Shown here: one piece after another, positions 1 to 62,265 of the stretch
Layout: each line of letters begins with the position of its first letter
Position numbering within the stretch: the first letter of the stretch is position 1
Virus record (IMG/VR): IMGVR_UViG_3300042291_000296
Location: 1 to 62,265 of that record
Source: a virus
Taxonomy: Duplodnaviria > Caudoviricetes
Strand: one strand, 5' to 3'
DNA: 62,265 bases
Notes under the pieces: generated by a model
Seen by the model: only the letters and a program-made list of their open reading frames with translations
The model's database searches: none
What the model was told of the DNA's origin: nothing
Program-made: the position numbers and the translations under genes

Positions 1-219
1 GGTCCCAGACCAGCTCCGATGATTAAGGTAGTAAAGAAACCTAATTAGTGCATTTGTAAAAAAGTTGCATGAAGATACTGATATTACAGGTAGCAACACC
101 TAATATAAAGGATTATTCTGTTTACTCTATCCCAATAAATATAAATTATTCTATCAAGTGGGACTATGATTTTTTACTTTATACATCTAAAGAAGAAGAG
201 CTAAATTATCATCCTGCTT
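1..219. repeat. Terminal direct overlap with 62048-62265 (circular assembly)
   Basis: 1-219 matches 62048-62265 except a divergent ~20-nt intergenic stretch (49-68 vs 62096-62114) and one synonymous SNP (92 vs 62138); the last 127 bp are identical. Confidence 0.95.
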
Positions 220-770
220 GGCTAAAGATAACGGCTTTTTACAACATAAATGTTGACAAGTATGACTGGATTTGGGTTTTAGATGCTGACGCTGTTATTA
301 ACAATGAAAAAATCAAACTAGAGGACATAATTAGTGATTGCAATAGGCCAATTATTATTTCAGAAAATGGAGAAAATGGAGGCAGGCATTTAAACAGTGG
401 ATCGGTTTTAATCAAGAGTGAGTTTGTCAAAGAGTTACTACTTAAGTATGAGGAATGTGTTAGTAAGGACTATGTATTTTTAAACAAGCGATTTTGGGAC
501 CAAGAGTTAATAAACGATTGGTATGAAGAGAGCCCAGAACATTTCTCAGTCAGAAAGATGAAAGAGTTAAACTCACACTGGAGGATATATGGAGCGAGCA
601 AGGAGCATTGTTTAGAGCATGGGATTGATTATATACCTACTTACAATCAAGAGAAAAATTTGATACATCACTTTATGTCACTTCCGAGAGACATAAGAAT
701 TAATTGGATGAAGAATAATTGGATGTATAAACAAATAGATTTATTAAAAAAAATTAATATCTTTGTATAA
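69..770 (+). CDS. Glycosyltransferase, GT-A fold, GT34 (galactosyl/xylosyl transferase)-like
   Basis: HPAWLKI, YDWIWVLDADAVI (DxD), LNSGSVLI, WDQELIN and IHHF motifs, typical of GT34/Mnn10-like enzymes. Confidence 0.8.
   Translation: MKILILQVATPNIKDYSVYSIPININYSIKWDYDFLLYTSKEEELNYHPAWLKITAFYNINVDKYDWIWVLDADAVINNEKIKLEDIISDCNRPIIISENGENGGRHLNSGSVLIKSEFVKELLLKYEECVSKDYVFLNKRFWDQELINDWYEESPEHFSVRKMKELNSHWRIYGASKEHCLEHGIDYIPTYNQEKNLIHHFMSLPRDIRINWMKNNWMYKQIDLLKKINIFV
758..765 (+). promoter_or_regulatory. Bacteroidota sigma70 -7 box (TATCTTTG)
   Basis: Matches TAnnTTTG; 4 nt upstream of ATG 770. Confidence 0.55.
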
Positions 771-907
771 TGGAAGTTTACATAGAAAACAGAATGTCTC
801 ACGGTTTAAACTTAGGTTTTGAATTATTCCAACCAGACGACATATATGACGACTATGAGCTAGAGATCAATTTATTAATAATAAAAATAATAATAGTATG
901 GCACTAA
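770..907 (+). CDS. Small hypothetical protein (45 aa, MEVYIENRMSHGLNLGFELF...IVWH)
   Basis: Translated by hand; TAATG-coupled to the upstream gene and fills the gap. Confidence 0.6.
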   Translation: MEVYIENRMSHGLNLGFELFQPDDIYDDYELEINLLIIKIIIVWH

Positions 908-2508
908 AATTTGGTAGAACATCAGGGATCACATCACGGATAGATCCTAAGACAAACACAATAAAGTACACAGAGGAAGAGCTTGACGCATACAACACGG
1001 CTGTAGGAGCTGAAGTTAAAAGAAAGTCAGATTATGACGCTAGCATGGCGAAGTTTAAAACAGATAGTGATGTTTACTATGGCAGAAACGTAGTAGACAC
1101 AAAAGGAGCAGAGGCAACAGCAAGTTTTCTTAATAAAAATAATTTGAAAACAAGCAAGGGGGAAAATCTTGTAGCTACTGCTGCGAGAGAGGAGACTCAA
1201 GCACAAATTGACAAAAGGTATGATGATGCTATTAAAAGTGGTAAGATGGTACCGTATAATGACCCATCTATAGATGATGAAACTAGAAGGTTTTTAAAGG
1301 GGGCCACCTATGGTGCTGACTTGTCTAGAAGTGCTTTCGATAAGGGCCTTAAGATCAGGAACTATAACGAGGTATATGAAGGTGATTATAATCCTGAGAT
1401 ATGGCTGGCAGACGCTAAGAAAGGTAAAGATAGTAGATATGGTACAGGCTCACACTTTCCAGATAAAGTTGGTATGTATACCAGAGGTGTCACACCTGTT
1501 AAGCCTGCTGCCTATGTACCTGCGAACCTTGGTAAAGAAATTAAAGCAAAGGATGTTGACTGGAAACAAAGCAAGATGGAGCCACTTAAGCCAACGAAAG
1601 TTGATAAAAAGAAATACGGAAAACTAAGACCAGCCAAAGAGGAGGAAGCTCCTACATGGCAGGCTCCTGGTTTAGACAAAAGAAAGAAAGCCACTCATAT
1701 TAAAGCTACTAAAATTTATGCGTCAGAAACAACAAAGAGCGGAAGACATAAGGATTCCAGACTTGGGATTCATAATGCGGCTAGAATAAAACAATCAGAT
1801 GCATCATCGCCTCAGAGAATAAAGTATAACACTGAAAAACGACAATCTGCTGCATACTATGGAAACGAAACTGTAACAGGAGAAAAGATAACAGGAAAGA
1901 CCGCATCCCAATTAGAGAGCTTAAAGCAAGAGGTAAAGGGGGACGTAAAGCGTATGAAAGGAGAGGGTCGAACTCAAGATGCACGAGACGTTCGTGGTGA
2001 CCTACCTCAAATCAGAAAAGCAATCAGGTATGCCAAAAGGGGTGACTTGGGTGTAGGCTCAGTAACAGGGCTTACTATGGAAGGTGATAAGTCAACTCTA
2101 CGTTACTTTACACCAGAGAGAACCAAATTGGCTATGAATGGAGGCGATAAGAAGACAAGGGAAGATGGAGCAATGGCTGGATATAAAGATGTTCAACGGT
2201 ATAACAACAACAAGGCAATGGAGCAATCCTTCAAAGGCCAAGCAGACAACCCAGCCAACAGAAATACCGTTGTAAACCAACAGGAAAAACTTGCCTTTAA
2301 AAACCAACAGGCAAAACTTGCCACCGCAGCAAATACTGTAACCCCATCTTATGGATCTCAGGTGAGGGAAAAGATTAAAACAGACAATCCAACTGCTACT
2401 AAAAGAGAGGTGAGGGCATTAGTTCAAACTAAAAAAGACGCTGACCAAGCTCTAATGAATAAAGTTAATTTAGATATGCAAGCAAAAGACCTGATTCCAA
2501 AAAAATAA
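898..2508 (+). CDS. Lys/Arg-rich hypothetical protein (536 aa), possible internal virion/DNA-binding protein
   Basis: Long ORF, strongly basic low-complexity composition, followed by a terminator. Confidence 0.6.
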   Translation: MALKFGRTSGITSRIDPKTNTIKYTEEELDAYNTAVGAEVKRKSDYDASMAKFKTDSDVYYGRNVVDTKGAEATASFLNKNNLKTSKGENLVATAAREETQAQIDKRYDDAIKSGKMVPYNDPSIDDETRRFLKGATYGADLSRSAFDKGLKIRNYNEVYEGDYNPEIWLADAKKGKDSRYGTGSHFPDKVGMYTRGVTPVKPAAYVPANLGKEIKAKDVDWKQSKMEPLKPTKVDKKKYGKLRPAKEEEAPTWQAPGLDKRKKATHIKATKIYASETTKSGRHKDSRLGIHNAARIKQSDASSPQRIKYNTEKRQSAAYYGNETVTGEKITGKTASQLESLKQEVKGDVKRMKGEGRTQDARDVRGDLPQIRKAIRYAKRGDLGVGSVTGLTMEGDKSTLRYFTPERTKLAMNGGDKKTREDGAMAGYKDVQRYNNNKAMEQSFKGQADNPANRNTVVNQQEKLAFKNQQAKLATAANTVTPSYGSQVREKIKTDNPTATKREVRALVQTKKDADQALMNKVNLDMQAKDLIPKK

Positions 2509-2512
2509 AAAA

Positions 2513-2538
2513 TAACCCACCAATCGGTGGGTTTTTTG
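2513..2538 (+). terminator. Rho-independent terminator
   Basis: AACCCACC-aatc-GGTGGGTT hairpin followed by a T run. Confidence 0.8.
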
Positions 2539-2583
2539 TTTTATATGATAAAATTTTACTAAATTTGACCAAAATATAATCAA

Positions 2584-4143
2584 ATGATAGTAAAACAAGT
2601 CTATTTTGGTGATGAAGGCCAAAAAAAATTAAAAAACGGCATTAAAATTATCGCTGGGGCGGTAAAGAGCACCTTGGGTGCCAGAGGTCGGACGGTGTTA
2701 ATAGAGTCAGAGAACCACGTAGGTGGTATCACCGTAACAAAGGACGGTGTGACGGTTGCAAAGTCAATCAACCTGTACGACCCGACTGAGAACTTGGCTG
2801 TAATGATGATGCGTCAGGCGGCTGACAAGACATCTACAGTAGCTGGTGACGGCACGACTACATCGATCGTGTTGGCAGAGGCCATAATCAATGCAGCAGA
2901 CAATCACGTTGACTCAAACACTAATGTGATAGAGGTGATACGTGAGATCAACGACATCACGGCATCTGTTGTGGCTAGGCTCAGTAAGATCAGCAAGAAG
3001 GTCACTGGCAAGAAGCTGTGTGACGTGGCATCGATCAGTTCAAACAACGACAAGCAGATCGGCAAGATGATCTCTGACGCATTCAGCGAGGTTGGCATGG
3101 TTACCGTTGAGAATAGCATGAACTCTGAGACACATGTAGAGATTATTAGTGGGATGAAGATAGACCGTGGATACACGTCTAAGTACTTCATCAACGACCA
3201 CAAGAAGCAGGAGTGTGTGTTAGACAATCCATACGTACTGATCACCGACCACGAGATAAACAACCTATCAAACTTAGAGTCTATACTTGCACCAATTGTT
3301 AGTCAGGGAAGGTCGTTATTGATCATAGGCACGCTTGGACAGAACGCAGTGAACACATTAAATGTGAACGTGGCACAGGGCAAGATCAAGGCGTGCAACA
3401 TCATACCACCATCGTTTGGATACAGGAAGAAGGACCTACTAGAGGACCTAGCCGTAGCACTTGGCGGTACGTACCTCTCTGAGGACACTGGAGACGACCT
3501 AACACTTATTTCTATGTCTGACCTAGGAAGGGCATCAAAGGTTATCGTAAAGAAGAACATGACGGTATTTATGAATACATCAGAGATGAAGGATGCCATC
3601 GACATGAGGGTATCTGACCTGAAGCACCAGATATGGGAGACCACAGACGCAAACGACAGAGAGTTCTTAAAGGAAAGGATTGCAAACATATCTGGAGGTG
3701 TTGGCGTTATATATGTTGGTGCACTTAGTGACATCGAGCAGAAGGAGAAGAGGGACAGGATCGATGACGCTGTGTGTGCGGTTATGGCTGCGATGGAGGA
3801 CGGGATACTTCCTGGCGGAGGTGTTGCACTACTGAACTGCTTAGACTTAGTGATGGGTGAGAGCATAGCTCAGAACATAATGTTCGATACGTTGAGCGCA
3901 CCATTTGATCAGATACTTATAAATGCAGGCAAGGACCCACACGTTATCAAGCTAGAGTTGGCAGGCATGGGCGAGGGCTATGACGTGAAGAACGAGGTGT
4001 ACGGTAACATGATGAAGATGGGCATTATAGACCCAACGAAGGTTACGAAGAACGCACTGCTTAACGCTGTATCTGTGGCAACAACAATTATGAGTACAAA
4101 CGCAATTATAACAAACATAAGAGACTATGAAGGTTCTAAATAA
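2584..4143 (+). CDS. groEL: Phage-encoded chaperonin GroEL (Cpn60)
   Basis: TKDGVTVAK, AGDGTTTS, GMKIDRGY, ERIANISGGV, GILPGGG and GIIDPTKV motifs; lacks the C-terminal GGM tail. Confidence 0.97.
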   Translation: MIVKQVYFGDEGQKKLKNGIKIIAGAVKSTLGARGRTVLIESENHVGGITVTKDGVTVAKSINLYDPTENLAVMMMRQAADKTSTVAGDGTTTSIVLAEAIINAADNHVDSNTNVIEVIREINDITASVVARLSKISKKVTGKKLCDVASISSNNDKQIGKMISDAFSEVGMVTVENSMNSETHVEIISGMKIDRGYTSKYFINDHKKQECVLDNPYVLITDHEINNLSNLESILAPIVSQGRSLLIIGTLGQNAVNTLNVNVAQGKIKACNIIPPSFGYRKKDLLEDLAVALGGTYLSEDTGDDLTLISMSDLGRASKVIVKKNMTVFMNTSEMKDAIDMRVSDLKHQIWETTDANDREFLKERIANISGGVGVIYVGALSDIEQKEKRDRIDDAVCAVMAAMEDGILPGGGVALLNCLDLVMGESIAQNIMFDTLSAPFDQILINAGKDPHVIKLELAGMGEGYDVKNEVYGNMMKMGIIDPTKVTKNALLNAVSVATTIMSTNAIITNIRDYEGSK

Positions 4144-4384
4144 ATATATTATCGTTGATAAGTTAGTAGAAAAAAAGACCACCTCGAGTGGTCTTATAAT
4201 GAGCGGAGACGAGTACAAGGACATGCGCTACCAGTACGGTAATGTCATAAACTTTGGACCTCTAGTTTCTGGTATGGAGATAGGTGACAAGATAATGTTC
4301 GACAGGGTGTCTGGTCACGAGGTCATCATAGAGAACGATAGGATGTTCATTCTTCAAGAGAAGGATGTTGTTTGCGTTCTTTAG
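4127..4384 (+). CDS. groES: Co-chaperonin GroES (Cpn10)
   Basis: 85 aa; KKTTSSGLIM mobile loop, G-x-V-x3-G, IGDKIMF, LQEKDVVCVL; overlaps the end of groEL. Confidence 0.9.
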   Translation: MKVLNKYIIVDKLVEKKTTSSGLIMSGDEYKDMRYQYGNVINFGPLVSGMEIGDKIMFDRVSGHEVIIENDRMFILQEKDVVCVL

Positions 4385-4856
4385 ACTCCTTATTAACTCT
4401 TTTTATTGCTATGGCTAGAGTCTTCTGTGAGAATGTAGCGTTAGGTCTAAACACGATGTTTCTTCTTGGCGATTCAGGTATAGGCTCTAGCCCCATTAGT
4501 TTTCGGTAGATACTGGCTACCATCTTCTTTGCCTTAAACGACAGCTCGTACATGTCGTACTCTCCCTTTCTGCGTTCTCTCCACTTGGATATAAATCCGT
4601 CACGCAGCAGTTTATCAAATCTCGCACGATCCCAGCTCATAAATTTAGAGTACTCATGGAACTTAGCCCTGGTGAACAGGTTCTCTGTATATAAAAACAT
4701 CAGCATGTCCATGTCTGCCTGCGACTTTATGCCGTAGTTGTGTATGGCCCACTTGCGTATTATACCCCAATTCTTAAGAAAGTCATATCTAACTTCCTTT
4801 CTGTGGTATACTTTTTCTTTTCTTTTACTTATTACTTGTTTAATATTTGGAATCAT
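4347..4856 (-). CDS. Putative winged-helix DNA-binding protein
   Basis: Lone antisense ORF; FDKLLRDGFISKW...MYELSFKAKK resembles a MarR-like wHTH wing; start taken at MIPNIK. Confidence 0.55.
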   Translation of the reverse strand: MIPNIKQVISKRKEKVYHRKEVRYDFLKNWGIIRKWAIHNYGIKSQADMDMLMFLYTENLFTRAKFHEYSKFMSWDRARFDKLLRDGFISKWRERRKGEYDMYELSFKAKKMVASIYRKLMGLEPIPESPRRNIVFRPNATFSQKTLAIAIKRVNKESKERKQHPSLEE

Positions 4857-4893
4857 TTGATTATATTTGTATTTAAATTTATAAAGCAAAGTT

Positions 4894-5301
4894 ATGAAAA
4901 ATAGAAAGACAATGGCAACTACTGAGTTTCCAATGAGAAAAAAAGAAATGGTATCTCCAATGGAATCTTATATGTCGGACATAAATCGTTTTGCAAAACA
5001 AGGAATGCAAGAAGGAATGGAAGAAGGAATGCAAGAAGCTGTAAATGAAAGATTAAACTCTATACCATTTAAGAACTCCTCTATTAACGTATTTGATAAA
5101 AAACGTTACGATATCTCTAGAGAGTTTGACGGACAGGAGGTACCTGGATCATTGACTGTTCGACCTACCCTTTCTGGTGGCACTGTCGAGACAGAGAGAT
5201 TTGACATCCCTGGAGCTGGAACAAGTATGTCAAGAACTAGAAAAAACGCTGAGGGTCAGCCTGTAAGAAGAATTGTAAAAGATAAAAAAATAAACCAATA
5301 A
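4894..5301 (+). CDS. Hypothetical protein
   Basis: 135-aa ORF downstream of a TATATTTG box (4862); contains a short (Q/E)GM(Q/E) repeat. Confidence 0.6.
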   Translation: MKNRKTMATTEFPMRKKEMVSPMESYMSDINRFAKQGMQEGMEEGMQEAVNERLNSIPFKNSSINVFDKKRYDISREFDGQEVPGSLTVRPTLSGGTVETERFDIPGAGTSMSRTRKNAEGQPVRRIVKDKKINQ

Positions 5302-5329
5302 AATTAAATATAACGGCAAAGTTTAGGAA

Positions 5330-5548
5330 GTGATAATTATAAAAAGACACAAGGGATTTGGCGACACTGTCGCTGCAATAACCAAGGCAACTGGTTTAGA
5401 TAAGCTAGCTACTGAAGATTGCGGATGTGGAAAGAGACAAGAGGCATGGAATAGTCCAGACCTATTAATAAATAAAATATTCTATGGGACAGAGCAAGAC
5501 ATCAAAGTTTTACGCAGAGAATCCGAAGGCAGCGGAGAAGAGGCGTGA
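5330..5548 (+). CDS. Small conserved-type phage protein with CGC motif
   Basis: GFGDTVAAITKATG...DCGCGKRQEAWN pattern, recalled as common in Bacteroidota phages; GTG start. Confidence 0.6.
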   Translation: MIIIKRHKGFGDTVAAITKATGLDKLATEDCGCGKRQEAWNSPDLLINKIFYGTEQDIKVLRRESEGSGEEA

Positions 5549-5747
5549 GTACCAGAGGGATTTAAACAAGACGGAGGTACAGAAAAAATACAGGGCCGAC
5601 CACAATAAAGCAAACAGAAAGGCAGGCACATATGGCAACGGTGACGGTGTTGATATGAGTTCAACAAAAAGTGGTAAATTTGTAAAAGAAAAAGCAAGTA
5701 TAAATCGTGCTCGGAACGGATCTAACGGAAAGAGCACAAAAAAATAA
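5484..5747 (+). CDS. Basic protein, degenerate HNH-like
   Basis: GNGDGVDMSS...ASINRARNG resembles the GDGKDVDH...NRARN HNH-like phage proteins, but the His is missing. Confidence 0.55.
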   Translation: MGQSKTSKFYAENPKAAEKRREYQRDLNKTEVQKKYRADHNKANRKAGTYGNGDGVDMSSTKSGKFVKEKASINRARNGSNGKSTKK

Positions 5748-5751
5748 AAAG

Positions 5752-6012
5752 ATGGCATATCAAAAATTACAAGTATCAAGAGTTAGTGCAGTAGTAAATA
5801 GCGACACAGTTGACATTCCATATGTTGGAGATCCGTCATCTGTTTGGCCGTGTATATTATACTCTGGAACTGGTGGAGACATAAGAGTTATGACCGCAGG
5901 TGGTGATGACGTATTGTTTGTGGGTGTACCTGCTGGGTCATTTATGCCCGTACAGGTTATAAGAGTATTTGCTACAGATACAGTTCCTACTGACATTCTG
6001 GCTTGTTGGTAA
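5752..6012 (+). CDS. Small beta-rich virion (spike-base-like) protein
   Basis: LYSGTGGDIRV...FVGVPAGSFMPVQVIRVFATDT pattern; start at MAYQKLQ. Confidence 0.6.
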   Translation: MAYQKLQVSRVSAVVNSDTVDIPYVGDPSSVWPCILYSGTGGDIRVMTAGGDDVLFVGVPAGSFMPVQVIRVFATDTVPTDILACW

Positions 6013-6013
6013 G

Positions 6014-6343
6014 ATGTCTATATCTGCCTCCATATCAGCTGGCGTTGGATCAATTCCAATTGTTGAGAACTCAAGAGTACCTGTTAATACTGATCGTCCT
6101 GTATTGTCAGGTGATTTTTTAGTAGGTACTACAGCTACGTGCAGCGATGGTACTTGGACAAACGATCCAACTGAGTTTAGTTACCAATGGTACAGAGACT
6201 CACGAGAGATACCTCTTGCTTTTATGTCTACGTACTTATTAATAAATTTAGACAGAGGAAAGACCATTAGTTGTCTTGTAACAGCTACTAATGATTTTGG
6301 TAGTGGAGATCAGTTTAGCGATGAAGTTTTTATAACTGAATAA
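6014..6343 (+). CDS. Ig-like domain virion protein
   Basis: PVLSG..VGTTATCSDGTW...SYQWYRD...DRGKTISCLVTATN, an Ig-like beta-sandwich signature. Confidence 0.7.
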   Translation: MSISASISAGVGSIPIVENSRVPVNTDRPVLSGDFLVGTTATCSDGTWTNDPTEFSYQWYRDSREIPLAFMSTYLLINLDRGKTISCLVTATNDFGSGDQFSDEVFITE

Positions 6344-6356
6344 ATATATTTTTATA

Positions 6357-6683
6357 ATGATTGGAAAATTCAGTAATCAAGGAGACATAAGTCCAGCTGG
6401 CACTATAATACATACGTGTCCGTTAAACAACATTACTGAAATTACATACATGAGGTTTAATAACTCTGATGCAAATTATATTTTAACTGTGTCTAAGTAT
6501 GACAGCTCTATAGCTGCAAATGTGCTACTTTACGTTAAGAGTCTAACTCTCGGAGACACGATTACTGACAGCATGCTGTACATATTAAATCCTGGTGACT
6601 ATATATACGTAGAGTGCAGCGTAGCTAATACTACATACATCATAACTGGCGAGGACATGCCAAATGTAAACATGATACGATAA
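6357..6683 (+). CDS. Small structural protein
   Basis: Beta-rich, ILNPGDYIYV motif; TAATG-coupled to the fiber gene. Confidence 0.55.
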   Translation: MIGKFSNQGDISPAGTIIHTCPLNNITEITYMRFNNSDANYILTVSKYDSSIAANVLLYVKSLTLGDTITDSMLYILNPGDYIYVECSVANTTYIITGEDMPNVNMIR

Positions 6684-8179
6684 TGCAGGTAGTCGATGCG
6701 AATGGCAACATGTATGGTGACGACAATTTAGAGATAAATGACGTAAACGGTAAGCCTAAGACTACGGGTGGAGGAGGAGGTGGGGGTGTTACGTCAGTAG
6801 GCACAACTGGATTAATATCAGGCGGGCCAATTACAACTACAGGAACCATTAGTACATCTATGAATACCAATAAACTTGTTGGTAGAAGCACAGCAGGGCC
6901 AGGTATAATGGAGGAGATAACTGTTGGTAGTGGACTAACGTTATCATCTGGTACATTAAATAATACCGCAACACCTACACCACTTGGGTATTATGGAGCA
7001 TGGCAAGATGATATAACTCAAACTGCTGCTGCTAGTAATACAGGATATGCAATGATTTATAGAGTTACTGATATTACTCCTAGTGGTATATCAATTGTTA
7101 ATAATGGCAGTGGAAATCCTACAAGAATAACATTCGCAAATACAGGTATATATAACATTCAATTCTCTTCACAATTTCAAAACCTAGCTAATTCTCCACA
7201 AGATGTAACTATATGGTTAAGAAAAAATGGTACTGATGTAGTAGGTAGTTCAGGAGTTGTAGGAATGGAGGCTAGAAAAAATCCAGGAGATCCATATCAC
7301 ACAATAGTAGGTTGGAATTATGTATTAAGTGTAGTTGCAGGAGAGTACTATGAATTAGTATGGAGTACAACAGACCATATACACGTAGAAATGCACTCTT
7401 ATGCAGCAGGTTCTCCTCCTCCATCAGCAGCATCAGTTATTTTAACTGTTACACAACAGAGTGGTATAATGGCAGGTACGGGCATTACTGCACTTAATAG
7501 TTTAACTGGAGCTGCTCAAACATTTGGTAACGACACGAATGTTACTATGGTATCATCTGGAACTACTCATGCAATTACATGGGCTGGTACACTAGCAGAT
7601 AGCAGGATAGCTAGTGCATCAACTTGGAATGCTAAACAAAATGCTTTAGTTAGTGGCACAAACATTAAAACAATTAACTCTACCTCATTATTAGGTAGTG
7701 GTGATATTGCTATATCATCTAGTCCTTATACTACAGTAGGCAATGCTACAGGAACATTAGTAAACAACTCGACCACCAATACTATTAGTGCGTCTATCCT
7801 TATTCCTGCTAATACCTTAGTACCTACAAAAGTACTACAGCTAAGGTCTCAAGTTCGTAAGATAGGAGGCGCAGGTACAACTAACGTAAGATTCTACATT
7901 AACACAATTAATAGTTTAGTGGGTGCTACTCAGATAGCTCAAGGTTTAAATATGACAGGCTCAGGGCTTATGCAAAGAGTAGGAAGAGATATCTATATCA
8001 CTAATAACAGCATTCAATGCTACTCACCTTTTAACGGTCTTGCAACCGACTTAAATAGTGGCCCTATGACTAACGTAGCTTATGTACTTGCTACACCTTA
8101 CTACCTTATAGCAGCAATACAATGCTCTACTCTATTAGACGATGGTACAATAACAAGGCTCAATCTAATGACCTACTAA
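6683..8179 (+). CDS. Tail/head fiber protein
   Basis: G/T/S-rich; GVTSVGT..LISGGPITTTGTIS repeat, C1q/BclA-like TGIYNIQFSSQ domain, KQNALVSGTNIKTINSTSLLGSGDI fiber motif. Confidence 0.8.
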   Translation: MQVVDANGNMYGDDNLEINDVNGKPKTTGGGGGGGVTSVGTTGLISGGPITTTGTISTSMNTNKLVGRSTAGPGIMEEITVGSGLTLSSGTLNNTATPTPLGYYGAWQDDITQTAAASNTGYAMIYRVTDITPSGISIVNNGSGNPTRITFANTGIYNIQFSSQFQNLANSPQDVTIWLRKNGTDVVGSSGVVGMEARKNPGDPYHTIVGWNYVLSVVAGEYYELVWSTTDHIHVEMHSYAAGSPPPSAASVILTVTQQSGIMAGTGITALNSLTGAAQTFGNDTNVTMVSSGTTHAITWAGTLADSRIASASTWNAKQNALVSGTNIKTINSTSLLGSGDIAISSSPYTTVGNATGTLVNNSTTNTISASILIPANTLVPTKVLQLRSQVRKIGGAGTTNVRFYINTINSLVGATQIAQGLNMTGSGLMQRVGRDIYITNNSIQCYSPFNGLATDLNSGPMTNVAYVLATPYYLIAAIQCSTLLDDGTITRLNLMTY

Positions 8180-8221
8180 GACGGCATTAAATGTGATTAT
8201 TTTTTTCATATCTTTGTATCT

Positions 8222-8710
8222 ATGAAATACTTACCAATATTACTTATATTATTTTCATCTTGCTCTCTTGAAAAGAGGCTTGCTAAGTACTGTCCTTTGT
8301 GTGTTCAGAAAGACAGCACTGTGACGGTAATACAAGTTAAGGACACTACAATAACTATACCTGGAGAAACTATTTTTTTACAAGATACTTTATACTGTGA
8401 TTCTCTTGGTAATGTTATATCTAAACTAGCAGGAGATTTAAGAGACAAGGACGGTAAGTTGGTAAGTTTGCAAACTAAACTTCAAAACAATGTGTACTAC
8501 ACAAAGGCTAAAGTTGAAACTATATATAAAACAATCAAGGGTAATGATATATACCATACCAATACCATAACTAAAACACTTAAACCACAAAAGATTAAGT
8601 ATATTCCTGGTTGGATAAATTTCTTAGCTTGGTTTGGTGGTATATGGTTTATTTTAATAATCCTGTATATTATTTATAGAATAATAAAGGCACAATTACT
8701 AATTTTATGA
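8222..8710 (+). CDS. Unimolecular spanin-like lipoprotein
   Basis: N-terminal lipobox LFSSC, beta-rich middle, C-terminal TM helix; first gene of the lysis cassette. Confidence 0.7.
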   Translation: MKYLPILLILFSSCSLEKRLAKYCPLCVQKDSTVTVIQVKDTTITIPGETIFLQDTLYCDSLGNVISKLAGDLRDKDGKLVSLQTKLQNNVYYTKAKVETIYKTIKGNDIYHTNTITKTLKPQKIKYIPGWINFLAWFGGIWFILIILYIIYRIIKAQLLIL

Positions 8711-9168
8711 AAGCACAGTTAGCCATCTTATTATTATCTATACAAAAATCATCATTTAAATTGTTAGCAGTAATATCAACTTTTTTCATGCCAATATCAG
8801 GAATATTATTTCTAATTGCTTTTGCCATCTTAGTAGATACTATAACGGGTATATGGAAGTCTAGAAAGCTAAAAATACCTATTACCTCTAGAGGGCTTAG
8901 TGCTATTATATCAAAGTTATTTTTATATGAGGTAGCAGTTATTTTGACATACATGATCGATAAATTTATACTCAATGACATCATCTTGACATTTTTTAGT
9001 GTTCCGTTAATGCTCACAAAGCTCCTTGCATTAGTGCTATTAAGTATCGAAGTGATCTCTACCTCGGAGAATTATGAGGCAGTCCGTGGAATAAATATAT
9101 GGTCTAGCCTAAAGAATTTGCTACAACGTTCAAGAGAAATTAAACAAGACATAGATACAATAAAATAA
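8707..9168 (+). CDS. Holin (phage holin 4-1-like)
   Basis: Several TM helices; DTITGIWKS, ITSRGL and EVISTSEN motifs. Confidence 0.8.
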   Translation: MKAQLAILLLSIQKSSFKLLAVISTFFMPISGILFLIAFAILVDTITGIWKSRKLKIPITSRGLSAIISKLFLYEVAVILTYMIDKFILNDIILTFFSVPLMLTKLLALVLLSIEVISTSENYEAVRGINIWSSLKNLLQRSREIKQDIDTIK

Positions 9169-9169
9169 T

Positions 9170-9304
9170 ATGAAATACGCTGCATACATACTAGCTGTCT
9201 TTAGTATCCTGATGATATTCGAGCACTTTTTATTAAAAAAAGAAATTAAATTTTTGAAAGATGAATTATACAAGGGAACAGATCGAGATAGCGGTCAAGA
9301 GTAA
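9170..9304 (+). CDS. Small single-TM lysis accessory protein (44 aa)
   Basis: Translated by hand: MKYAAYILAVFSILMIFEHFLLKKEIKFLKDELYKGTDRDSGQE; between holin and endolysin. Confidence 0.5.
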   Translation: MKYAAYILAVFSILMIFEHFLLKKEIKFLKDELYKGTDRDSGQE

Positions 9305-9860
9305 GGGTGGCGTTTGGTTTGCTAGTGCTAAAGACTACGATGTAAATGTTGTAGGGGTGCGCAACCTGAAGTCAGGTAAAAAGGTCACCAACGAGTTTGA
9401 TGACACGTTAACCTTATCGTATAAAATCAACGGTGTTTGGCAGTACCATGAGTGGAAAATCACGACTGACCCAGGCAAAAAACCAACCGAAGTATTGAGG
9501 CATCCAAAGGGAGTGGCTAGACTAAAGCCAGGTCAGTACAGAGGTGTTTATGCTGTAAGTATGCACAACGGTAAGTATGAGGCTCTATGTCAACGATTAG
9601 GCAATGTCACGGTATATAGGGACAATAACAAGGACACTGTATATGATGAGAAGGTGACAGAGACAGGTGCTTTTGGTATCAACATCCATCGATCATCTAT
9701 ATACAAAGACCCTACTTACGTGGACTACTTTTCAGAGGGCTGTCAAGTATTTCGATACAACTCAAATTTTATCGAGTTCATGAAGATTATAAACAAGGCT
9801 AAGTCAGCATTTGGTAATAAGTTTACCTATACATTAATTGAATCAACAGATATTAAATAA
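9261..9860 (+). CDS. Putative endolysin, YkuD/L,D-peptidase-like
   Basis: GINIH-x14-SEGCQV His/Cys motif, TTDPG and LKPGQY; adjacent to the holin. Confidence 0.7.
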   Translation: MNYTREQIEIAVKSKGGVWFASAKDYDVNVVGVRNLKSGKKVTNEFDDTLTLSYKINGVWQYHEWKITTDPGKKPTEVLRHPKGVARLKPGQYRGVYAVSMHNGKYEALCQRLGNVTVYRDNNKDTVYDEKVTETGAFGINIHRSSIYKDPTYVDYFSEGCQVFRYNSNFIEFMKIINKAKSAFGNKFTYTLIESTDIK

Positions 9861-9877
9861 TTTTAAATATATGTTTT

Positions 9878-10030
9878 ATGAGATTTATAAATAATTGGCC
9901 AATGAATGTGTTTGGAATTTTTTATTTTAGATTGGTATTAGGACCCATTAAGTTTATATCTTTAGATATAGATATTTATAGAAAATTTTATTCATTTACT
10001 TTTCTTAACTTTACAGTTAGAAACAGATGA
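9878..10030 (+). CDS. Small hydrophobic protein (50 aa)
   Basis: Translated by hand: MRFINNW...FYSFTFLNFTVRNR; ATGA-coupled to the next ORF. Confidence 0.55.
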   Translation: MRFINNWPMNVFGIFYFRLVLGPIKFISLDIDIYRKFYSFTFLNFTVRNR

Positions 10031-10161
10031 AGAAACAATCAGAGGTTAGGACAATGGTGAAAAGGTTTATTAGTAGACCTGGAATTCACGCTAAAACAAA
10101 GACATCTAAGATGAAGTCATCTAAGAACTATAAGAAACAATATAAAGGTCAAGGAAAATGA
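10027..10161 (+). CDS. Small basic protein ending YKGQGK (44 aa)
   Basis: Translated by hand: RPGIHAKTKTSKMKSSKNYKKQYKGQGK, a motif recalled from many phage small proteins; ATGA overlaps on both sides. Confidence 0.7.
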   Translation: MKKQSEVRTMVKRFISRPGIHAKTKTSKMKSSKNYKKQYKGQGK

Positions 10162-10565
10162 AAGTACAAAACTATAGCATAGTTGCTCCAAGTATAAACG
10201 ACACTGTCTTTGGTACAGCAAATGGCGACACGGTCAATTTTAATGTCCAAAGCCTTTTAGCGTTAAATTCAGTTCCATTGATAAACTCTACTGCAACCTT
10301 AACTGCGGCTACTATATCAAGCACAAACACATACTTTACATCAGCGACTCCTGGGGCTAATTTTGCAATAACAATGCCAACGGCTAGCTCATCAATCAAC
10401 GGTGCTAAGTACGTTATTATGTCTACAGCTACACGTCTAGTTACAACATGGATCACTCCTGGAGCAGTAGGTATATTAGGTATAGCACCTCCTACATTGT
10501 CAGCAAATACACCTATTTGTCTTCAGTACGACAATGCTACTACTGCATGGTATATATCTATGTAA
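10158..10565 (+). CDS. Small structural/fiber-associated protein
   Basis: T/A-rich beta protein; AITMPTAS..NGAKYVI...LQYDNATTAWY. Confidence 0.6.
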   Translation: MKVQNYSIVAPSINDTVFGTANGDTVNFNVQSLLALNSVPLINSTATLTAATISSTNTYFTSATPGANFAITMPTASSSINGAKYVIMSTATRLVTTWITPGAVGILGIAPPTLSANTPICLQYDNATTAWYISM

Positions 10566-10577
10566 CGAATTTTTACT

Positions 10578-10609
10578 ATATTTGTAACAAATTAAATTAA
10601 ATAAAATGG
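10578..10609 (+). promoter_or_regulatory. Promoter/leader, identical copy 1
   Basis: TATATTTG box plus a 29-nt TTTGTAACAAATTAAATTAAATAAAATGG identical to 16554-16582. Confidence 0.7.
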
Positions 10610-10851
10610 AAGATAAAAAAATCTCAGACGAAGAGTTAGATAAACTTAGGTCTTTAAACCAGTCTTACAAGGACTTAAAATTTCAAATAGCTGACATCGA
10701 GGTAACATTCTCTCGTTTAAAGAGTCAGAAAATCTCTACTATCGCTAATCTAGAAACATCTGCGTATGATCTTTCATCTTTTCAGGATGAACTGATTGCA
10801 AAGTACGGTGCAGATATCAAGATTAATCTTCAAACAGGTGAATATAATTAG
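10606..10851 (+). CDS. Small coiled-coil protein
   Basis: Heptad pattern; ends KYGADIKINLQTGEY. Confidence 0.65.
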   Translation: MEDKKISDEELDKLRSLNQSYKDLKFQIADIEVTFSRLKSQKISTIANLETSAYDLSSFQDELIAKYGADIKINLQTGEYN

Positions 10852-11059
10852 AAAAATATCTATAGGTCCAGACTACATGAAGTGCATGCACTACGTGGTT
10901 GGGCAGGAGGTCTTAGATAGGACGTATAGAATTGAGTCTATACTTTCAGAAAAGGACGGGTCTATATGTATATGGATAATTAAGGATGGAGAGATAATAA
11001 AATGGAAGCAGTTCTCTAGTACAATGCCAATTTCAATAGAATTTAAAATTGATTTTTAA
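10838..11059 (+). CDS. Conserved hypothetical phage protein
   Basis: IIRKISIGPDY..MHYVVGQ...WKQF...MPISIEF; GTG start inferred. Confidence 0.65.
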   Translation: MNIIRKISIGPDYMKCMHYVVGQEVLDRTYRIESILSEKDGSICIWIIKDGEIIKWKQFSSTMPISIEFKIDF

Positions 11060-11619
11060 TGAAGTCACCCTACTGTTTTATCATCAAGCCATTTGATGGG
11101 AGACGGTATGACAACTTAAGGACGTATGGTGACATAAGCTTCATCATAAGTTCTTCTCAAGACGATCATACTGTGTCTAATAGATTCGCTATAGTTGAGT
11201 CTGTGCCTATATACTATGACGGACCTGTACTACCAGGAGACCTAGTAGTTGTTCACCATAACGTGTTTAAGTTTTACCATGACATGAAGGGCAGACAGAA
11301 GTCTAGCTGGCACCATCTTATTGATGACTATTTTATTATTGAGCCAGAACAGATGTACTTATATAAGCGAGGCACTGAAGACTGGAAGGCTACACCACCA
11401 TTTCTATTTATAAAGCCAATCGACTCTGAGGATAAGATGTTTACAAATCTAGGCAGGTTTGAAGAACTTTGGGGTGAGATAGTATACAAGAACGATGACT
11501 TCACTTCGGCAGAGGTGGGGGATGTGGTGTCATTCACACCAGAGAGCGAGTACGAATTCAAGATAGATGGAGAGGTTCTTTACAGGATGTTTAATAAGAA
11601 CATATGTCTAAAAAAATAG
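11059..11619 (+). CDS. Tandem GroES-like domain protein
   Basis: Two repeats of F-I-I/K-P ... (A/G)-x-V ... (P/V)GD-x-V; second ends EFKIDGEVLYRM. Confidence 0.55.
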   Translation: MKSPYCFIIKPFDGRRYDNLRTYGDISFIISSSQDDHTVSNRFAIVESVPIYYDGPVLPGDLVVVHHNVFKFYHDMKGRQKSSWHHLIDDYFIIEPEQMYLYKRGTEDWKATPPFLFIKPIDSEDKMFTNLGRFEELWGEIVYKNDDFTSAEVGDVVSFTPESEYEFKIDGEVLYRMFNKNICLKK

Positions 11620-11879
11620 AGATACTAGAGGCTGGTAAGGCGGCAATTGATGAGCTTATAAAGGTGCTTAAGTCTCCTATAATAACTCACGCTGAGGACG
11701 ATCTATCGGCAGATAAGTTGAAGAATGCTGCTGCGTCAAAGAGGTTAGCATTTGAGGATGCACTGTCTATGTTGTATAAGATAGAGGAGGAGGAGAACAG
11801 AGAGAATGACGTTCCAGTAAAGGACATAAGCATGCAGGGGTTTGCCGAGGGAAGGGCTAAGATAAAGAATGGAAAATAG
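11604..11879 (+). CDS. Probable terminase small subunit
   Basis: Helical 91-aa protein immediately upstream of and overlapping terL. Confidence 0.5.
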   Translation: MSKKIEILEAGKAAIDELIKVLKSPIITHAEDDLSADKLKNAAASKRLAFEDALSMLYKIEEEENRENDVPVKDISMQGFAEGRAKIKNGK

Positions 11880-14091
11880 ACTATATAGTATAATCACAGA
11901 CTGCATCCCAAAGGGTGTAGTATCTACAAAGAACAAGTTCAAGACTTGGGCTTACGGATACAATAGTGACTACGATGTAATAGTTATATCTAAGGATGGT
12001 ACCATAGGTGAAATATATGAAGTAAACAGCATAAGGATTGCACTACCACCAGCACCAGCAGAAGTTGATGACAAAAATAATAGATGGTCCCCACACGAGT
12101 ACGACAAAGACTTATTAAGAATAAAGACAATATTTGACTGGAATAGGAGAGATAATAAATTTAAGTCTCAGTACATAGACTATATAGAGAGAGAGTTTGA
12201 CAGACGTGATTCTGGGTATTGGTTTATGAACAACAACAAGAAGACATACATAACGGGTACACACTACATGTACCTACAGTGGACAAAGATAGATGTAGGT
12301 CTGCCAGACTTTCGTGAATCAAACAGGATATTTTACATATTTTGGGAGGCTTGCAAGGCTGACGATAGGGCGTTTGGTATATGCTACTTAAAGAATAGAC
12401 GTTCTGGATTTTCATTCATGTCTTCTGGAGAGGTGTGCAATACTGGCACGATTGTTCGTGACTCTAGGATAGGCATACTATCTAAAACTGGTAATGATGC
12501 CAAGAAGATGTTTACCGATAAGGTGGTCCCAATAGTTAGAAACTATCCGTTCTTCTTTAAGCCTGTGCAGGATGGTATGGACAACCCAAAGACAGAGCTA
12601 TCATTTAGAGTTCCAGCCAGCAAAATTACAAGAAAAAATATTGACGAGGAGAAGAACAACGACATTGACGGACTAGACACTACTATTGACTGGAAGAATA
12701 CAGCTGACAATAGCTATGACGGTGAAAAGTTACTGCTGCTTGTTCATGACGAATCTGGCAAGTGGCTTAAGCCTGAAAATATTTTAAATAACTGGCGAGT
12801 TACCAAGACGTGTCTACGATTGGGTAGCAGAATTATAGGCAAGTGTATGATGGGTTCAACGTCTAACGCACTTTCTAAGGGTGGTGATAACTTCAAGAAA
12901 CTTTATAACGATAGCGACCCTAAAAATAGATCTGCAAATGGTCAAACAAAGAGCGGTCTGTACTCATTATTCATTCCAATGGAGTGGAACTATGAGGGCT
13001 ATATTGATGAATTTGGATGGCCTGTACTGGAAGATCCATCTAAGGCAGTAGTAGGAATAGACGGAAACAAGATACAAAATAGCGTTATAACATATTGGAA
13101 CAACGAGGTGTCATCATTGAAGTCTGACGCTGACGCACTAAATGAATTTTATAGACAATTTCCTAGAACGGAGTCTCATGCTTTTAGAGATGAGTCCAAG
13201 CAGTCTATCTTCAATTTGACTAAGATATATCAACAGATAGACTACAATGACTCTTTGATAAAGGAGAGATTCCTTACTAGGGGGTACTTCCACTGGTTAA
13301 ATGGTGAGAAAGATTCAAAGGTGGTGTGGACTCCAGATCCAAAGGGACGATTCAATGTATCTTGGGTACCAGAGGTATCTCTAAGAAATAATGTGATAAC
13401 TAGGAACGGTAAGAAATACCCAGGCAATGAGGGTATGGGGGCATTTGGGTGTGACCCATACGACATATCTGGAGTAGTTGGTGGTGGTGGATCTAATGGT
13501 GCACTTCACGGTATGACAAAGTTTCATATGAATAATGGTCCGACTAACGAATTCTTTTTAGAGTATGTTGCCAGACCACAAACAGCAGAGATATTCTTTG
13601 AGGATGTCTTAATGGCTTGTATTTTTTATGGCATGCCCATACTGGCAGAAAATAATAAGGCTAGACTATTGTATCATTTTAAGAATAGGGGATACAGGGG
13701 ATACTCAATGAACAGGCCAGATAAACACCTTAACAAGCTATCTAAGACAGAGTTAGAGATAGGTGGGATACCCAACTCATCTGAGGACGTAAAGCAGGCT
13801 CACGCATCATCTATTGAGTCTTATATTGAGGAGTATGTTGGACTAGATACAGAGGGTACGTATAGAGATTCGAGCAATATGGGGTCTATGTATTTTACAA
13901 GAACACTTGAGGATTGGGCAAGATTTGATGTTAATAATAGAACTAATTTTGATGCATCAATTAGCTCTGGTTTAGCCATAATGGCGACACGAAGGTATAT
14001 GTTTGTGCCAGAGTCTAAAGAATCAAAAATAAGTATTAAATTTGTAACATACGATAATCGTGGAACAAGAAGCGAAATTATAAAAAAATAA
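11869..14091 (+). CDS. terL: Terminase large subunit
   Basis: KNRRSGFS Walker A variant, LLVHDESGKW Walker B, MGST coupling motif, GCDPYD nuclease motif. Confidence 0.93.
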   Translation: MENRLYSIITDCIPKGVVSTKNKFKTWAYGYNSDYDVIVISKDGTIGEIYEVNSIRIALPPAPAEVDDKNNRWSPHEYDKDLLRIKTIFDWNRRDNKFKSQYIDYIEREFDRRDSGYWFMNNNKKTYITGTHYMYLQWTKIDVGLPDFRESNRIFYIFWEACKADDRAFGICYLKNRRSGFSFMSSGEVCNTGTIVRDSRIGILSKTGNDAKKMFTDKVVPIVRNYPFFFKPVQDGMDNPKTELSFRVPASKITRKNIDEEKNNDIDGLDTTIDWKNTADNSYDGEKLLLLVHDESGKWLKPENILNNWRVTKTCLRLGSRIIGKCMMGSTSNALSKGGDNFKKLYNDSDPKNRSANGQTKSGLYSLFIPMEWNYEGYIDEFGWPVLEDPSKAVVGIDGNKIQNSVITYWNNEVSSLKSDADALNEFYRQFPRTESHAFRDESKQSIFNLTKIYQQIDYNDSLIKERFLTRGYFHWLNGEKDSKVVWTPDPKGRFNVSWVPEVSLRNNVITRNGKKYPGNEGMGAFGCDPYDISGVVGGGGSNGALHGMTKFHMNNGPTNEFFLEYVARPQTAEIFFEDVLMACIFYGMPILAENNKARLLYHFKNRGYRGYSMNRPDKHLNKLSKTELEIGGIPNSSEDVKQAHASSIESYIEEYVGLDTEGTYRDSSNMGSMYFTRTLEDWARFDVNNRTNFDASISSGLAIMATRRYMFVPESKESKISIKFVTYDNRGTRSEIIKK

Positions 14092-16520
14092 TGGATAAAT
14101 CACCAGTTATAATCAATCAATACCCGTTTCCAAATCAAATGGCATCTGAGGAAGAGAAGTCTACTGAAAAATACGGGTTAAATGTTGGCAAGGCCATAGA
14201 GGGCGAATGGTTTAAAAGAAGGAATAATTCCTGTAGGTTTTACGACCAACGGGGAGAGTTTAATAGACTTAGACTATACGCTAGGGGTGAGCAGCCTATA
14301 CAGAAGTACAAGGACGAGTTATCTATAAATGGAGACATGTCTATGTTAAATCTAGACTGGACCCCCATACCCATCATACCCAAGTTTGTAGATATCGTAG
14401 TTAACGGTATGTCAGACAGACTGTTTGAAATAAGGGCTGAGTCTCAAGATGTTATGTCTGCTGAGAAGAAGAACATATTTCAAGATATGATTGAGTCTGA
14501 CATGGTAGCAAAAGATTTTTTGACTCTTACCAAGGAACAGTTTGGTATAGATGCATTTAATGTTGATCCAGAGGAATTGCCAGAGAATGATGAGGAATTG
14601 TCATTGTATATGCAGTTAAAGTATAAGCCAAGCATAGAAATAGCACAAGAGGTTGCAATCGATACACTTCTTAAGATGAATGATTATTCGGAAACAAGAA
14701 AGCTAGTAGATTATGACTTGACTACTATTGGTATAGCGTGTGTTAAACATTCGTTCTTACCAAATGATGGAGTTAATATTGAGTACGTAGACCCAGCCAA
14801 TTTGATACATAGCTATACAGATAAGGCTGACTTTTCTGATTGTTATTATTTTGGTGAGGCAAAGCAGGTACACTACACTGAATTATTAAAGATAAATCCA
14901 AACTTAACGGATGAAGAATTAACGGAAATTAAAAATGCTGGTTCAGCTTGGACTAGTTATTTTCCTATAATTAGAAGTTATCAAGATGATGCCTTTCAAA
15001 ATGAAGTTGTTACGTTGTTATACTTTAACTATAAAACGTCTAAGCACTTTGTATGGAAAAAGAAGATACTAGAAAATGGTGGTGAAAAGGTAATAAGAAA
15101 GGACGAGTCATTTAATCCTCCAATTGAGGAGGGTATGATGTTCGAGAAGGTTGAGGCAGTAAGAGACGTGTGGTATGATGGCATACTTGTAGCTGGTTCA
15201 AACCTTTTATTAAAGTGGGAGTTGATGCGTAACATGGTTCGTCCTAAGTCTGCAACGCAGATGGCACTACCAAATTACGTATTGCATGCACCTAGAATGT
15301 ATAAGGGTATGAAGGAGTCTCTAGTTAGACGAATGATCCCATTTGCTGATCAGATACAATTGACTCACCTTAAGCTTCAGCAGGTAATGGCTAGAGTTGT
15401 TCCTGATGGGGTATTTATTGATGCAGATGGTATCAACGAGGTTGACTTGGGTACTGGTGCAGCATACAATCCAGAGGACGCACTCAAGTTGTACTTCCAG
15501 ACGGGTAGTGTTATTGGTAGAAGTTATACACAAGATGGTGACTTTAATAACGCAAGAATTCCTATTCAAGAGTTAAACTCAAATAGCGGTCAAGCAAAAA
15601 TGGGTGCACTTATTAATAACTACAACCACTATCTAAACATGATTAGAGATGTGACGGGCATTAATGAGGCTAGAGATGGAACGTCACCTCATCCAGATGC
15701 ATTAGTTGGTGTACAGAAGTTAGCTGCTATGAATTCTAATGTAGCTACTAGACACATACTAGAGGCTGGTCTTAACATCACCAAGCGTTTGGCTACATGT
15801 ATATCAATCAGGGTTGCGGACATACTAGAGTATTCTGATTTTGCTGAAGAGTTTGCTATGCAAATTGGCAAGTATAATGTTTCTATAATAAACGATGTAA
15901 AAGATTTATATTTACATGACTTCGGAATATTTATAGAGTTATCTCCAGATGAAGAGCAAAGAGCAAACCTAGAGACCAACATACAGATAGCGTTACAACA
16001 ACAGACAATTGACCTAGAGGATGCAATTGACATACGAAATATCAAGAACATTAAGCTTGGCAATGAGTTGCTAAAGGTTAAGAGACGTAAACGAATGGAG
16101 AAGCAGCAGCAGGACAAGCAGATGGAATACCAGATGCAAATGCAGACAAACATGCAGACTCAACAGGCAGCAGCAGAACAAAAGGCTCAATTGTTTCAAA
16201 TGGAATCTCAATCTAAGATCCAGATTAAGCAGGCAGAGGCTGAGTATGCTATACAGCAGTTGAGAGCAGAGGCTGATCTAAAGAAGGAGTTAATGGCAAT
16301 AGAGTTTGACTATAACATGCAACTAAGGGGCATGGAGTCAGATCAATTAATGAGTAGAGAGAAAGAGAAAGAAAAGGCAAAGGATAACAGGATTGACTTA
16401 CAGGCAACTAGACAGTCAGACCTTATTAACCAAAGAAAAAATAATCTTCCGCCTTTAAACTTTGAGAGTAATGAGGATTCACTTGACGGATTTGACTTAG
16501 AATCATTTAGTCCTAGATAA
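14091..16520 (+). CDS. Portal protein
   Basis: 809 aa directly after terL; PIIPKFVDIVV, RDVTGINEARDG, Q-rich C-terminal coiled coil. Confidence 0.9.
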   Translation: MDKSPVIINQYPFPNQMASEEEKSTEKYGLNVGKAIEGEWFKRRNNSCRFYDQRGEFNRLRLYARGEQPIQKYKDELSINGDMSMLNLDWTPIPIIPKFVDIVVNGMSDRLFEIRAESQDVMSAEKKNIFQDMIESDMVAKDFLTLTKEQFGIDAFNVDPEELPENDEELSLYMQLKYKPSIEIAQEVAIDTLLKMNDYSETRKLVDYDLTTIGIACVKHSFLPNDGVNIEYVDPANLIHSYTDKADFSDCYYFGEAKQVHYTELLKINPNLTDEELTEIKNAGSAWTSYFPIIRSYQDDAFQNEVVTLLYFNYKTSKHFVWKKKILENGGEKVIRKDESFNPPIEEGMMFEKVEAVRDVWYDGILVAGSNLLLKWELMRNMVRPKSATQMALPNYVLHAPRMYKGMKESLVRRMIPFADQIQLTHLKLQQVMARVVPDGVFIDADGINEVDLGTGAAYNPEDALKLYFQTGSVIGRSYTQDGDFNNARIPIQELNSNSGQAKMGALINNYNHYLNMIRDVTGINEARDGTSPHPDALVGVQKLAAMNSNVATRHILEAGLNITKRLATCISIRVADILEYSDFAEEFAMQIGKYNVSIINDVKDLYLHDFGIFIELSPDEEQRANLETNIQIALQQQTIDLEDAIDIRNIKNIKLGNELLKVKRRKRMEKQQQDKQMEYQMQMQTNMQTQQAAAEQKAQLFQMESQSKIQIKQAEAEYAIQQLRAEADLKKELMAIEFDYNMQLRGMESDQLMSREKEKEKAKDNRIDLQATRQSDLINQRKNNLPPLNFESNEDSLDGFDLESFSPR

Positions 16521-16550
16521 TTATAAAAAATAAAAATAAAAAAAAGTTAT

Positions 16551-16582
16551 AACTTTGTAACAAATTAAATTAAATAAAATGG
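16551..16582 (+). promoter_or_regulatory. Promoter/leader, identical copy 2
   Basis: TAACTTTG box plus a 29-nt identity with 10581-10609. Confidence 0.7.
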
Positions 16583-17670
16583 GAGAAGAATTTAAAGTAA
16601 GAGCAGTAGAGTTTGAGGAAAAGGGTGTAGCAGAAATTGAGGATCAATTGCTAAAGGAGCATGATGAGAAAGTAAATGGAACACCTGCCCCTAGCAATAC
16701 AGAGAATATAGAGTTTTCTACATCGGTAGGAGAGAACATTTCTGAAGATCTAGATGATAATAGAGTTCTTTCATATCTTGGGAAAAGATGGAATCGAGAG
16801 ATTACATCGTTAGATGAATTGGCAGACCAACGTAGGGATAACGAAGAGTTACCTGAAGATGTGTCTACCTTTTTAAAGTATAAAAAAGAAACAGGACGAA
16901 GTATCCAAGACTTTATTCAATTGAGTAAAGACTATGATACTGAAGAACCAAATTCTTTGTTGTTTGAATATTATAAGAGTCAAAATGCAGATTTAGACGC
17001 TGAAGATATTAAGTTTGATATAGAAAGTAATTTTTCATATGATTCAGATTATGATGATGAAAAAGATATCAAGAAAAAACAAATAGCAAAGAAAAAAGAG
17101 CTTGCTAAAGCTAAGAAGTATTTCAACGAAATGAAAGAACAGTACAAGGTTCCACTTGAGTCAAGGGAGTCTTTTGTTCCACAAGAAGAGAAAGATGCTT
17201 ATAATGCTTACAAGAAAAATAGAGAGTCTTCCTCACTTAACGATGAAGAGCAACAGAAGAGGTCTAGGTATTTCTCTGACAAAACAAATGAATTATTTTC
17301 AGATAAATTCGAAGGTTTCGGGTTTAATATTTCTGAGAACAAGAAGTTAGTTTATAAGCCAGCAGAACCAAAAACCTTATTGCAAGAACAAGCTAATTTA
17401 AGTGGCTTCATTTCGAAGTTCTTAAATGATGATGGATATCTTGCAGATGCTGAAGCCTTTCACCGTGCTATTTCTGTAGCCTCAAATCCAGAAAAGTTTG
17501 CTAAGTTCTTTTATGAGCAAGGCAAATCAGAAGCAATTGATGGTGTATCTAGGGAATCAAAGAATATTGACATGACTAGACAAACACCTCAAAACGCTCC
17601 TAGTACTGGAATGCAGGTTAGAGTTTTAGATCAAGAACGTGGAAGCCGATTAGTAATAAAAAAACGTTAA
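16579..17670 (+). CDS. Capsid scaffolding protein
   Basis: Acidic helical protein between portal and MCP; FAKFFYEQGKSEA motif. Confidence 0.75.
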   Translation: MGEEFKVRAVEFEEKGVAEIEDQLLKEHDEKVNGTPAPSNTENIEFSTSVGENISEDLDDNRVLSYLGKRWNREITSLDELADQRRDNEELPEDVSTFLKYKKETGRSIQDFIQLSKDYDTEEPNSLLFEYYKSQNADLDAEDIKFDIESNFSYDSDYDDEKDIKKKQIAKKKELAKAKKYFNEMKEQYKVPLESRESFVPQEEKDAYNAYKKNRESSSLNDEEQQKRSRYFSDKTNELFSDKFEGFGFNISENKKLVYKPAEPKTLLQEQANLSGFISKFLNDDGYLADAEAFHRAISVASNPEKFAKFFYEQGKSEAIDGVSRESKNIDMTRQTPQNAPSTGMQVRVLDQERGSRLVIKKR

Positions 17671-17692
17671 ACAATTTAAAAACTAAAAAAAA

Positions 17693-19126
17693 ATGGCTGG
17701 TACATTATCAACGAGCCCAGGTGTACAAATTACACCTAGCTCAGTAAAGGCAACATTGCCTACAAACTACATTACAAACTTTGATTTCTTAAGTCAGTAT
17801 CTTCCTGATACATACGAGCAAGAATTCGAACGTTACGGTAATAGATCAATTGCATCTTTCTTACGTATGGTAGGTGCAGAACTTCCTTCTAACTCTGACA
17901 TGATCAAGTGGGCAGAACAAGGTCGTTTACATACAAAATATACAGGTGTAACTTTTGGAGTTGAAGCAGCTGGTGTTCAAACATTTACATTGGCTGTTAC
18001 TGTTCCAGCTACTGTTTGTAACTTCCGTGTAGGACAAACTGTTTTCCTTTCTTCAGAAAGCATCTCTTCAGAATCACAAAAAGCTTTAATAACTGCTGTT
18101 GGAACAAGTTCATTTACGGTTGCTTATTATGAGAACTTATTAGCAGCTCCTTTTACCGCTGCTACTACAGTAACTGTATTTGTTTATGGTTCTGAGTTTT
18201 CTAAGGGGACTGGTGGTATGTTAGGATCTAATGAAGCTCAAGATGAATTCTTTAGTAACAAGCCAATTATCATTAAGGACAAGTACATTGTATCTGGTTC
18301 AGATATGGCACAAGTTGGATGGGTTGAAGTAACTACTGAAAATGGTGCTGCTGGATACTTATGGTACATTAAGTCAGAGCATGAGACTCGTCTTCGTTTT
18401 GAAGATTACTTAGAGATGGCTATGGTTGAGGGTGTTCCTGCTGCTGCATCATCTGCTGCTTTATCACAATTATCTCCTGCTGGCTCATCTGCTCCTGGTT
18501 CAGGTGCTGGATCAACAGCTGCTGGTACAGAGGGTATGTTCAATGCTATTGAAACTCGTGGTAACGTTTGGTCTGGTGGTACCCCATCTTCATTGGGTGA
18601 CTTTGATACAATTGTACAACGTCTTGACAAGCAAGGAGCTATCGCTGAAAATGCATTGTTCTTAAATCGTCAGTTCTCTTTTGATATTGATGACATGTTA
18701 GCTGCTCAAAACTCTTACGGAGCTGGTGGAACTTCTTACGGATTGTTCGACAACTCAGAAGAGATGGCACTTAACTTAGGTTTCTCTGGATTCCGAAGAG
18801 GTTATGAGTTTTACAAGACTGACTGGAAATACTTAAACGATGCTACCCTTCGAGGTGGTTTAGTTGGAGGTGTCGTAAATGGCGTATTGGTTCCAGCTGG
18901 AACAATGAGCGTATACGATCAAGTGTTAGGTAAAAATGCTCGTAGACCATTCTTACACGTTCGTTACCGTGCTTCAGAGACTGAAGACAGACGTTACAAG
19001 ACTTGGATCACAGGTTCAGCAGGTGGTGCACAAACAAGTGACTTAGATGCAATGGAGGTTAACTTCTTGTCTGAAAGAGCTTTATGTACATTAGGTGCAA
19101 ACAACTTCTTCATCTTTAAGGGATAA
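17693..19126 (+). CDS. Major capsid protein
   Basis: 477 aa, strongly biased codon use, QYLPDTYEQEFERYGNR and WAEQGRLH, followed by a terminator. Confidence 0.88.
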   Translation: MAGTLSTSPGVQITPSSVKATLPTNYITNFDFLSQYLPDTYEQEFERYGNRSIASFLRMVGAELPSNSDMIKWAEQGRLHTKYTGVTFGVEAAGVQTFTLAVTVPATVCNFRVGQTVFLSSESISSESQKALITAVGTSSFTVAYYENLLAAPFTAATTVTVFVYGSEFSKGTGGMLGSNEAQDEFFSNKPIIIKDKYIVSGSDMAQVGWVEVTTENGAAGYLWYIKSEHETRLRFEDYLEMAMVEGVPAAASSAALSQLSPAGSSAPGSGAGSTAAGTEGMFNAIETRGNVWSGGTPSSLGDFDTIVQRLDKQGAIAENALFLNRQFSFDIDDMLAAQNSYGAGGTSYGLFDNSEEMALNLGFSGFRRGYEFYKTDWKYLNDATLRGGLVGGVVNGVLVPAGTMSVYDQVLGKNARRPFLHVRYRASETEDRRYKTWITGSAGGAQTSDLDAMEVNFLSERALCTLGANNFFIFKG

Positions 19127-19138
19127 GAATAATTGATA

Positions 19139-19171
19139 TAGAGGGGGGCACAGTGTCTCCCTCTTTATTTT
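19139..19171 (+). terminator. Rho-independent terminator after MCP
   Basis: GAGGGGGGCAC-ag-TGTCTCCCTC hairpin followed by a T-rich tail. Confidence 0.7.
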
Positions 19172-19195
19172 AAATTTTAATTTAAATTATATAAA

Positions 19196-19960
19196 ATGGA
19201 AAAGATCAAAAGAGTAAAATTAGAACCTAAGGATAGGATCTATCTATTAAAAGGAGGAGCATCTCCACTAAGCTATTATATAGCATCAAAAGACACACCA
19301 AGAAAGAGGTTGCTTTACTATAACGAAGAGACAAACTCTAATCACGCACTTAGGTATGCTAGAAATTCTAATTCACCATTTCAAGAAGAACAAGACGCAA
19401 ATGTTATTTTGGAGCCTATTGTTTTTGAGGATGGGGTATTAAGTGTTCCAAAAAACAATCCTGTTCTGCAAGAGTTTTTACATTATCATCCAGGAAATGG
19501 TGGTGATTTTTATGAGTTCGACAATGAAAAGGATGCTCAGGAAGACATGATGATGTTGTATGACCAACTTGATGCACAGTTAGCAGCAAGAGACTTAGAT
19601 GTTTCTACACTTGAGTCAGTAGCAAGATTGTTGATGGGATCAAATGTAGAATCAATGAAGACCTCTGAATTAAAGAGAGACGTTATGATGTTTGCAAAAC
19701 GATACCCTCAAGACTTTATGGAGGCTATTAATGACCCAGCACTAAGAGTAACAAATATAGCTGCTAGAGCTATGTCTGATGGATACTTATCTTATCGAAA
19801 CAATAAGAAAGAGATCTTTTATAACCTTAAGGACAATAAGAAAAAATTAATGACAATTCCATTTGGAGAGGATCCATTGTATGTACTGTCTTCTTATCTA
19901 CAGTCTGACGAGGGATTAGATCTATACAAATACCTTGACGATAAGTTCTCAGAAAATTAG
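19196..19960 (+). CDS. Conserved hypothetical protein after MCP
   Basis: 254-aa ORF; LRYARNSNSPF and LQEFLHYHPGN. Confidence 0.7.
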   Translation: MEKIKRVKLEPKDRIYLLKGGASPLSYYIASKDTPRKRLLYYNEETNSNHALRYARNSNSPFQEEQDANVILEPIVFEDGVLSVPKNNPVLQEFLHYHPGNGGDFYEFDNEKDAQEDMMMLYDQLDAQLAARDLDVSTLESVARLLMGSNVESMKTSELKRDVMMFAKRYPQDFMEAINDPALRVTNIAARAMSDGYLSYRNNKKEIFYNLKDNKKKLMTIPFGEDPLYVLSSYLQSDEGLDLYKYLDDKFSEN

Positions 19961-20000
19961 TATATTTGTACTTTATAAACCCATTTAAACTTTTTAAACA

Positions 20001-20285
20001 ATGGAAAAATTTTTAAGATTCCCTATTTCTGGTAGCACATACATCTTAGTATCTGCAACAAACATTGCATTAATCAGCCAACTTACTGGTACTACTACTG
20101 CAATTTATTACAAGTCTGGTGGTTCTGCTACTGATGTTGTAACAATTACTCACGCATCTTTAAGTAATGATGGATTTCGTGACTTCGTTCAGAATCAAGT
20201 AATCAATGCGTTACAAACGCCTTGGACTGCTGTTTCTTTTGATGTTACTCCTCCTGTAGCTGTATCAGGTATTGCTATAGCTTAA
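20001..20285 (+). CDS. Small structural (decoration-like) protein
   Basis: Own TATATTTG box (19961) and terminator; MCP-like codon bias. Confidence 0.6.
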   Translation: MEKFLRFPISGSTYILVSATNIALISQLTGTTTAIYYKSGGSATDVVTITHASLSNDGFRDFVQNQVINALQTPWTAVSFDVTPPVAVSGIAIA

Positions 20286-20306
20286 TTTTAAGGTAATTTA
20301 AAAATG

Positions 20307-20337
20307 AAAGGGCACTTAGTTTAAGTGCCTTTTTTTA
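20307..20337 (+). terminator. Rho-independent terminator
   Basis: GGCACTTA-gtt-TAAGTGCC hairpin plus T run. Confidence 0.8.
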
Positions 20338-20361
20338 TTTATCTTTGTAAAAAGCATCCCA

Positions 20362-21090
20362 ATGATAGATGACGTTAGACGTACCGTACTAAACATAGTA
20401 AACAAAGATAATAGAGGTTACATAACTCCTGATGAATTTAATACATTTGCTAGGATGGCTCAAAATGAAATATTTGAGCAGTACATGTACTCGTATACAA
20501 ATGAGATAGTTAAGCAAAATAATCGACTGAATGGCGAGGGGTATTCAAATATCCCACAAAAGATATCAGAGATGATTGACAGGTTTTCGGTGTATACCCC
20601 ACTTACATATGATGCAGCTCCTGCAAAGTTTAATACGCCTACTGACTATTACTACATAGAGAAGATAGTGTACAACAATGTTACCGAAGTAGAAAGGGTT
20701 GAGCATAGCAAGATTTTCAATCTACTGGCATCAAACTTGACTGCTCCAACGGTGAACTATCCAGTTTATATATTGTCAACTGGAACATCGAGTGTCTTGA
20801 ATCCACAGCTGTTGTCTGAGGACATAAAAATTTATCCTTTATCTATTACCAATAACGTACTCATAAGGTACATAAGATACCCACACATCCCACTTTGGTC
20901 ATTTATATCTACTCCAAATGGTGAGGCTTTATTTGATTCAGCAAGCTCTGTTGATTTTGAGTTACCAGACAGCGACTTTGTTAATTTAGTTGTAAAGATA
21001 CTACAGTATGCAGGTATTTCGATAAGAGAACAAGAGGTGGCAGCGGCAGCAAAATCAGAAGAGATACAGGACGCTCAACAAAAACAATAA
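20362..21090 (+). CDS. Head-tail ring/adaptor protein
   Basis: NKDNRGYITPDEFN..A..AQ N-terminus and DFELP...LVVKILQYAG C-terminus resemble crAss/phi38:1-type ring proteins. Confidence 0.7.
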   Translation: MIDDVRRTVLNIVNKDNRGYITPDEFNTFARMAQNEIFEQYMYSYTNEIVKQNNRLNGEGYSNIPQKISEMIDRFSVYTPLTYDAAPAKFNTPTDYYYIEKIVYNNVTEVERVEHSKIFNLLASNLTAPTVNYPVYILSTGTSSVLNPQLLSEDIKIYPLSITNNVLIRYIRYPHIPLWSFISTPNGEALFDSASSVDFELPDSDFVNLVVKILQYAGISIREQEVAAAAKSEEIQDAQQKQ

Positions 21091-21093
21091 GAT

Positions 21094-22002
21094 ATGTCAT
21101 ATATAACTAATTATCAGTACTACACAAATAATGGGACTATCCCACAAGATACCAACTGGGGGTCTTATCAGTACGTAAGTCTATTTGACATTGTTAACAA
21201 CTTTATGCTTATGTATGTAGGCAACGACAAGCTGGTAAACAATGTTGATAGGTACACGCTATTGTTTCATGCAAAGAGAGCTGTGCAGGAGTTAAACTAT
21301 GACGCACTTAGAAATATTAAGGTTCTAGAGATAGAGATGGGAGACGATCTAAAGTTGATCCTTCCTCCAGACTACGTGAACTATGTTAGAATATCAATGC
21401 TTCGTAATGGGCTACTTATCCCATTGGTTGAGAATAGGACGGTAATGTCAGCAACGGCTTACCTACAAGACAATGACCTAGAGGTTGTGTTTGATTCAAA
21501 CGGTCAGGTTGTGATCGCTGACTCAAAGCTAGACATACTAAGACAAAATAAGGAGCTATACACTGGCCCAGGTGCGTATAACGGATCTATGGGATGGTGC
21601 TGTAATGGTGACTGGTTCTTTGGGTATAGACTAGGGCAGCGGTACGGAATGAATCCTGAAGACTCTAACATTAATCCTAAGTTTTCAATCAACAAATCAT
21701 CAGGGATAATTGATTTTTCTAGTGGTGTTGAGAATTCATTCATCATACTTGAGTACGTGTCAGACGGAATGGAGAATGGTGACGAGACAAAAATCACAAT
21801 AAATAAATTAGCAGAAGAGTATCTATATTCTTACCTAAAGTGGGCTGTGCTTAATAATAAAATTGGTGTTCAAGAGTACGCCATTGCTAGAGTTAAGAAA
21901 GAGAAGACAGCGACCCTTAGAAATACTAAAATACGACTAAGTAACATGCACCCATCAAGGCTATTAATGAGCTTGAGAGGTAAAGATAAATGGATTAAAT
22001 AA
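21094..22002 (+). CDS. Tail ring/tubular structural protein
   Basis: AKRAVQELNYD, LPPDYVNYVRIS, ILEYVSDG; position in the tail module. Confidence 0.7.
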   Translation: MSYITNYQYYTNNGTIPQDTNWGSYQYVSLFDIVNNFMLMYVGNDKLVNNVDRYTLLFHAKRAVQELNYDALRNIKVLEIEMGDDLKLILPPDYVNYVRISMLRNGLLIPLVENRTVMSATAYLQDNDLEVVFDSNGQVVIADSKLDILRQNKELYTGPGAYNGSMGWCCNGDWFFGYRLGQRYGMNPEDSNINPKFSINKSSGIIDFSSGVENSFIILEYVSDGMENGDETKITINKLAEEYLYSYLKWAVLNNKIGVQEYAIARVKKEKTATLRNTKIRLSNMHPSRLLMSLRGKDKWIK

Positions 22003-22004
22003 TT

Positions 22005-25000
22005 ATGCCTGACTTACAAAGAACATTCCTTGCTGGAAAGATGAACAAAGATATTGACGAAAGGCTACTGCCTGACGGACAATATCGACATGGGCTAAAT
22101 ATTACCATAGACACATCTTCTGGATCTAATATAGGCGCACTTCAGAACGGATTGGGTGCGACAAAAGTATACCCTATTACACAGGTAGTAAATAGCTTTG
22201 TCGGACAAGAAAGTACAACTAAAACTATAGGTGCGGTTGCGTATGAGGCTAAAAACCTTATATATTGGTTTGTTACATGTTCCACATCAAGTGCTATAAT
22301 AGAGTACAACCAAGATAGCGGTGTATCGTCAAGAGTACTTGAGTGTACTGTATCTGGTGGTAACTATCTAAATTTTGACTCAAAAAGGATAATAACAGGT
22401 GTGAATTACTTAGAGGGAGAGGACGGTGACTCGTACTTATTCTGGACTGACAACTATAACCCACCTAGAAGAATTAACATATCAAGGTGCAAGTCTTATG
22501 GTCAAAATGACCCAAGAATTCCATTAGACATAAATGTTATTCTTAACCCTCCAATGAACGCTCCGTACATATTCTTAAGTAATGACAGTGCAATCCAAAC
22601 AAATAATCTAGAGGAGAAGTTTTTATATTTTGCGTATAGATATAAGTACATAGATAACGAGTACAGCTCAATATCTCCGTTCTCTTCAGTTGCATTTGTT
22701 CCAGGACAGCTTAACATAGACTTTGAAACTGGTGACAATAAGGGAATGGTCAATACTATAAACAAAGCTGATATTACATTCGAGACAGGAAATCAATTTG
22801 TAACAGAGATACAGCTACTTGTTAGAGACACACGTAGCTTAAATGTAATGATCATTGAGAACCTGAACAAGGCAAACATGTCAATACAAAGTAATACTAC
22901 GTTTAGCTTTACATTTAGAAATAACAAGATATATGCCCCAATATCTGCAGATCAGATAACAAGACTATTTGACAATGTACCGTTAAGAGCTCAGGCACAA
23001 GACATGATAGGGAACAGGTTGCTATATGGTAACTACCTACAATTTAGAAACATTGCAGACTGCAATGACGTTGGCATAAACATGAATTTTACTGTTAACT
23101 ATGCATCATCTGCTGTTGTAAACACTTTATATCCAAAGCCAACATTTAGAAGTGACAGGGACTACGAGATAGGTATTATGTATGGTGATGAATATGGACG
23201 TATGACAACGGCACTCACGTCTACCGAGAGTAATACTTCAAACAGTAGTAGCAACGCTGTATATATTCCACCAACAAATTCAGATACAGCAAATAGTCTA
23301 ATTGTTGAAATAAAAAATTCTCCTCCTTGCTGGGCTACAAACTATAGACTTGTAATAAAACAGGCTAAACAGACATACTACAATATATTTCCAAGGTTAT
23401 TTTATGCAAGTGGGTCATTTAGATACTTTTTGATTAACGAGTCAGATAGAGACAAATTTAAGGTTGGTGGATATTTAATATTTAAAACAGCTACTGGAGG
23501 TGCTACTCACGTAAATAAACAGTTTAAGATACTAGAGCTAGAACAAAAGGCGGCAGCGTTTATACCTAATGCTATCGAGGGTTTATATTTTAAGATTAAA
23601 ATTGACTCAGGAGACGTATTTTTAATTGCTCCTACGGCACAAACTTGTGGTGGTACAGCTCTAGGAACTAATAATCCAAATTCTAGTCCACTAGCTTTGG
23701 GGTACACTGTTCCTGTACTTGTAAATAGTTCTAATGCTGCTGGAACTGGTGGATATATGAATATGCAAGTTAGATATACAACATCTCCTATATTTTATGG
23801 TAGTAGTACATCAAATGCAGGGGCAATGATTACTAGCTTTCAAGATCCAGGTATTCAAGCCATTGCTGGATCTAATGGCATAGGAGTTTCAAATCTTTTT
23901 TATGGGGGTATAGATTTAAGATATACAATACAGATAAGACCTGGAAATAAGTACAGATATACTTCTGATGTTGCTGGTCTTATAGGGTGGTCAGCAGATA
24001 TTCCAATAACTATAAATACATTACACTACATAAATTTACCTCCAGGGCAAACTGGTTCGGCTATTAACTTACCAAACTTAGCATTTGTTGTTAAATGGAC
24101 TTCTACATCTGTATCTCTAGGAGATAAATTTATTGTTAATTGTAGATCTGTAAACGGGAATAATTATTTTAATAGTTCAAATGGTAATAATGGAGGATTA
24201 TTAGAAACACACTACAAAAAAACAGGTGGTTTTGCAATAGTTAACTGTAACTGTAATGGACCAGTGTATGCAGGTGCCTTAATATCAATTACAATAAAAA
24301 GAGATAAATATAATCCAAATGCATATACAACGCTACAAACATTTCCTGCCTCTCAACAGAACTATAATAATATAGAGGAGTGGTTTATAGAGTCAGGGGC
24401 GTATCTGTTGTTTAAAGAAAATGATAATGGTGGATCTGATATTGGTAGTCGTGGTGTATGGTTTAGAAATACAACTGGTGCTGCACAGACACAAGTATAT
24501 CCCCCATACCCATCAATAGCAAATATTCAGCTATATAATTCAACTGCTGGAAATCAAGAAGCAACTAATTTTACATACAATAGATGGGATGGAACTAATG
24601 TGAAAATGTTTCTAAAGGGATATGGGAAAAGAGATGGAAATAATAAGCAAAACGTAATTGAAACCTATTTTACAATAACACAAACACCTCCATCTAATTT
24701 TATTGTGTGCGAAACTGTTCCATCCGAGAATGATGTAGATATATTTCACGAACTAACCAAGACGTATCCAATTATAAATAATAAGCATATATCAAGGTGG
24801 CAGTATAATACAAAACAAAATGCTGTAGGATTTACTAGGTTAACACAAACAGCTAAAACTCAACCACATTATTTTACTGTTGGAGAAAAGGTATATGTAA
24901 ATTCAGTTGGAATAACACCAACAACATCATACACAATCACTGCTGTACCTAGCAGATACGCTATAGTTATAGACCTTCCGTTCCCTGGTGGACCAACAGT

Positions 25001-26081
25001 TCCTGGAGGCGTGGCATACACTATTGGTGAGAAAGATCAAACGTCTGTAACAACTGGCGCAACAATACAACTAAATCATCCAGACTCTGTAAACAGTGAC
25101 TACAATGCCTTTTGTTTTGGGAATGGCCTAGAGTCATACAGGATTAAGGACGATTTTGCAAATGCAACCATGGGTTATAGCCCAAGAGTTACAACAATAA
25201 TAGAAGACTACTCTGAGCAAAATCAATTTGCATCGTTAACCTATAGCGGAATATTTAGGGGTGACTCATCTGTAAATAGACTAAATGAGTTCAACCTATC
25301 ACTTGCAAATTTTATGAATTTAGATAAGCAGTACGGGCCCGTAAGAAAGCTGCATGCTAGAGACTCAGATCTATTGGTTTTACATCAAGACAAGGTCACA
25401 TCTGTACTGTATGGTAAGAACTTACTAGTTGATGCTTTAGGCGGAGGACAGGTAGCATCTATACCAGAAGTACTTGGTAATCAGATAGCATATCCAGGGG
25501 AGTACGGTATAAGTAATAACCCTGAGAGCTTTGCTTATAATGGAGGCGAAATTTACTTTACAGACGAAAAAAGAGGTGTTGTACTAAAGTTAACTGGGAA
25601 TCAAATAGCTAACATATCATCAGATGGTATGACAGACTACTTTAGAGACTTAATGATCGACACAACGAATAAGCAAAAAATAGGGGGATATGACCCATAC
25701 AACAGGGCGTATGTAATTTCTTCTAACCAAACATCAACAATACCCTGTCAGTTGGTATTGTTTCCAACTCAGAAATCAGTATCAGCCGCTACGGGTGGTA
25801 TATCCATGTTTTTATTTGCTATAAATACGCCTCAGTCTACGTGGAATTTACAGGTGATAGATGATGGATTTGGGGTAAATTGGGTATCATATTATGTTCC
25901 ACCAGGAGGATATGACCAGTTAGTATATGGAAATATTGCAAGTAACAACACGGGGATAGTAAGAACAGTTACATTCAGAGTATATTATTGTGGACTCTTA
26001 TTTAAGCAGTTTATATTAACACAGGGGATAGGTACTCTTACTGGAATAACAAACATTGTACTAACAAATCCAACATCTTAA
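22005..26081 (+). CDS. Tail muzzle/stabilization protein, N-terminal part, with C-terminal BACON-like domain
   Basis: FLAGKMNKDIDERLLPDGQY, LFWTDNYNPPRRIN, GNRLLYGNY, YGISNNPESFA, IGGYD; ends with W...WVS...N..GIVRTVTF...TQ. Confidence 0.8.
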   Translation: MPDLQRTFLAGKMNKDIDERLLPDGQYRHGLNITIDTSSGSNIGALQNGLGATKVYPITQVVNSFVGQESTTKTIGAVAYEAKNLIYWFVTCSTSSAIIEYNQDSGVSSRVLECTVSGGNYLNFDSKRIITGVNYLEGEDGDSYLFWTDNYNPPRRINISRCKSYGQNDPRIPLDINVILNPPMNAPYIFLSNDSAIQTNNLEEKFLYFAYRYKYIDNEYSSISPFSSVAFVPGQLNIDFETGDNKGMVNTINKADITFETGNQFVTEIQLLVRDTRSLNVMIIENLNKANMSIQSNTTFSFTFRNNKIYAPISADQITRLFDNVPLRAQAQDMIGNRLLYGNYLQFRNIADCNDVGINMNFTVNYASSAVVNTLYPKPTFRSDRDYEIGIMYGDEYGRMTTALTSTESNTSNSSSNAVYIPPTNSDTANSLIVEIKNSPPCWATNYRLVIKQAKQTYYNIFPRLFYASGSFRYFLINESDRDKFKVGGYLIFKTATGGATHVNKQFKILELEQKAAAFIPNAIEGLYFKIKIDSGDVFLIAPTAQTCGGTALGTNNPNSSPLALGYTVPVLVNSSNAAGTGGYMNMQVRYTTSPIFYGSSTSNAGAMITSFQDPGIQAIAGSNGIGVSNLFYGGIDLRYTIQIRPGNKYRYTSDVAGLIGWSADIPITINTLHYINLPPGQTGSAINLPNLAFVVKWTSTSVSLGDKFIVNCRSVNGNNYFNSSNGNNGGLLETHYKKTGGFAIVNCNCNGPVYAGALISITIKRDKYNPNAYTTLQTFPASQQNYNNIEEWFIESGAYLLFKENDNGGSDIGSRGVWFRNTTGAAQTQVYPPYPSIANIQLYNSTAGNQEATNFTYNRWDGTNVKMFLKGYGKRDGNNKQNVIETYFTITQTPPSNFIVCETVPSENDVDIFHELTKTYPIINNKHISRWQYNTKQNAVGFTRLTQTAKTQPHYFTVGEKVYVNSVGITPTTSYTITAVPSRYAIVIDLPFPGGPTVPGGVAYTIGEKDQTSVTTGATIQLNHPDSVNSDYNAFCFGNGLESYRIKDDFANATMGYSPRVTTIIEDYSEQNQFASLTYSGIFRGDSSVNRLNEFNLSLANFMNLDKQYGPVRKLHARDSDLLVLHQDKVTSVLYGKNLLVDALGGGQVASIPEVLGNQIAYPGEYGISNNPESFAYNGGEIYFTDEKRGVVLKLTGNQIANISSDGMTDYFRDLMIDTTNKQKIGGYDPYNRAYVISSNQTSTIPCQLVLFPTQKSVSAATGGISMFLFAINTPQSTWNLQVIDDGFGVNWVSYYVPPGGYDQLVYGNIASNNTGIVRTVTFRVYYCGLLFKQFILTQGIGTLTGITNIVLTNPTS

Positions 26082-26085
26082 TAAA

Positions 26086-28935
26086 ATGAATACAAATCAA
26101 TCGTTTGAATATACAGGCAGCTCTCAGTACGACATAAACAATGTTATACTTAGTAATGCTAGCATTGCATTATTTGATACGTTGACTGGAGTTGGTGGGG
26201 TTGACTTTATGCCATCTAACGGGTCAGTTGTTACAGTAAAGTCTGGAGATCCATCTGGAGCATTTACTGACTTAGTACCTACACTAAATAATAAGCTATA
26301 CTACTTGGTATCAGATCAACTTTATAGTCAGTCAGACAGAGATATAATAATAGCCGACCGAATAGAAATACCTGTAATTTATAACTATGGAATATATGAG
26401 GGTACGTTCACCTTTGTCAATCCAAATGACTATGAATATCTTTATTTATTGTGGGACTATTCTGACAATATTGGAACAGGTACCGTGTCGTTTTTAGGTG
26501 AAACATCAGATAGGTCTATATCTTTTCCACTTGGAGGTGATATTGGTATAACAGGTATAAACTATAATGCAATAGATTATCCTACTAGATTTCAGATAAT
26601 GTGGGGTGACGTTATTGTTGCTGACTCGCAGTATGTTGGGTTAAATTCATTGGCAAACTACAATGCATTAATAGCTTATGGTGTAGACCCATCAAATATA
26701 GCACTGCAATCACCGTATGATGGACTAGTAAATAATGGTGTTGGGAGTCTATTATTTAAAAAGTTTGCTGCTGGAACTGGATTTGACGATGCTACAATTA
26801 TAGTATCATCTCCTGTTTCTGTAAGTTCAATTTGGATTGTAAGCAAGATCGATACATATTTAAATACCTTTTGGATAGATATAACTGATGGTACTGATGC
26901 CGATGTGTGCACTCAGTGTCCTTTAGACATGTACTATCATAATGGCTCAGGATTACTTCCAGTGTCAGGTGACACCATATACACAACCTCAGATGGTCTG
27001 TCAGTGTTCGATGGTAATGATGCATATCATATGATTGATACCTCTATATGTGCTATTCCAACGCCTGTAAATAAGACATACTGTCTGGTAAGTGATTCAG
27101 GTATAGTAGTATCTGTATCTGCATGTAACTGCCCTGATTTTGCGGTACCATTTATATATCAAGAGGATATATACTTTAATATAAATGAAAATGTAAATAT
27201 ACCAATAAGTGTGACTAATTCTCCAACATCGTGGACCGTTGACACTCTATGTCGTCAGTATATATTGACAGGTGGTACTGATTCTACATTGTTTGAGTAT
27301 ACTGACTGTGATGGAAATTCAAAGAATATAACAGTATCACAAGGGTTTGACATGCAAATATGTACACTATCATATCCAACTGTTGTGCGAGGTAGTGGAT
27401 CGATTTCAGACAATGGCAAATGTAACTCTGTAGTTTTTCCATCTGGGATTACATTTGAAAATGGGATACTATCTGGAACCGTAAACGAGGCCACAAATTT
27501 TAATGTAGACTTAATTGCTGCAAATTGTTTTGGAGACAGCGACCCTAGAACAATAGGTGTGTACATAGGACAGTCAAGTGATTATAATCCATTTTTAATA
27601 GATATAGAACAATTTAAAAAAACATCTGCTGACTGTTGCACTATAACACCATCGTTTACGCTTTCATACTTTATTGGTTCTGGACTAGTTCCAACAAAGG
27701 GAGATCAAATATTTTTAGATAGAAATCAAGAAGACTTTATTATTGGTGGGAATAAGTGGTACTATATAGACAAGTCAGACTACGTAATAAAGGTTGACTC
27801 GAATGGATACGTAAATGATATAGCTGTGTGTCCTGGTAGTACTACAACAACAACGACTACTACCACCACCACATTACCTGCTGGTGATTATTTTGAGGCA
27901 ACGTCTTGTTCAGATCCAACTATATCTGTAACATTATTAGATTCAAGTATGTTTGGGATATTGGTTGGAGATGTAGTTAAGACTACAGACGGCAACTGCT
28001 GGACCATAACAGCATCATCTATTGGAGGATTTCCATTTTACTATATAGAGAATCCAGTTACTATATACCCAGACTGTTCAACGTGTACGGGCACAACGAC
28101 TACTACAACTACGACTACGACAACCACAGCTCCAGTCATTACTCCATTTAGTATGGACATTACTGGTCTTAATTCTAGCTTTAATACGTGCAACATAACA
28201 CCCTCTCTAACAACTATGTACCATAATGGTGCTGGCCCTAATCCAATAGTAAACGACTTTGTTTACTCTGATGCATTGGGTGCTAATTTGTTTAATGGTG
28301 GTTACCTATGGTACTACTCTGATAATGGCGGTGTACTAGCTGCGATTAACATAGCTGATACGGGGCAGGTGTTGCAGTTTGATACATGTCTGTACGTTAC
28401 TACTACAACCACAACGACCACAATACCGTTATTCTATTATTATGGTGAGAAGTGCACAAACTTGGGCGGTCCTTCATACTTACTAGAGTATCAGAATCTA
28501 TCTGGTCTTGATATTGGAGCAATAGTAAAAGATAGTGCTGGTGAGTGTTACGAGATAATGTCGGTTACAGTCCCAGGTATAGTTGACGGAACAATATTCT
28601 TTCAGTATAACAACTGTGCTGACTGCATAGGAGTTACTACGACTACGACTACTACAACTACTACGACTACTACAACTACGACGACTACTACTACGACTAC
28701 TATGCCACCACTGACAGAGGTGATTTGTAAGGCTGGGTCATACATTAACGTATGTAGTGGAGATATATCATTATACTACATTACAGATCCACTTGGATCA
28801 ATGGTAGTAAGTAATATATACACAGACCCATCTGGATTAATATTGGCTCCAGCAAATTACTATATGCTTTTTGATGGGTCAATTGCCTATGAGTGGGATG
28901 GGGCTATATGGACTGGAAACACTAAAAACTGTTAA
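26086..28935 (+). CDS. Cys-rich, poly-Thr (mucin-like) virion protein
   Basis: 949 aa, acidic; repeated Cys-bounded modules joined by Thr tracts of 11, 12, 8 and 22 residues. Confidence 0.75.
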   Translation: MNTNQSFEYTGSSQYDINNVILSNASIALFDTLTGVGGVDFMPSNGSVVTVKSGDPSGAFTDLVPTLNNKLYYLVSDQLYSQSDRDIIIADRIEIPVIYNYGIYEGTFTFVNPNDYEYLYLLWDYSDNIGTGTVSFLGETSDRSISFPLGGDIGITGINYNAIDYPTRFQIMWGDVIVADSQYVGLNSLANYNALIAYGVDPSNIALQSPYDGLVNNGVGSLLFKKFAAGTGFDDATIIVSSPVSVSSIWIVSKIDTYLNTFWIDITDGTDADVCTQCPLDMYYHNGSGLLPVSGDTIYTTSDGLSVFDGNDAYHMIDTSICAIPTPVNKTYCLVSDSGIVVSVSACNCPDFAVPFIYQEDIYFNINENVNIPISVTNSPTSWTVDTLCRQYILTGGTDSTLFEYTDCDGNSKNITVSQGFDMQICTLSYPTVVRGSGSISDNGKCNSVVFPSGITFENGILSGTVNEATNFNVDLIAANCFGDSDPRTIGVYIGQSSDYNPFLIDIEQFKKTSADCCTITPSFTLSYFIGSGLVPTKGDQIFLDRNQEDFIIGGNKWYYIDKSDYVIKVDSNGYVNDIAVCPGSTTTTTTTTTTTLPAGDYFEATSCSDPTISVTLLDSSMFGILVGDVVKTTDGNCWTITASSIGGFPFYYIENPVTIYPDCSTCTGTTTTTTTTTTTTAPVITPFSMDITGLNSSFNTCNITPSLTTMYHNGAGPNPIVNDFVYSDALGANLFNGGYLWYYSDNGGVLAAINIADTGQVLQFDTCLYVTTTTTTTTIPLFYYYGEKCTNLGGPSYLLEYQNLSGLDIGAIVKDSAGECYEIMSVTVPGIVDGTIFFQYNNCADCIGVTTTTTTTTTTTTTTTTTTTTTTMPPLTEVICKAGSYINVCSGDISLYYITDPLGSMVVSNIYTDPSGLILAPANYYMLFDGSIAYEWDGAIWTGNTKNC
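27841..28701 (+). repeat. Four poly-Thr (ACN)n tracts: 27841-27873, 28093-28128, 28399-28422, 28636-28701
   Basis: Read directly; mixed ACT/ACA/ACG/ACC codons. Confidence 0.95.
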
Positions 28936-29855
28936 TGAAGAGACTACGATTTTTATCTGCACAGCCAGCAATAGATTATTATTCTTGGCAGGTAGAGGTT
29001 TATATACATAACTTTATAAGTCTTGGTTATAAAGAAAACCATATAGATATTGTTGCAGGCTATCAAGAAGACATACCTGAGTCATGGATAAAGCTACAGA
29101 AGAGATTTCCAAAGGCTAGATTTTTTTTCTATGAAGACACTATGGGAGAGTGTAAATATCTTCCAGCAATACAGGGTCATTTATTAAAAAAACATTTTAA
29201 GGCCCATCCATATCTAAAGAGAGACGCTATATTTTTTCATGATGCTGATTTTTTATTTACTAAATACTTTGATTTCTCAAAGTTTCTACATGATGACATT
29301 TGGTACTTCTCTGATACCATTAGCTATATAGGTTACGATTATATAATGAGCAAGGGCGAGGAGGTATTAGATGCTATGTGTGAAACAGTTGGTATAGATA
29401 AAGATGTTATCAAGAACAACCAGAAGAACAGTGGTGGAGCACAGAAGCTATTTAAAAATATAGACCATGAGTACTGGGAGCAGGTGGAGGAATACTCTTT
29501 AAAACTGTACGATGTTTTAATGGACAATCAACATGTAAAGAAGGAGGGAGACCCATACCCAATACAGGCATGGACGGCAAGCATGTGGGTAGAGCTTTGG
29601 ATGGGATGGAAGCTAGGGCATACCGTTGTTGTTCCTAGTGAGTTTGATTTTTGTTGGGCCACGTGCCCTGTATCAAGATGGGAGAGCGTCAATTTTTTTC
29701 ATAACGCAGGTGTAATGAATGATAAATCTGGAATGTTTTGTAAGGCAAAGTACATGGACAAGTATCCGTTCAAAGAAGACTTGAATGTTGTGCCAGAGAG
29801 GTGCTCTTATATGTACTATAAGCTATTGAAATCTATCGATACTTGTCTTGAGTAA
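28935..29855 (+). CDS. Putative protein O-glycosyltransferase (GT-A; plant SERGT1/HPAT, GT96/GT95-like)
   Basis: YYSWQ, KYLPAI, FFHDADFLF (DxD), GGAQ, WTASMW, FFHNAG; TAATG-coupled to the poly-Thr gene. Confidence 0.65.
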   Translation: MKRLRFLSAQPAIDYYSWQVEVYIHNFISLGYKENHIDIVAGYQEDIPESWIKLQKRFPKARFFFYEDTMGECKYLPAIQGHLLKKHFKAHPYLKRDAIFFHDADFLFTKYFDFSKFLHDDIWYFSDTISYIGYDYIMSKGEEVLDAMCETVGIDKDVIKNNQKNSGGAQKLFKNIDHEYWEQVEEYSLKLYDVLMDNQHVKKEGDPYPIQAWTASMWVELWMGWKLGHTVVVPSEFDFCWATCPVSRWESVNFFHNAGVMNDKSGMFCKAKYMDKYPFKEDLNVVPERCSYMYYKLLKSIDTCLE

Positions 29856-29875
29856 TTTTTTTGTAAATTTGTACT

Positions 29876-30685
29876 ATGGCAGATGTAACTATTTCGTATT
29901 CTGAGAATGTTTCTGGGTGGACCTCATTTTGGTCTTACATACCCGAATGGATGGTGTGTCTAAATAGTAATTTTTATACGTTCAACCAGGGTAATTTATA
30001 TAGACATAATGACGTGTCAGTTCCAAGGACTAGGTACTACAATAATGTTGTTTATGGTTGCAGTGTTCAGACGATATTTAATGACGATCCAGCAAGCGTA
30101 AAAATGTTTAAGACAATAGATCTTGACTCCAACAATAGCTGGAACGTAAGTCTAACTACAGATCTTCAGGACGGAAGTATATCAAGGGATTGGTTTGAAG
30201 TAAAGGAGGGGGAGTGGTATTCATTTATACGATACAATCCAGAAAATCTATCATTGCTTACTAACATCAGTCAGGTAGATGCATCGGCAAATTATATGCG
30301 AGGAATGGGAACAATAGCAGCGGAAGCTTCTCCTATATATACATTAAATTTAAATGCAGTTACTCCTAACTTTAGCACTACATATCCATATGGATCAAGC
30401 GTGTATACGATAGATCTAAGTACTACTGTACCACCAGGCGGGACACTTGTGTATCTAGGTCAGCTTGACTTTACAACTAATTCAGGAGAGGTTCACATGA
30501 TACCAGCTACTGTGGTGGCCACCCCAACTGTGGGTCAATACCTAGTATCTATATCAGATCCACTCGCACAGTCATACGGTGTTAGGGGTTACTACCTAGA
30601 CATTACATTGACTCTCCCAATTACAGAGACCGCAGAGACAGAATTATTTGCTGTTGGAACGTCAGTTTTCAAAAGTTATATGTAA
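29876..30685 (+). CDS. Tail muzzle/stabilization protein, C-terminal part
   Basis: TISYSENVSGWTSFWSYIPE, FNDDP..VKMFKTI, FEVKEG, GVRGYY and ELFAVG resemble the usual C-terminus of this family. Confidence 0.7.
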   Translation: MADVTISYSENVSGWTSFWSYIPEWMVCLNSNFYTFNQGNLYRHNDVSVPRTRYYNNVVYGCSVQTIFNDDPASVKMFKTIDLDSNNSWNVSLTTDLQDGSISRDWFEVKEGEWYSFIRYNPENLSLLTNISQVDASANYMRGMGTIAAEASPIYTLNLNAVTPNFSTTYPYGSSVYTIDLSTTVPPGGTLVYLGQLDFTTNSGEVHMIPATVVATPTVGQYLVSISDPLAQSYGVRGYYLDITLTLPITETAETELFAVGTSVFKSYM

Positions 30686-30693
30686 ATTTGTTT

Positions 30694-31095
30694 ATGGATG
30701 TAAGGTATTTAATAGACAGCGACTACGAAGTACTAGTCGACTGGTGGAAAGATTGGAGATGGGACGCACCTCCAAGGGATATGCTCCCACAAGACGGAGT
30801 TGGTGGTTTAATGGTTTCTAAGGATGGCGTTGACATATGTGCTGGGTTTATATACTTCACAAACTCAAAGACGGCATGGATAGAGTTTATAGTTTCAAAC
30901 TTCAAGTACAAAGAAAAAGATAGGAAGCAGGCTCTAGAGTTCTTAATATCTTCCCTTGTAGACGTAACAAGAGATGTAAACAAGTGCAAGTACATATACA
31001 CATCATTAAAGAGTCCCAGCCTTATAAAGAGGTATGAAAATTGTGGATTTAAGTCTGGCAGTACAAGTTGCACTGAAATGATTATGACTATATGA
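30694..31095 (+). CDS. GNAT-fold acetyltransferase-like protein
   Basis: ICAGFIYFTNSKTAWIEFIVSN...LIKRYENCGF; usual position before podovirus ejection proteins. Confidence 0.7.
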   Translation: MDVRYLIDSDYEVLVDWWKDWRWDAPPRDMLPQDGVGGLMVSKDGVDICAGFIYFTNSKTAWIEFIVSNFKYKEKDRKQALEFLISSLVDVTRDVNKCKYIYTSLKSPSLIKRYENCGFKSGSTSCTEMIMTI

Positions 31096-31577
31096 AGGTA
31101 AACCATTTCATGGTGATAGATGATTTCTTAGAAAATCCACATGGCCATATAGAAGATATATTTAATAACGAGTTTATAGATTACCAATCAGAGTCTGGCA
31201 TATTTAGAAATATACAGGTAAGAGATGACGAGGTAAAAGATACGGTACATGGGATATTGCCTGATTACGATGTGGTTCATAATTTTGTTAGGATGTCTCC
31301 ATATGGTCAGATAGAGCCAAACAACGTACACAACGATGAGATCATGGGAGATATCACGTGTGTGTTATATTTAAGTCTTAACCATCCAAGTGATGACGGC
31401 ACAACAATATATGATTGTGAAGACAAGATGATAGACGTAAGGTCTAAGTTTAACAGAATGTTTATTTTTGACTCCGCACTATATCATAGTCGGAATATTT
31501 TTAGTAACTTTGGTGTTGACAAATCATCAAGACTTATACAGGTCTTATTTTTAAATAAAAAAAAATGGCAGCAGTAA
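31092..31577 (+). CDS. 2OG-Fe(II) oxygenase
   Basis: VIDDFL, HxD (VHND), TCVLYL, GT, NRMFIFDSALYHS, distal RLIQVLF. Confidence 0.8.
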   Translation: MKVNHFMVIDDFLENPHGHIEDIFNNEFIDYQSESGIFRNIQVRDDEVKDTVHGILPDYDVVHNFVRMSPYGQIEPNNVHNDEIMGDITCVLYLSLNHPSDDGTTIYDCEDKMIDVRSKFNRMFIFDSALYHSRNIFSNFGVDKSSRLIQVLFLNKKKWQQ

Positions 31578-32194
31578 CATCAACAATAGTAGCACTAGGT
31601 GGTTTGGGTCTTAGTGCCGCTCAAGCTATCAAGGCAAACAAAGATATGAAAATAGCTAGTAAGGCATCTCAAGATGCCTCAAATCAGCTTAAAAGTATTA
31701 AAGAACAGAACGCATTTAAAAATGTCCAGGTACCTACACTAGGGTTTGACCTAGCACAAGAAGCAGGAGCACAAAGAGATGCTCAAGCACTTAATGCTAT
31801 ACAAGGAGCTGGAGCTGCTGGGGTAATTGGTGGTGTTGGGCAATTAGCTCAGGTTGGTTTACAAGGGGACTTACAACTAGCTGCATCTGCACAGGATGCT
31901 CAATATAATAGAGATCTACAACAGGCAAACGCAGAGCAGGGTATTGAGGCTAGAAGAGGAGAGAGAGAGTTTAATATAGGAATGGGAGAGAAGCAAGACG
32001 CTGAACTACGTAGGGCTCAGGCACAATCAAGAAAGACTGCTGCAATTAATTCAATGGCTACATCTGCTGGGTCGGCACTGACTGGTATAGGCGGAATATT
32101 AGACAAAGACAAACCAACTTTAGACGATCCATATGGATATGAAGCATACAAAAAGACGCAACAAATAGGTGAAAGGATGAGGGGTAAATGGTAA
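31565..32194 (+). CDS. Internal virion/ejection protein
   Basis: G/A/Q-rich with hydrophobic Gly-zipper segments. Confidence 0.7.
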   Translation: MAAVTSTIVALGGLGLSAAQAIKANKDMKIASKASQDASNQLKSIKEQNAFKNVQVPTLGFDLAQEAGAQRDAQALNAIQGAGAAGVIGGVGQLAQVGLQGDLQLAASAQDAQYNRDLQQANAEQGIEARRGEREFNIGMGEKQDAELRRAQAQSRKTAAINSMATSAGSALTGIGGILDKDKPTLDDPYGYEAYKKTQQIGERMRGKW

Positions 32195-32227
32195 AAATAA
32201 GTAAAGGAATAACTAAAGTAATTTAAT

Positions 32228-33658
32228 ATGCCAATCAAAGATTATAGTACATATATACCAACAGCAGGTGTTGACTGGGGTAAAATAACCGAGGGTTTAA
32301 TCGGTAACATTAATGCAGTAGAGACTGGAAGAAAAGCAAATGATTTAGCAGTAGAGAAAGAAAAGGAAGCACTTGACTTAATCATGACCGATGCAAATGC
32401 GCTAATGAATAAACAGCAGTTGTATTCCTCACAAAACTTAAATGACTTTATATTAAACGGCGCTGATGCTGGAAGACAAAAGATATCAGAATGGAACAAA
32501 CTTTTAAAGAGCGGTCAATTAAGCCCTAAAGACTATAAAAAAAGAATAAATGCTCTCAACGATAATTGGAGCACGCTTGCAGGAACAGCAAAGCAATTTG
32601 ACGCAGCGAATAAAACGCTTATGGATAGACAGATTCCAGATGCAAAAACTGGAAATCCAACAGGTAGCCCATTTGAACAATATTTAGCTCTAATTCAAGC
32701 TGAACTTGGAGACTTAAAAGATAAAAAAATATTTTTTGACAATGAAACTGGAAAGTCTTATATTTCAAAAATATCAGATGGTAAGGTAGTTGATATGACA
32801 TCTACAATGAGTTACGCCCAACCTAATAATTTCCTTGATAATTTCTTTGATGTAGATAAAGAAATCATTGATCTTACTAAGAACCTTGAGCCTTATAAAA
32901 TAGAAAAGATAGATAGTAAGGGAAATAAAATAACTGAAGATCCATTTCAAAACGAAGCAACTGTGAACACCGTTATCGCATTCGAAAACGTTGTACTAGG
33001 TAACCCTCGATATACAGCTTCAGTTTTAGAAAAACTTTCTGGATCTAATATGGACTACTATAGAACAGATGAAGAAAAAAACCAAAAGATAAATGATCTT
33101 TTTGAAACAAAAAAGAAGGCAAGAGCTTATCTAAAACAACCTGATTATACAGCTGAAGAAGAAAAAAAATTAAAGGAAGAGTTAGCCGAAACATTAATTT
33201 ATACTGCGCTTGACCAAAATCAAGTTTATCAACCTGTTCCATCTGAAAAACAAATAGCGAAAGCTAAGAAACTTATTGATGATCAAATAAGATCACAGGT
33301 TGGATATGTAGGGACAATTGAAAGTATTAGTAGGGGCGGTGGCGGTGGCTCTGGAGGTGGCTCTAGAGGTGGCTCTGGGAAACCAACTGCTACAGAAATA
33401 AAGAATGCAGCAGATGAAAAAAAACAAAATGATTATTTTACTCAGGTATTGAATTCATGGGGTAACTCAAGCGAAATAGCGTCAATGCTTGGACGAGAAT
33501 ATAAGGTGACATGGGATCCTGGGAAAGGCATGGGTATAAAAAAAGAAGGTACAAAAGCTGCATATGTTTACTATAAACACCCAAGAGAAATGTTTGACCT
33601 ATTCGGATATGGCTCACCAGATAACAAAATAGCGTGGACTTCATTCTTTAAAAAATAA
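32228..33658 (+). CDS. Internal virion/ejection protein
   Basis: Helical, Gly-rich linker; lies between the small and giant ejection proteins. Confidence 0.65.
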   Translation: MPIKDYSTYIPTAGVDWGKITEGLIGNINAVETGRKANDLAVEKEKEALDLIMTDANALMNKQQLYSSQNLNDFILNGADAGRQKISEWNKLLKSGQLSPKDYKKRINALNDNWSTLAGTAKQFDAANKTLMDRQIPDAKTGNPTGSPFEQYLALIQAELGDLKDKKIFFDNETGKSYISKISDGKVVDMTSTMSYAQPNNFLDNFFDVDKEIIDLTKNLEPYKIEKIDSKGNKITEDPFQNEATVNTVIAFENVVLGNPRYTASVLEKLSGSNMDYYRTDEEKNQKINDLFETKKKARAYLKQPDYTAEEEKKLKEELAETLIYTALDQNQVYQPVPSEKQIAKAKKLIDDQIRSQVGYVGTIESISRGGGGGSGGGSRGGSGKPTATEIKNAADEKKQNDYFTQVLNSWGNSSEIASMLGREYKVTWDPGKGMGIKKEGTKAAYVYYKHPREMFDLFGYGSPDNKIAWTSFFKK

Positions 33659-33661
33659 ATA

Positions 33662-36600
33662 ATGGCAGAGATTGATGATGAAAATATTGTTAATGAGGAC
33701 AATCAATATTCTAGGGTTGATAATACAACTACCGAACCACCATTTAAATTTTCTTTAGATCAATATCTTAGCGATCTAACTGTTGATCCAATAACAACTG
33801 TTCCAGAAGTAACGGTAACGCCAAACGATGGGTTGTCTTCATACATGAGGACGTACTTAAATAACATTCAATCGGGTGCTAAAAAGGCAATGTCAAATGT
33901 AGACTTTAGTTATTTAGGCGGTGTTTTTGAGAAAGGATATGAAGGTGCACTTCGTGTCGTAGATCAAAATATTCAGGCGTTAAATATTTCTGAGGAAGAC
34001 AGAGCTAATATATATAAAGATCAAAAAAAAATTGATCAATATGTACAAGTGTATAATAACTGGAGAGACAGTGGGGGTACTGGTGAATTTGTTTTGTTTA
34101 ATCCAGATTTAGATCCTGAAACAGAATTTTCGGCAGAAAAACTTGGAACACAATTAAGCAAAAGAGAAAAAAAGTTGACTCAAGAAGAAATGAGGAAGCA
34201 AAACGAAACGGTAGTAAGAAGTAATAAGATAACGTCTGCTAATTTAAACATAAAACCAAAACCACTACCAAATAAAATAGCAACAACATTTGATGAAAAT
34301 ACGGGAGGATATATAACTGAATATCAACCAATCGAAAATAAAACTCTGGAACAGGAGATATCAACAGAAGTTATTCCTTCTTATATAGCTCAGACTAAAT
34401 TTTACGAAAAATTAGAAGAGAATGCTACTGCTAAAAGCATTATAAGTTTTAACAGGATTATGGAAGATAAAAGAAATCCTGCCTTAGGGTTTTTTGAAAA
34501 TGTTGTGCCCAAAGAAGTACTTGAATCTTCCCTAAAACAGATACAAAACAACTATACTGCTGATGGATATCTTGCCTACACAAAAGCTAATAATCTTCCT
34601 GCTGAACTAGACGTAAATACGTTAAACAATCATTTTAAAGGCACTGATATCTATTTTGATATGGATAATGGGGAGCTTAGGGTAAACTATGGAACCGCTA
34701 CAGAGAGAGCACTTCAAGAAAGTCCAGCAGATAGTTGGCTTATGCAGGCATATGAATATTTTTCTTATGCAGAAAGTGTAGGCCAGAATTCTCTAGTTTT
34801 TGATCCATCAAATCCAGAAGAATTATCTCAATGGATTCAAACGACATTGCTCACAGCAGAAGAGGAAAAAAGTATTAACACTGGCGACGTTGAAAAGAAT
34901 AGAAATAATTACTATAAACTACAACTTAGTCATCCTGAAAAATTTCAATCATCGCAGATTGACACCAAAGCAATTAATAATTATGTTGTTAAACAAAAAG
35001 AACAAGTAATTTACATAGCAAAACGGTTAGAATCAGATAAAAATGAATTGGATAAGTTAAAAGGAACTGAAACAATAATTAAATATGATAATCTTGCAAA
35101 AGAATTCACAACATTAAACGATAAGTTAACTGGAATAAAAAAAAATTTAGAGGGTAAAAAAAATCCGTCAGAAAAAGATATTAATGACTATAATTTACAA
35201 GTCGAAAATCTTAACAAAATTTATCAATCCATAGAACAATTAAAGAAGACTGACGAATTTTCTTATTATTCTGATTTAAACAAATCATTTGTCAGAAATT
35301 CAGAAGATCTGGTAAAGCTTAATGAAAATGCAAAAACGATTGAAGAACAAAATAAAGTAGTAGTTGCTAAAAAATACATAGAAAAAGAAGCACAGGGATC
35401 ATTTGTTGGAAATATAGCATCAGGACTTTATACAGGAATGATGGAGAAGGCAGAGAGTTCGGTTGTTTTAGCACTAGATGCAGCTGTAGGGACTGGGCTT
35501 ATTAAGGTTGACGATCTTTTCGGTCCTTCATACGCTGTGGATTTAGATAAAAGTGATACACAGAAGTACAATGAGTTTAAGAGGGAACTATCTAATGTTT
35601 TTGACAATGAAATAATAAATCGATATACTGAAGCAGCTTTTGGTACTACTGAGGAGTACGCTCAATCTGATAAAAGAAATGACTTTGAAAAATCTGCTCG
35701 AATGGTATCGGAATCATTAGGCGCAATGGCGGGTGGAGGTGGAAATAAATACCTTACTCTTTTTGGATTTTTCTCTCAGTCATACAATGCGATAAATAAA
35801 GAAATGAGGGGGGAGGAATTTGATGATTTAACTTCCTTTGAAAAAAATATATTGGCTGTACCAGTCAGTATAGCGGTGGGATATTTAGATAAACTTGGTG
35901 CAAAGATCTCACTTGGGGATCCTTTAGTTGAAAAATTATTACTTAAAACACTTGCAAAAGCTGTAACAGAAATCCCTAAGGATGCCACCATAGAATATGT
36001 AGAGTCAGTTGTGAAAAAAAGTATTGCCAACCAAATAGCACTAGGTACACTTAAGATTGTGGGAAGCTCATTTGCTGAAGGATTTACTGAGGGGGGTCAG
36101 GAGGTAGCAACTATGAGTGCAAAAGCTATATTTAATGAATACCACAAAAAAGATTTATTTAATTTACCAGATATAACTACCGAAAAGGGAAGGCAAGAGG
36201 CTAAGGATATTGTACTCGAAAATCTTTATTATGGAACGATTGGAGGGGGTATAATGTCAAGTGGAGAGCAATCTGTATCAGCCCTAAAAAATGGTTTTGA
36301 TAATTCAAAAGCAGACGCTAAATTTGATTTGTTGTACAATACAATAACTGACCCAGAATTAATTTTAACAGCTAAGAATGCTATAAAACTAGATTTAGCT
36401 AATAAAAAAATAACTAGAGAAACTGCCGAACAACGAATGGAGAGCGTGAACAGTGTATACTCTTTGTTTAAATCTATTCCAAAAGAATTGTCTACTGAAC
36501 AAAAAAAAGAGGCATTTAATTTAATAAGAGAAAAGCAAACAATAGAAAAAGAAATAGAAGGAAAGGATCCTGCATTAGTAAACGCTCAAAAAACCAGAGT

Positions 36601-39600
36601 CTCTGAAATAAATGAATCACTTAAAACAATAAGCAACAATGCCGCTAAAGAAACCACAAACAAACAGCAAGCAGGCACAGCAGAAGGCGGTGTCAGCGAA
36701 TATCAAGGAACTAGTGAAGGACAACCAGAAGGCGGGCAAGTCGAAGGGGGACAACGGAAAGCCACGGTCAATGAAACAGATAGTCGCAATAGCACTATCC
36801 CAAGCAAAGTACAAGAAGAAGTAACTACCTACAGAGCTGAAGAACAAGCGGAGCTTCTTAAGGTTATACCTAAAATAGAAAATTACAAGGTAAATGGTGA
36901 GATAGATAAAACTCTCATGCCAAAGACTGTACTAGATAAGTACAATAAGGTTTACAACAAGTATGACAATTTAATCAGTCCACTATTAGAGACCACAGGT
37001 GAAATCACAATCAACAAGCCTGCCATTGCTACCAATACAACAGCTGAGGTTAGCCGAGTAAAGTCATTGAAAGAAGTTGATGAGGATGGGGCTACATTTA
37101 ATATTGACGGGGTTAAGTACGAAGGTCCTGGATTGGTTGTACCTGTAATCAGCATGAACACAACAATGGAGGAGATTACTCCAGAGATGATATCTAACTT
37201 TGTTGAAGAGCACTCTGATAAGATCGGAGATTCTGAGACGGTAAAGGTTGGTATCTATAAGTTCCCTAATAGTAATCAGGTGTCTATAGACCTAAACATA
37301 CTTGCACCTGAATCATCTAGAGGTCAAGCTATTGAGTTTGGTCGATTGTCAGGACAGGAGTCTCTGTTTGACATGAGCACATTTGAAAATGTAAAGACTG
37401 GAGCTACAGGAGAAAATCCAATGCAGTTTACACCAAAGCAGTTTAAAGAAATTGCTAAGGCGTTAAAGGAGGGCAGGATGCCAAATGTTTTTGACAGTAA
37501 AGCAACTACAGCTAAAAAAATAGATTACAAGCAAAACTTAGTTACCCCTGAGAACTCAAGAGAAGTAGCATCAAAACAAGATACACCGTTAAAACAAAAA
37601 ATAGCTAAGTCAGCAGCTATGATAATGAAGTCTTTGCCTGGTGTTAAGATCTATCTTCATAACAATCAGTCAGAGATGCACCAAGCCATAGCAGATACAA
37701 CTGGTAGAAATGTAGATGATATATCTGATGAGGTAGGAAATGCAGCAGGAGCTCAAATTAAGAAAGAGATTCATGTAAACATGGATACTGCTAAGGAAAC
37801 TACAATACTACATGAGGCATTCCACGAGGCAATACTAAGATCTGGCAAGTCTTTTCAGACTATAACTGACTTTGCTAATGGTCTTAAAAATATTATATCA
37901 GACAAAGACGTTAAAGCTAAGTTAGACAAGTTTATCTCTATGTATAATGAATCAGATAGGGCAGAAGAGTTTCTATCTGAGCTTGGAGCTATTATGTCCG
38001 AAGCAGAGACTGAGCTAACAACCACAAAGTTTCAAAAGTTTTTAAATCTAATCAATAGAATAGCTAGAAGCTTAGGCCTACCTGTAATAATAAAGTCTAG
38101 TGCAACTGCACAAGAGGCTGTTGACTTTATTAATTATATGTCTAAAAGTCTTAGGACTGGTAAGGCGATTGAGGGAGATTATAGAGGTGAAGGTAAAATT
38201 AAAAGGCAGGACATAGAATTAAATGCTGAAATAAAAAAATCTCTTTCTGAGCAAGATTCTATTAAAATAGCTAAAGAAGTAGTAGATAAAACTATTAAAG
38301 GAAAGGCTATACCTACATGGGTACAAAAAAAGACTTCCAATAAAGTTAAATTTGTTTCGTTTTCAGGAGAAATTAATCAAAAAAATGTAAAGGAAAATGC
38401 TCCTTCAAGTTATAATAGTACAGCTGCTAAATTTTCAAATTATAATACTTTTAATATTAATGTAAAACAAGAATTAAATAATTCTTTAGCTGGAGCTAGT
38501 AAAGAAAGTATAAATAAAGCTCTAGAACATAATAAAAATAAATTATTACCTAAAATAAATTCATTATTAAAAGAAATTGTAAAAATTAAAAGTAATAAAA
38601 AATTAACTAAAGAAGAGAAATTAAGTAAGATAAGTTTAAGAAATGAAGCTATTGTTAATATTAAAAAAATAGCAAAAATGAAAGATCTTAATGATCAATT
38701 AAATGCTGTTTTAAATATTGAACATAAATCAACTAAAGATTCATTGTATAATAGTATGTTTTATGATTTATCAACTAATTTAAAAAGATTAAAAGGACTA
38801 GAACTTGAAAATAAATCTGAAGGTATTTATAAAAAAGCAAAAGATATTGTTAAGTCAAATCTTTTATCTGTATATAATTCTGTTTCACCTAGAATTAGAC
38901 AAATAAGTAAATTATGGTATGATGGAGCTAATTTAATAGCTCAAGATATGGCTAATAACTATGAGTTAACTAATGAGCAGGCAGCTGCAATAATAGCAAC
39001 TCAATCCCCTCAGATGCCGTGGTTTGACAACTTACATCTTGCTGATGTAATTATGAATTTAATGCATTCAGAAAGTAATAGTATATTTACTAAAGAATTA
39101 TTTGATTATTATGTATCTAAATCTGAAGGGTATGCAGAACAGAAAAAATATATTCCTACTCTTTTAAAAGCTATAGGAACTCCTTTGTCTAAATTATCAG
39201 ATTTAGATGCTGCTATTTTTATTAGAGCTTATTATGACACTAAATTAAGTAGAAAAGCACCTATTAGAATACCAACTGGAACAGCTATATCTGAGGATCA
39301 AAAAGGAGATTCATCATTTAGTGGTTATAGTGTAATAGCTAAGGGTATATCTATATTTAGAGATGGGAGTATTGAAAATATATCTAATCAATTAGGAGAA
39401 GCAAATAAGGTTAGAAACTTTTACATGAATATTGCAGATCCATCTGACAAGAGAGCTGTAACTATAGATACTCATGCTATGGCAATTGCATTGTTTAAGC
39501 CATTAGCATCAAATGATTATGAAGTAAATTTTGATGCTGCTACATTTGCTTTTTATGCTGATGCATATAGAGAGTTAGCTGATGAATTAGGAATTGAAGC

Positions 39601-42600
39601 TAGAGCATTACAATCTATAACATGGGAAGCAGCAAGAGCTATTTTCCCTGCTAAAGAAAAAGCTAAATCTGGATACAAAGAAAAGATCTCTAACATATGG
39701 GATGAATTAGTTAGTGGAAATAAATCATTATATAAAGTTCAAGAAGAAATATTTAATCAATCACAAGACCCTAATATAACAGAGTGGTCTGAATACATAA
39801 ACATATTAAAAGATGAAAAAGCAAGAACAAATGTCAGTGGAAGAATTGTTGGATTGGAAGGGACTAGAGCCACCAATAACATGGGAGCAGTATCAGGAAC
39901 TAGTATCGGAGAATCCAAATCTTCAGGAAGAACTGGAGTATCTAGCAGAGGAGCCAAAATAAAACTCCAAAAGACCACACAAGAAACAAGAATGGACAAG
40001 GAGTCTGAGGATGTATTCAAGAAGTCATTAGATAGTGGAACAGATTGGGCCACATCTACTCAGGATGCACTAGACTACATACAGAAGTCAAATTGGTATC
40101 AAGATGCAACCGATATAGAGAGAGAACAGAAGGTAAGAGACTTTAAAGAATCTAAAAAACAGAAACTAAAGAAGGCACCATCTGTAGCTAAGATAATGGG
40201 CACGCCTAAACCAAAGATGGTTACAGTTAACGAGGCGGCTGCATTTAAAGATCAACTAAGACTAGAGGCCAAGGCAGCTAGAGAGGCTAGGGGTGACCTA
40301 AACTTTAAAAGAAAGTCGTTGTCTGATGCCATCAAGTCAATGGCTAAACTTGGAAAATTAAAGGTGAGCCAAGCGACCACAATCATCACAAGAGTTAGTA
40401 AAGTAAATCTTGATAGTTCAGTACAGGTTGACAGACTTATTGACTACGCAGCCAAAGTATTCGAGAGGGCAAACTATCAAGATAGATTAAATGATGCATT
40501 CTCTTACAAAAGGGCTATCAGAAAGTTATTAAAGACAAACAATCAGGCACAGGTTGTTGGCATGGCCAATGAGTTTACAAAGCTAGACCCATCTATGGTT
40601 GAAAATATAGAGGAATATATAGATATTGCTGAGAAAGTTAAGAAAGCAGTAGCTCCATCAAGAGCTAAAACATTTACTATTGACAACGATAATTACTTTG
40701 ACATGGTATTAAAACAAGCTACAAACATAGAGGCGGTGTCAAAATTTGTAAAAGATGAACTTGAAAAACAAGATCAACAATTAAAGGATGAGCTCTTGGC
40801 TACTAATAATGAGCTATTAGAATCTGGGTTTATATCTCGTGACATGACGGCAAAACAAATACAAGGAGTTATTGATTCAATGAAAAAGGATCCAGCATAT
40901 AAAATGGATAGCAAAGAAAAGGAAGGTTACATGATGACTTACCTATCACAAAGATTTAATTCATTGGCAGAAGTAATTTCAGACATTATAAAAACAAATC
41001 AAAATCCAGTTACTGGAGAAAGGGTAGCTATAGATCAAAAAGATGTAGCTATAATGTCAGATTTATTGAAGGTTGATCTGTCAGAAATGGGTGTCAGAGA
41101 TGCTCTTTTTATTGTTGAGGCAATGGACAACTTTATAACTAATGGAATCACTAGCAAGCTAGAGGGAGCCTTGTCTGCATACAAGGGGCAAATGGGTCTT
41201 AAAGAAGAGATAAAGTCGGGTAAGGTTGCTAGACCATTAAGGCTTTACTTTACTAAAAAAGCAGGCAGGGAGTTTGCAATTGAGTTTACACCTCTTCCAT
41301 TAATGATAGAGAGGATGTTTAATGGAGTTAAAAGTGGAATAAGTATAATGAAGTCTATGGGACTTTCTATTGTTATTAATGGTGTTAATAAGGCAAATTA
41401 TCTACACAACAAGATAATAGATGAGTACTACAACAAATTTATAAGGAAGAGTAAAACATTTCATACCCCTGAAAATGTATACGAAAGGGGTATGCTGGCC
41501 TTCTTGAAAAGAAATGTTACTGGTTCATTAGAAGAAATGAAGGCAGAGACAAATAGAAGAGTTAAAATGATAACACAAAGTATTACTACTTTAAAGAATA
41601 AAGGAGATAAATCACAAAAAGCTATGGCAGAAATTTATCAAAAAGTATTTGATAAGTTAGACGTAAGCACTGGAGACATAGACGTGATTGAATCAAGGGC
41701 ATCAAAAGAAAATAAAGATGCTGTTAACTGGTGGATAAACCAGTGGTCTAAACACTATAAAGATCTTTCTGATGTAAGTTTGTCGGTGTATAACTATGAC
41801 CTAGGAAGTGACCTTAACTATACCCCAGATAAATATAAGTTAATAAAAACTGAAGAGTTTGATCAAAAATTAATAGAAAGAAACTCATCGTTCTTGATTA
41901 GCATGGATAATTATACAGACAAAGAAAAAACAGGGGTTTTGATGCAATCAACCAGACCTAATGCTATGGAAGAAGGTAGATACCTGAGCTTTGATTTTGA
42001 TGCAAATAACTCTAACTCACTTAAGGGTGCACTAGTAGATATAAATACAGCGGCTGGAATAAGACAGATAGATGGATTTTTAAATTCAAAATTATTGGAT
42101 AAGCTGATACCAAGTACTGAAGATAGAGATGCATTAGTAATTAGAGTAAATAGATATATAAGAAGGTCTAAGGGTAAGATATTTATGCCTAAAGATTTGT
42201 ATAAGGATGTAGATTCGGTTATCAATTTTGCTGCGAGACTTGGTGTTGGTAAGGCACTAGGTGGTGTGCTACAGTCGGTAAAACAAACAATACCTATTGC
42301 AATAAGTACAGCTATAATGACAGGAAGGTTTAATATACCTAGCGTTAGTTTCAATGAGTGGCTAAACAAGACTGGCATGCCAATAGCAAATCGGGGTTTA
42401 GATTCACTGTCTGCTATAGAATCTGTAGACAGAAGACTGGACGCTAAGGCCACAGGGTTTAATAAACCATTAAAGTGGGTTCAAAAAACACAACAGCTAT
42501 ATCTAAAGTGGTTCTTATCAAAGCCAGATGTAATGATTGCAAGGATGGCATTCCAGTCATACTACTTACAGTATATGAAAGAGAGTTCTATTGACTGGGC

Positions 42601-44002
42601 TAATCATACCCCAAATCAAGATGCATTAAACTATGCTGAGGCTATGGTTGGTAGACAACAAAATATAAATGATCCAATGCTTGGTGGAGAATTCTTAACT
42701 GCTGAAGATAGTATGAAGAGGATATCTAAAAAGGTATTACTTCCATTTGCTTCTTTTGGATTAAATCAAAAGGCTAGATTAAATTCAGATTTAATTAACA
42801 TGGCTTCTAAGACAACTAGCGTTGAAGATAAAAAGATTGCATTTAAATCAGCTACTGCTACACTAGCAGAGATGGTTGCGTACAGAGCTATAGCTGTTGG
42901 AATTAGTTATGGGTTCTATAAGTCCGCTGAAGCTATAATTAAAAATTATGTGGGTGACGATGAAGATGATGATGACGATGAGGAAAGAGACAAGAAGTGG
43001 TTTTTAAGTTCTGTAAAATTCCCCCTTAAGTCAATGATAAACGACCTTATATCACCTCTTCCACTAACAGATGAATATGTTACAATGGGAGCCGACTATA
43101 TTCTATCTCAATATACTGGATACACTGAAGCTGAATTAGATGAACTAGTTAAAAATGAAAACGAGATAAGAGGATTAAAGGGTCTAGATCCATTGGAAGG
43201 TCGGCAGCTAAAGAAGTTTAGAGAAGAAGAAAAGAAAGAAAGCTTATATCAACTTGCAGGTAAATATGAAAGTAGTGCGTTTGGAATGGGATCAATTTTT
43301 TATGATGCAGCTAAAAAGTTTTATTATGAATATCAGTTAGCTATGACTGGGGAATTTAAGGATGAATATAGAGGAAATGTAACCACTAAAAAGATAAGAC
43401 CAGTGGAGCAAGAAGTAATTAAAAATAGTCTTTACTTCTCTGCTTTGTATCTGTTAGAAATACTTCCAAAAGAAGCAGATCAAATGACCACAAAAGTTGT
43501 TAACATGATTAAAAAGAATGCCATGTCTGAGCCACAATATGAAAAATATGAAGGCTTTAAAAAAGAATACAAACGTGAGCCTAGTTATTTAGAGATGGCT
43601 TTAATTAGATCTGAAAAAAAACAAGATTACATAGAAACTGAACTTAATTTTATTAAGGATGAGGGTGGATTAAGCTTAGTTCAATCTAAAGAATATGTTA
43701 AAATATTTAATTTAATAAACGAAGTTACACCTGATGATCTTTCTAAAATAAAGGAAGGTCAAACAGCTGATCAAATTATTAAATCTTTGAAAAAAGAATA
43801 CAAAGAACAAATTTCTGAGGTAGAAACTGAAACAGAAGGAGACGGAGGAGAGGTATTGCAACCAACAAAAAAAGAAGTAGTGGTCGAAGAGATATTAAAA
43901 CCAACTGAAAAAAAGAAAGAAGTCGAAGAGGTATTACAACCAACTAAAATAAATGAAGAAATAGAAGAGGTACTTCAGCCGATAAAACCGCCTAGTCTAT
44001 AA
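33662..44002 (+). CDS. Giant (3446 aa) polyvalent ejection protein with zincin, HhH-like and putative SAM-lyase-like domains
   Basis: Last gene of the virion module; HEAFH (37811) plus EEF; WY...SPQ..W..N...KVRNFY.NI...VTIDTH...LQSITW; GATFN domain at 37085-37395. Confidence 0.75.
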   Translation: MAEIDDENIVNEDNQYSRVDNTTTEPPFKFSLDQYLSDLTVDPITTVPEVTVTPNDGLSSYMRTYLNNIQSGAKKAMSNVDFSYLGGVFEKGYEGALRVVDQNIQALNISEEDRANIYKDQKKIDQYVQVYNNWRDSGGTGEFVLFNPDLDPETEFSAEKLGTQLSKREKKLTQEEMRKQNETVVRSNKITSANLNIKPKPLPNKIATTFDENTGGYITEYQPIENKTLEQEISTEVIPSYIAQTKFYEKLEENATAKSIISFNRIMEDKRNPALGFFENVVPKEVLESSLKQIQNNYTADGYLAYTKANNLPAELDVNTLNNHFKGTDIYFDMDNGELRVNYGTATERALQESPADSWLMQAYEYFSYAESVGQNSLVFDPSNPEELSQWIQTTLLTAEEEKSINTGDVEKNRNNYYKLQLSHPEKFQSSQIDTKAINNYVVKQKEQVIYIAKRLESDKNELDKLKGTETIIKYDNLAKEFTTLNDKLTGIKKNLEGKKNPSEKDINDYNLQVENLNKIYQSIEQLKKTDEFSYYSDLNKSFVRNSEDLVKLNENAKTIEEQNKVVVAKKYIEKEAQGSFVGNIASGLYTGMMEKAESSVVLALDAAVGTGLIKVDDLFGPSYAVDLDKSDTQKYNEFKRELSNVFDNEIINRYTEAAFGTTEEYAQSDKRNDFEKSARMVSESLGAMAGGGGNKYLTLFGFFSQSYNAINKEMRGEEFDDLTSFEKNILAVPVSIAVGYLDKLGAKISLGDPLVEKLLLKTLAKAVTEIPKDATIEYVESVVKKSIANQIALGTLKIVGSSFAEGFTEGGQEVATMSAKAIFNEYHKKDLFNLPDITTEKGRQEAKDIVLENLYYGTIGGGIMSSGEQSVSALKNGFDNSKADAKFDLLYNTITDPELILTAKNAIKLDLANKKITRETAEQRMESVNSVYSLFKSIPKELSTEQKKEAFNLIREKQTIEKEIEGKDPALVNAQKTRVSEINESLKTISNNAAKETTNKQQAGTAEGGVSEYQGTSEGQPEGGQVEGGQRKATVNETDSRNSTIPSKVQEEVTTYRAEEQAELLKVIPKIENYKVNGEIDKTLMPKTVLDKYNKVYNKYDNLISPLLETTGEITINKPAIATNTTAEVSRVKSLKEVDEDGATFNIDGVKYEGPGLVVPVISMNTTMEEITPEMISNFVEEHSDKIGDSETVKVGIYKFPNSNQVSIDLNILAPESSRGQAIEFGRLSGQESLFDMSTFENVKTGATGENPMQFTPKQFKEIAKALKEGRMPNVFDSKATTAKKIDYKQNLVTPENSREVASKQDTPLKQKIAKSAAMIMKSLPGVKIYLHNNQSEMHQAIADTTGRNVDDISDEVGNAAGAQIKKEIHVNMDTAKETTILHEAFHEAILRSGKSFQTITDFANGLKNIISDKDVKAKLDKFISMYNESDRAEEFLSELGAIMSEAETELTTTKFQKFLNLINRIARSLGLPVIIKSSATAQEAVDFINYMSKSLRTGKAIEGDYRGEGKIKRQDIELNAEIKKSLSEQDSIKIAKEVVDKTIKGKAIPTWVQKKTSNKVKFVSFSGEINQKNVKENAPSSYNSTAAKFSNYNTFNINVKQELNNSLAGASKESINKALEHNKNKLLPKINSLLKEIVKIKSNKKLTKEEKLSKISLRNEAIVNIKKIAKMKDLNDQLNAVLNIEHKSTKDSLYNSMFYDLSTNLKRLKGLELENKSEGIYKKAKDIVKSNLLSVYNSVSPRIRQISKLWYDGANLIAQDMANNYELTNEQAAAIIATQSPQMPWFDNLHLADVIMNLMHSESNSIFTKELFDYYVSKSEGYAEQKKYIPTLLKAIGTPLSKLSDLDAAIFIRAYYDTKLSRKAPIRIPTGTAISEDQKGDSSFSGYSVIAKGISIFRDGSIENISNQLGEANKVRNFYMNIADPSDKRAVTIDTHAMAIALFKPLASNDYEVNFDAATFAFYADAYRELADELGIEARALQSITWEAARAIFPAKEKAKSGYKEKISNIWDELVSGNKSLYKVQEEIFNQSQDPNITEWSEYINILKDEKARTNVSGRIVGLEGTRATNNMGAVSGTSIGESKSSGRTGVSSRGAKIKLQKTTQETRMDKESEDVFKKSLDSGTDWATSTQDALDYIQKSNWYQDATDIEREQKVRDFKESKKQKLKKAPSVAKIMGTPKPKMVTVNEAAAFKDQLRLEAKAAREARGDLNFKRKSLSDAIKSMAKLGKLKVSQATTIITRVSKVNLDSSVQVDRLIDYAAKVFERANYQDRLNDAFSYKRAIRKLLKTNNQAQVVGMANEFTKLDPSMVENIEEYIDIAEKVKKAVAPSRAKTFTIDNDNYFDMVLKQATNIEAVSKFVKDELEKQDQQLKDELLATNNELLESGFISRDMTAKQIQGVIDSMKKDPAYKMDSKEKEGYMMTYLSQRFNSLAEVISDIIKTNQNPVTGERVAIDQKDVAIMSDLLKVDLSEMGVRDALFIVEAMDNFITNGITSKLEGALSAYKGQMGLKEEIKSGKVARPLRLYFTKKAGREFAIEFTPLPLMIERMFNGVKSGISIMKSMGLSIVINGVNKANYLHNKIIDEYYNKFIRKSKTFHTPENVYERGMLAFLKRNVTGSLEEMKAETNRRVKMITQSITTLKNKGDKSQKAMAEIYQKVFDKLDVSTGDIDVIESRASKENKDAVNWWINQWSKHYKDLSDVSLSVYNYDLGSDLNYTPDKYKLIKTEEFDQKLIERNSSFLISMDNYTDKEKTGVLMQSTRPNAMEEGRYLSFDFDANNSNSLKGALVDINTAAGIRQIDGFLNSKLLDKLIPSTEDRDALVIRVNRYIRRSKGKIFMPKDLYKDVDSVINFAARLGVGKALGGVLQSVKQTIPIAISTAIMTGRFNIPSVSFNEWLNKTGMPIANRGLDSLSAIESVDRRLDAKATGFNKPLKWVQKTQQLYLKWFLSKPDVMIARMAFQSYYLQYMKESSIDWANHTPNQDALNYAEAMVGRQQNINDPMLGGEFLTAEDSMKRISKKVLLPFASFGLNQKARLNSDLINMASKTTSVEDKKIAFKSATATLAEMVAYRAIAVGISYGFYKSAEAIIKNYVGDDEDDDDDEERDKKWFLSSVKFPLKSMINDLISPLPLTDEYVTMGADYILSQYTGYTEAELDELVKNENEIRGLKGLDPLEGRQLKKFREEEKKESLYQLAGKYESSAFGMGSIFYDAAKKFYYEYQLAMTGEFKDEYRGNVTTKKIRPVEQEVIKNSLYFSALYLLEILPKEADQMTTKVVNMIKKNAMSEPQYEKYEGFKKEYKREPSYLEMALIRSEKKQDYIETELNFIKDEGGLSLVQSKEYVKIFNLINEVTPDDLSKIKEGQTADQIIKSLKKEYKEQISEVETETEGDGGEVLQPTKKEVVVEEILKPTEKKKEVEEVLQPTKINEEIEEVLQPIKPPSL
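36639..36824 (+). CDS. Nested +1-frame small basic protein (MPLKK...SANIKEL...KQIVAIALSQA)
   Basis: Matches a recalled widespread phage small-protein pattern; the host frame here is a low-complexity linker. Confidence 0.7.
   Translation: MPLKKPQTNSKQAQQKAVSANIKELVKDNQKAGKSKGDNGKPRSMKQIVAIALSQAKYKKK
39813..39962 (+). CDS. Nested +1-frame small acidic protein (49 aa)
   Basis: Translated by hand: MKKQEQMSVEELLDWKGLEPPITWEQYQELVSENPNLQEELEYLAEEPK; A-rich leader; host frame is a G/S/R linker. Confidence 0.55.
   Translation: MKKQEQMSVEELLDWKGLEPPITWEQYQELVSENPNLQEELEYLAEEPK
43846..43985 (+). repeat. Four EE(V/I)L(Q/K)P(T/I) peptide repeats at the giant protein C-terminus
   Basis: EVLQPT, EEILKPT, EEVLQPT, EEVLQPI. 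Confidence 0.8.
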
Positions 44003-44153
44003 TGGCATAGTTGTAGCACCAATGTAGCATGTCAACTTGACGCTGTAGAAATAATGGATGGTAAGAAATTTCAATACGAACCCTTACGTTCTTCTTTTTA
44101 TATATGTAGTCCTCAACTGCGGCACACATTGCCTCTATTGTTATATTTTCCAT
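43992..44153 (-). CDS. Small hypothetical protein (53 aa)
   Basis: Translated by hand: MENITIEAMCAAVEDYIYKKKNVRVRI...; TATATTTG box 3 nt upstream. Confidence 0.6.
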   Translation of the reverse strand: MENITIEAMCAAVEDYIYKKKNVRVRIEISYHPLFLQRQVDMLHWCYNYAIID

Positions 44154-44212
44154 AAGCAAATATACTATTTTTTAAAATTAATAACAATAAAATATACTGT
44201 ATCTTTGTCGAT

Positions 44213-44851
44213 ATGGCATACTTAAATTCAAACATTCCTACCATAACTTGTCTTATAAGAAACGAGTTCTTATTTAATAATGAACAGGGTCAAGGTGAGC
44301 ACACATTGGCTGACGTGCATTCAGTTGCATCTATACAAAAAAGAGTCCCATTGTTTGAAGCATTTTTAGAGAATGGGGTTAATTGGACTAGAAGACCTAT
44401 AAACGCATTTTGTTGGAAAAAAGACGCTGAGATTTTGCCACTTACAGAACACATCTACTGGGATTGTTTTTCTTCTTATATAGACGTGCAGGTAAGAGAA
44501 AGAATGTTTGGGTTACGGGCAGATCTAATCTCTATAACAAAAGTAAAAAGACAGGGTGTATATATGTTTACCCTTGATTGGTCACATGAAAATAGAAATA
44601 TGTTAGATACAAATTTTTCTGAAACACCAGAGCATAAGTGTGGTCACGTATTTAAAATGGATAATGGTAATTACTTTATCTATCCTAATAACAGGATCAT
44701 ATGGATAGATAAAGCATGGACATATAATCGTATATCAGAAAACCCAGGATATAAAATTGACATGAATATATACTCAGTGGAAAATGATAACCAATATGAA
44801 ACTGATTATAGTTATATTACAGAATTTACTGAAAACAAAAACAATGGCTGA
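44213..44851 (+). CDS. Conserved phage hypothetical protein
   Basis: YLNSNIP, WDCFS, YMFTLDW, EHKCGHV and YPNNRIIW motifs; function unknown. Confidence 0.75.
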   Translation: MAYLNSNIPTITCLIRNEFLFNNEQGQGEHTLADVHSVASIQKRVPLFEAFLENGVNWTRRPINAFCWKKDAEILPLTEHIYWDCFSSYIDVQVRERMFGLRADLISITKVKRQGVYMFTLDWSHENRNMLDTNFSETPEHKCGHVFKMDNGNYFIYPNNRIIWIDKAWTYNRISENPGYKIDMNIYSVENDNQYETDYSYITEFTENKNNG

Positions 44852-45131
44852 ACAAAAAAAAATGAAGACTGCTGCATGGACACGCAGTGCTGGTAAATCA
44901 AAATCAGGTGGATTAAATGCTAAAGGCGTTGCTAGTTATAGGGCTGATAACCCTGGAAGTAAACTTAAGATGGCAGTAACTACTAAGCCATCTAAAATTA
45001 AACCAGGGAGCAAGGACGCTAAAAGAAGAGAAAGCTTTTGCGCTAGAATGTCTGGTATGCCAGGTCCTGCTAAAAAACCAAACGGAGAACCTACGAGGAA
45101 GACCCTTGCATTAAAAAAATGGAACTGTTAA
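44844..45131 (+). CDS. Small basic conserved phage protein (DUF6321-like)
   Basis: AWTRSAGKSKSGGLNAKG, RRESFCARM, ALKKWNC. Confidence 0.75.
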   Translation: MAEQKKMKTAAWTRSAGKSKSGGLNAKGVASYRADNPGSKLKMAVTTKPSKIKPGSKDAKRRESFCARMSGMPGPAKKPNGEPTRKTLALKKWNC

Positions 45132-45380
45132 GGCAAAATATAGTTTACAAAAAAGGGCTAATATGTTAACTATATTATACATTATAGCATCATTTTGGCT
45201 ATTATGTTGGCTATAACCAACCCTTATACCAACCTTATTCTGGAAAAATTCATGCAAATAAACGGTAGTTATCCGATTATACCGTAAAATTGTGTCACAA
45301 ATCTTGGCAATATTTTGACCAAAATGTCAACTTAAATGCGTGAAAAACTTGACAATTAAGCGCATTTCCTATGATTGTGA

Positions 45381-46484
45381 TTAAAATAGGTGCGTGAGTC
45401 TAGCCACCTGGCCGTGCTCCTTGTGGTGTATGAATGCCTCGACCGCCTGTGGTGAATGCTGATACCCGTTACGGTGGTGCCAACTATCAGTGCCAGAGGG
45501 ACTTCTAAGTGTCTCAACATTTACAGACATGAAATCTTTCGAAGATTTATGGTGAACATGGTGCCCATAAATATATCTGTGCCTGCACTCGTGCCATGAC
45601 GAACCAGACTCATGTGCCATAAGCAACGGAAGGTTGGCAATCTTAGCACCATCCATGTGTGTAGATCCGATTAAGTTCTCACCATACACAGAGTACTTCC
45701 TGTGTCTCATGTCATTATTAAATGTGACATTTTTTGATTTAATGAACCAAGCCTCAACGCACTGTAGTAGCATGAACCCAGACATGAAGTCATGGTTACT
45801 TGGGTTATACACGACCTCAACGTCTGCAATAGCAGACAGTGTCTCAATTATGTCTACAAGTAACTTCTTTGCTGTTACAAAGTTCTCGTACCACATGCCG
45901 TCAGTGTCCTGTGGTGTGCCTGATGTGGTACCTCTTTTTGGGTTGTCGATGTGGAGTATGTCGTTGCCAGTGATGAATATTATCTTGTCGATATTAAATC
46001 CACTAGACTTATTTAGTATGCCCTGTAGTCCCTCCTTAACCCTCTGAACTGCTATCTGAGAGTTGTAGTCCTCACCAGTCTCAAAAGACGAGCACAGCTT
46101 ACCTATGTGGATGTCAGCTGGGTCAAACACTAGGCAGTGACCGTCCTTAATCTTATCCCTCTTTATTTTTTTATAATTAGGTGCCCAAGTCTTTACCTCT
46201 TCAATTAAGTCACTTTGAAATTGATCAAGGTCTACCTTATTGGATGCGTTTATTGAGAACTGCTTGCCCTTGTACCAATAATAATTTACTGTCGCTGGAT
46301 CAATACCAACCTCATTACATTCAGTATATAAGGCTCTGTTTTTTATGTAAGTAGAAACACCTTTTCTTAGGGTATCGTTATATTCAATTCTGAATTCTTT
46401 CGATATCAACTTAGATATCTCTGTCTTATTTTTTTGACCGCCATTAAATAATTCAATAGCTCTGTCATAGTAAGTAGTTTTCAT
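45381..46484 (-). CDS. Calcineurin-like metallophosphoesterase with N-terminal extension
   Basis: DIHIG, GNDILH, PSNHD, THMD, GHHVHH metal-binding motifs. Confidence 0.88.
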   Translation of the reverse strand: MKTTYYDRAIELFNGGQKNKTEISKLISKEFRIEYNDTLRKGVSTYIKNRALYTECNEVGIDPATVNYYWYKGKQFSINASNKVDLDQFQSDLIEEVKTWAPNYKKIKRDKIKDGHCLVFDPADIHIGKLCSSFETGEDYNSQIAVQRVKEGLQGILNKSSGFNIDKIIFITGNDILHIDNPKRGTTSGTPQDTDGMWYENFVTAKKLLVDIIETLSAIADVEVVYNPSNHDFMSGFMLLQCVEAWFIKSKNVTFNNDMRHRKYSVYGENLIGSTHMDGAKIANLPLLMAHESGSSWHECRHRYIYGHHVHHKSSKDFMSVNVETLRSPSGTDSWHHRNGYQHSPQAVEAFIHHKEHGQVARLTHLF

Positions 46485-46635
46485 GTGTTTTTTGGAGGTC
46501 CTTTAGGACTTTAATTAAATTTAAAATATTTGATTTTAATTCATCATCATTCTCATCCATAAGAGCTTCGTAAATATTATCAGTGAGTTCATTTATCTCT
46601 GACATTGTACTATTTACATAATTTACTATACTCAT
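46465..46635 (-). CDS. Small helical hypothetical protein
   Basis: MSIVNYVN...IYEALMD; TATATTTG box upstream on the minus strand (~46663-46670). Confidence 0.55.
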   Translation of the reverse strand: MSIVNYVNSTMSEINELTDNIYEALMDENDDELKSNILNLIKVLKDLQKTHENYLL

Positions 46636-46676
46636 ATATTTATTATTTAATATAAAGATTAGCAAATATAAATAAA

Positions 46677-46931
46677 TTAATACTTATATGACACATTTGA
46701 TAAAAAAAATATATTTTTTATTTCATATGTCATTGTGTATTTGTGTATATCATTTACTCTTGCTACATCTTCTATGGTGCTAATAAATATTGGATTTAAA
46801 TTATTGTCTAAGGTTATTGGTTGTTTTTCAACAGTTCTGTGTACCCTAGATAGCTTGCTTGACTTAGATATTGGTAACAATGTGACACTAATATCTGCAC
46901 AGTATACAGCTCTTAAAGGTCTAGTAACCAT
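46677..46931 (-). CDS. Hypothetical protein
   Basis: ORF tiling the minus-strand operon. Confidence 0.5.
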   Translation of the reverse strand: MVTRPLRAVYCADISVTLLPISKSSKLSRVHRTVEKQPITLDNNLNPIFISTIEDVARVNDIHKYTMTYEIKNIFFLSNVSYKY

Positions 46932-47194
46932 TGCCTAAATATAGTGCCCATATTAACGACCTGTGTGTAGAACTCCATTAAATCTTCATCTGATTCATTA
47001 ACAACTCTTTTGTTTAGTGAGTAGCCCATCTTGTCTACCTCTGTAATAAAGTCATTGCCAGACTTCTTTACCTGCCTGTTGTACAGGTGTGGGTACTCAT
47101 CCCTTACATCCTCCATGAAGTCCATCATTACTGGTAAAATGGCTACCAAGCAGGCCAGCTTCTTCTCGTTGCTTATAGATTTCTTTTTCGTCAT
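46913..47194 (-). CDS. Hypothetical protein
   Basis: ORF tiling the minus-strand operon. Confidence 0.55.
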   Translation of the reverse strand: MTKKKSISNEKKLACLVAILPVMMDFMEDVRDEYPHLYNRQVKKSGNDFITEVDKMGYSLNKRVVNESDEDLMEFYTQVVNMGTIFRQWLLDL

Positions 47195-47429
47195 TGCTTA
47201 GATTTTTAAATGAATATTTTTTTTCTGTTAACATTTCTTCTTCGGTAAAGTATGCCTGATCTTTGTGTCCAAAAACAGCAACGCTTTTCTTTAGGGAAAA
47301 GAATGCATGTATTGACATGAAACTTATACCTAACTTCTTTGCTATTTTTCGCATACTATATCCCAACATGATAAGTTCTTTTATTTCATGGTACTTGTCA
47401 AGTATCAACTTCTCTTTTGCCGTTCCCAT
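47097..47429 (-). CDS. HTH DNA-binding protein
   Basis: GYSMRKIAKKLGISFMSIH helix-turn-helix; start at MGTAKEK. Confidence 0.6.
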   Translation of the reverse strand: MGTAKEKLILDKYHEIKELIMLGYSMRKIAKKLGISFMSIHAFFSLKKSVAVFGHKDQAYFTEEEMLTEKKYSFKNLSNDEKEIYKQREEAGLLGSHFTSNDGLHGGCKG

Positions 47430-47661
47430 CTTGTATATACGCCTTGATTCCATGATTATGAAGTTCTTTAATTCGATAAATTTGTAGTGGTCTTGGCTTC
47501 TTGCCGTCACGCTTTACCTCTATAAACTCAACGTCAGAGTTCTTTGGTATCGCTATTAGATCAGGTATCCCTGGCTTGTTTGTCATTGATAGCTTTATAA
47601 CATAATAGCCATCAGCCTCCAGCTTCTTTATTATCTTTGCCTGTATCTGTTGCTCGGTCAT
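47398..47661 (-). CDS. VRR-NUC nuclease
   Basis: EQQIQ, GIPDLI, FIEVK, PLQ PD-(D/E)XK motifs. Confidence 0.9.
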   Translation of the reverse strand: MTEQQIQAKIIKKLEADGYYVIKLSMTNKPGIPDLIAIPKNSDVEFIEVKRDGKKPRPLQIYRIKELHNHGIKAYIQDGNGKREVDT

Positions 47662-47872
47662 TGAATATGCAATAGTGCTTGTCTAAGTGTTTAGTAAGCT
47701 TACTTAAGTCAGCAAATCTAACAAAATTCATGTCACTATCCAATACCTTTGCCTCTTTTATTTTAATGCACCCATCTTCAAATGCATACCTTGATATCTG
47801 TATTACTAACTTAGTTGGTACCTCTAGGTCAAAGGTCTTTATCAACAACTGCACCATCGGATCGTTTATCAT
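47612..47872 (-). CDS. Hypothetical protein
   Basis: ORF tiling the operon. Confidence 0.5.
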   Translation of the reverse strand: MINDPMVQLLIKTFDLEVPTKLVIQISRYAFEDGCIKIKEAKVLDSDMNFVRFADLSKLTKHLDKHYCIFNDRATDTGKDNKEAGG

Positions 47873-48239
47873 CTTTTCTATATTTAATTTCTTTATTAAT
47901 TAATTCCATGTGCCAATCAGCACCACCATAGTCAAGCATTGCTTCTAGGTAGTCATCATCCATATCAGCTATGGCTACCCATGTTAGTGGTTGCTTACCA
48001 TCCTTACCTCTACTGCCTCTCGTTGCATGTTGTCTGACCAACTCATAGTCATCATCTGCATAGACATAATAAGTTTCAATCTTATCCATATCCATTGCAC
48101 CATACCTTTCATACTCATTGCCACCATCTGCCATAGCATCATTTGGACAACCACATGTTACATAGTCATGCCTGTGTCTACTTACTAATACCTCATTACA
48201 CTCAAGGCATTTTACTGAGTTATATACTATCTGTTTCAT
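47829..48239 (-). CDS. Zn-binding phage protein (CxxC...HRHD...CxC...DGG)
   Basis: CLEC, SRHRHDYVTCGC, ADGGNEYERYG. Confidence 0.75.
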   Translation of the reverse strand: MKQIVYNSVKCLECNEVLVSRHRHDYVTCGCPNDAMADGGNEYERYGAMDMDKIETYYVYADDDYELVRQHATRGSRGKDGKQPLTWVAIADMDDDYLEAMLDYGGADWHMELINKEIKYRKDDKRSDGAVVDKDL

Positions 48240-48320
48240 ATCATTTCTATTTAATTAATGGGGCAACTTTTACCCCTTATCCTTTATCGTTTTGTTTTGC
48301 TATACCTCGCCAAATGTGTT

Positions 48321-49571
48321 TCAAATTTGTAGTTTTGGCGAAGTATAATCTTTCTTGAATATATTCAAGGTATAGTTCTTCTTGCTTTTGACAGCACTGT
48401 ATATCTTGTCTTCTATTCCACCTTTCGAAAAGATCCAGTACACCTTGTTGTACATCCGATCAATTGTTGTCATACGATCCCTAGCCTGCCAGTAAGACAC
48501 TGCGCTAAAGTCTATGTTGTAGAATACCAAGTACTTAGCATTCTTAAGGCTTATGCCCTCACGACCAGATACGATCTGTAGAGCTATCGACTTGTCTGTT
48601 GCATTGAATTCATCTAGATCTGACGTTAGGTTGTCTGGACCAAATGTTTCCATTAGTGCATCTAACTCAGCCTTAAACTTGTAGAAGATTCCGATCTTAG
48701 TTCCTGAGAATCTGTCCCTTATGAACTCAGCCTTGGAGTAGTCTATAACCATCCTGTTCTCACTCTCAAACTTCACAGTGCCACTCCACAGCTGGTGCAA
48801 CTTCTGCATTAACTTCACTGGGGTGTCTCCAAGTATCACCTCTTTCGACCCATCCACAACCAGGTCACGCTCCAGTCTCTTCACAATCATTTTTGTCCAA
48901 TCGCTCATCTCCACGTACAATACCTCCTCGTCAATGTCAGTGCTAAACCCAGCCTCCTTTTGAGTGTACGATATGACGTAGCTAGATATGGCTCCCATTA
49001 TCTTTGTCTCATTTCCCTTTGAGTACTCATTTATCATCAGCCCGTTGATCTTCCTCTGGAACTTATGAACGTAGTCATCTGCCCATCGATAGAAGTTGAT
49101 GTAATGCCTAAATGGGTTCATCGGGTGTACGTAGAACTGATGGTATATCTGAGAGTAAGACTCTGGAGTCAGTGTGCCTGTCATTAGTATCAACCTGCAA
49201 CCGCTGTTTAAACCTACCAACTGCCTAACCTGTTTCGCCCTTAAGCTTGGCTTAGGGAAGGCAGACATGGTGTGTGACTCATCGCATATTATAAAGTCGT
49301 AATGAGTTTGTTTTACCTTGTGTATGCTCTCGTAGTTGGTAATGGTAATGTCAAATGGTGGGCGCATGGTGTCGTAATCAGACTGTATGGATGATATGGC
49401 CTTCTTCTTTGTTAAGAACAACACGTTCTTAGCTCCAGATAGCCTACACACCTCCATGGATGTGTAGGTCTTACCAAGTCTAACCTCCATCGCTAGGCAT
49501 AGTATTTTGTGCCTAGCTATGATGTCTGCACCCCTTATTGATATATCTACCTGATATGGTCTTAGGTTCAT
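48321..49571 (-). CDS. SF2 (SNF2-like) helicase
   Basis: LRPYQ, VRLGKT, DESH, MTGT, SGREGISL, QARDR. Confidence 0.9.
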   Translation of the reverse strand: MNLRPYQVDISIRGADIIARHKILCLAMEVRLGKTYTSMEVCRLSGAKNVLFLTKKKAISSIQSDYDTMRPPFDITITNYESIHKVKQTHYDFIICDESHTMSAFPKPSLRAKQVRQLVGLNSGCRLILMTGTLTPESYSQIYHQFYVHPMNPFRHYINFYRWADDYVHKFQRKINGLMINEYSKGNETKIMGAISSYVISYTQKEAGFSTDIDEEVLYVEMSDWTKMIVKRLERDLVVDGSKEVILGDTPVKLMQKLHQLWSGTVKFESENRMVIDYSKAEFIRDRFSGTKIGIFYKFKAELDALMETFGPDNLTSDLDEFNATDKSIALQIVSGREGISLKNAKYLVFYNIDFSAVSYWQARDRMTTIDRMYNKVYWIFSKGGIEDKIYSAVKSKKNYTLNIFKKDYTSPKLQI

Positions 49572-49575
49572 ATGC

Positions 49576-51927
49576 TTAAAAGTTTAGTTCTGTGTTCACA
49601 TCTTTCTTGGCGATGAACTCTACCATCTTTCCCATTGCATTTCTAAATATCCTTGGCTTCTCTCCAAACTTAAAGTTTCCATATGAGTCGAGCCACTTGT
49701 AGAACTTGTTGTGGGATATCTTGTATCGTCCATAGTTGCCGTAGTCGGGGTACTCACCAACAAAATTATTATATATGTTTTGACCTATCGTTATCGACCC
49801 AAGCCTTGTGTCTACATTGTCATCAGCTGTCACCCATTCCCAAAAGTCAGTGCTGGTCTCTGCTATAAACTTGCGTGTCTTTAGGTTCATGAACTGACTC
49901 TTTATCAGCCCACTAGACAGGTATGTCTGTATGTTTTTGATCATGTAGTTGTCAAACTTAGTCCACTCAGCATTACTCCATCCAGAGAACAACATATGAC
50001 CAAACTCACTCTCAGGAGTAAACGATTTGTTGTAGTACTGCTTGAACTCTAGGTCCCACTTACGCCTCTCGAACGAGTTGCCTGCACCTTTGATCGCATA
50101 GTTTGTTGTTATGACAATCTTTGGTGCGTCCTCAAATGGGATGTGTATCTCGTCCTTGTTCTTCTTCTCTAGGGTTATACCCTCAGTAATTATACTGAAC
50201 AACCTCTCGAAGTCAAAGTTCTTACTAACGTCATCAAATACTAGTGTCTGCGTGTCTACCTGCACCCGTTGATATGGGAAGGACTTCTGGAAGCTAAATC
50301 CCTTACCGTCTATTATCACCATCTTCTTCATGTGGCTGATAGACTTAACAAATATCCCCTTGCCCGTGCCACCCTCTGGGTTGTCACTTATAACCTCGTC
50401 ATTAAGTATGACCGCAGGACAATAGCTCGCTGGCTTGTGGCTGTGCATAAGGTATCCCAGTGTAGACTCCATAGACCTCATCCTCTCAGTGCTACCACCA
50501 GATATGTTCTTTATAAAGGTGTTGAACTCACATATATCGCTTGGCGATTTTATGAAGTTACGTCCGATCTTCTGCTTCTCCCACACGTATCCGTTTAGCT
50601 CCCTGTAGTCTATTATATCTACATCGTCCTTGGTGACCTTTACAGCACAGTTGTTGTAGTATATATATGAATCGTCTACCGTGTCTACCATGAACATTGG
50701 CTCTACCTTTGACACATAGTTTAAGAACGTCTCTTGGAAGAACTTGGTGTTAACAGCAAAGAAGTTGTACACAGACATGTCGTCAATACCCAGCAGGTAC
50801 TCAAGAACAAAGTCCTTTATCATCTCCTCGTTTACGTCAGATATGGTGTTGTCAAGCACCCTAACAAATACAAAGTTATTTGACTCAGCTGGGTAGTACT
50901 TATAGAACCCATTGATCCTCAAGTACTCCCTAAACAGGTGAGGCACCAGATCAATCTTGCCCTTGCTTGTCTTTGTCCAGAATGTATTGCTGTCAGCTGT
51001 CTCGATCAAGTAGTCGATAACGTCTACATTATGATTGGCCTTGACCTCCTTCTCTGGCACACCCTTCTTAAGGTCGTTCTTTATGTTGGTTGTCTTGTCT
51101 ATGTCCTCGTAGAACTTTGTCCCATGTGATGCAATGTTCCTATACGCTGACCACACAATCGTGCCTATCTCCTTCTCCATGTCCCCATCGTCATACGACA
51201 TCAATACAGACTTGGCCTCCTCTTGTGGTATGCCAAACTCATTTAATGCTGAGGCTAGGATGAACAGGTTGTTGTTCCTCTGTCCCTTGACCATGCCGTA
51301 GCTCTTGTTCCACCATATGGTGAGCCTCCTTGTTATCTCGTTTGTGTCGTTTATAACGATCTTTGGCCTTACGTATGCAACGTCAGACGAGTCAGAGTCC
51401 ATCTCTGTCCACGTAGACGACAGCTCATTTACGTATATATTCTCGTCATATGACTCGTAGCACACACGTGAAATATTTTTACAGCTCACGTCAAACTCAT
51501 CACAATCATAATATTTTTTAAGTGCAGAGAAATACTTCTTGTGGTTCATCGGGTCTTTTGGTATGCTTACCAATACCTTTAGTCCATCACCAGATGGTGA
51601 CGTGAACACACAGTAGCTGTACTTATCAGCCATCAACTCCTCCCTCTTGTTGTACAGGTCTTGCTCATTTTTAAATCCGTCAAAGTCTATGCATATAAAT
51701 CCGCTGTGCTCTATGATCGCATTGTCTGATCGCCTGCTGAATGTACCAGAGAAACATATCGCTGGTAATTTCTTCTTCTTCTCGTTCCTCTCGTCCTTGT
51801 TAGATGAGTTCCTTACAGCCATCACCTTGTCCTTCGAGGAACCATTTCTTATCCTATCGATTGCCATTGAGACATCCTTGTAGAACGGCTCAGAGGTGTC
51901 GTTTATACTTCTGAAGTAAGTTATCAT
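49576..51927 (-). CDS. Primase-helicase (BT4734/VirE-N primase domain, PriCT, SF3-like ATPase)
   Basis: KKKLPAICFSG, CIDFD, FTSPSGDGLK, GQRNNNLF, NPEGGTGKG, LVFDD, ITTNY; start at MITYF. Confidence 0.88.
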   Translation of the reverse strand: MITYFRSINDTSEPFYKDVSMAIDRIRNGSSKDKVMAVRNSSNKDERNEKKKKLPAICFSGTFSRRSDNAIIEHSGFICIDFDGFKNEQDLYNKREELMADKYSYCVFTSPSGDGLKVLVSIPKDPMNHKKYFSALKKYYDCDEFDVSCKNISRVCYESYDENIYVNELSSTWTEMDSDSSDVAYVRPKIVINDTNEITRRLTIWWNKSYGMVKGQRNNNLFILASALNEFGIPQEEAKSVLMSYDDGDMEKEIGTIVWSAYRNIASHGTKFYEDIDKTTNIKNDLKKGVPEKEVKANHNVDVIDYLIETADSNTFWTKTSKGKIDLVPHLFREYLRINGFYKYYPAESNNFVFVRVLDNTISDVNEEMIKDFVLEYLLGIDDMSVYNFFAVNTKFFQETFLNYVSKVEPMFMVDTVDDSYIYYNNCAVKVTKDDVDIIDYRELNGYVWEKQKIGRNFIKSPSDICEFNTFIKNISGGSTERMRSMESTLGYLMHSHKPASYCPAVILNDEVISDNPEGGTGKGIFVKSISHMKKMVIIDGKGFSFQKSFPYQRVQVDTQTLVFDDVSKNFDFERLFSIITEGITLEKKNKDEIHIPFEDAPKIVITTNYAIKGAGNSFERRKWDLEFKQYYNKSFTPESEFGHMLFSGWSNAEWTKFDNYMIKNIQTYLSSGLIKSQFMNLKTRKFIAETSTDFWEWVTADDNVDTRLGSITIGQNIYNNFVGEYPDYGNYGRYKISHNKFYKWLDSYGNFKFGEKPRIFRNAMGKMVEFIAKKDVNTELNF

Positions 51928-52145
51928 TTGCTTAGTTCTTTTTTTAGCTTGGTTAGGTATAGTATGTTGTCCATCTGCTCCTCTATGGCGTGGTCTATCC
52001 ACTCAGTGACAGACAAATCATCTCTGTCCATAGTGTTGTTATACTTCTTAATCCCCTTGATCGATCTTTCTTTGAATCGAAAAATTACAGAGTCGACTAT
52101 AGTGTCAACCTGACCGTGTGTTGAGTTTGAATACCACATATACAT
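51924..52145 (-). CDS. MazG-like/nucleotide pyrophosphohydrolase-associated small protein
   Basis: RSIKGIKKY..TMDRDDL...WIDHAIEEQMDNILYL (EE..D). Confidence 0.6.
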   Translation of the reverse strand: MYMWYSNSTHGQVDTIVDSVIFRFKERSIKGIKKYNNTMDRDDLSVTEWIDHAIEEQMDNILYLTKLKKELSK

Positions 52146-52164
52146 TAAAATTAAATTGATTACT

Positions 52165-52204
52165 TAAAAAAGAGGGTAGGCCATCCATAACTGCCTACCC
52201 AGAG
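52165..52204 (-). terminator. Terminator downstream of the tRNA
   Basis: Minus strand GGGTAGGC...GCCTACCC hairpin followed by TCTTTTTT. Confidence 0.7.
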
Positions 52205-52257
52205 TTTTTCCAAAAATGGTTGGCTAACCACAGAACCCTAACTGTACCTATGAAGTG

Positions 52258-52328
52258 AAGTCAGGACAGGAATCGAACCTGTATACTCCGACTTAAAAGG
52301 TCGGGCTTTACCATTAAGCCACCTGACT
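52258..52328 (-). tRNA. tRNA-Lys(UUU), atypical
   Basis: AGTCAGG/CCTGACT acceptor, GCTT/AAGC D arm, CCGAC-CTTTTAA-GTCGG anticodon arm, ACAGG-TTCGATT-CCTGT T arm; no encoded CCA. Confidence 0.85.
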
Positions 52329-52339
52329 TATTAATCTAA

Positions 52340-52684
52340 TTAAAAGGGTAGGTCTGCGTCAGTGTCGTTTGCATCACCTACAACGACAGGAGGTGTAGTT
52401 GTTACATGTGCTACCTCGATCGCCTCTACTCTCCACGCCTCTAAGTTGTTGAAGTACTTACCTTGGTACTCACGTCCTCTGATACGAAAACATACCTCAA
52501 CCTCTTGACCCTCAGCGATTTGATCTAACTTTTCGCAGTTGTTCTGCGTCAGCTGAAATGAAATATCTTGTGGATACTTCTCGTCAGGCTCGTTCAATAC
52601 AAACTCTCGCTTTTGGAATTTGTCTGTGATCTTAACCGTGTCGTTAATCACCTTCATCACCCCCCTCATTTTAAATTCACTCAT
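52340..52684 (-). CDS. Single-stranded DNA-binding protein (DUF3127)
   Basis: FQKREFV, YPQ, GREY.GKYFNNLEAWRV, acidic DLPF tail. Confidence 0.88.
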   Translation of the reverse strand: MSEFKMRGVMKVINDTVKITDKFQKREFVLNEPDEKYPQDISFQLTQNNCEKLDQIAEGQEVEVCFRIRGREYQGKYFNNLEAWRVEAIEVAHVTTTPPVVVGDANDTDADLPF

Positions 52685-53451
52685 TTGTTTTTTGATTTTA
52701 GTAAATTATGATACTCATTTGCATACTTCTCGGCAGCAGCTAGCCGTTTGTCCATCTTGACAATATCATCGCTCGTAAGCTTTACAGGTACTATAGTAGC
52801 CCTAAGTTCATCTTCTAAGTCCTCCATGTAGTGCAGGCTGTCGTCCTCGTACTCTGGCTTCAACTCCTCTGGAGTGGTTGTTAAAATAAATGCAACCTCA
52901 CCATCAGACCAGTCTTCGCCAGTCATCTTAGTCAACATGTAGAGGTAGTGTTTTACTTGCCACTCATAGTTGCTATTGTATGCCCTATTGACCGTCTTGG
53001 GAAATGACTTTTTCGACCATGAGGACTTCAAGTCGATCACCTTCCTTCTTTCACAATCAACAATGTCTGGGTGACCACCCGATATGCCGTGCTCAAGCTC
53101 GTAGTAACTATCGAACGCCTCCTGCTTATGGTAGCTCGTAAAGAAGATACGATTATATATCTCGCACGACTCTGACTCCACGTCCCATCCCTTCTGTGTC
53201 TTCGGGTTGGAAAAGTTCTCCTCGTACTTGTACACCTGCTGATCGATGATGTCCTCGATTAAGCTCTTGGCACCTGAACTCAGCTCTACCGAGTTATGCT
53301 TCATCTCTAACTTGTCACGCTCCCTTGCCTGTGACTCTGTCAACTTTATCTTCGACTTTAGCTCAATAAGTTTTGTAAACTGGATGTCTGTCAGCCCGTC
53401 GTCGCCCAAAAATAATGGTGCGCATGACGATGATCTAATTCTTAATTTCAT
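52681..53451 (-). CDS. PD-(D/E)XK exonuclease (YqaJ/lambda-exo-like)
   Basis: IRSSS, KG..VE, GHPD, IDLKSSW, YEWQVKHY. Confidence 0.85.
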   Translation of the reverse strand: MKLRIRSSSCAPLFLGDDGLTDIQFTKLIELKSKIKLTESQARERDKLEMKHNSVELSSGAKSLIEDIIDQQVYKYEENFSNPKTQKGWDVESESCEIYNRIFFTSYHKQEAFDSYYELEHGISGGHPDIVDCERRKVIDLKSSWSKKSFPKTVNRAYNSNYEWQVKHYLYMLTKMTGEDWSDGEVAFILTTTPEELKPEYEDDSLHYMEDLEDELRATIVPVKLTSDDIVKMDKRLAAAEKYANEYHNLLKSKNK

Positions 53452-53920
53452 TCAGTATCTCCATTTGTTCGTTAGTAATTGTGTACGCCTTCTTGATCTT
53501 GTCAATGGTCGTTCTGCCAGACTCCAGTGCCTCGACGGCCTTTGTCATCTGATCAGCTGTTAGTGTTGGTAGCTCCTTCTTTGGCAAAGGTCGGACGCTA
53601 AATCGTAGCGCATCAACCAATCCCTGTGGACTCTTTACCTTCTCTGTCATCATTACTATCTGCTTGCCTACGTAGTCTTCTGCGTTGAATGAGCTGAAGA
53701 ATGTCTCTAGTCGCTTGAAGTTTGACCTGTTGCATATCATTGGCTTGTCAAATTCTTTTAGCTTCACGAAGACCTTGTCCTCCTTGCCCATCTCTCCGAC
53801 AAATACGTCTTGGTATATGCGATCGATAGTTACAACCTTTGGCTCGTATTTGCCATTCACCTCTAAGTCCCACGATCCTAGGTACTTGTTGTCTTTCATT
53901 AGATTTCTCCAGTGTGCCAT
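53435..53920 (-). CDS. Putative ssDNA annealing/recombination partner
   Basis: HWR, YLGSWDL, KPMICNRSN, GKQI, ALRF; adjacent to the exonuclease and SSB. Confidence 0.55.
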   Translation of the reverse strand: MAHWRNLMKDNKYLGSWDLEVNGKYEPKVVTIDRIYQDVFVGEMGKEDKVFVKLKEFDKPMICNRSNFKRLETFFSSFNAEDYVGKQIVMMTEKVKSPQGLVDALRFSVRPLPKKELPTLTADQMTKAVEALESGRTTIDKIKKAYTITNEQMEILNEIKN

Positions 53921-53951
53921 ATATATTTATTTAATTAGGGGGTTACAAAGA

Positions 53952-54347
53952 TTATAAAATTTCGCTTAACAGCAATGAATATTTCTCTTTTTTTATTAAC
54001 AATTTTTGTTTTCGTTCTGTAAGCTCTTCAACGTTGTACAGGTCAGAGTCCATCTCAGCGTAGCGTATCAAAGACTCTACCTTCTTAATCTTCCTGTCGC
54101 AAACGTCTAGGTTTAGGTTGTAGCAACCTGCCAGCCAGCCGTTGTTCTCGAACAAGAGCATCTGAAAGTCAGTTATCTTCTCGTACTTATCGCTGGATGT
54201 CATCGTGTTCATTATCTCAATGCGATTGTCAAAGTCAAACAGCTCTATCTTAACCCCGTGGTCTATGTACCACGAGCTGTATCCCGTTCGGTAGATCTTA
54301 TCTTCCGATGTTAGGTCGTTCCATGCTTTATTTTGGGTCATACTCAT
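53952..54347 (-). CDS. Hypothetical protein
   Basis: ORF tiling the operon. Confidence 0.6.
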   Translation of the reverse strand: MSMTQNKAWNDLTSEDKIYRTGYSSWYIDHGVKIELFDFDNRIEIMNTMTSSDKYEKITDFQMLLFENNGWLAGCYNLNLDVCDRKIKKVESLIRYAEMDSDLYNVEELTERKQKLLIKKEKYSLLLSEIL

Positions 54348-54714
54348 ATATTATTTCGCCGAAGCCAGTGAATTTTGAATAAACATTATCTTTGTGAATG
54401 ACAGCTACGTTGTACCCACCCTCCTTGTTTTTGTGACAAAAGAATAGGTATACCCTGTCTGGATTCTTTAGGTCATCCCAGTATATATATATTGGAACCT
54501 CAGAATCCCTTTCAACAATTACAGAGTTTAGGTCTATTCCATTGTTTTCAATTACACGCATAGATATATCCAGTGCATCGTCTAATTTTTTTACCTTGGT
54601 GATAAATAAATCTTCACCTTTTTCATAGCTAACCGAGTCTAATCCCTCGAAGTTTTGTGCGAATGATGTTACCGTTATCCCTAAGAATAACATCGTTGTT
54701 TTAAGTTTTCTCAT
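54328..54714 (-). CDS. Secreted protein (signal peptide)
   Basis: MRKLKTTMLFLGITVTSFA-Q, a Bacteroidota-type Sec signal with +1 Gln. Confidence 0.65.
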   Translation of the reverse strand: MRKLKTTMLFLGITVTSFAQNFEGLDSVSYEKGEDLFITKVKKLDDALDISMRVIENNGIDLNSVIVERDSEVPIYIYWDDLKNPDRVYLFFCHKNKEGGYNVAVIHKDNVYSKFTGFGEIIYEYDPK

Positions 54715-54904
54715 TTTATATTTAATTTAAGTTAAGTTACTAATTCTCCAAATGCAATAATCATTGTGTATACAAGGAATACAGACGATACCATGGCTAT
54801 TACCATGAATGAAAGTACTATAAATCTGTACCTTATAAACTTTAATGGAAGCCAACACGATAGCGTGAAGACTGTCAACGATATTAAAAAATTTGTCATG
54901 TCTT

Positions 54905-55255
54905 TTAAGTTTTAGTGAACCTTGGACTGCACCCAAGGAGTATGCTAGGGCGGAAGCCCTTCTCTTTTATCTTGTAAATCTTAATCGTGTCATCTACTAT
55001 CTCATCGAACACCTTCTCCTCTATCTCGTAGTCCATGTATGGTATCACCTTCTGACCCATCTCGTTGGTCTCTGCATTATTAAACAGCTCGTCAAACGAT
55101 GCTGGCGGTGTTGAGTGTGCGTATAGCTGTCGGTAGCAGTGCATGATCGCTGTGTCTATTTTTTTTTGTCTCATATATCTAGTTCTAGTTTCTCGATTAG
55201 TATTAGTAGTGTTGTGTACTTTGTCTGTAGTCTCTGAGTACTCGGGTCTTTGCAT
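54905..55255 (-). CDS. Hypothetical protein
   Basis: CYRQLYAHSTPPASFDEL...ILLGCSP. Confidence 0.6.
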   Translation of the reverse strand: MQRPEYSETTDKVHNTTNTNRETRTRYMRQKKIDTAIMHCYRQLYAHSTPPASFDELFNNAETNEMGQKVIPYMDYEIEEKVFDEIVDDTIKIYKIKEKGFRPSILLGCSPRFTKT

Positions 55256-55352
55256 CCAAATTCAGATACCATCTCGTCGAACTCATCCTTTAGCTCTAGC
55301 ATGTAGGCAAGGATTGTTTGTGTCATTTCTTCTTTGTCCATCTGTATTTAGT

Positions 55353-55535
55353 TTAATAGTCCATGCCATAATCAGCTAGGTCTAGTGGTGAAATGTTTCC
55401 GCTCTCTAATATGTCAATTAGCCCGTGAAATTGTTTTGCTCCATCAAGTCCCATGTCGTTCATATCCTTTATGAATCGATTTGCGTGCTCGTTGCAGTAG
55501 TCAACTGCATCATTGATTGTTGTTTCTTCTGTCAT
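55353..55535 (-). CDS. Hypothetical protein
   Basis: ORF tiling the operon; start approximated at MTEETT. Confidence 0.5.
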   Translation of the reverse strand: MTEETTINDAVDYCNEHANRFIKDMNDMGLDGAKQFHGLIDILESGNISPLDLADYGMDY

Positions 55536-55722
55536 CTTTTCTCGTTTTTTTATAGTCAATAATAAATCCAATAGCTACAATTATATTCATACCGCATGAC
55601 ATTAGTATCTCGTGGATGTCAGCGTACACATTCATTGACAGGTGTACGTGACCCACCATCCAAAAAGGTATGGATAAGTTTTGGCTCACCCATACCAGTA
55701 GATACCTTACAAAATGTTTCAC
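55510..55722 (-). CDS. Small membrane protein
   Basis: WVSQNLSIPFWMVGHVHL and a second hydrophobic helix. Confidence 0.6.
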   Translation of the reverse strand: MKHFVRYLLVWVSQNLSIPFWMVGHVHLSMNVYADIHEILMSCGMNIIVAIGFIIDYKKTRKDDRRNNNQ

Positions 55723-56171
55723 TGCTTGACAACAAAGTCGAACGCAGACAAGCCACCTGTCATTTTGAACTCATACGTCCCCGCTCCACACGTCTTGTCA
55801 TTTACCCTTACCTTTACCGATGACGCAGACTTAAAGCTTGACAACATATTGCTTGTCTTTAAGTTCTTTACTAAGAATACCGTGTTGTGGTCTTCGGTGA
55901 CATTACATTCTAATACCTCGTACTTCTGATAAACCCCGTCAACTAAGAAAGATATCTCTACATCGACAACATCATCACACACGAAAAAACCATACATGTA
56001 AAATGATATGTTCTTGTTGTAGTTCTCAAGCTTTAGCCAATGTGTGATGTAATCTTTGGTGTATGCTATGTTGTAGGTCGGATCGATTCCATTGTCAACA
56101 TTCATGTTTACCCATTGCGCACTTGCTGTATAGCTTAGTGCTAATCCGATTGTCATTAATACAGTTTTCAT
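55719..56171 (-). CDS. Secreted protein (signal peptide)
   Basis: MKTVLMTIGLALSYTASA-QW signal; beta-rich domain with Cys residues. Confidence 0.7.
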   Translation of the reverse strand: MKTVLMTIGLALSYTASAQWVNMNVDNGIDPTYNIAYTKDYITHWLKLENYNKNISFYMYGFFVCDDVVDVEISFLVDGVYQKYEVLECNVTEDHNTVFLVKNLKTSNMLSSFKSASSVKVRVNDKTCGAGTYEFKMTGGLSAFDFVVKQ

Positions 56172-56181
56172 GTTTTTTAGT

Positions 56182-56367
56182 TTAATTACTATTAAATTCT
56201 TCTATTAAAAATTGGACGACCGATGGCTCTATCGATGTGATGACCGCTCCGATGTCCGTAAAGAACATTTCGAAAAAATGCGTCGCATCTGCCTCGCTGT
56301 TCGCCCATACCTTGTCTACATACCTATCCCTCCCGAATACAATGTAGTTGATTTTATATGCCCTCAT
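56182..56367 (-). CDS. Small hypothetical protein
   Basis: MRAYKINY...VWANSEADA; ATGA-coupled. Confidence 0.55.
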   Translation of the reverse strand: MRAYKINYIVFGRDRYVDKVWANSEADATHFFEMFFTDIGAVITSIEPSVVQFLIEEFNSN

Positions 56368-56498
56368 AACTTGCAAATATATATAATGTTACCGCTGTCG
56401 CCAAACTTTTTCAACGCCTCAGCGTAGCTTAGTGCGTCTACGTTCACTCCCGAACATAGGTTCCTCGATATCTCGAAGCAGATGTGGTAGGTCGTCAT
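56364..56498 (-). CDS. Small hypothetical protein (44 aa)
   Basis: Translated by hand: MTTYHICFEISRNLCSGVNVDALSYAEALKKFG...; ATGA overlaps on both sides. Confidence 0.55.
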   Translation of the reverse strand: MTTYHICFEISRNLCSGVNVDALSYAEALKKFGDSGNIIYICKL

Positions 56499-56917
56499 AG
56501 CTCTAGCTCTATTTGGTTTATAACTTGGTACTCGTAGTCAACATCGTTGTTGTACGGGTATGCCTGTATGATGTAGTTTAGCCACTCCTTCTCGTTCTTA
56601 AACTCATGCTTCTGCATGTAGTCGAAGTGTACGTCAAACTTGCCCTCGGCAAACTCGATGGTGTACCACTCGTCAAGGTCATCAAACTGGATGGTCTTGG
56701 TCTCAACTCCGTAAGTCAGCTCGACAAAGCGGAGGATAGGATTGATTTTTGCTTTCATTGGTTTTCTATTATAGGTTAAATTAAATTCCGACATCTGATC
56801 CTTCTCCATTATTAAGGCGGAGCCGTATACATTCATCAATTCATTTGTAGTCATCTGTTCATCTCTCATTAACATTAACTGGCTGAATAGCCATTCTACT
56901 GCTGTCTGTTTTTTCAT
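56495..56917 (-). CDS. Hypothetical protein with KQTAVEWL N-terminus
   Basis: ORF from the track; may be a fusion of two small genes (internal MKAKIN). Confidence 0.55.
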   Translation of the reverse strand: MKKQTAVEWLFSQLMLMRDEQMTTNELMNVYGSALIMEKDQMSEFNLTYNRKPMKAKINPILRFVELTYGVETKTIQFDDLDEWYTIEFAEGKFDVHFDYMQKHEFKNEKEWLNYIIQAYPYNNDVDYEYQVINQIELEL

Positions 56918-56919
56918 TT

Positions 56920-57205
56920 AGTGTTGGTTTTTAGTGATTAGTGTTGGTTTATGTTGATTTTATGTTGATTTGAAATTCTGTAACCATTGGTACTGCTAGG
57001 TTTGTGTTAGAATGTTAGTTTTTACTCTTCTATAGAGTAAAAAAAAATAAAATATATATATATAGATAGTATAGTGATACTATACTATGTAATTATTTAA
57101 TTTCACGCTAGTTTTGTCTTCAAAATCAACATTTCGACACAAAGTCAATGGTAGCAAGGCTTTCAGAAAAAAAAATCAACACTAAATCAACACGAGTCAA
57201 CACTG
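56920..57205. other. Putative replication origin: inverted iteron arrays around an AT-rich palindromic core
   Basis: TGTTG(G/A)TTT repeats on the left, AAATCAACA repeats on the right, ~60-bp imperfect inverted arms, central TTTACTCT..AGAGTAAA and ATAGTATAGT..ACTATACTAT. Confidence 0.65.
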
Positions 57206-57263
57206 AAAATAGTTAAACGATTGATTGATAGGTTTTTAGGCGATTTGATTTCAACACTCACAA

Positions 57264-57620
57264 TCATAGGTCGATTGAATGGCCGTCGTTAATATTGAAG
57301 ATTGCCTTCTGCTCGTTAATCTTGCCAATCAATATTGCGTCAGATAGATTGTCTACTACGATTGATACGTCGAGGTATAGCCATCCATCGTCGACCCATC
57401 CGCCTATGTTGTTCTCGGGCAGAGATAGTTCAAGCCCGTGTACAGCACAGAAGTTATAGAGCGTGTGCTCGATCGATTGTCTTGTGTCGTCTATTGGTGT
57501 CTTAGAGCCTCCCTTCAGACTGACCGCATAGCCAGTTTTTGGTGATGTACCATTTGATAGATTGAATGTGGCTCCACCATTCTGAATGATGGAGTCCACG
57601 AAGTCATGTAGGTTTTTCAT
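57264..57620 (-). CDS. Early protein, putative SAM-lyase-like; paralog of a domain in the giant protein
   Basis: GGATFN...GYAV...IGGW..DG.LYLDVS...AILIG...EQKAIF. Confidence 0.6.
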   Translation of the reverse strand: MKNLHDFVDSIIQNGGATFNLSNGTSPKTGYAVSLKGGSKTPIDDTRQSIEHTLYNFCAVHGLELSLPENNIGGWVDDGWLYLDVSIVVDNLSDAILIGKINEQKAIFNINDGHSIDL

Positions 57621-57632
57621 AGTTTCTAGGTT

Positions 57633-57770
57633 TTAAAGGTTACAAAAAAAATCGTCATCAACAAATAGTGTTGCGCTAAAATATTCGTTTAGTTGTTCTA
57701 TTGTCATATCTTCTCTATCTGATAATTCAAATAGCTCGTCTTGGTTCAATTGGCTTATTGTTCTGTACAT
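57633..57770 (-). CDS. Small acidic early protein (45 aa)
   Basis: Translated by hand: MYRTISQLNQDELFEL...LFVDDDFFCNL. Confidence 0.6.
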   Translation of the reverse strand: MYRTISQLNQDELFELSDREDMTIEQLNEYFSATLFVDDDFFCNL

Positions 57771-57772
57771 GG

Positions 57773-57982
57773 TTATTTATAATTATGGTTTATTACTTCT
57801 ATTCCTACACGTATTCCGTATTGAATCTCTTCCATTATCCGTTCGTTAGTCAGAGCCATCGCTAGTGCTGATTGCTTCTGATTGTCTGTTAGGCTGTCGT
57901 CATCTACATCGTGGATGCTCCATAAATTGTCTACGTAATACCCTGCGTTGCGTAGTACTTCCTTTGCTTGTTCTGTTGTCAT
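57773..57982 (-). CDS. Small early protein
   Basis: AKEVLRNAGYYVDNLWSIHDV; preceded by the conserved leader. Confidence 0.65.
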   Translation of the reverse strand: MTTEQAKEVLRNAGYYVDNLWSIHDVDDDSLTDNQKQSALAMALTNERIMEEIQYGIRVGIEVINHNYK

Positions 57983-57994
57983 AGGTTCTAGGTT

Positions 57995-58168
57995 TTATTG
58001 GTTAGTAATTAATTCATAGTCTTCAATGTAATCTTGTATGTCTTCAGTTTGTGAGCCGTAATCACGCTCGTATACTTTATGGTTATTAATAGTAACAGAA
58101 AATATTTCACATGTGTTTTTTGAATTGCTGTCTACATATTCTTCGATTATAAATTGTGTAGTTCTCAT
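57995..58168 (-). CDS. Small early protein (57 aa)
   Basis: Translated by hand: MRTTQFIIEEYVD...; preceded by the conserved leader. Confidence 0.6.
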   Translation of the reverse strand: MRTTQFIIEEYVDSNSKNTCEIFSVTINNHKVYERDYGSQTEDIQDYIEDYELITNQ

Positions 58169-58180
58169 AGGTTCTAGGTT

Positions 58181-58405
58181 TTAAAATATTAATTTATCAA
58201 ATTCTGTGTACATATCTGCATACTCCATCGGGAATCTATCCTTCAATGCTTGGAGTAAGATATCGTTGTCAAATTCCTCGTAGCCATCTCGCTCTGCGTT
58301 AACGATTGGTTGGATGACCTCAGCTATTTGGTCATCGTCTAGTGTTGTTAATAGATAGAAGTCCTCGTCTATCCACGCTGTTGTGTTTATTCTAATTACT
58401 CTCAT
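58181..58405 (-). CDS. Small acidic early protein
   Basis: ORF preceded by the conserved leader. Confidence 0.65.
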   Translation of the reverse strand: MRVIRINTTAWIDEDFYLLTTLDDDQIAEVIQPIVNAERDGYEEFDNDILLQALKDRFPMEYADMYTEFDKLIF

Positions 58406-58417
58406 TTGTTCTAGGTT

Positions 58418-58684
58418 TTAAAGTTCATATTCGTTTCCATCCTCGTCATAATATACATCGTCATCAGTCTCTTCCCACTCCGTGTAGTAGTACAACTCCT
58501 CCTCGTAATAGTGGTTCATCATTGATTTGTCTGATTCAAAGTTTAGGTTTTCTTCTTTAGCCAAACCTTTCAACCATTCGATTAAGTGTTGCTTCTCAGA
58601 GAAGTGTAGGTCACCTGCTCCAACAACAAATCCTTCGTTCATGCCCACTCCTGTGGCATCACATTTTCTTGCATATCTGTCCAT
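58418..58684 (-). CDS. Small acidic early protein
   Basis: YARKCDATGVGMNEGF...YYYTEWE; very acidic C-terminus. Confidence 0.7.
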   Translation of the reverse strand: MDRYARKCDATGVGMNEGFVVGAGDLHFSEKQHLIEWLKGLAKEENLNFESDKSMMNHYYEEELYYYTEWEETDDDVYYDEDGNEYEL

Positions 58685-58698
58685 AAGTTCTAAGGGTT

Positions 58699-59049
58699 TT
58701 ATTGGTTAATAAATTTAGCTGTGTAATCTCTATCTGATATAGCCTTGTAATTGTCAGTATCGAACGGGTTCTTTACTACGTTTCTGAACTGCCGACCATT
58801 TGGCATGCTGTACTCGATGACATATCCTTGTGATTGTGAATAGTTGATAAAATAACCATCCCTGTCCGCTTGATTTCTGAACACCTGTACATCGTCAAGA
58901 AGAAATTGTACCTCTCTCATTGTAAAGTCTACAAGGATTGTCTCGTGTTCTAGCACACACTCTAAAGTTACCCTGTTGCCTACTATCTCGTGTACCTTGT
59001 GGTCACGACCTTTCATATCTCTGTGGTTTACATTTACGATTGCTCTCAT
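58699..59049 (-). CDS. Early protein
   Basis: ORF preceded by the conserved leader. Confidence 0.6.
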   Translation of the reverse strand: MRAIVNVNHRDMKGRDHKVHEIVGNRVTLECVLEHETILVDFTMREVQFLLDDVQVFRNQADRDGYFINYSQSQGYVIEYSMPNGRQFRNVVKNPFDTDNYKAISDRDYTAKFINQ

Positions 59050-59074
59050 AGGTTCTAGTTTTTAGTTTGGTTAG

Positions 59075-59248
59075 TTAATCTTGACAAGCATATATTACTT
59101 GCATCAAGCTATTGTATAAGAATTTTCCATTGTATGTCTCGCATCCAAATCGATTGATAGTGATGTCGTTATCACTTAGCTGTAGAGTGGTATAAGTTCC
59201 TGTGCGTTGACCATAGCTGTCAATGTCGCATACATAATAAGTTTTCAT
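59075..59248 (-). CDS. Small early protein (57 aa)
   Basis: Translated by hand: MKTYYVCDIDSYGQRTG...; preceded by the conserved leader. Confidence 0.6.
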   Translation of the reverse strand: MKTYYVCDIDSYGQRTGTYTTLQLSDNDITINRFGCETYNGKFLYNSLMQVIYACQD

Positions 59249-59253
59249 AGGTT

Positions 59254-59487
59254 CTATTTTTTATTTGGTTGAAACATACTCTTTTTAAATCTAATCAATT
59301 GACCCTCCGTGTACTTGAGTAGGTCTTCTAGCTTATCTCTATCAACGTCAATTATCCCGTGTATTGGATGCTTGATATCATTTATGCCACGAAAATTTAT
59401 GTTTCGTTTCAATTGCTCTATGATAGTTATCTCTCTGATGAATCCATCTGTCTTGTGGAATCCAATGTTGTTCATTCGCTCGTTCAT
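59254..59487 (-). CDS. Small early protein
   Basis: ORF preceded by the conserved leader. Confidence 0.6.
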   Translation of the reverse strand: MNERMNNIGFHKTDGFIREITIIEQLKRNINFRGINDIKHPIHGIIDVDRDKLEDLLKYTEGQLIRFKKSMFQPNKK

Positions 59488-59505
59488 AATTTCTAGGTTT
59501 TAGGT

Positions 59506-60021
59506 TTATAGTACTCTCTCTCTTACTAGCTCAAGGAAGTTTGTCTTAGCTACCAACTCTTCGATTGTATCAAATCGGTCATTAGAGCCGTTGTATTCGT
59601 ATTGTAGTTTTACACCTCGTGAGTATATGTTACCGAACGAATCTATTACGTCATTTAAACGAGCGACTTTTACCCTTACGATTACACAATCTGCATGGTG
59701 CGTTGAATGGTTTTTGTCTCGTCTAATCACTAGATCGGGTTGGTCGTAGTGACCATTCTCACTACCATACTTTTGAACTGATGCTGTAGGTAGGTCTGCT
59801 TTGAATAGATTCACTAAACGTATCGCCTCTTCGGTCGCTAGTTTATCCCATGCCTCCATATCAGCCTTTCTTCTAGCTAAATACTTTTCGATTTCATTTG
59901 TCTTATCGTTCAATGCATTTACGTTGATTAGATTGAACGTTGTAGTTGGTTTGTGCATAGCCTCAATTCTATTGATTTCGTTTACTAATGCATCAACGAT
60001 TTGCTGTTGGTTGGTTGTCAT
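59506..60021 (-). CDS. Early protein
   Basis: 171-aa ORF preceded by the conserved leader. Confidence 0.65.
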   Translation of the reverse strand: MTTNQQQIVDALVNEINRIEAMHKPTTTFNLINVNALNDKTNEIEKYLARRKADMEAWDKLATEEAIRLVNLFKADLPTASVQKYGSENGHYDQPDLVIRRDKNHSTHHADCVIVRVKVARLNDVIDSFGNIYSRGVKLQYEYNGSNDRFDTIEELVAKTNFLELVRERVL

Positions 60022-60033
60022 AATTTCTAGGTT

Positions 60034-60240
60034 TTATTGGTTAATATATCTCTCGTTAAATTGCTCTTGTGTTACCTCACTATTCTCTATGCCCAAGTTG
60101 AACGCTACCTCCGTAACAAATTCTCCGTTCTCAGGGTTCAAGATGCTATCAGGCCAATAGCCTGTGCATGTTTCGGTTTTGTTAATTATAGCACAACCGC
60201 TTAGGACTATCGTTGCTATTAAAATTGATATCGTTTTCAT
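60034..60240 (-). CDS. Small lipoprotein
   Basis: MKTISILIATIVLSGC lipobox. Confidence 0.65.
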   Translation of the reverse strand: MKTISILIATIVLSGCAIINKTETCTGYWPDSILNPENGEFVTEVAFNLGIENSEVTQEQFNERYINQ

Positions 60241-60250
60241 AGGGTTTAGT

Positions 60251-60463
60251 TTAAAATTCATTAATATGATTCTCTATTATATACTTGCAGTCAGATAGAG
60301 TAATGTAATGGTTGCAGTAATCATAATGACCTTGCATACCATCCAATTGTGATTCAACAAATAGCAACATCATCCATTGCCCATCTTCACTTTTTTCACA
60401 TTGGAATACTTTACCTTTGTTCTCTATCTTATAGATGCCCGTATTAATTCTAGTCACTTTCAT
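60251..60463 (-). CDS. Small early protein
   Basis: MKVTRINTGIY; leader variant upstream. Confidence 0.6.
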   Translation of the reverse strand: MKVTRINTGIYKIENKGKVFQCEKSEDGQWMMLLFVESQLDGMQGHYDYCNHYITLSDCKYIIENHINEF

Positions 60464-60468
60464 AGGCT

Positions 60469-60618
60469 CTAGTTTTGATGCCACACCTCGTCAAACACAT
60501 AGTTATAACGCCTTGTGGCATAGTTAATGAAATTGGTTAAATGACTCTCGTCTGTGAATGTTTTTCTCATAACTATCTGCTTCCCGCTGATGTTTATGAA
60601 TGTCAGTACTACCTCCAT
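60469..60618 (-). CDS. Small early protein
   Basis: MEVVLTF...KTFTDESHLTNFINY. Confidence 0.55.
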   Translation of the reverse strand: MEVVLTFINISGKQIVMRKTFTDESHLTNFINYATRRYNYVFDEVWHQN

Positions 60619-60716
60619 CCTCTTACTCTTAATTTGTTTGTTCTGATTAATACTCCCTCGTTGAAAAAGCCCCATATCTCAAAGGCTCCCTCGATTTTAA
60701 TGATTTTACTAGTCAT
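60609..60716 (-). CDS. Small early protein (35 aa) directly downstream of the hammerhead
   Basis: Translated by hand: MTSKIIKIEGAFEIWGFFNEGVLIRTNKLRVRGWR; conserved leader. Confidence 0.55.
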   Translation of the reverse strand: MTSKIIKIEGAFEIWGFFNEGVLIRTNKLRVRGWR

Positions 60717-60734
60717 TTTTTCTAGGTTTTAATT

Positions 60735-60785
60735 GGTTAAGACGCTTCACAGCGTTTCGGATATTGAATCCATCTTCAGTTAACC
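60735..60785 (-). ncRNA. Type I hammerhead ribozyme
   Basis: Minus strand GGUUAA-CUGAAGA-U-GGAU(UCAAU)AUCC-GAAA-CGC(UGUGAA)GCG-UC-UUAACC: complete core, three stems, GUC cleavage triplet. Confidence 0.9.
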
Positions 60786-60786
60786 T

Positions 60787-60891
60787 TTAGATGGAACAAT
60801 GAACACCGAATGTGATGACATTGTGGATGATAACTACTGCTAATAAAATAATACCGCTTAGCAAAACGATTGGGGCTGTTAGATTTTTCAT
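60787..60891 (-). CDS. Small single-TM early protein (34 aa)
   Basis: Translated by hand: MKNLTAPIVLLSGIILLAVVIIHNVITFGVHCSI; conserved leader. Confidence 0.55.
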   Translation of the reverse strand: MKNLTAPIVLLSGIILLAVVIIHNVITFGVHCSI

Positions 60892-60913
60892 TGTGTTAGG
60901 TTTTAATTGGTTA

Positions 60914-60960
60914 GTGGTGCAGTAGGTATCGCTCCTATTAATAGTCATTCTAACTGCACC
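60914..60960 (-). ncRNA. tRNA-like minihelix (acceptor stem + T-arm-like hairpin)
   Basis: GGTGCAG...TAGG-AGCGATA-CCTA-CTGCACC-A; no anticodon arm. Confidence 0.4.
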
Positions 60961-61560
60961 TGTATGTTGTTACTTGCACCACGCTTATATAGATGGAATT
61001 GAACCACCACAAGTAAATTGTTTTGTTTTGGCGGGAGCGTTAACACTCGTTCTCCCCTATCGTTTTTGTCTTGCAATCACTCTCTATGCCTCACTCTTTA
61101 AACATCTATCTATGTATCACCATAGCCTACCGACATTCATACCCTCGACATATACCATTTTGCATCGTGTACCTTTCCAATATCTAACATTTTTGATTTA
61201 AGCATTCATGTTCATTCTCAGTAGACTAATATTCCGTGCTCTTAATACTTTCATCTAGTCTATGTCATAATGACTGCTAGAACTAAGAGTCTTGTTGTTC
61301 ATCCCCATGTGTGTCGCTGTAAATCGCTGTTGGCTCGTTTGCCTTACATTACTATAATGCTATTTGTTTAAAAATGTTACACTTTGTTTGAAAGTTTTTT
61401 TTCAATTGACACGTTATTTTAACAAATATATGATGTATATCGTTGTGTATCAATGAGTTACATAGGTAAAAAATAATTGAAAATAGTTTGTTATTTTTTT
61501 GTAACGGATGGTGTAACCCCTCCACTACACCCGTGCGATTGGATTCGATGCATTCCTTTT

Positions 61561-61720
61561 GGTCGGTCGGTCGGTCGATAGGTCGACAGGTCGACAGGCA
61601 TACAGGTCGATTGGTCGGTCGGCAGACAGACATACAGGTAGGTCGGGCGACAGGTAGGTAGTTCGGTCGGCATATCGGGTGAGATAGGTAGCACAGGTGA
61701 GCGGGCGGAGGGGGGGGGTG
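61561..61720. repeat. Degenerate period-4 repeat (GGTC/GACA/GGCA/GGTA)n followed by a G run
   Basis: Read directly; GC-rich island at the early/late strand switch. Confidence 0.85.
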
Positions 61721-61915
61721 ATGTCACGTCAAACGTACACAGGTCTGCCCATGGAAAAGCTAGAAATTCCGACACGTAACTTCAAAAATGGAGACCCCCC
61801 CCTAAATTTCAAACCGTTTCCCTTCTGCGCTGGCTCACGTCAGATGGGTGTATTACCCAAAACCTATACATATCCAATCATATTTTTTTCATATCTTTGT
61901 AAAAAACAAAACATT

Positions 61916-62095
61916 ATGAAAAATAAAGATTCCAATCGATTAACTGTAGAAACAACTAAGCCTATGTTGAAAAAAAACGTTAAGAAGACAACTACAGTTG
62001 GTAGTTTCTCAGGTAAGAAAGAGGTAAGTTTTGCTAAAAACAGTGCAGGTCCCAGACCAGCTCCGATGATTAAGGTAGTAAAGAAACCTAATTAG
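61916..62095 (+). CDS. Small basic protein (59 aa)
   Basis: TATCTTTG box at 61892 and A-rich leader; K-rich. Confidence 0.6.
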   Translation: MKNKDSNRLTVETTKPMLKKNVKKTTTVGSFSGKKEVSFAKNSAGPRPAPMIKVVKKPN

Positions 62096-62265
62096 TATAT
62101 TTTCAAAAAAGTACATGAAGATACTGATATTACAGGTGGCAACACCTAATATAAAGGATTATTCTGTTTACTCTATCCCAATAAATATAAATTATTCTAT
62201 CAAGTGGGACTATGATTTTTTACTTTATACATCTAAAGAAGAAGAGCTAAATTATCATCCTGCTT
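62048..62265. repeat. Terminal direct overlap with 1-219
   Basis: See the first feature. Confidence 0.95.

Follow-up and report, generated by a model that had tools for sequence, protein, structure and literature searches.

A putative phage protein O-glycosyltransferase encoded beside a poly-threonine, likely tail-tip protein

A poly-threonine protein inside the muzzle region

The window, that is the whole stretch of 62,265 nucleotides of virus record IMGVR_UViG_3300042291_000296 that was analysed, carries two adjacent genes which encode a 949-aa protein rich in threonine tracts and a 306-aa enzyme. Both genes sit between those matching the crAss_MUZ and crAss_MUZ_C families of Pfam (Table 1), and their reading frames share the stop/start overlap TAATG (28933-28937) that had been read from the sequence. 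In three relatives (L043-L045) the 949-aa protein is fused to the muzzle protein, which bears out the tail-module setting proposed for it; by its position within the muzzle region and by these fusions it belongs to a crAss-like muzzle module. The 949-aa product is thus likely a tail-tip protein of a freshwater phage, and it would be incorporated into the virion. An unlinked second glycosyltransferase-like gene was found near the start of the window; its product could possibly act as a chain extender, its link to the threonine system being putative.

Table 1. Features of the window discussed in the text.
Feature	Position	Strand	Evidence
Second glycosyltransferase-like gene, 233 aa, unlinked	69..770	+	Pfam Glyco_transf_34 E 3e-4, below cut-off
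Muzzle (tail-tip) protein, N-terminal main part, 1358 aa	22005..26081	+	Pfam crAss_MUZ E 6e-10; PHROG 14478 virion structural protein
Cys-rich beads-on-a-string protein, 949 aa, predicted acceptor	26086..28935	+	Small all-beta modules, poly-Thr linkers
Thr tract 1, 11 aa (aa 586-596)	27841..27873	+	ORF translation
Thr tract 2, 12 aa (aa 670-681)	28093..28128	+	ORF translation
Thr tract 3, 8 aa (aa 772-779)	28399..28422	+	ORF translation
Thr tract 4, 22 aa (aa 851-872)	28636..28701	+	ORF translation
Soluble GT-A-fold enzyme, 306 aa, predicted protein O-glycosyltransferase	28935..29855	+	PHROG 4417 E 4e-62; AF2; Foldseek
Muzzle C-terminal part, 269 aa	29876..30685	+	Pfam crAss_MUZ_C E 4e-12
2OG-Fe(II) oxygenase-like gene, 1.2 kb downstream	31092-31577		Pfam E 0.0015

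The AF2 model of the 949-aa protein has a pLDDT of 78 overall and below 50 in all four threonine runs. PHROG 21885 matches three stretches of the protein, and a fold search with the model returned generic multi-beta-domain matches only (TM ~0.1). The four pure threonine tracts are present with the lengths claimed by the sequence-only reading, and the odds of even a single run of eight threonines arising by chance are roughly 2e-6. A microsatellite origin was ruled out, as that reading had argued, because the tracts draw on all four ACN codons, neighbouring identical codons stay at the random level (14/49 vs 14.9 expected) and no codon is repeated more than 3 times in a row. An assembly artefact was likewise ruled out, since contigs from other lake runs (X2 records 10 and 12; X5 records 20 and 21) read through all four tracts and across the gene junction, differing at 0 positions. 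A single RNA run (n=1) gave short repeat matches only, no usable sign of expression.

Each tract is closed by proline, the residues directly following tracts 1 to 4 being LP, AP, IP and MPP. This part of the earlier description holds for the present protein but does not extend to a general feature, as proline comes next after 376 of 432 viral tracts and after only 20 of 96 Bacillota tracts. The viral count, a remote likeness of the enzyme to plant HPAT and the downstream 2OG-Fe(II) oxygenase-like gene would all fit a route in which the closing prolines are hydroxylated by the oxygenase and the enzyme then glycosylates hydroxyproline, as in plants. An oxygenase homologue was however detected in only 5 of 32 loci that have the enzyme and cover the oxygenase position, and together with the Bacillota proline count this leaves the hydroxyproline route unsupported and, in our view, barely plausible.

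Fold and relatives of the 306-aa enzyme

The AF2 model of the 306-aa protein was of high quality (pLDDT 97.2, pTM 0.94) and shows one Rossmann-like alpha/beta domain. In VIA searches the top PDB matches were all GT-A enzymes, namely LgtC (Z 14.6, rmsd 3.5, 235 aligned), Gat1 (13.9), glycogenin (13.9) and UGGT (13.7), and Foldseek agreed, with GT-A enzymes on top. The protein is thus predicted from its model to be a GT-A-fold glycosyltransferase, in line with the original claim, and to transfer sugar from an NDP-sugar. The DxD motif corresponds to D103/D105 (HDAD), is preceded by a strand at 98-101 and is accompanied by a C-terminal histidine, H256 (HNAG). Across 113 family members, D103 is conserved in 112 and D105 and H256 in all 113; these residues would bind the metal. 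The chain opens directly with the first beta strand, and neither the sequence nor the model contains a membrane anchor. At the sequence level, a search of the 306-aa protein against the PDB found no relative, and Pfam and NCBIfam gave nothing for it. TAL-repeat and other profile matches of the family in the PDB were rejected as noise of 31-38 columns.

The protein belongs to PHROG 4417, a large unannotated family (837 clusters at 50% identity) whose members, annotated as hypothetical, include proteins of cultured dairy, enterococcal and staphylococcal phages. In all isolates examined except Lpa804 the enzyme gene lies in a morphogenesis module. A second glycosyltransferase domain was found in 19 of 82 longer homologues, the fusion partners being of GT2, GT6, GT7, GT25 or GT32 type.

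The enzyme had been called plant-type on account of the motifs YYSWQ, YLPAI, HDAD and WTASMW, all of which are present. We take YxxWQ, YPAINKP, DxD and WxxEMY to occur in the same order in plant SERGT1 (GT96) and HPAT (GT95); position 216, presumably acidic in the plant motif, is Ser in the 306-aa protein and in 57 of 113 family members. The Pfam HPAT model (PF23452, cut-off 23.9 bits) did not match the 306-aa protein. It matched 3 of 113 family members weakly, the best homologue reaching 21.9 bits, just under the cut-off, in a colinear alignment (9-242 vs 9-230 of 307, E 1.3e-4). A search started from this homologue recovered 85 proteins, of which 70 were scanned and 0 matched HPAT. Runs of the HPAT model on the present genome and on five family-bearing genomes came back empty, and no positive control gave a match. 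Among the 30 nearest named Atlas clusters, 22 bear the label HPAT (on 10% of members in the cluster shown). Foldseek, proposed as a check for GT95/GT96, placed GT-A enzymes on top; the fold lists (Foldseek, VIA) contain no GT95 or GT96 entry, an absence that excludes nothing. What remains of the plant-type claim is a weak indication of remote homology, short of what membership in GT95 or GT96 would take.

The structural neighbours raise the question of which group is transferred, and onto what. LgtC, Gat1 and XXYLT1, the closest structures, extend existing glycans, and phosphotransferases (GNPT and CpsY) appear in the structure list at Z ~10, together with weak Stealth_CR2 matches (best E 0.002) seen for 6 of 113 members. 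The enzyme might therefore act on threonine tags by extending a host-placed sugar, or by adding a phospho-sugar or another NDP-activated group. We consider this unlikely. The phosphotransferases score about 4 Z under the GT8-like group, and the glycosyltransferase domains fused to longer homologues are likelier extenders. The same family also serves Bacteroidota-type and Bacillota phages, and we know of no cytoplasmic threonine-glycosylation system that these hosts have in common. Finally, the nearest named families, HPAT and SGT, act directly on the peptide backbone according to the accessible part of PMC8012813. Addition of the first sugar by the 306-aa enzyme itself is the reading we favour.

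Coupling of the enzyme family to threonine tracts

Co-occurrence of enzyme homologues with poly-threonine reading frames, which had been proposed as a check, was found at most of the phage loci. A same-strand tract lies nearby in 83 of 88 viral enzyme loci, within 1.5 kb in 82 of them, and an opposite-strand tract in 2 of 88; among the five loci without nearby tracts, only a single one shows clear tracts in another part of its record. Tracts are near the enzyme in 31 of 32 Bacillota loci (the exception being L142) and accompany it in 10/10 isolate phages examined. Across the family the candidate acceptor runs comprise 6-40 threonines and are terminal or form internal linkers. In Bacillota phages the enzyme goes with short C-terminal threonine tags on major capsid, connector and tail-tube proteins. 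The proposed dedicated enzyme-substrate pair is therefore strongly coupled in the genomes but broader than first described, as it also includes these capsid and tail-tube tags.

The coupling was followed in a tail-tube protein family, in which 73 of 80 loci were scorable. Tag and enzyme were both present in 17, both absent in 56 and discordant in 0. The tree of this family contained 10 changes, and 7/7 independent pairs were concordant (p 0.016); a quick tree yielded 5 pairs only (p 0.06). Hitchhiking of tag and enzyme as one piece is not the explanation, because all 17 positive loci have a further tract at the end of the capsid gene, 1.5-1.9 kb upstream, and the capsid and tube tags of one phage often share end motifs. 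Three enzyme-less tail-tube loci keep a threonine run elsewhere in the locus. Among 30 scorable sister phages, 5 had both tract and enzyme, 24 neither and 1 the tract only, the five positives counting as one contrast. Many loci in the survey are near-duplicates. Two sister phages encode the first 582 aa of the 949-aa protein, with neither tracts nor enzyme. An Enterococcus capsid set (both 71; neither 7, with identities of 83-86%; 2 contigs that stop 90 nt past the capsid match) was nearly clonal and was also counted as one contrast. Taken together, these data indicate that tag and enzyme are gained and lost jointly across phages.

The converse does not hold. Poly-threonine does not need a PHROG 4417 enzyme, since the enzyme was within 10 kb in only 8 of 80 viral loci chosen for ten threonine codons, and elsewhere in the record in 0 of 19 such records (mostly fragments). 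The 72 loci without it nearby, the bacterial homologues without tracts and the phage glycosyltransferases known to act on DNA or on host serotype (PMC12619734, as far as its accessible text goes) would agree with threonine runs that are unmodified flexible spacers or tags, the enzyme glycosylating phage DNA, a receptor on the host surface or a small molecule and being linked to them by position or a shared niche. Against this stand the complete agreement between enzyme and tail-tube tag across seven or more independent changes, the presence of tags in several distinct virion genes that lie to both sides of the enzyme gene at distances of up to 3 kb, and the location of that gene in morphogenesis modules, for a product devoid of a membrane anchor. 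An unmodified spacer thus appears highly unlikely to us, and threonine the probable acceptor.

A chromosomal Bacteroidota clade of the family differs from the phage members, with tracts absent in 34 of 41 genome loci. Because this clade often adjoins peptide maturases and peptidase ABC exporters, its peptide-maturation neighbourhood points to peptide acceptors.

Proposed mechanism and comparison with known systems

We propose, with good though not full confidence, that the 306-aa protein is a phage-encoded protein O-glycosyltransferase for poly-threonine tags, a variant of the virion glycosylation known from mycobacteriophages. A soluble, metal-dependent GT-A enzyme would take sugar from a nucleotide-sugar of the host and attach it to threonine hydroxyls along the poly-threonine linkers of the adjacent protein, itself likely a tail-tip component, while particles assemble in the cytoplasm. 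Floppy threonine spacers would thereby become stiff, hydrated, mucin-like rods that set the small beta modules at a distance from the tail tip. The benefit may lie in linker extension or in a shield affecting proteases or adsorption; the stiffening, protease-shield and glycan-bait roles put forward in the sequence-only reading are hypothetical.

A wider proposal is offered tentatively, the balance tilting slightly against it. PHROG 4417 would comprise widespread single-enzyme O-glycosyltransferases reading a portable poly-threonine tag, with which Bacteroidota and Bacillota phages would cover their capsids, tail tubes and tail tips in mucin-like coats and bottle-brush linkers. They would do so in lakes, brines and dairies, settings in which shielding from antibodies cannot be the sole purpose. 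In the bacterial clade the substrates would be ribosomal peptides, and plant HPAT/SGT1 extensin glycosyltransferases would have their prokaryotic sister group in this family.

If sugar transfer onto the threonine runs is borne out, it would constitute a second and broader virion glycosylation system, unrelated to that of actinobacterial phages. A large family of hypothetical proteins would gain an annotation, and a reason would be suggested for the threonine-run ends of some particle proteins. It would also bear on protease resistance and adsorption of phage particles, open a way to O-glycosylation in the cytoplasm with one enzyme and a short tag, and provide a lead on the origin of the plant extensin glycosyltransferases. 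As enzyme and candidate acceptor are both named, the proposal is testable at once in existing isolates. In the mostly open-access literature searched, PHROG 4417 and its pairing with tags are undescribed; the survey tables of Freeman et al. 2023 could list the family.

Among known enzymes, the GT8/GT24/GT6-like retaining GT-A group (LgtC, Gat1, glycogenin, UGGT) provides the best structural matches, with Z of 13-14.6 and almost the entire chain covered, and has the DxD and the C-terminal His in common with the 306-aa enzyme; by this analogy a retaining mechanism may be expected. The phage enzyme differs from the group in its ~10% identity, rmsd of 3.5-4, lack of a sequence-level match and other genomic context. 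The nearest named families are HPAT-like, below the Pfam cut-off. HPAT (GT95) and SGT1 (GT96), which are related, initiate peptide O-glycosylation on repetitive hydroxy-amino-acid proteins, and HPATs are anchored in the Golgi as type II membrane proteins (PMC8012813, accessible part). In contrast, the phage enzyme is soluble and without such an anchor, and its candidate acceptor is Thr rather than Hyp or Ser.

In the literature found, as far as its accessible text goes, virion glycosylation is documented only for actinobacterial phages. The glycosyltransferases of Che8, Corndog and Myrna act on capsid and tail-tube proteins of the very phages that encode them and place glycans at the C-termini (Freeman et al. 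2023, as covered in PMC12363180, PMC12619734, PMC11256854, accessible parts). The same two proteins bear candidate C-terminal threonine tags in the Bacillota members. Che8 gp108, gp109 and gp110 have no similarity to the PHROG 4417 profile (best 0.4 bits), and none of the 75 phage records matching the enzyme family is a mycobacteriophage. In Che8, the capsid and tail-tube proteins lack a threonine run and finish in Gly-Ser, whereas the system considered here combines a single enzyme inside the morphogenesis module with a dense run of 6-40 threonines as candidate acceptor.

The enzyme family and its fold

The 306-residue enzyme had no sequence match in Pfam, NCBIfam or PDB and was assigned to PHROG 4417 (E 4e-62), whose function label is unknown. 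The enzyme family comprises 837 clusters at 50% identity and 1238 at 90%. A confident AF2 model (pLDDT 97.2) was closest to LgtC (Z 14.6, rmsd 3.5, 235 residues aligned), followed by Gat1 and glycogenin (both 13.9) and UGGT and WbbM (both 13.7). Foldseek also ranked GT-A enzymes best, which bears out the fold proposed by the sequence-only reading. In the aligned family, D103 is conserved in 112 of 113 members and D105 and H256 in all 113; a second glycosyltransferase domain is present in 19 of 82 longer homologues.

The same reading had called the enzyme plant-type, from the motifs of plant HPAT and SERGT1. The HPAT profile PF23452 matched 3/113 family members, the best being colinear across 230 positions with a score below the Pfam cut-off, and none of 70 further homologues or five genomes; of the 30 named Atlas clusters that lie nearest, 22 bear an HPAT label. 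Thus a remote likeness stands as a lead, and GT95/GT96 membership fails on score.

The Thr-tract protein and its setting

The virus record, with an estimated completeness of 100%, has a crAss-like podophage layout by Pfam and PHROG matches, including further virion structural genes, and the Thr protein and enzyme genes are placed between the two muzzle parts. Nine sequencing runs contain at least half of the window's words, labelled lake water, freshwater or, for one, plain metagenome. The presence of crAss-type genes, together with a BT4734-like domain, suggests a Bacteroidota host. The 62-kb phage also encodes a GroEL of its own and a pair of GroES-like proteins, the 85-aa one being assigned from its sequence alone.

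Features of the window and of collected loci (L handles, in locus coordinates)
Feature	Position	Basis or remark
Second glycosyltransferase-like gene	69-770	weak Pfam GT34 match
GroEL and two GroES-like genes	2584-4143, 4127-4384, 11059-11619
Terminase	11869-14091	Pfam/PHROG
Portal	14091-16520	Pfam/PHROG
Muzzle part 1	22005-26081	Pfam crAss_MUZ
Thr protein	26086-28935 (+)
Paired Cys region	27829-28626	aa 582-847
Enzyme	28935-29855 (+)	PHROG
Muzzle part 2	29876-30685	Pfam crAss_MUZ_C
2OG-Fe(II) oxygenase-like gene	31092-31577	tail/ejection module; in few relatives
3446-aa protein	33662-44002	3' of putative ejection genes
Thr tails out of frame or just past the stop	L016:3947-3990, L020:3800-3890, L022:3658-3930, L023:3720-3926, L130:3071-3200	L016, bIL285; L020, phage 9183
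Small domain plus Thr-tail proteins	L019:3620-3997, L144:7660-8001, L159:7630-7998, L165:7630-7998, L021 upstream of 4007	directly upstream of enzyme
Chromosomal-clade loci	about 8001 in L105, L112, L114, L116, L136, L147

The four pure Thr runs (11, 12, 8 and 22 residues), the Pro second after each and the TAATG overlap between the stop of the 949-aa ORF and the enzyme start are present as first described. Codons within the tracts are mixed (14 of 49 adjacent pairs identical vs 14.9 expected at random), a single codon being used in one of 607 tracts across loci L001-L178, near-duplicates included, and contigs from other lake runs span all four tracts and the gene junction with 0 differences. 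The tracts are therefore real and maintained at the protein level, as had been claimed from their codons.

The AF2 model of the protein (alignment of 28 sequences, pLDDT 78, pTM 0.38) consists of small all-beta modules with every Thr run below pLDDT 50, and yielded no specific Foldseek match. From position 582 onward, 11 Cys are invariant in this alignment; the beta modules flanking the Thr runs hold invariant paired Cys, including two CxxC, which would be unusual in a cytoplasm-made protein and are candidate disulfides or metal sites. Three loci (L043-L045) encode a single chain of ~2070 aa in which the muzzle is followed by a homologue of residues ~3-768; the muzzle part of L045 is 36% identical over 1359 columns. 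Mainly because of this fusion we name the protein a tail-tip component, and it would sit in the virion.

Coupling of enzyme and Thr runs

Enzyme homologues occur in 75 isolate phage records, with 28-40% identity among the 60 matches listed. Ten of these 60 were examined and all had Thr runs nearby, mostly as C-terminal tails of capsid, connector or tail-tube proteins. Tails within one phage often end alike (for instance, HHD in 1706, SK in iLp84, SHA in two Lacticaseibacillus prophages). Two overlapping searches, one giving 13 loci and the other contributing the best 80 of its 580, together yielded 88 viral loci, many being near-duplicates. Of these, 83 had a same-strand Thr run, within 1.5 kb in 82 and with the nearest run upstream of the enzyme in 83/83; an opposite-strand run was found in two. 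Three of the five negative loci are small fragments (4-16% complete), the fourth (90%) has several Thr-run genes elsewhere in its record, and the fifth (56%) has no clear Thr-run gene in its record. A genome search gave 121 loci; in its best 80, runs were found in 31/32 from Bacillota and just 7/41 from Bacteroidota. The co-occurrence that the sequence-only reading had asked about is thus found in viral and Bacillota loci.

Some Thr tails lie out of frame or just past capsid or tail-tube stops, which suggests that programmed frameshift or readthrough may tag a fraction of subunits in those phages. Other loci encode proteins of ~120 aa, one short domain with a long Thr-rich tail, which are candidate decoration proteins.

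In the tail-tube family, 73 of 80 loci, those with 1.2 kb or more of downstream sequence, were scored: Thr tail and enzyme occurred together in 17, neither in 56, with no discordance. All 17 have a second run 1.5-1.9 kb upstream, at the capsid gene end in annotated equivalents; three enzyme-less loci retain a Thr run elsewhere. A tree was built from 71 distinct tube cores with the tails removed; its bootstrap is not fully settled. Both labels are identical in every row, and the state switches 10 times along this tree, with 7 or more of the switches forced by supported branches; 7/7 independent pairs were concordant (p 0.016). A quick tree yielded only 5 such pairs (p 0.06). Among 80 loci of sister phages, 30 extend to the muzzle C-part: five have both, 24 neither, and one has just a short run at a distance. 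In two sisters lacking the enzyme, the Thr protein is kept as residues 1-582 and ends before the first tract. A search for the enzyme across the full records of the 25 sisters without it at this locus (11-77% complete; positive control 5/5) found none there either. Since the five positives are closest kin, this set counts as one contrast; an Enterococcus capsid set adds one further. The enzyme/poly-Thr pairing is real, and an acceptor unrelated to the runs would be very unlikely.

In the reverse direction, the enzyme lay within 10 kb in 8 of 80 viral loci chosen for ten consecutive Thr codons, far above background (at least ~1700 motif-bearing stretches vs 2.9 million contigs), and in none of 19 such records searched in full did it lie elsewhere. 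This set shows that most poly-Thr stretches, some non-coding, are unrelated to the PHROG 4417 enzyme. Cys-rich viral proteins with similar linkers (L193, L237, L183, L194, L187) have no family member nearby, nor in the partial records searched for all except L187; another transferase may serve them.

A separate supported clade (FastTree) holds 34 rows, all Bacteroidota genomes, 33 without tracts. A peptidase-ABC motif flanks 22/41 Bacteroidota loci, and six scanned loci neighbour radical SAM/SPASM, lanthipeptide-type and grasp-with-spasm maturases and peptidase ABC exporters, which independently suggests that the family's acceptors are peptides. Related loci occur in Chitinophaga, Pedobacter, Sphingobacterium and Mucilaginibacter, the enzyme often being fused to a second domain; these loci may be clusters for glycosylated ribosomal peptides whose transferase carries no annotation.

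Proposed mechanism and known systems

We consider it likely that the enzyme holds a host NDP-sugar through its DxD/His residues and a divalent metal and, in the cytoplasm, transfers the sugar to the hydroxyl groups of Thr residues in the runs. The outcome would be four stiff glycosylated spacers in the tail-tip appendage of the window phage, and a sugar coat over capsid and tail in Bacillota phages. Donor, initiation versus extension, and benefit are parts that we infer. It is rather unlikely that the enzyme instead extends an existing sugar, or transfers a phospho-sugar, on the same tags. A hydroxyproline route via a nearby oxygenase seems far-fetched, since an oxygenase occurs in just 5/32 loci and Pro follows just 20/96 Bacillota tracts. 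The GT34-like gene, distant from the pair, is a possible chain extender.

Our search of openly accessible literature found no description of the PHROG 4417/poly-Thr pairing. In its accessible portion, a survey of prokaryotic low-complexity regions names poly-Thr for polysaccharide-binding proteins alone (PMC6821194). The role of GT95/GT96 enzymes (PMC8012813) is similar to that proposed here, but the window's enzyme family misses their membership score. Mycobacteriophage virion glycosylation (PMC12363180, PMC12619734 and PMC11256854) is a precedent that works alike. The proposed system is nevertheless distinct from it, because the enzymes of mycobacteriophage Che8 are unrelated to PHROG 4417 and its capsid and tube proteins lack Thr runs.

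Follow-up and report, generated by a model that had tools for sequence, protein, structure and literature searches.

Does the giant virion gene of an uncultured phage carry a second gene in another reading frame and, if so, how did the two come to share the same bases? The question is raised by a short ORF in the complete 62-kb genome of a phage from a lake (the window, 62,265 nucleotides, is the whole stretch of DNA analysed). A sequence-only reading of the window had taken this ORF for a real nested gene of a type that occurs widely as a free-standing phage gene, and had proposed that the giant ORF probably grew by reading through it in another frame.

Position, Frame and Product of the Nested ORF

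The features of the locus are listed in Table 1. The translation of the nested ORF matches exactly the peptide quoted in the sequence-only reading, and the coordinates and frame were likewise confirmed. Since (36639-33662) mod 3 = 1, the ORF lies in the +1 frame of the giant ORF and covers residues 993-1055 of its product. The protein encoded by the nested ORF (P0001; 6.7 kDa, pI 10.5) has 16 Lys and Arg residues against 3 Asp and Glu. It is predicted to fold as a helical hairpin, with helices at residues 11-29 and 45-55 of the AlphaFold2 model (mean pLDDT 86).

Table 1. Coordinates of the nested gene and of its surroundings within the window.
Feature	Position	Strand	Description
Giant host gene	33662..44002	+	ORF of 3446 aa that closes the virion structural module
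Nested-gene leader	36609..36638	+	A-rich, without Shine-Dalgarno sequence, predicted unstructured
Dual-coding segment	36638..36826	+	Giant aa 993-1055; acidic E/G/Q/T linker, predicted disordered
Nested small gene	36639..36824	+	61 codons plus TAA, wholly inside the giant ORF
Conserved folded domain after the linker	36830..37500	+	Amino acid identity ~0.7-0.87 among close relatives

The length of the open frame was not significant. The +1 frame of the giant gene contains 326 stop-to-stop segments, two of which reach at least 63 codons, and 42% of 1000 codon shuffles of the gene gave a stretch of at least 63 codons. Openness was therefore dropped as evidence for a gene; it is by homology and conservation that the nested ORF is judged to be more than a chance occurrence.

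Relation to a Family of Free-Standing Phage Proteins

The phrog_2423 profile matched P0001 with E = 3.1e-4, aligning residues 1-61 with profile positions 1-42 of 52, and it matched family relatives that a direct search had linked to P0001 much better, with values of 1.6e-12 (P0013), 2e-6 (P0022) and 4.4e-19 (P0085). Pfam DUF6496 (PF20106) scored 23.2 bits (E 9.3e-5) against the ORF peptide, the gathering cut-off being 24 bits, and 25.4 bits in a six-frame scan, where the match at 36666-36830 runs 6 bases beyond the stop. A protein 97% identical to P0001 (P0003) carries the precomputed label PF20106.5; NCBIfam returned no match.

The small homologues of P0001, 20 proteins with 53-97% identity, all begin with MPL and share the motifs NI.EL and KQI.AIALS, and 11 positions are invariant in 19 aligned sequences (M1, L3, N21, I22, E24, L25, R43, Q47, A50, I51 and A52). 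The hallmarks of the family are present in the nested product: the N-terminal Met-Pro-Leu-(Lys), NI.EL in helix 1 and KQI.AIA(L/I)S in helix 2. A family profile search retrieved 808 cluster representatives, mostly free-standing proteins of 40-90 aa in which the domain starts at residue 1, and tblastn with a family member found 132 cultured-phage records, while tblastn searches of cultured phages with P0001 and P0022 as queries yielded nothing of use. These counts bear out the statement of the sequence-only reading that such free-standing genes are widespread. The sequence-only reading had also called for a profile search of the 61-aa peptide and had regarded a lack of standalone homologues as decisive against a nested gene; such homologues turned out to be plentiful.

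To judge from its sequence, then, the nested peptide is a full-length member of the phrog_2423/DUF6496-like family, which comprises small proteins of phages and bacteria: the match begins at Met1, includes MPLKK and both helices, and size and basic character are similar. In the clade to which the window belongs, the basic loop (DNKKSGK.KG.NGKPRS) exceeds that of the phrog_2423 consensus in length. Typical members are free-standing or in-frame terminal modules, the latter exemplified by the C-termini of the longer proteins P0023, P0025 and P0034, whereas the copy in the window lies inside another gene and in another frame. The same is true of 66 other loci, in which the gene arrangement differs from that of free-standing members and the protein does not. 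When seven longer fused forms were searched against Pfam, only DUF6496 (below cut-off) and DUF5661 were found.

Conservation of the Nested Arrangement

A larger ORF encloses the small one in 26 of 80 viral and 40 of 80 metagenome loci, always with the same frame relation. Together with the window, these 66 contigs give 67 nested loci with 54 distinct ORF DNA sequences, in host ORFs of 756 to more than 3100 aa. The ATG and the intact small frame are present in all 67, as is the MPL start of the free-standing genes; the flanks of the giant proteins show a mean identity of only ~30%. An ORF entirely inside another, in a different frame, is thus conserved in relatives, and the stops in the +1 frame of close relatives that would have counted against the sequence-only reading do not occur in any nested relative found.

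Every nested example found is from an uncultured phage, and relatives of the locus were reached only through the small-protein profile. No relative was confirmed when viral contigs were searched with 1000 aa from the giant protein, and blastn with the 2.5 kb around the site found no match among cultured phages. The family profile likewise gave no match on a Flavobacterium elemo phage whose homologue measures 3694 aa, the closest of the cultured relatives examined; an empty answer here carries little weight.

Selection on the Two Frames

Nucleotide diversity at the three codon positions of the small frame is 0.258, 0.205 and 0.395, respectively. Within the overlap pN/pS is 0.30-0.40 for the small frame, the lowest of all six frames, and 1.37-1.38 for the giant's frame, bearing in mind that the ratios of overlapping frames are not independent and that the sequences are related by descent. 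The 10 closest sequences gave 0.26 and 1.31, respectively, and in these the main-frame pS is 0.09 in the overlap as against 0.43-0.47 in the flanks. Main-frame third-position identity is 0.92-0.94 on the ORF, compared with 0.36-0.6 for most of the 3 kb around it and 0.55-0.77 for the conserved domain that follows directly, so that the peak falls exactly on the ORF. The antisense frame that shares its third positions with the small frame has a pN/pS of 0.46. The frame-specific comparison of relatives that the sequence-only reading had proposed therefore places the constraint in the small frame: on these figures it is under purifying selection, and the giant's frame is without that signature.

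The giant's frame bears a mark of another kind. Main-frame stops in the overlap number 0 in 67 of 67 nested loci, compared with 2-8 in each of 15 free-standing AT-rich loci, and codons beginning with T (aromatic, Cys, Leu, Ser and stop) are nearly absent. At the third position of the small frame T makes up 25-28% in free copies (85 of 336 and 130 of 468) and 0-2% in nested ones (0 of 635 and 24 of 971). Selection is thus visible in both frames, as low pN/pS in the small one and as the exclusion of stops and T-initial codons in the giant's. The latter frame appears to be selected only to remain open and hydrophilic, with no amino acid constraint.

The Giant Protein and Its Linker

Read in the giant's frame, the overlap contains 9 Glu, 9 Gly, 7 Thr and 7 Gln among 62 residues, with a pI of 4.6 and a hydrophobic fraction of 0.11, compared with 0.31 for the whole giant protein. 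In an AlphaFold2 model of giant residues 851-1200, based on 20 aligned relatives, residues 996-1049 have pLDDT values of 25-37 and no secondary structure, while the flanking helical segments reach 75-87. Because composition and predicted model agree, the earlier description of this segment as a featureless E/G/Q/T linker at a domain boundary holds. The giant gene as a whole has conserved N- and C-terminal parts and variable middle modules. Its only family matches are to DUF7178/phrog_3842, at approximately aa 1892-1993, and a similarity to the giant 'structural protein' of Flavobacterium elemo phages covers residues 1297-1500. An HExxH motif is located at aa 1384.

Start and Expression Signals

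A TAA in the small frame at 36630-36632 precedes the nested ATG by two codons, and 65 of the 67 nested loci have an in-frame stop 1-8 codons 5' of the ATG. The leader had been described as A-rich, and with A at 12 of the 20 bases at -20..-1 it exceeds the mean A fraction both of the gene starts in the window (0.48) and of the 220 internal ATGs of the giant gene (0.39; 7% reach 0.60). The calculated dG(-30..+20) at the nested start is -1.2 kcal/mol, whereas segments of the giant gene average -4.9. Among 27 loci the median percentile of the start-region dG is 0.04, and every one of them has an A-rich, unstructured leader. An A-rich, unstructured leader with no Shine-Dalgarno sequence, as at the other starts of this phage, fits a Bacteroidota host, probably a freshwater one. 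The sequence of the window is present in several metagenome runs from lake water.

A scan for sigma-70-like promoters found sites at the level of shuffled sequence and no internal promoter, and a scan for TAnnTTTG gave 88 matches, compared with 71.7 ± 8.6 expected, the nearest 313 bases upstream. The signal from RNA libraries was limited to a single 183-nt contig, which belongs to a 96% relative, spans 36623-36800 and could stem from DNA carry-over; so short a contig of a relative is insufficient for a claim of transcription. From the conserved start and leader we infer that the nested ORF is independently initiated and translated, the ribosome presumably starting on its own at the nested ATG on a long late mRNA.

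Alternative Explanations

Taken together, we favour, with a probability of about 0.82, a genuine gene that sits in the +1 frame and codes for a protein from its own start, over which the giant's frame serves as a linker and of which the giant's reading is the younger. A slim chance is given to recoding, in which a +1 shift near the ORF start would produce a truncated protein of ~1050 aa with a C-terminal DUF6496-like domain, the small frame being kept for that product. The longer proteins with this module at their C-terminus (P0023, P0025, P0034) are of such a shape, and a 74-aa database protein from one short contig (P0011) begins in the giant's frame and continues in the small frame, but the latter reflects a one-base difference in that one contig. 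A frameshift product would be expected to have a second frame without a conserved start of its own, whereas every one of the 67 nested copies has the very ATG and MPL of the free-standing genes. Moreover, the upstream in-frame stop, 1-8 codons away at 65 of the 67 loci, is so near the ATG that almost no room is left for a shift that includes the whole domain, and inspection of the upstream sequences by eye found no common slippery run. It is very improbable that the small frame is a silent relic, captured as linker material and no longer expressed. A comparable open +1 stretch is indeed common by chance in a gene of this length. A relic would nevertheless be expected to decay, yet 54 distinct sequences have kept the frame intact over a divergence of the giant protein to ~30% identity, and the substitutions follow small-frame codon periodicity with a pN/pS of 0.3-0.4.

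We give equally little credence to the proposal that the giant ORF is not read through the overlap at all, so that three true genes would be present and the open main frame would be incidental. Split loci of exactly such a layout do exist (see below), and a main-frame pN/pS above 1 in the overlap points to no amino acid constraint. Against this stand the main frame free of stops in every nested locus, as opposed to 2-8 stops in each of the 15 free-standing AT-rich loci, and the near absence of T-initial codons from it; in the window the main frame also has no stop just before the overlap, and the linker connects two segments modelled with moderate confidence. Finally, the constraint might fall not on the small sense ORF but on an antisense ORF of 76 aa on the minus strand (36617..36847), or on some RNA or DNA element, which we consider extremely improbable. 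The antisense frame is open in most nested loci and its pN/pS is 0.46, but a low value is expected from the third positions that it has in common with the small frame, and the ratio is above that of the sense frame. Stops occur in it in ungapped blocks of 27 sequences (2 in all), the T-poor sense strand itself removes antisense stops, and a protein family with free-standing members exists only for the sense frame.

History of the Overlap

For the favoured explanation, a nested gene older than the reading of its host, the arrangements in relatives are instructive. In seven split loci the small gene stands as a gene of its own between two large ones, all three abutting, and is +1 relative to the upstream one, and in two intermediate loci the upstream gene reads through the whole small ORF and stops ~65 codons later. 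Because the family is overwhelmingly free-standing and these split and intermediate loci exist, the small gene is read as the older partner. A large upstream virion gene would have lost its stop and extended across the small gene, first ending shortly after it, and would later have fused with downstream modules. The same 186 bases would then also serve the giant's frame, where they encode a disordered acidic linker that joins two folded segments.

Several observations limit this reconstruction. In a tree of the C-terminal part one split locus is separated from 12 nested loci by a single change, so that gain and loss of nesting are not distinguishable. At split locus L036 the order is the opposite of that in the window, where the conserved domain comes after the small gene: here the domain precedes it, and the history was therefore not one simple fusion. 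The first part of this domain (RAEEQ...YNKYD..ISPLLE) is also found within the large upstream gene at L036, and it occurs twice in L012 and L014. Comparison of the genes flanking four free-standing copies (L021, L027, L028 and L034) with the phage of the window gave one weak match (E 2e-5); with almost nothing shared, these flanks are uninformative on the local history. Thus, of the two parts of the sequence-only reading, the real nested gene stands on homology, intactness in 67 of 67 loci and selection, while growth of the giant ORF by reading through the small gene is only the most parsimonious account. A possible but doubtful extension is a 'reverse overprinting' module, in which the small gene was engulfed stepwise, its synonymous codons were shaped for the linker and its protein became tied to the giant one. 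Such a functional tie to a giant packaged protein would explain why nesting has survived divergence to ~30% identity.

Genomic Context and Possible Function

In cultured phages the gene or module belongs to head or virion modules. It immediately precedes a capsid/scaffold gene, forms an in-frame N-terminal extension of the head maturation protease (Acinetobacter Obolenskvirus phages), or follows large virion genes and the endolysin. We tentatively suggest that the product is a small basic protein of the head or virion-assembly module, which may be taken up into the procapsid or work together with the giant, putatively packaged protein; nesting may tie its synthesis to the mRNA of the latter.

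PHROG annotation of the neighbours of ten free-standing copies yielded one amidase/endolysin and nothing else usable. A PDB fold search found nothing below E = 3.3, a PDB sequence profile search gave a single match (E = 2.5), and the matches in BFVD, all to further small phage proteins that are uncharacterised, were no more than weak (E at least 0.12). No paper naming DUF6496 was found in a literature search. For the C-terminal part of P0085 an Atlas search returned unnamed viral clusters, and a 'crAss cargo protein' lead (score 0.85) was rejected, as this level is often reached by chance.

Significance and Comparison with Known Systems

Standard gene callers are not known to retain a gene that another gene on the same strand encloses completely, so that conserved proteins of this kind can go uncalled in phage genomes. 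The locus also points to internal initiation that needs no Shine-Dalgarno sequence, in phages whose hosts are probably Bacteroidota. The presence of split, intermediate and fused forms side by side offers a testable route by which giant virion proteins could grow across neighbouring genes, and since free and nested copies of one family can be compared, the cost of hosting a second frame could be measured cleanly.

The giant ORF recalls the giant polyvalent virion-packaged phage proteins treated in passages of Iyer et al. 2017 (PMC5512222), with which it shares a multi-kilobase length, a place among late virion genes, variable middle modules and an HExxH motif. Unlike them, it contains no polyvalent-protein domain found by any search, only DUF7178/phrog_3842; nested genes are not mentioned in those passages. 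The Acinetobacter Obolenskvirus phages join the same family module to the gene of a procapsid-internal protein, but there the fusion is in frame and gives one polypeptide, whereas in the window the two proteins would be separate and share only DNA. According to passages of PMC8227390, Willis and Masel found that +2-shifted de novo frames favour high intrinsic disorder. The presumed younger frame here is likewise disordered, of low complexity and +2 relative to the older one, with the difference that it is a connecting segment of a growing gene and not a new gene.

As such, a nested phage gene is one more example of a known phenomenon. The passages of PMC8227390 give phiX174 E within D as an internal overlap of phage genes. 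A further case is lambda, where Rz1 lies within Rz. In both cases, as in the window, a whole small gene occupies the +1 frame of a larger phage gene, presumably with internal initiation on the same mRNA. The host gene of the window, however, is at least 10 times longer, and the usual polarity of overprinting is inverted: in phiX174 and lambda the embedded gene is regarded as new, whereas here the embedded gene would be old and the linker reading of its host derived.

A Small Phage Gene Within the Giant Gene

The 62,265-base window is the complete viral record, and the giant ORF is the last of a block of genes matching virion structural families. The giant protein itself matches only DUF7178 and phrog_3842, and its residues 1297-1500 are similar to the giant "structural protein" of Flavobacterium elemo phages. 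The 61 residues quoted in the sequence-only reading are the exact translation of the nested ORF. The +1 frame of the giant gene contains 2 stop-free stretches of at least 63 codons, and a stretch of this length arises in 42% of 1000 codon shuffles of the gene. Openness of the +1 frame alone is no more than chance, and the case rests on homology and comparison.

Coordinates of the nested ORF, its host gene and other features in the window and in contig loci carrying small-gene family members (L plus number)
Feature	Location	Strand	Description
Small nested ORF	36639..36824	+	61-residue peptide; +1 frame of giant ORF
Giant ORF	33662..44002	+	3446 codons; residues 993-1055 covered by nested ORF
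Antisense ORF over nested gene	36617-36847	-	76 codons
Second long +1-frame ORF within giant gene	34800-35009	+	69 codons; TTG start
HEAFHE (HExxH)	37811-37828		giant residues 1384-1389
Gene right after giant ORF	44213-44851	+	phrog_3704 (annotated ferredoxin), E 3e-49
Second copy of post-linker domain	L012:5968-6180
Second copy of post-linker domain	L014:6894-7067
Acinetobacter phage HZY2308 fusion	L082:1932-3290		in-frame N-terminus of head maturation / prohead core protease
Acinetobacter phage P919 fusion	L087:2501-3838		in-frame N-terminus of head maturation / prohead core protease
Small gene with two in-frame TGA	L081:6001-6123
Small gene with two in-frame TGA	L159:1175-1297

That free-standing phage genes of this form are widespread, as the sequence-only reading had it, proved correct. 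The nested peptide scores 23.2 bits against Pfam DUF6496, just below the 24-bit cut-off (E 9e-5), and also matches phrog_2423 (E 3e-4); a six-frame DUF6496 scan of the whole genome gave 25.4 bits at the nested site and no further copy. A database of 5.8 billion proteins yielded 20 small ones (37-80 aa) that are 53-97% identical to it. Of the 19 that were aligned, 17 start with MPL, directly at residue 1 or behind a short leader; NI.EL is present in all 19, and KQI.AIA is present in all save for single substitutions in three. A profile of these 19 sequences matched 808 cluster representatives (E <= 1e-3), mostly of 40-90 aa with the domain from residue 1, and 132 cultured-phage records match one family member by tblastn, among them Acinetobacter (77), Caulobacter (17) and Pseudomonas (13) phages. 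The nested protein is very basic (pI 10.5; 16 K+R vs 3 D+E). Its AlphaFold2 model, built on the 19-sequence alignment, has a mean pLDDT of 86 with predicted helices at 11-29 and 45-55, and no counterpart was found among solved structures.

The second +1-frame ORF sits in a part of the giant gene without alignment to relatives. HEAFHE, in the middle of the giant protein, could from its sequence mark a zincin-like peptidase module, as described in polyvalent virion proteins; profile searches gave no supporting match. The ferredoxin match downstream is of the auxiliary-metabolism type.

Conservation of the Nested Arrangement

The small-protein profile recruited 80 viral and 80 metagenome contigs. 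A larger ORF, between 756 and more than 3100 codons long, encloses the small ORF in 26 of the viral and 40 of the metagenome contigs, at least 8 of these 40 being present in both collections, and the frame relation is identical to that of the window in every nested contig. With the window, the nested set comprises 67 loci, among which the small ORF occurs as 54 different DNA sequences and 50 different peptides. Stops in the small frame of relatives had been named as a check on the nested gene; the ATG and an uninterrupted frame were found in 67/67 loci, with an in-frame stop 1-8 codons 5' of the ATG in 65. The giant proteins of these loci are homologous, yet much more diverged than the small protein, mean pairwise identity being 67-71% for the latter vs about 30% over the giant's 120 codons on each side. 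Independent lake samples match the window across the ORF without change.

Two loci, L104 and L105, encode identical small-ORF peptides and differ in length by one base; the giant ORF stops at 1836 codons in L105 and continues beyond 2233 in L104, which suggests that a frameshift or an assembly error lies 3' of the nested gene.

Constraint on Both Frames

Codon-position and pN/pS measures, which are strong indications and not formal tests because overlapping frames are non-independent and the sequences share ancestry, single out the small frame: nucleotide diversity in the overlap is 0.258, 0.205 and 0.395 at its three codon positions, so that the giant frame's third position is the least variable, and pN/pS by the Nei-Gojobori method stands at 0.39-0.40 for the small frame against 1.37-1.38 for the giant's. 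For the 10 closest sequences the corresponding ratios are 0.26 and 1.31, and giant-frame pS is 0.09 in the overlap vs 0.43-0.47 in the flanks. Over the 3 kb aligned, third-position identity of the giant gene is highest, at 0.92-0.94, exactly at 36701-36829; elsewhere it is mostly 0.36-0.6, and 0.55-0.77 in the conserved downstream domain. When all six frames were compared, the small frame had the lowest pN/pS (0.30). The next-lowest, 0.46, belongs to an antisense frame with stops in some sequences, and is expected because its third positions are common with those of the small frame. The antisense ORF over the nested gene, which lies in this frame, is open in most relatives; these common positions and a T-poor sense strand explain it.

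The giant's reading of the same bases is constrained as well. AT-rich contigs supplied 15 free-standing homologues, and in every one of them the giant-equivalent frame carries 2-8 stops; none occurs in the 27 nested copies. Third-position T makes up 25-28% in free copies (85/336 and 130/468); in nested copies it is found at 0/635 positions where an other-frame stop would result and at 24/971 elsewhere. Since such a T would begin the giant's codon, the giant's reading avoids stops, aromatics and Cys. What it encodes is acidic (pI 4.6), with a hydrophobic fraction of 0.11 vs 0.31. The main frame had been described as an E/G/Q/T linker at a domain boundary, and this description held: the segment is rich in these residues, and in a model of giant residues 851-1200, residues 996-1049 have pLDDT 25-37 and no secondary structure, between helical segments at 75-87. 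These comparisons and predictions thus indicate that both frames are used, one encoding a small protein with a predicted fold, the other a flexible linker.

Split, Intermediate and Fused Loci

Three abutting genes are found in seven loci (L036, L121, L125, L126, L132, L136, L140): an upstream gene of 1046-1383 codons (the L136 copy is cut at the contig end), a free small gene that starts about 30 bases after it, and a downstream gene of 1179-1267 codons that begins within a few bases of the small-gene stop (the L125 copy of this downstream gene runs off the contig). The L036 downstream gene, taken from its first listed TTG start, overlaps the last 35 bases of the small gene. As derived from coordinates, the small gene is +1 to the upstream gene in 7/7, which counts as one or two observations only, since these loci are closely related. 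Giant residues 675-990 and 1021-1122 have their match in the L036 upstream protein, and residues 2218-3087 in the downstream one. In L025 and L116 the upstream gene runs through the entire small ORF and ends about 65 codons later; two genes of 165 and 948 codons then stand separately after it. In giants of about 1930 codons (L033, L059) the nested gene lies immediately before the conserved C-terminal part.

Stepwise extension of the upstream gene across a free small gene, with fusion afterwards, would fit these sequences, because split and intermediate loci exist and the family is overwhelmingly free-standing. The loci probably record more than one such transition, or an exchange of modules, since the small gene and the RAEEQ domain, which in the window directly follows the linker, stand in a different order in L036, and a short-loop variant of the small protein is common to split and nested loci. 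The C-part tree includes one split row only, on a long branch. The post-linker domain (giant residues ~1052-1124) is present twice in the L012 and L014 giant genes, and is therefore a duplicating module.

Initiation and Putative Function

Gene starts in the window have no Shine-Dalgarno sequence and A/T-rich leaders, with TAnnTTTG-like motifs before several, features that suggest a Bacteroidota host; taken over all, TAnnTTTG is not significantly enriched (88 matches vs 71.7 +/- 8.6 expected). The A-rich leader noted earlier is borne out by composition, with 60% A in the 20 bases before the nested ATG (gene starts, 0.48 +/- 0.14; internal ATGs, 0.39), within the top 7% of the giant's internal ATGs. 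The region from -30 to +20 is predicted to be almost unfolded in 27/27 loci (0 to -2.5 kcal/mol vs means of -4.8 to -6.4; median percentile 0.04). The small protein would be made by independent initiation at its own ATG, since the Met is conserved, a stop lies just upstream and the N-terminus is the same in free-standing genes. Promoter scans revealed no promoter near the nested gene, so that the template for its translation would be a long late mRNA. A single RNA-library contig of 183 nt matches 36623-36800 at 96%, too little for a claim of transcription. The database protein P0011 (74 aa) is a chimera, beginning in the giant's frame and switching to the small one; it comes from one short contig (2048 bases) and is best explained by a one-base difference there, which would reflect misassembly or else a truncated variant.

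No paper naming DUF6496 was found in the literature searched. In cultured phages the module is located in morphogenesis regions: directly 5' of the capsid/scaffold gene in Clostridium phage CB452P1, between head morphogenesis and major capsid genes in Enterobacter phage phiEap-2, and after a 1554-aa protein, a large "hemagglutinin" and endolysin in Pseudomonas phage TC6, a Zobellviridae podovirus. It stands at one end of 97 longer proteins, and in Acinetobacter Obolenskvirus phages it is fused in frame at the N-terminus of the head maturation protease. Because of these locations and fusions we favour, tentatively and at odds well short of even, a putative small, basic protein of the head or of virion assembly, whose synthesis would be coupled to the giant late gene through nesting.

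In L081 and L159 the two TGA codons fall at conserved family Gly positions (MPL-G-K, GAN-G-K), and reading TGA as sense raises the residues in open frames of at least 150 aa from 881 to 4765 and from 0 to 843, respectively. By this measure both contigs probably read TGA as Gly (table 25), the reassignment also used by phages whose hosts are Gracilibacteria / Absconditabacteria-like.

Comparison with Known Systems

Lambda Rz1 in Rz is one embedded phage gene. Genes embedded in the +1 frame are classical in phages, phiX174 E in D being an example cited in a review (PMC8227390). Compared with both pairs, polarity appears reversed in the window, the embedded gene being probably old and the host frame young; a brief literature search found no earlier description of this arrangement. 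The presumably young frame is +2 to the old one and encodes disorder, in agreement with the trend from Willis and Masel as the review gives it (PMC8227390). The giant gene resembles the "polyvalent" virion-associated proteins of Iyer et al. 2017 in size and context only (PMC5512222). Other distinctive points of the window case are how long the host gene is, how deeply the nesting is conserved, and the occurrence of split and intermediate loci alongside fused ones.

Follow-up and report, generated by a model that had tools for sequence, protein, structure and literature searches.

A hammerhead motif in the first gap of a block of small phage genes

The DNA analysed here (the window) is the 62,265-bp virus genome of IMG/VR record IMGVR_UViG_3300042291_000296, complete according to CheckV. 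Genes on its plus strand include those for a large terminase, a portal protein and a GroEL-like chaperonin, together with a 3446-aa ORF. From 45381 upward the minus strand encodes a primase/helicase-like protein, a helicase and exonucleases, with a run of small ORFs upstream of them that extends to 60948. The terminase is 68% identical to that of an uncultured podovirus (MW202828.1), 44% identical to those of Elemovirus phages of Flavobacterium and about 36% identical to those of Cellulophaga phages. Judging by these relatives a Flavobacteriia-type host is likely, and the source is likely a podovirus-like phage of such a host.

The element studied here lies within the gap between the first two cistrons of the small-ORF block, and the ORFs on both sides of it are on the same strand (Table 1). 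We call these genes early on account of their position and size. The mechanical ORF list runs gene 1 back to an ATG at 60948 (53 aa). We prefer the start at 60891, since a leader 17-mer that also precedes gene 2 is found just upstream of it, at 60913–60897. Homologues of gene 2 lie downstream of the same ribozyme in two other contigs (L002 and L062); in an alignment (A5) three rows, which by input order correspond to L062, L002 and L003:2779-2886, are 54–59% identical to gene 2. The gene 2 product has no PHROG or Pfam match. Searches of GenBank phages by tblastn gave no match for this 35-aa product or for a 536-aa ORF, and a 'distant' blastn search of 60300–61300 against the same phages gave none either.

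Table 1. Positions of the hammerhead, its parts and the neighbouring features in the window
Feature	Position	Strand	Remarks
Early gene 1	60787..60891	-	34-aa hydrophobic product MKNL...HCSI; probable ATG at 60891; TAA at 60789-60787
Competing hairpin (predicted)	60769..60795	-	UCCAUCU (60795-60789) pairs with AGAUGGA (60775-60769)
Unpaired A 5′ of stem I	60786	-	With A60734, caps the 6-bp stem I (A/A cap)
Stem I, 5′ strand GGUUAA	60780..60785	-	Pairs with 60740-60735
Catalytic core C3 U4 G5 A6 N7 G8 A9	60773..60779	-	CUGAAGA
Extra U between A9 and G10.1	60772	-	
Stem-loop II	60759..60771	-	GGAU/UCAAU/AUCC; G10.1-C11.1 (G60771-C60759) closes the core
Core G12 A13 A14	60756..60758	-	GAA
Stem-loop III	60742..60755	-	ACGCU/GUGA/AGCGU; starts with the A15.1-U16.1 pair (A60755-U60742)
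C17	60741	-	Predicted scissile bond 60741/60740
Stem I, 3′ strand UUAACC	60735..60740	-	Would be the first six nt of the 3′ cleavage product
Leader, A-rich and G-poor	60717..60734	-	Carries the early-gene leader motif AAAACCTAGAA
Early gene 2	60609..60716	-	35-aa product MTSKIIKIEG...; ATG at 60716

Read directly, the minus strand from 60785 to 60735 is a complete type I hammerhead of 51 nt, which starts 1 nt 3′ of a TAA stop codon and whose predicted cleavage site lies 24 nt 5′ of the next ATG. Its elements follow each other in the order of stem I 5′ strand, CUGANGA, hairpin II, GAAA, hairpin III, H17 and stem I 3′ strand. Both ends of the motif lie in helix I and helices II and III are capped, which places it in the type I class. 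Stem III has 5 bp and a GUGA tetraloop of the GNRA type. Aside from one extra U, all 15 base pairs and all core positions are intact. Hammerheads are cleaved 3′ of C17, a position set by their established mechanism, and the cut is accordingly predicted at 60741/60740.

The initial annotation of this site, made from the letters of the sequence, agrees base for base with this reading as regards the hammerhead elements and their minus-strand coordinates. It had also placed the motif 1 nt after a stop codon, as it is (TAA at 60789–60787, then A60786), and had predicted the cut where the bond 3′ of C17 falls. Two details need amendment. Stem III, given there as ACGC/GCGU, is present and is 5 rather than 4 bp long; and the motif, called canonical, has the elements of a hammerhead but departs from the canonical form in the U between A9 and G10.1.

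The same annotation held that the released RNA would begin with a conserved early-gene leader, and the leader is indeed repeated. The 17-mer TAACCAATTAAAACCTA occurs exactly at 60739–60723 and again before gene 1 at 60913–60897. When up to two mismatches were allowed, AAAACCTAGAANNNATG gave 14 matches in comparison with 1.19 expected, and nine of the 14 mark a run of minus-strand gene starts from 57618 to 60730. The stem I 3′ strand followed by the leader is also found at junctions that have no ribozyme (60913–60897, 60043–60025 and 58004–57986). Stem III was considered as an intrinsic terminator and this was rejected, as no terminator-like site was found in 60300–61500. Folding of the region upstream of gene 1 (61020–60885) was not better than that of shuffled sequences (z −0.63).

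Rfam models miss the element and its relatives

To search the window we used a type I descriptor composed of CUGANGA, zero or one extra nucleotide, hairpin II, GAAA, hairpin III opening with an A-U pair, H17 and stem I. On both strands of the 62,265 bp it had one match, the site at 60785..60735.

The Rfam hammerhead check proposed with the initial annotation turned out negative for the window copy, in scans and directed searches alike. An Rfam 15 cmscan of the full window at gathering score returned no hammerhead and only a tRNA at 52258–52328. At E ≤ 10 no hammerhead family was reported in 60300–61300 or in the 91 nt around the motif. The site stayed unmatched as well when the record was searched specifically with RF00163 and RF03152; the only matches of these searches were sub-threshold and elsewhere, at 15838–15889 (11.2 bits) and 32282–32353 (12.9 bits). 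We regard these as noise, since control genomes give matches at such a weak level too (13/14 and 9/14).

Twelve related loci likewise had no Rfam hammerhead at gathering score. The best score of a relative without the extra U (L047) against RF03152, RAGATH-1-hammerhead, was 19.1 bits with a cut-off of 56.3. RF03152 and RF00163 share the type I core and helix arrangement, and the alignment of L047 to RF03152 takes in the entire core. Scores are far under the cut-offs, and the 5′ hairpin of RAGATH-1 is unmatched. Because relatives without the extra U are missed too, the failure of Rfam is a limit of the models and not counter-evidence.

A large family with covarying stems and an invariant core

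An exact 26-mer spanning the core and stem II was found in two other viral contigs, where stem III differs yet still pairs. Successive pattern scans of viral contigs recovered the same core with differing stem III in 2, 8 and finally 59 loci, the last with a pattern in which stem I and the core were fixed and stems II and III were free. A regular expression run over the fetched loci gave 82 instances, 62 of them distinct. We then built a covariance model from 13 relatives, leaving the window copy out. In the window this model had a sole match at E ≤ 10, the hammerhead site, with 59 bits and an E-value of 5.8e-14. Over 64 sources (614,668 bases in total) it found 119 copies, and all its full-length matches keep the type I order of elements. 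One contig stretch (L061) carries 8 copies within 5.4 kb.

Base pairing was assessed on an alignment of 85 distinct rows (A3), derived from the covariance model and fitted to its structure. Standard pairs make up 99.7% of its 1304 cells, and in 14 of the 16 pairs both partners have changed. Compensatory cells number 265, with a shuffle mean of 64.6, and none of 500 shuffles reached the observed value on any of five measures. When the partner was slid by one column, pairing fell to 41–45%. Since A3 had been fitted to the model, covariation was recounted after 28 copies had been aligned with MAFFT, blind to structure. Here pairing was 100%, with 39 compensatory cells against 10.1 in shuffles (0/500). 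In the MAFFT alignment the two measures based on numbers of pairs or of pair types were not above shuffles, since the search pattern had fixed stem I and some of stem III.

Conservation along the motif follows what a catalytic fold requires of each position. C3, G5, A6, G8, A9, G12, A13 and A14 are each the same in 85/85 distinct rows, and U4 in 84. The free core position N7 is A in 56 rows, U in 14, C in 14 and G in one. At H17, 74 rows have C and 11 have A; G and U do not occur. Of the pairs next to the core, G10.1-C11.1 is kept in all 83 rows that have letters at both positions and A15.1-U16.1 in 85/85. The three inner pairs of stem II covary (GC, AU, UA and CG), in agreement with the MAFFT alignment. 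The remaining pairs of stem III covary heavily, and its length ranges from 5 bp up to long extended hairpins. In stem I each of the 6 pairs has at least one both-side change in A3; its near-invariance is partly a matter of ascertainment, most copies having been found via a pattern that fixes this stem. The base before stem I is A in 87/87 distinct contexts and the base after it is A in 85/87. Loop II is mostly U-N-A-N-U.

Invariant catalytic nucleotides, a free N7 and compensatory changes in stems II and III argue for selection for the catalytic fold. It is this conservation that decides the case: as judged from sequence, 60785..60735 is a genuine type I hammerhead. The identity given in the initial annotation therefore stands, backed by 119 related copies in which stems II and III covary and the catalytic core does not vary.

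An extra nucleotide and a predicted competing hairpin in the window copy

The G10.1-C11.1 pair is present in the window copy, but A9 and G10.1 are separated by U60772. Of the 85 distinct rows, 16 have an insertion at this place, in every case a U. Stem II covaries in this sub-family (GGAU/AUCC, GACU/AGUC, GAGU/ACUC, GGCU/AGCC and GGGU/ACCC), which argues for selection on a working fold. Two relatives (L047 and L056) have exactly the hammerhead sequence of the window minus the extra U, with unrelated flanks.

A hammerhead with one additional nucleotide at the same place is known from CChMVd, where it is of type III. The natural extra base of this viroid RNA, in its (+) hammerhead, is an A (A10) and not the U of the window; the CChMVd motif retains activity, with a moderate rate decrease caused by the extra A (De la Pena and Flores 2001, as described in PMC3705267). 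Replacement of this A by U raised the rate of trans cleavage 3–4 fold (PMC3705267). By analogy with this precedent, the inserted base of the window copy is compatible with activity.

The minimum-energy fold of the isolated 51-mer is the hammerhead secondary structure (−11.9 kcal/mol). With at least 10 nt of upstream sequence added, a competing 7-bp hairpin is predicted at −16.9 kcal/mol versus −13.4 kcal/mol for the hammerhead fold. Its 5′ arm is made up of the final codons of gene 1 plus the first stop-codon base, and its 3′ arm of core G8-A9, the extra U and the 5′ strand of stem II. With upstream sequence the predicted probability of stems I and II is below 1%. We rejected this hairpin as a conserved switch: its upstream arm is not kept in relatives, so it is not a feature of the family. 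According to these predictions it may slow the window copy.

Loop II and the flanks were examined for a pseudoknot, and their mutual information was not above the shuffled level; fast cleavage at physiological Mg2+ is consequently not assured. The fixed 6-bp stem I, the A/A cap and the U-N-A-N-U loop II, taken as sequence features, nevertheless suggest a tertiary contact.

These properties bear on the possibility that the window copy belongs to a true family but has decayed or is very slow, leaving a mostly uncleaved passive remnant. We consider this unlikely. The extra U does depart from consensus, but 16 distinct rows share this form and show compensatory changes in stem II, and a U at the inserted position made the most active CChMVd variant (PMC3705267). 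While the competing hairpin has a predicted advantage of 3.5 kcal/mol over the hammerhead fold as soon as the upstream RNA reaches 10 nt, a ribosome translating or terminating at the end of gene 1 would cover its 5′ arm and so block it. No Rfam model scores the copy and the element is missing from the nearest GenBank relative; against a remnant speaks the intact state of the other core positions and of all 15 base pairs.

Copies are placed at gene boundaries

An ORF of 30 codons or more begins 10–45 nt past the cleavage site in 90 of the 97 distinct contexts, as compared with 313 of 2000 random positions drawn from the same loci. The distance from cleavage site to ORF start has a median of 22 and is mostly 19–24 nt; it is 24 nt in the window. 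The upstream frame often ends within the ribozyme itself: its stop is the TGA in CUGA in 26 contexts and the TAA in GGUUAA in 31, so that the 5′ part of the cassette, GGUUAACUGA, often provides the stop codon of the upstream gene. Most of the remaining upstream frames end a few nt before the ribozyme, and 5 of the 97 contexts have none.

ORFs downstream of the ribozyme are small (median 71 aa among 90 distinct ones) and mutually unrelated. A common downstream function was not found: no PHROG accounts for more than 2 of the 90, and 5 Pfam families are represented by one ORF each. Such variety points to a generic gene-boundary cassette and not to a regulator of a particular gene.

Two cultured phages carry the family. 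Flavobacterium phage vB_FspP_elemoE_6-9C, whose host is Flavobacterium sp. BAL314, has one copy on the minus strand at 16304–16361, between two minus-strand genes; its record annotates a small hypothetical CDS on the opposite strand at the ribozyme site. Cellulophaga phage phi18:3 (host C. baltica #18) has one copy on the minus strand at 21904–21958. The stems I of the two are GGCAAA/UUUGUC and GAUUAA/UUAAUC. No copy was found with the covariance model in MW202828.1, the closest GenBank relative of the window, or in Cellulophaga phage phi38:1, which makes the element dispensable. A search with a strict pattern over one genome per prokaryotic species returned 5 stretches only, from a Paraflavitalea chromosome, a Pedobacter MAG and three other MAG contigs. 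The hammerhead family is mainly phage-borne and its distribution is patchy.

Discussion

Self-processing of the early polycistronic mRNA by the hammerhead is, on the sequence data, the most likely role of the element. It fits the same-strand ORFs on both sides, the placement at a median of 22 nt before the next ORF and the published proposal for phage hammerheads (as outlined in PMC3088659). An early transcript would be made from the non-coding region at about 61000–61400, and the 51-nt motif would fold in it as a three-way junction. The 2′-OH of C17 (60741) would attack the adjacent phosphate, and the RNA would be cut at 60741/60740. The mRNA of gene 1, encoding the 34-aa hydrophobic peptide, would then retain the ribozyme and a 2′,3′-cyclic phosphate at its 3′ end. 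The downstream mRNA would start with 5′-OH UUAACC, followed by an A-rich leader devoid of a Shine-Dalgarno sequence, with 24 nt to the AUG of gene 2. Acting as a cassette, the ribozyme would part the cistrons while a leader of fixed length presents the next start codon. From the motif and its relatives we judge it very probable that the early transcript self-cleaves after C60741, giving a cyclic-phosphate end on gene 1 and a 5′-OH with a short unstructured leader downstream. Its placement, together with the literature, suggests that the likely benefit is uncoupling of the cistrons, with the leader freed from pairing with upstream RNA and with separate stabilities and translation rates. RiboJ, a synthetic ribozyme insulator, offers a works-like comparison for the shielding of a cistron from upstream RNA, although it is an engineered part.

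Some features of the family would also suit a cassette kept mainly for a role other than cleavage, with ribozyme activity incidental: either a two-frame stop joined to a translation-leader module, or a homology patch of about 50 bp that shuffles early genes. The sequence of stem I and the A/A cap are almost invariant where ordinary helices would drift; among the 92 contexts with an upstream stop (97 examined), 57 have the upstream frame closed by a TAA or TGA in the first 10 nt; the stem I 3′ strand and leader recur at three junctions without a ribozyme; and the same ribozyme stands beside differing genes across contigs, at most 2 of 90 sharing a PHROG. None of this explains the invariant catalytic nucleotides, the compensatory changes in stems II and III or the free N7, and such roles can coexist with cleavage instead of replacing it, and we regard a cassette kept mainly for such a role as very improbable. 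A chance resemblance to the hammerhead consensus within AT-rich intergenic DNA can practically be dismissed: short degenerate motifs do arise at random, and 26 of 1000 dinucleotide-preserving shuffles of the window contained some loose match to the descriptor, but a match of equal quality, with stems of at least 6, 4 and 5 bp, appeared in just 2 of 1000, and the 118 related covarying copies found elsewhere already refute this explanation.

It has been known since 2011 that phage operons can be punctuated by hammerheads (PMC3088659). Perreault et al. describe hundreds of bacterial hammerheads near prophage genes, including arrays on either side of single phage genes or of short gene blocks, the identity of which varies; three clustered prophage arrays cleaved in vitro, and the proposed role was the processing of long phage transcripts to mRNAs of gene length (PMC3088659). 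The family described here resembles these prophage and phage hammerheads in its core, its three-way junction, its intergenic position and the occurrence of multiple copies per genome. It differs from them in the near-fixed stem I, the A/A cap, the U-N-A-N-U loop II, the spacing of 19–24 nt to the AUG and its association with Bacteroidota phages, and the window copy differs further in its extra U.

The same paper contains a description of HHphage from haloviruses HF1 and HF2, located 13 nt 5′ of the start codon of an early gene in a polycistronic transcript, where a mapped 5′ end falls within 3 nt of the cleavage site; HHphage is analogous in structure to the HHmeta variant, and that variant requires very high Mg2+ (PMC3088659). 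Like the window copy, HHphage lies just 5′ of an ORF in the early region of a dsDNA virus. However, HF1 and HF2 are archaeal viruses and HHphage precedes the first ORF, whereas the window copy lies between two ORFs.

Bacteria and phages are known to harbour type I hammerheads in which helix III is longer, as a 2026 report notes (PMC13725137). The same source describes hammerheads of RNA viruses a few nt upstream of ORFs, among them a fusarivirid site 7 nt before the ORF2 start, where the 5′ end was confirmed by RACE (PMC13725137). These are eukaryotic RNA viruses, unlike the source of the window, but in both settings cleavage near an ORF start would set a defined 5′ end. Among the matches listed in our literature search, no work joined a hammerhead with a Cellulophaga or Flavobacterium phage. 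A 2019 review states that the purpose of hammerheads in phages needs additional work to define (PMC6765202).

Four traits of the family may be new: a fixed stem I with its A/A cap, stop codons built into the element, a tightly kept distance to the AUG in phages whose hosts do not use Shine-Dalgarno sequences, and the invisibility to Rfam. A dedicated covariance model would improve the annotation of phages, given that Rfam models miss the family and that in the elemoE record the ribozyme site carries an opposite-strand CDS. The window locus itself is an ordinary example. The value lies in the family, which is numerous, has a regular placement between stop and start and is found in cultured phages; with two cultured phage-host pairs carrying it, its role is directly testable.

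Initiation in the Bacteroidota hosts of these phages does not involve Shine-Dalgarno pairing. Tentatively, and with clearly less confidence than we place in cleavage as such, we suggest that the GGUUAA...UUAACC hammerheads could be a 'stop, cut, start' cassette of Bacteroidota phages, about 75 nt long, whose near-identical copies might in addition provide recombination joints for the shuffling of small early genes between phages. If this is true, the cassette ends an ORF by the TAA or TGA in stem I and the core, cuts the RNA and leaves an unstructured, A-rich leader of 19–24 nt with a 5′-OH. Cleavage would then go beyond transcript trimming and be a translation-enabling and insulating step, with the leader needed for efficient initiation.

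Leader sequence at small-gene junctions

At the starts of nine successive small genes (window 57618-60730, minus strand) we observed the same leader, AAAACCTAGAANNNATG, which is of a non-Shine-Dalgarno type. Several of the upstream proteins in this run have a C-terminal ...NQ, and it is because they end in this way that TTAACCAATAAAACCTAGAA spans the stop codon. The 3′ strand of hammerhead stem I and the adjoining leader are therefore reused at junctions lacking a ribozyme (60043-60025 and 58004-57986, minus strand).

Elements upstream of gene 1

The region preceding gene 1, the early gene upstream of the hammerhead, contains a 43-nt block that is near-identical in three contigs (the window and the viral loci L002 and L062), with flanks that are otherwise unalignable among them. 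Inside the block lies a T-arm-like hairpin, GGTGG / TTCAATT / CCATC; folding of the block region was no better than that of shuffles. The block could be the early promoter or another RNA element. Closer to gene 1, the hairpin GGTGCAGT / ACTGCACC is replaced at the equivalent place in L002 by a different pair, GCTGCCG / CGGCAGC, with complementarity kept; this hairpin could form the 5′ stem-loop of the early transcript.

Features of the window and of a related phage
Feature	Location	Strand	Remarks
GroEL-like chaperonin, phage-encoded	window 2584-4143	plus	phrog_5725, E 3.1e-129
3446-aa ORF	window 33662-44002	plus	only a short PHROG match, function unknown
Hairpin GGTGCAGT / ACTGCACC	window 60960-60953 with 60923-60916	minus	directly precedes gene 1 leader
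43-nt block ACTTGTGG...GCAAGT	window 61014-60972	minus	~80-120 nt upstream of gene 1
Degenerate tandem array, units related to GGTCGACA	window 61561-61672		non-coding, near record's end
gp65, hypothetical CDS, Flavobacterium phage elemoE_6-9C	L068 990-1097 = NC_055854.1 16289-16396	plus

Other features and family copies elsewhere

The tandem array shows periods of 8, 16, 24 and 32. In size, the 3446-aa ORF is reminiscent of the giant virion RNA polymerases found in N4-like and crAss-like phages.

Among the family copies in other viruses, the one in elemoE_6-9C (locus L068) is overlapped by gp65. The genes on either side of gp65 are encoded on the other strand, and gp65 itself is probably a false gene prediction. 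A CCGACGA variant, in which core position 4 is C and not U, was found at L012:7281-7330 and in five identical copies; it may represent a weakened or inactive hammerhead.
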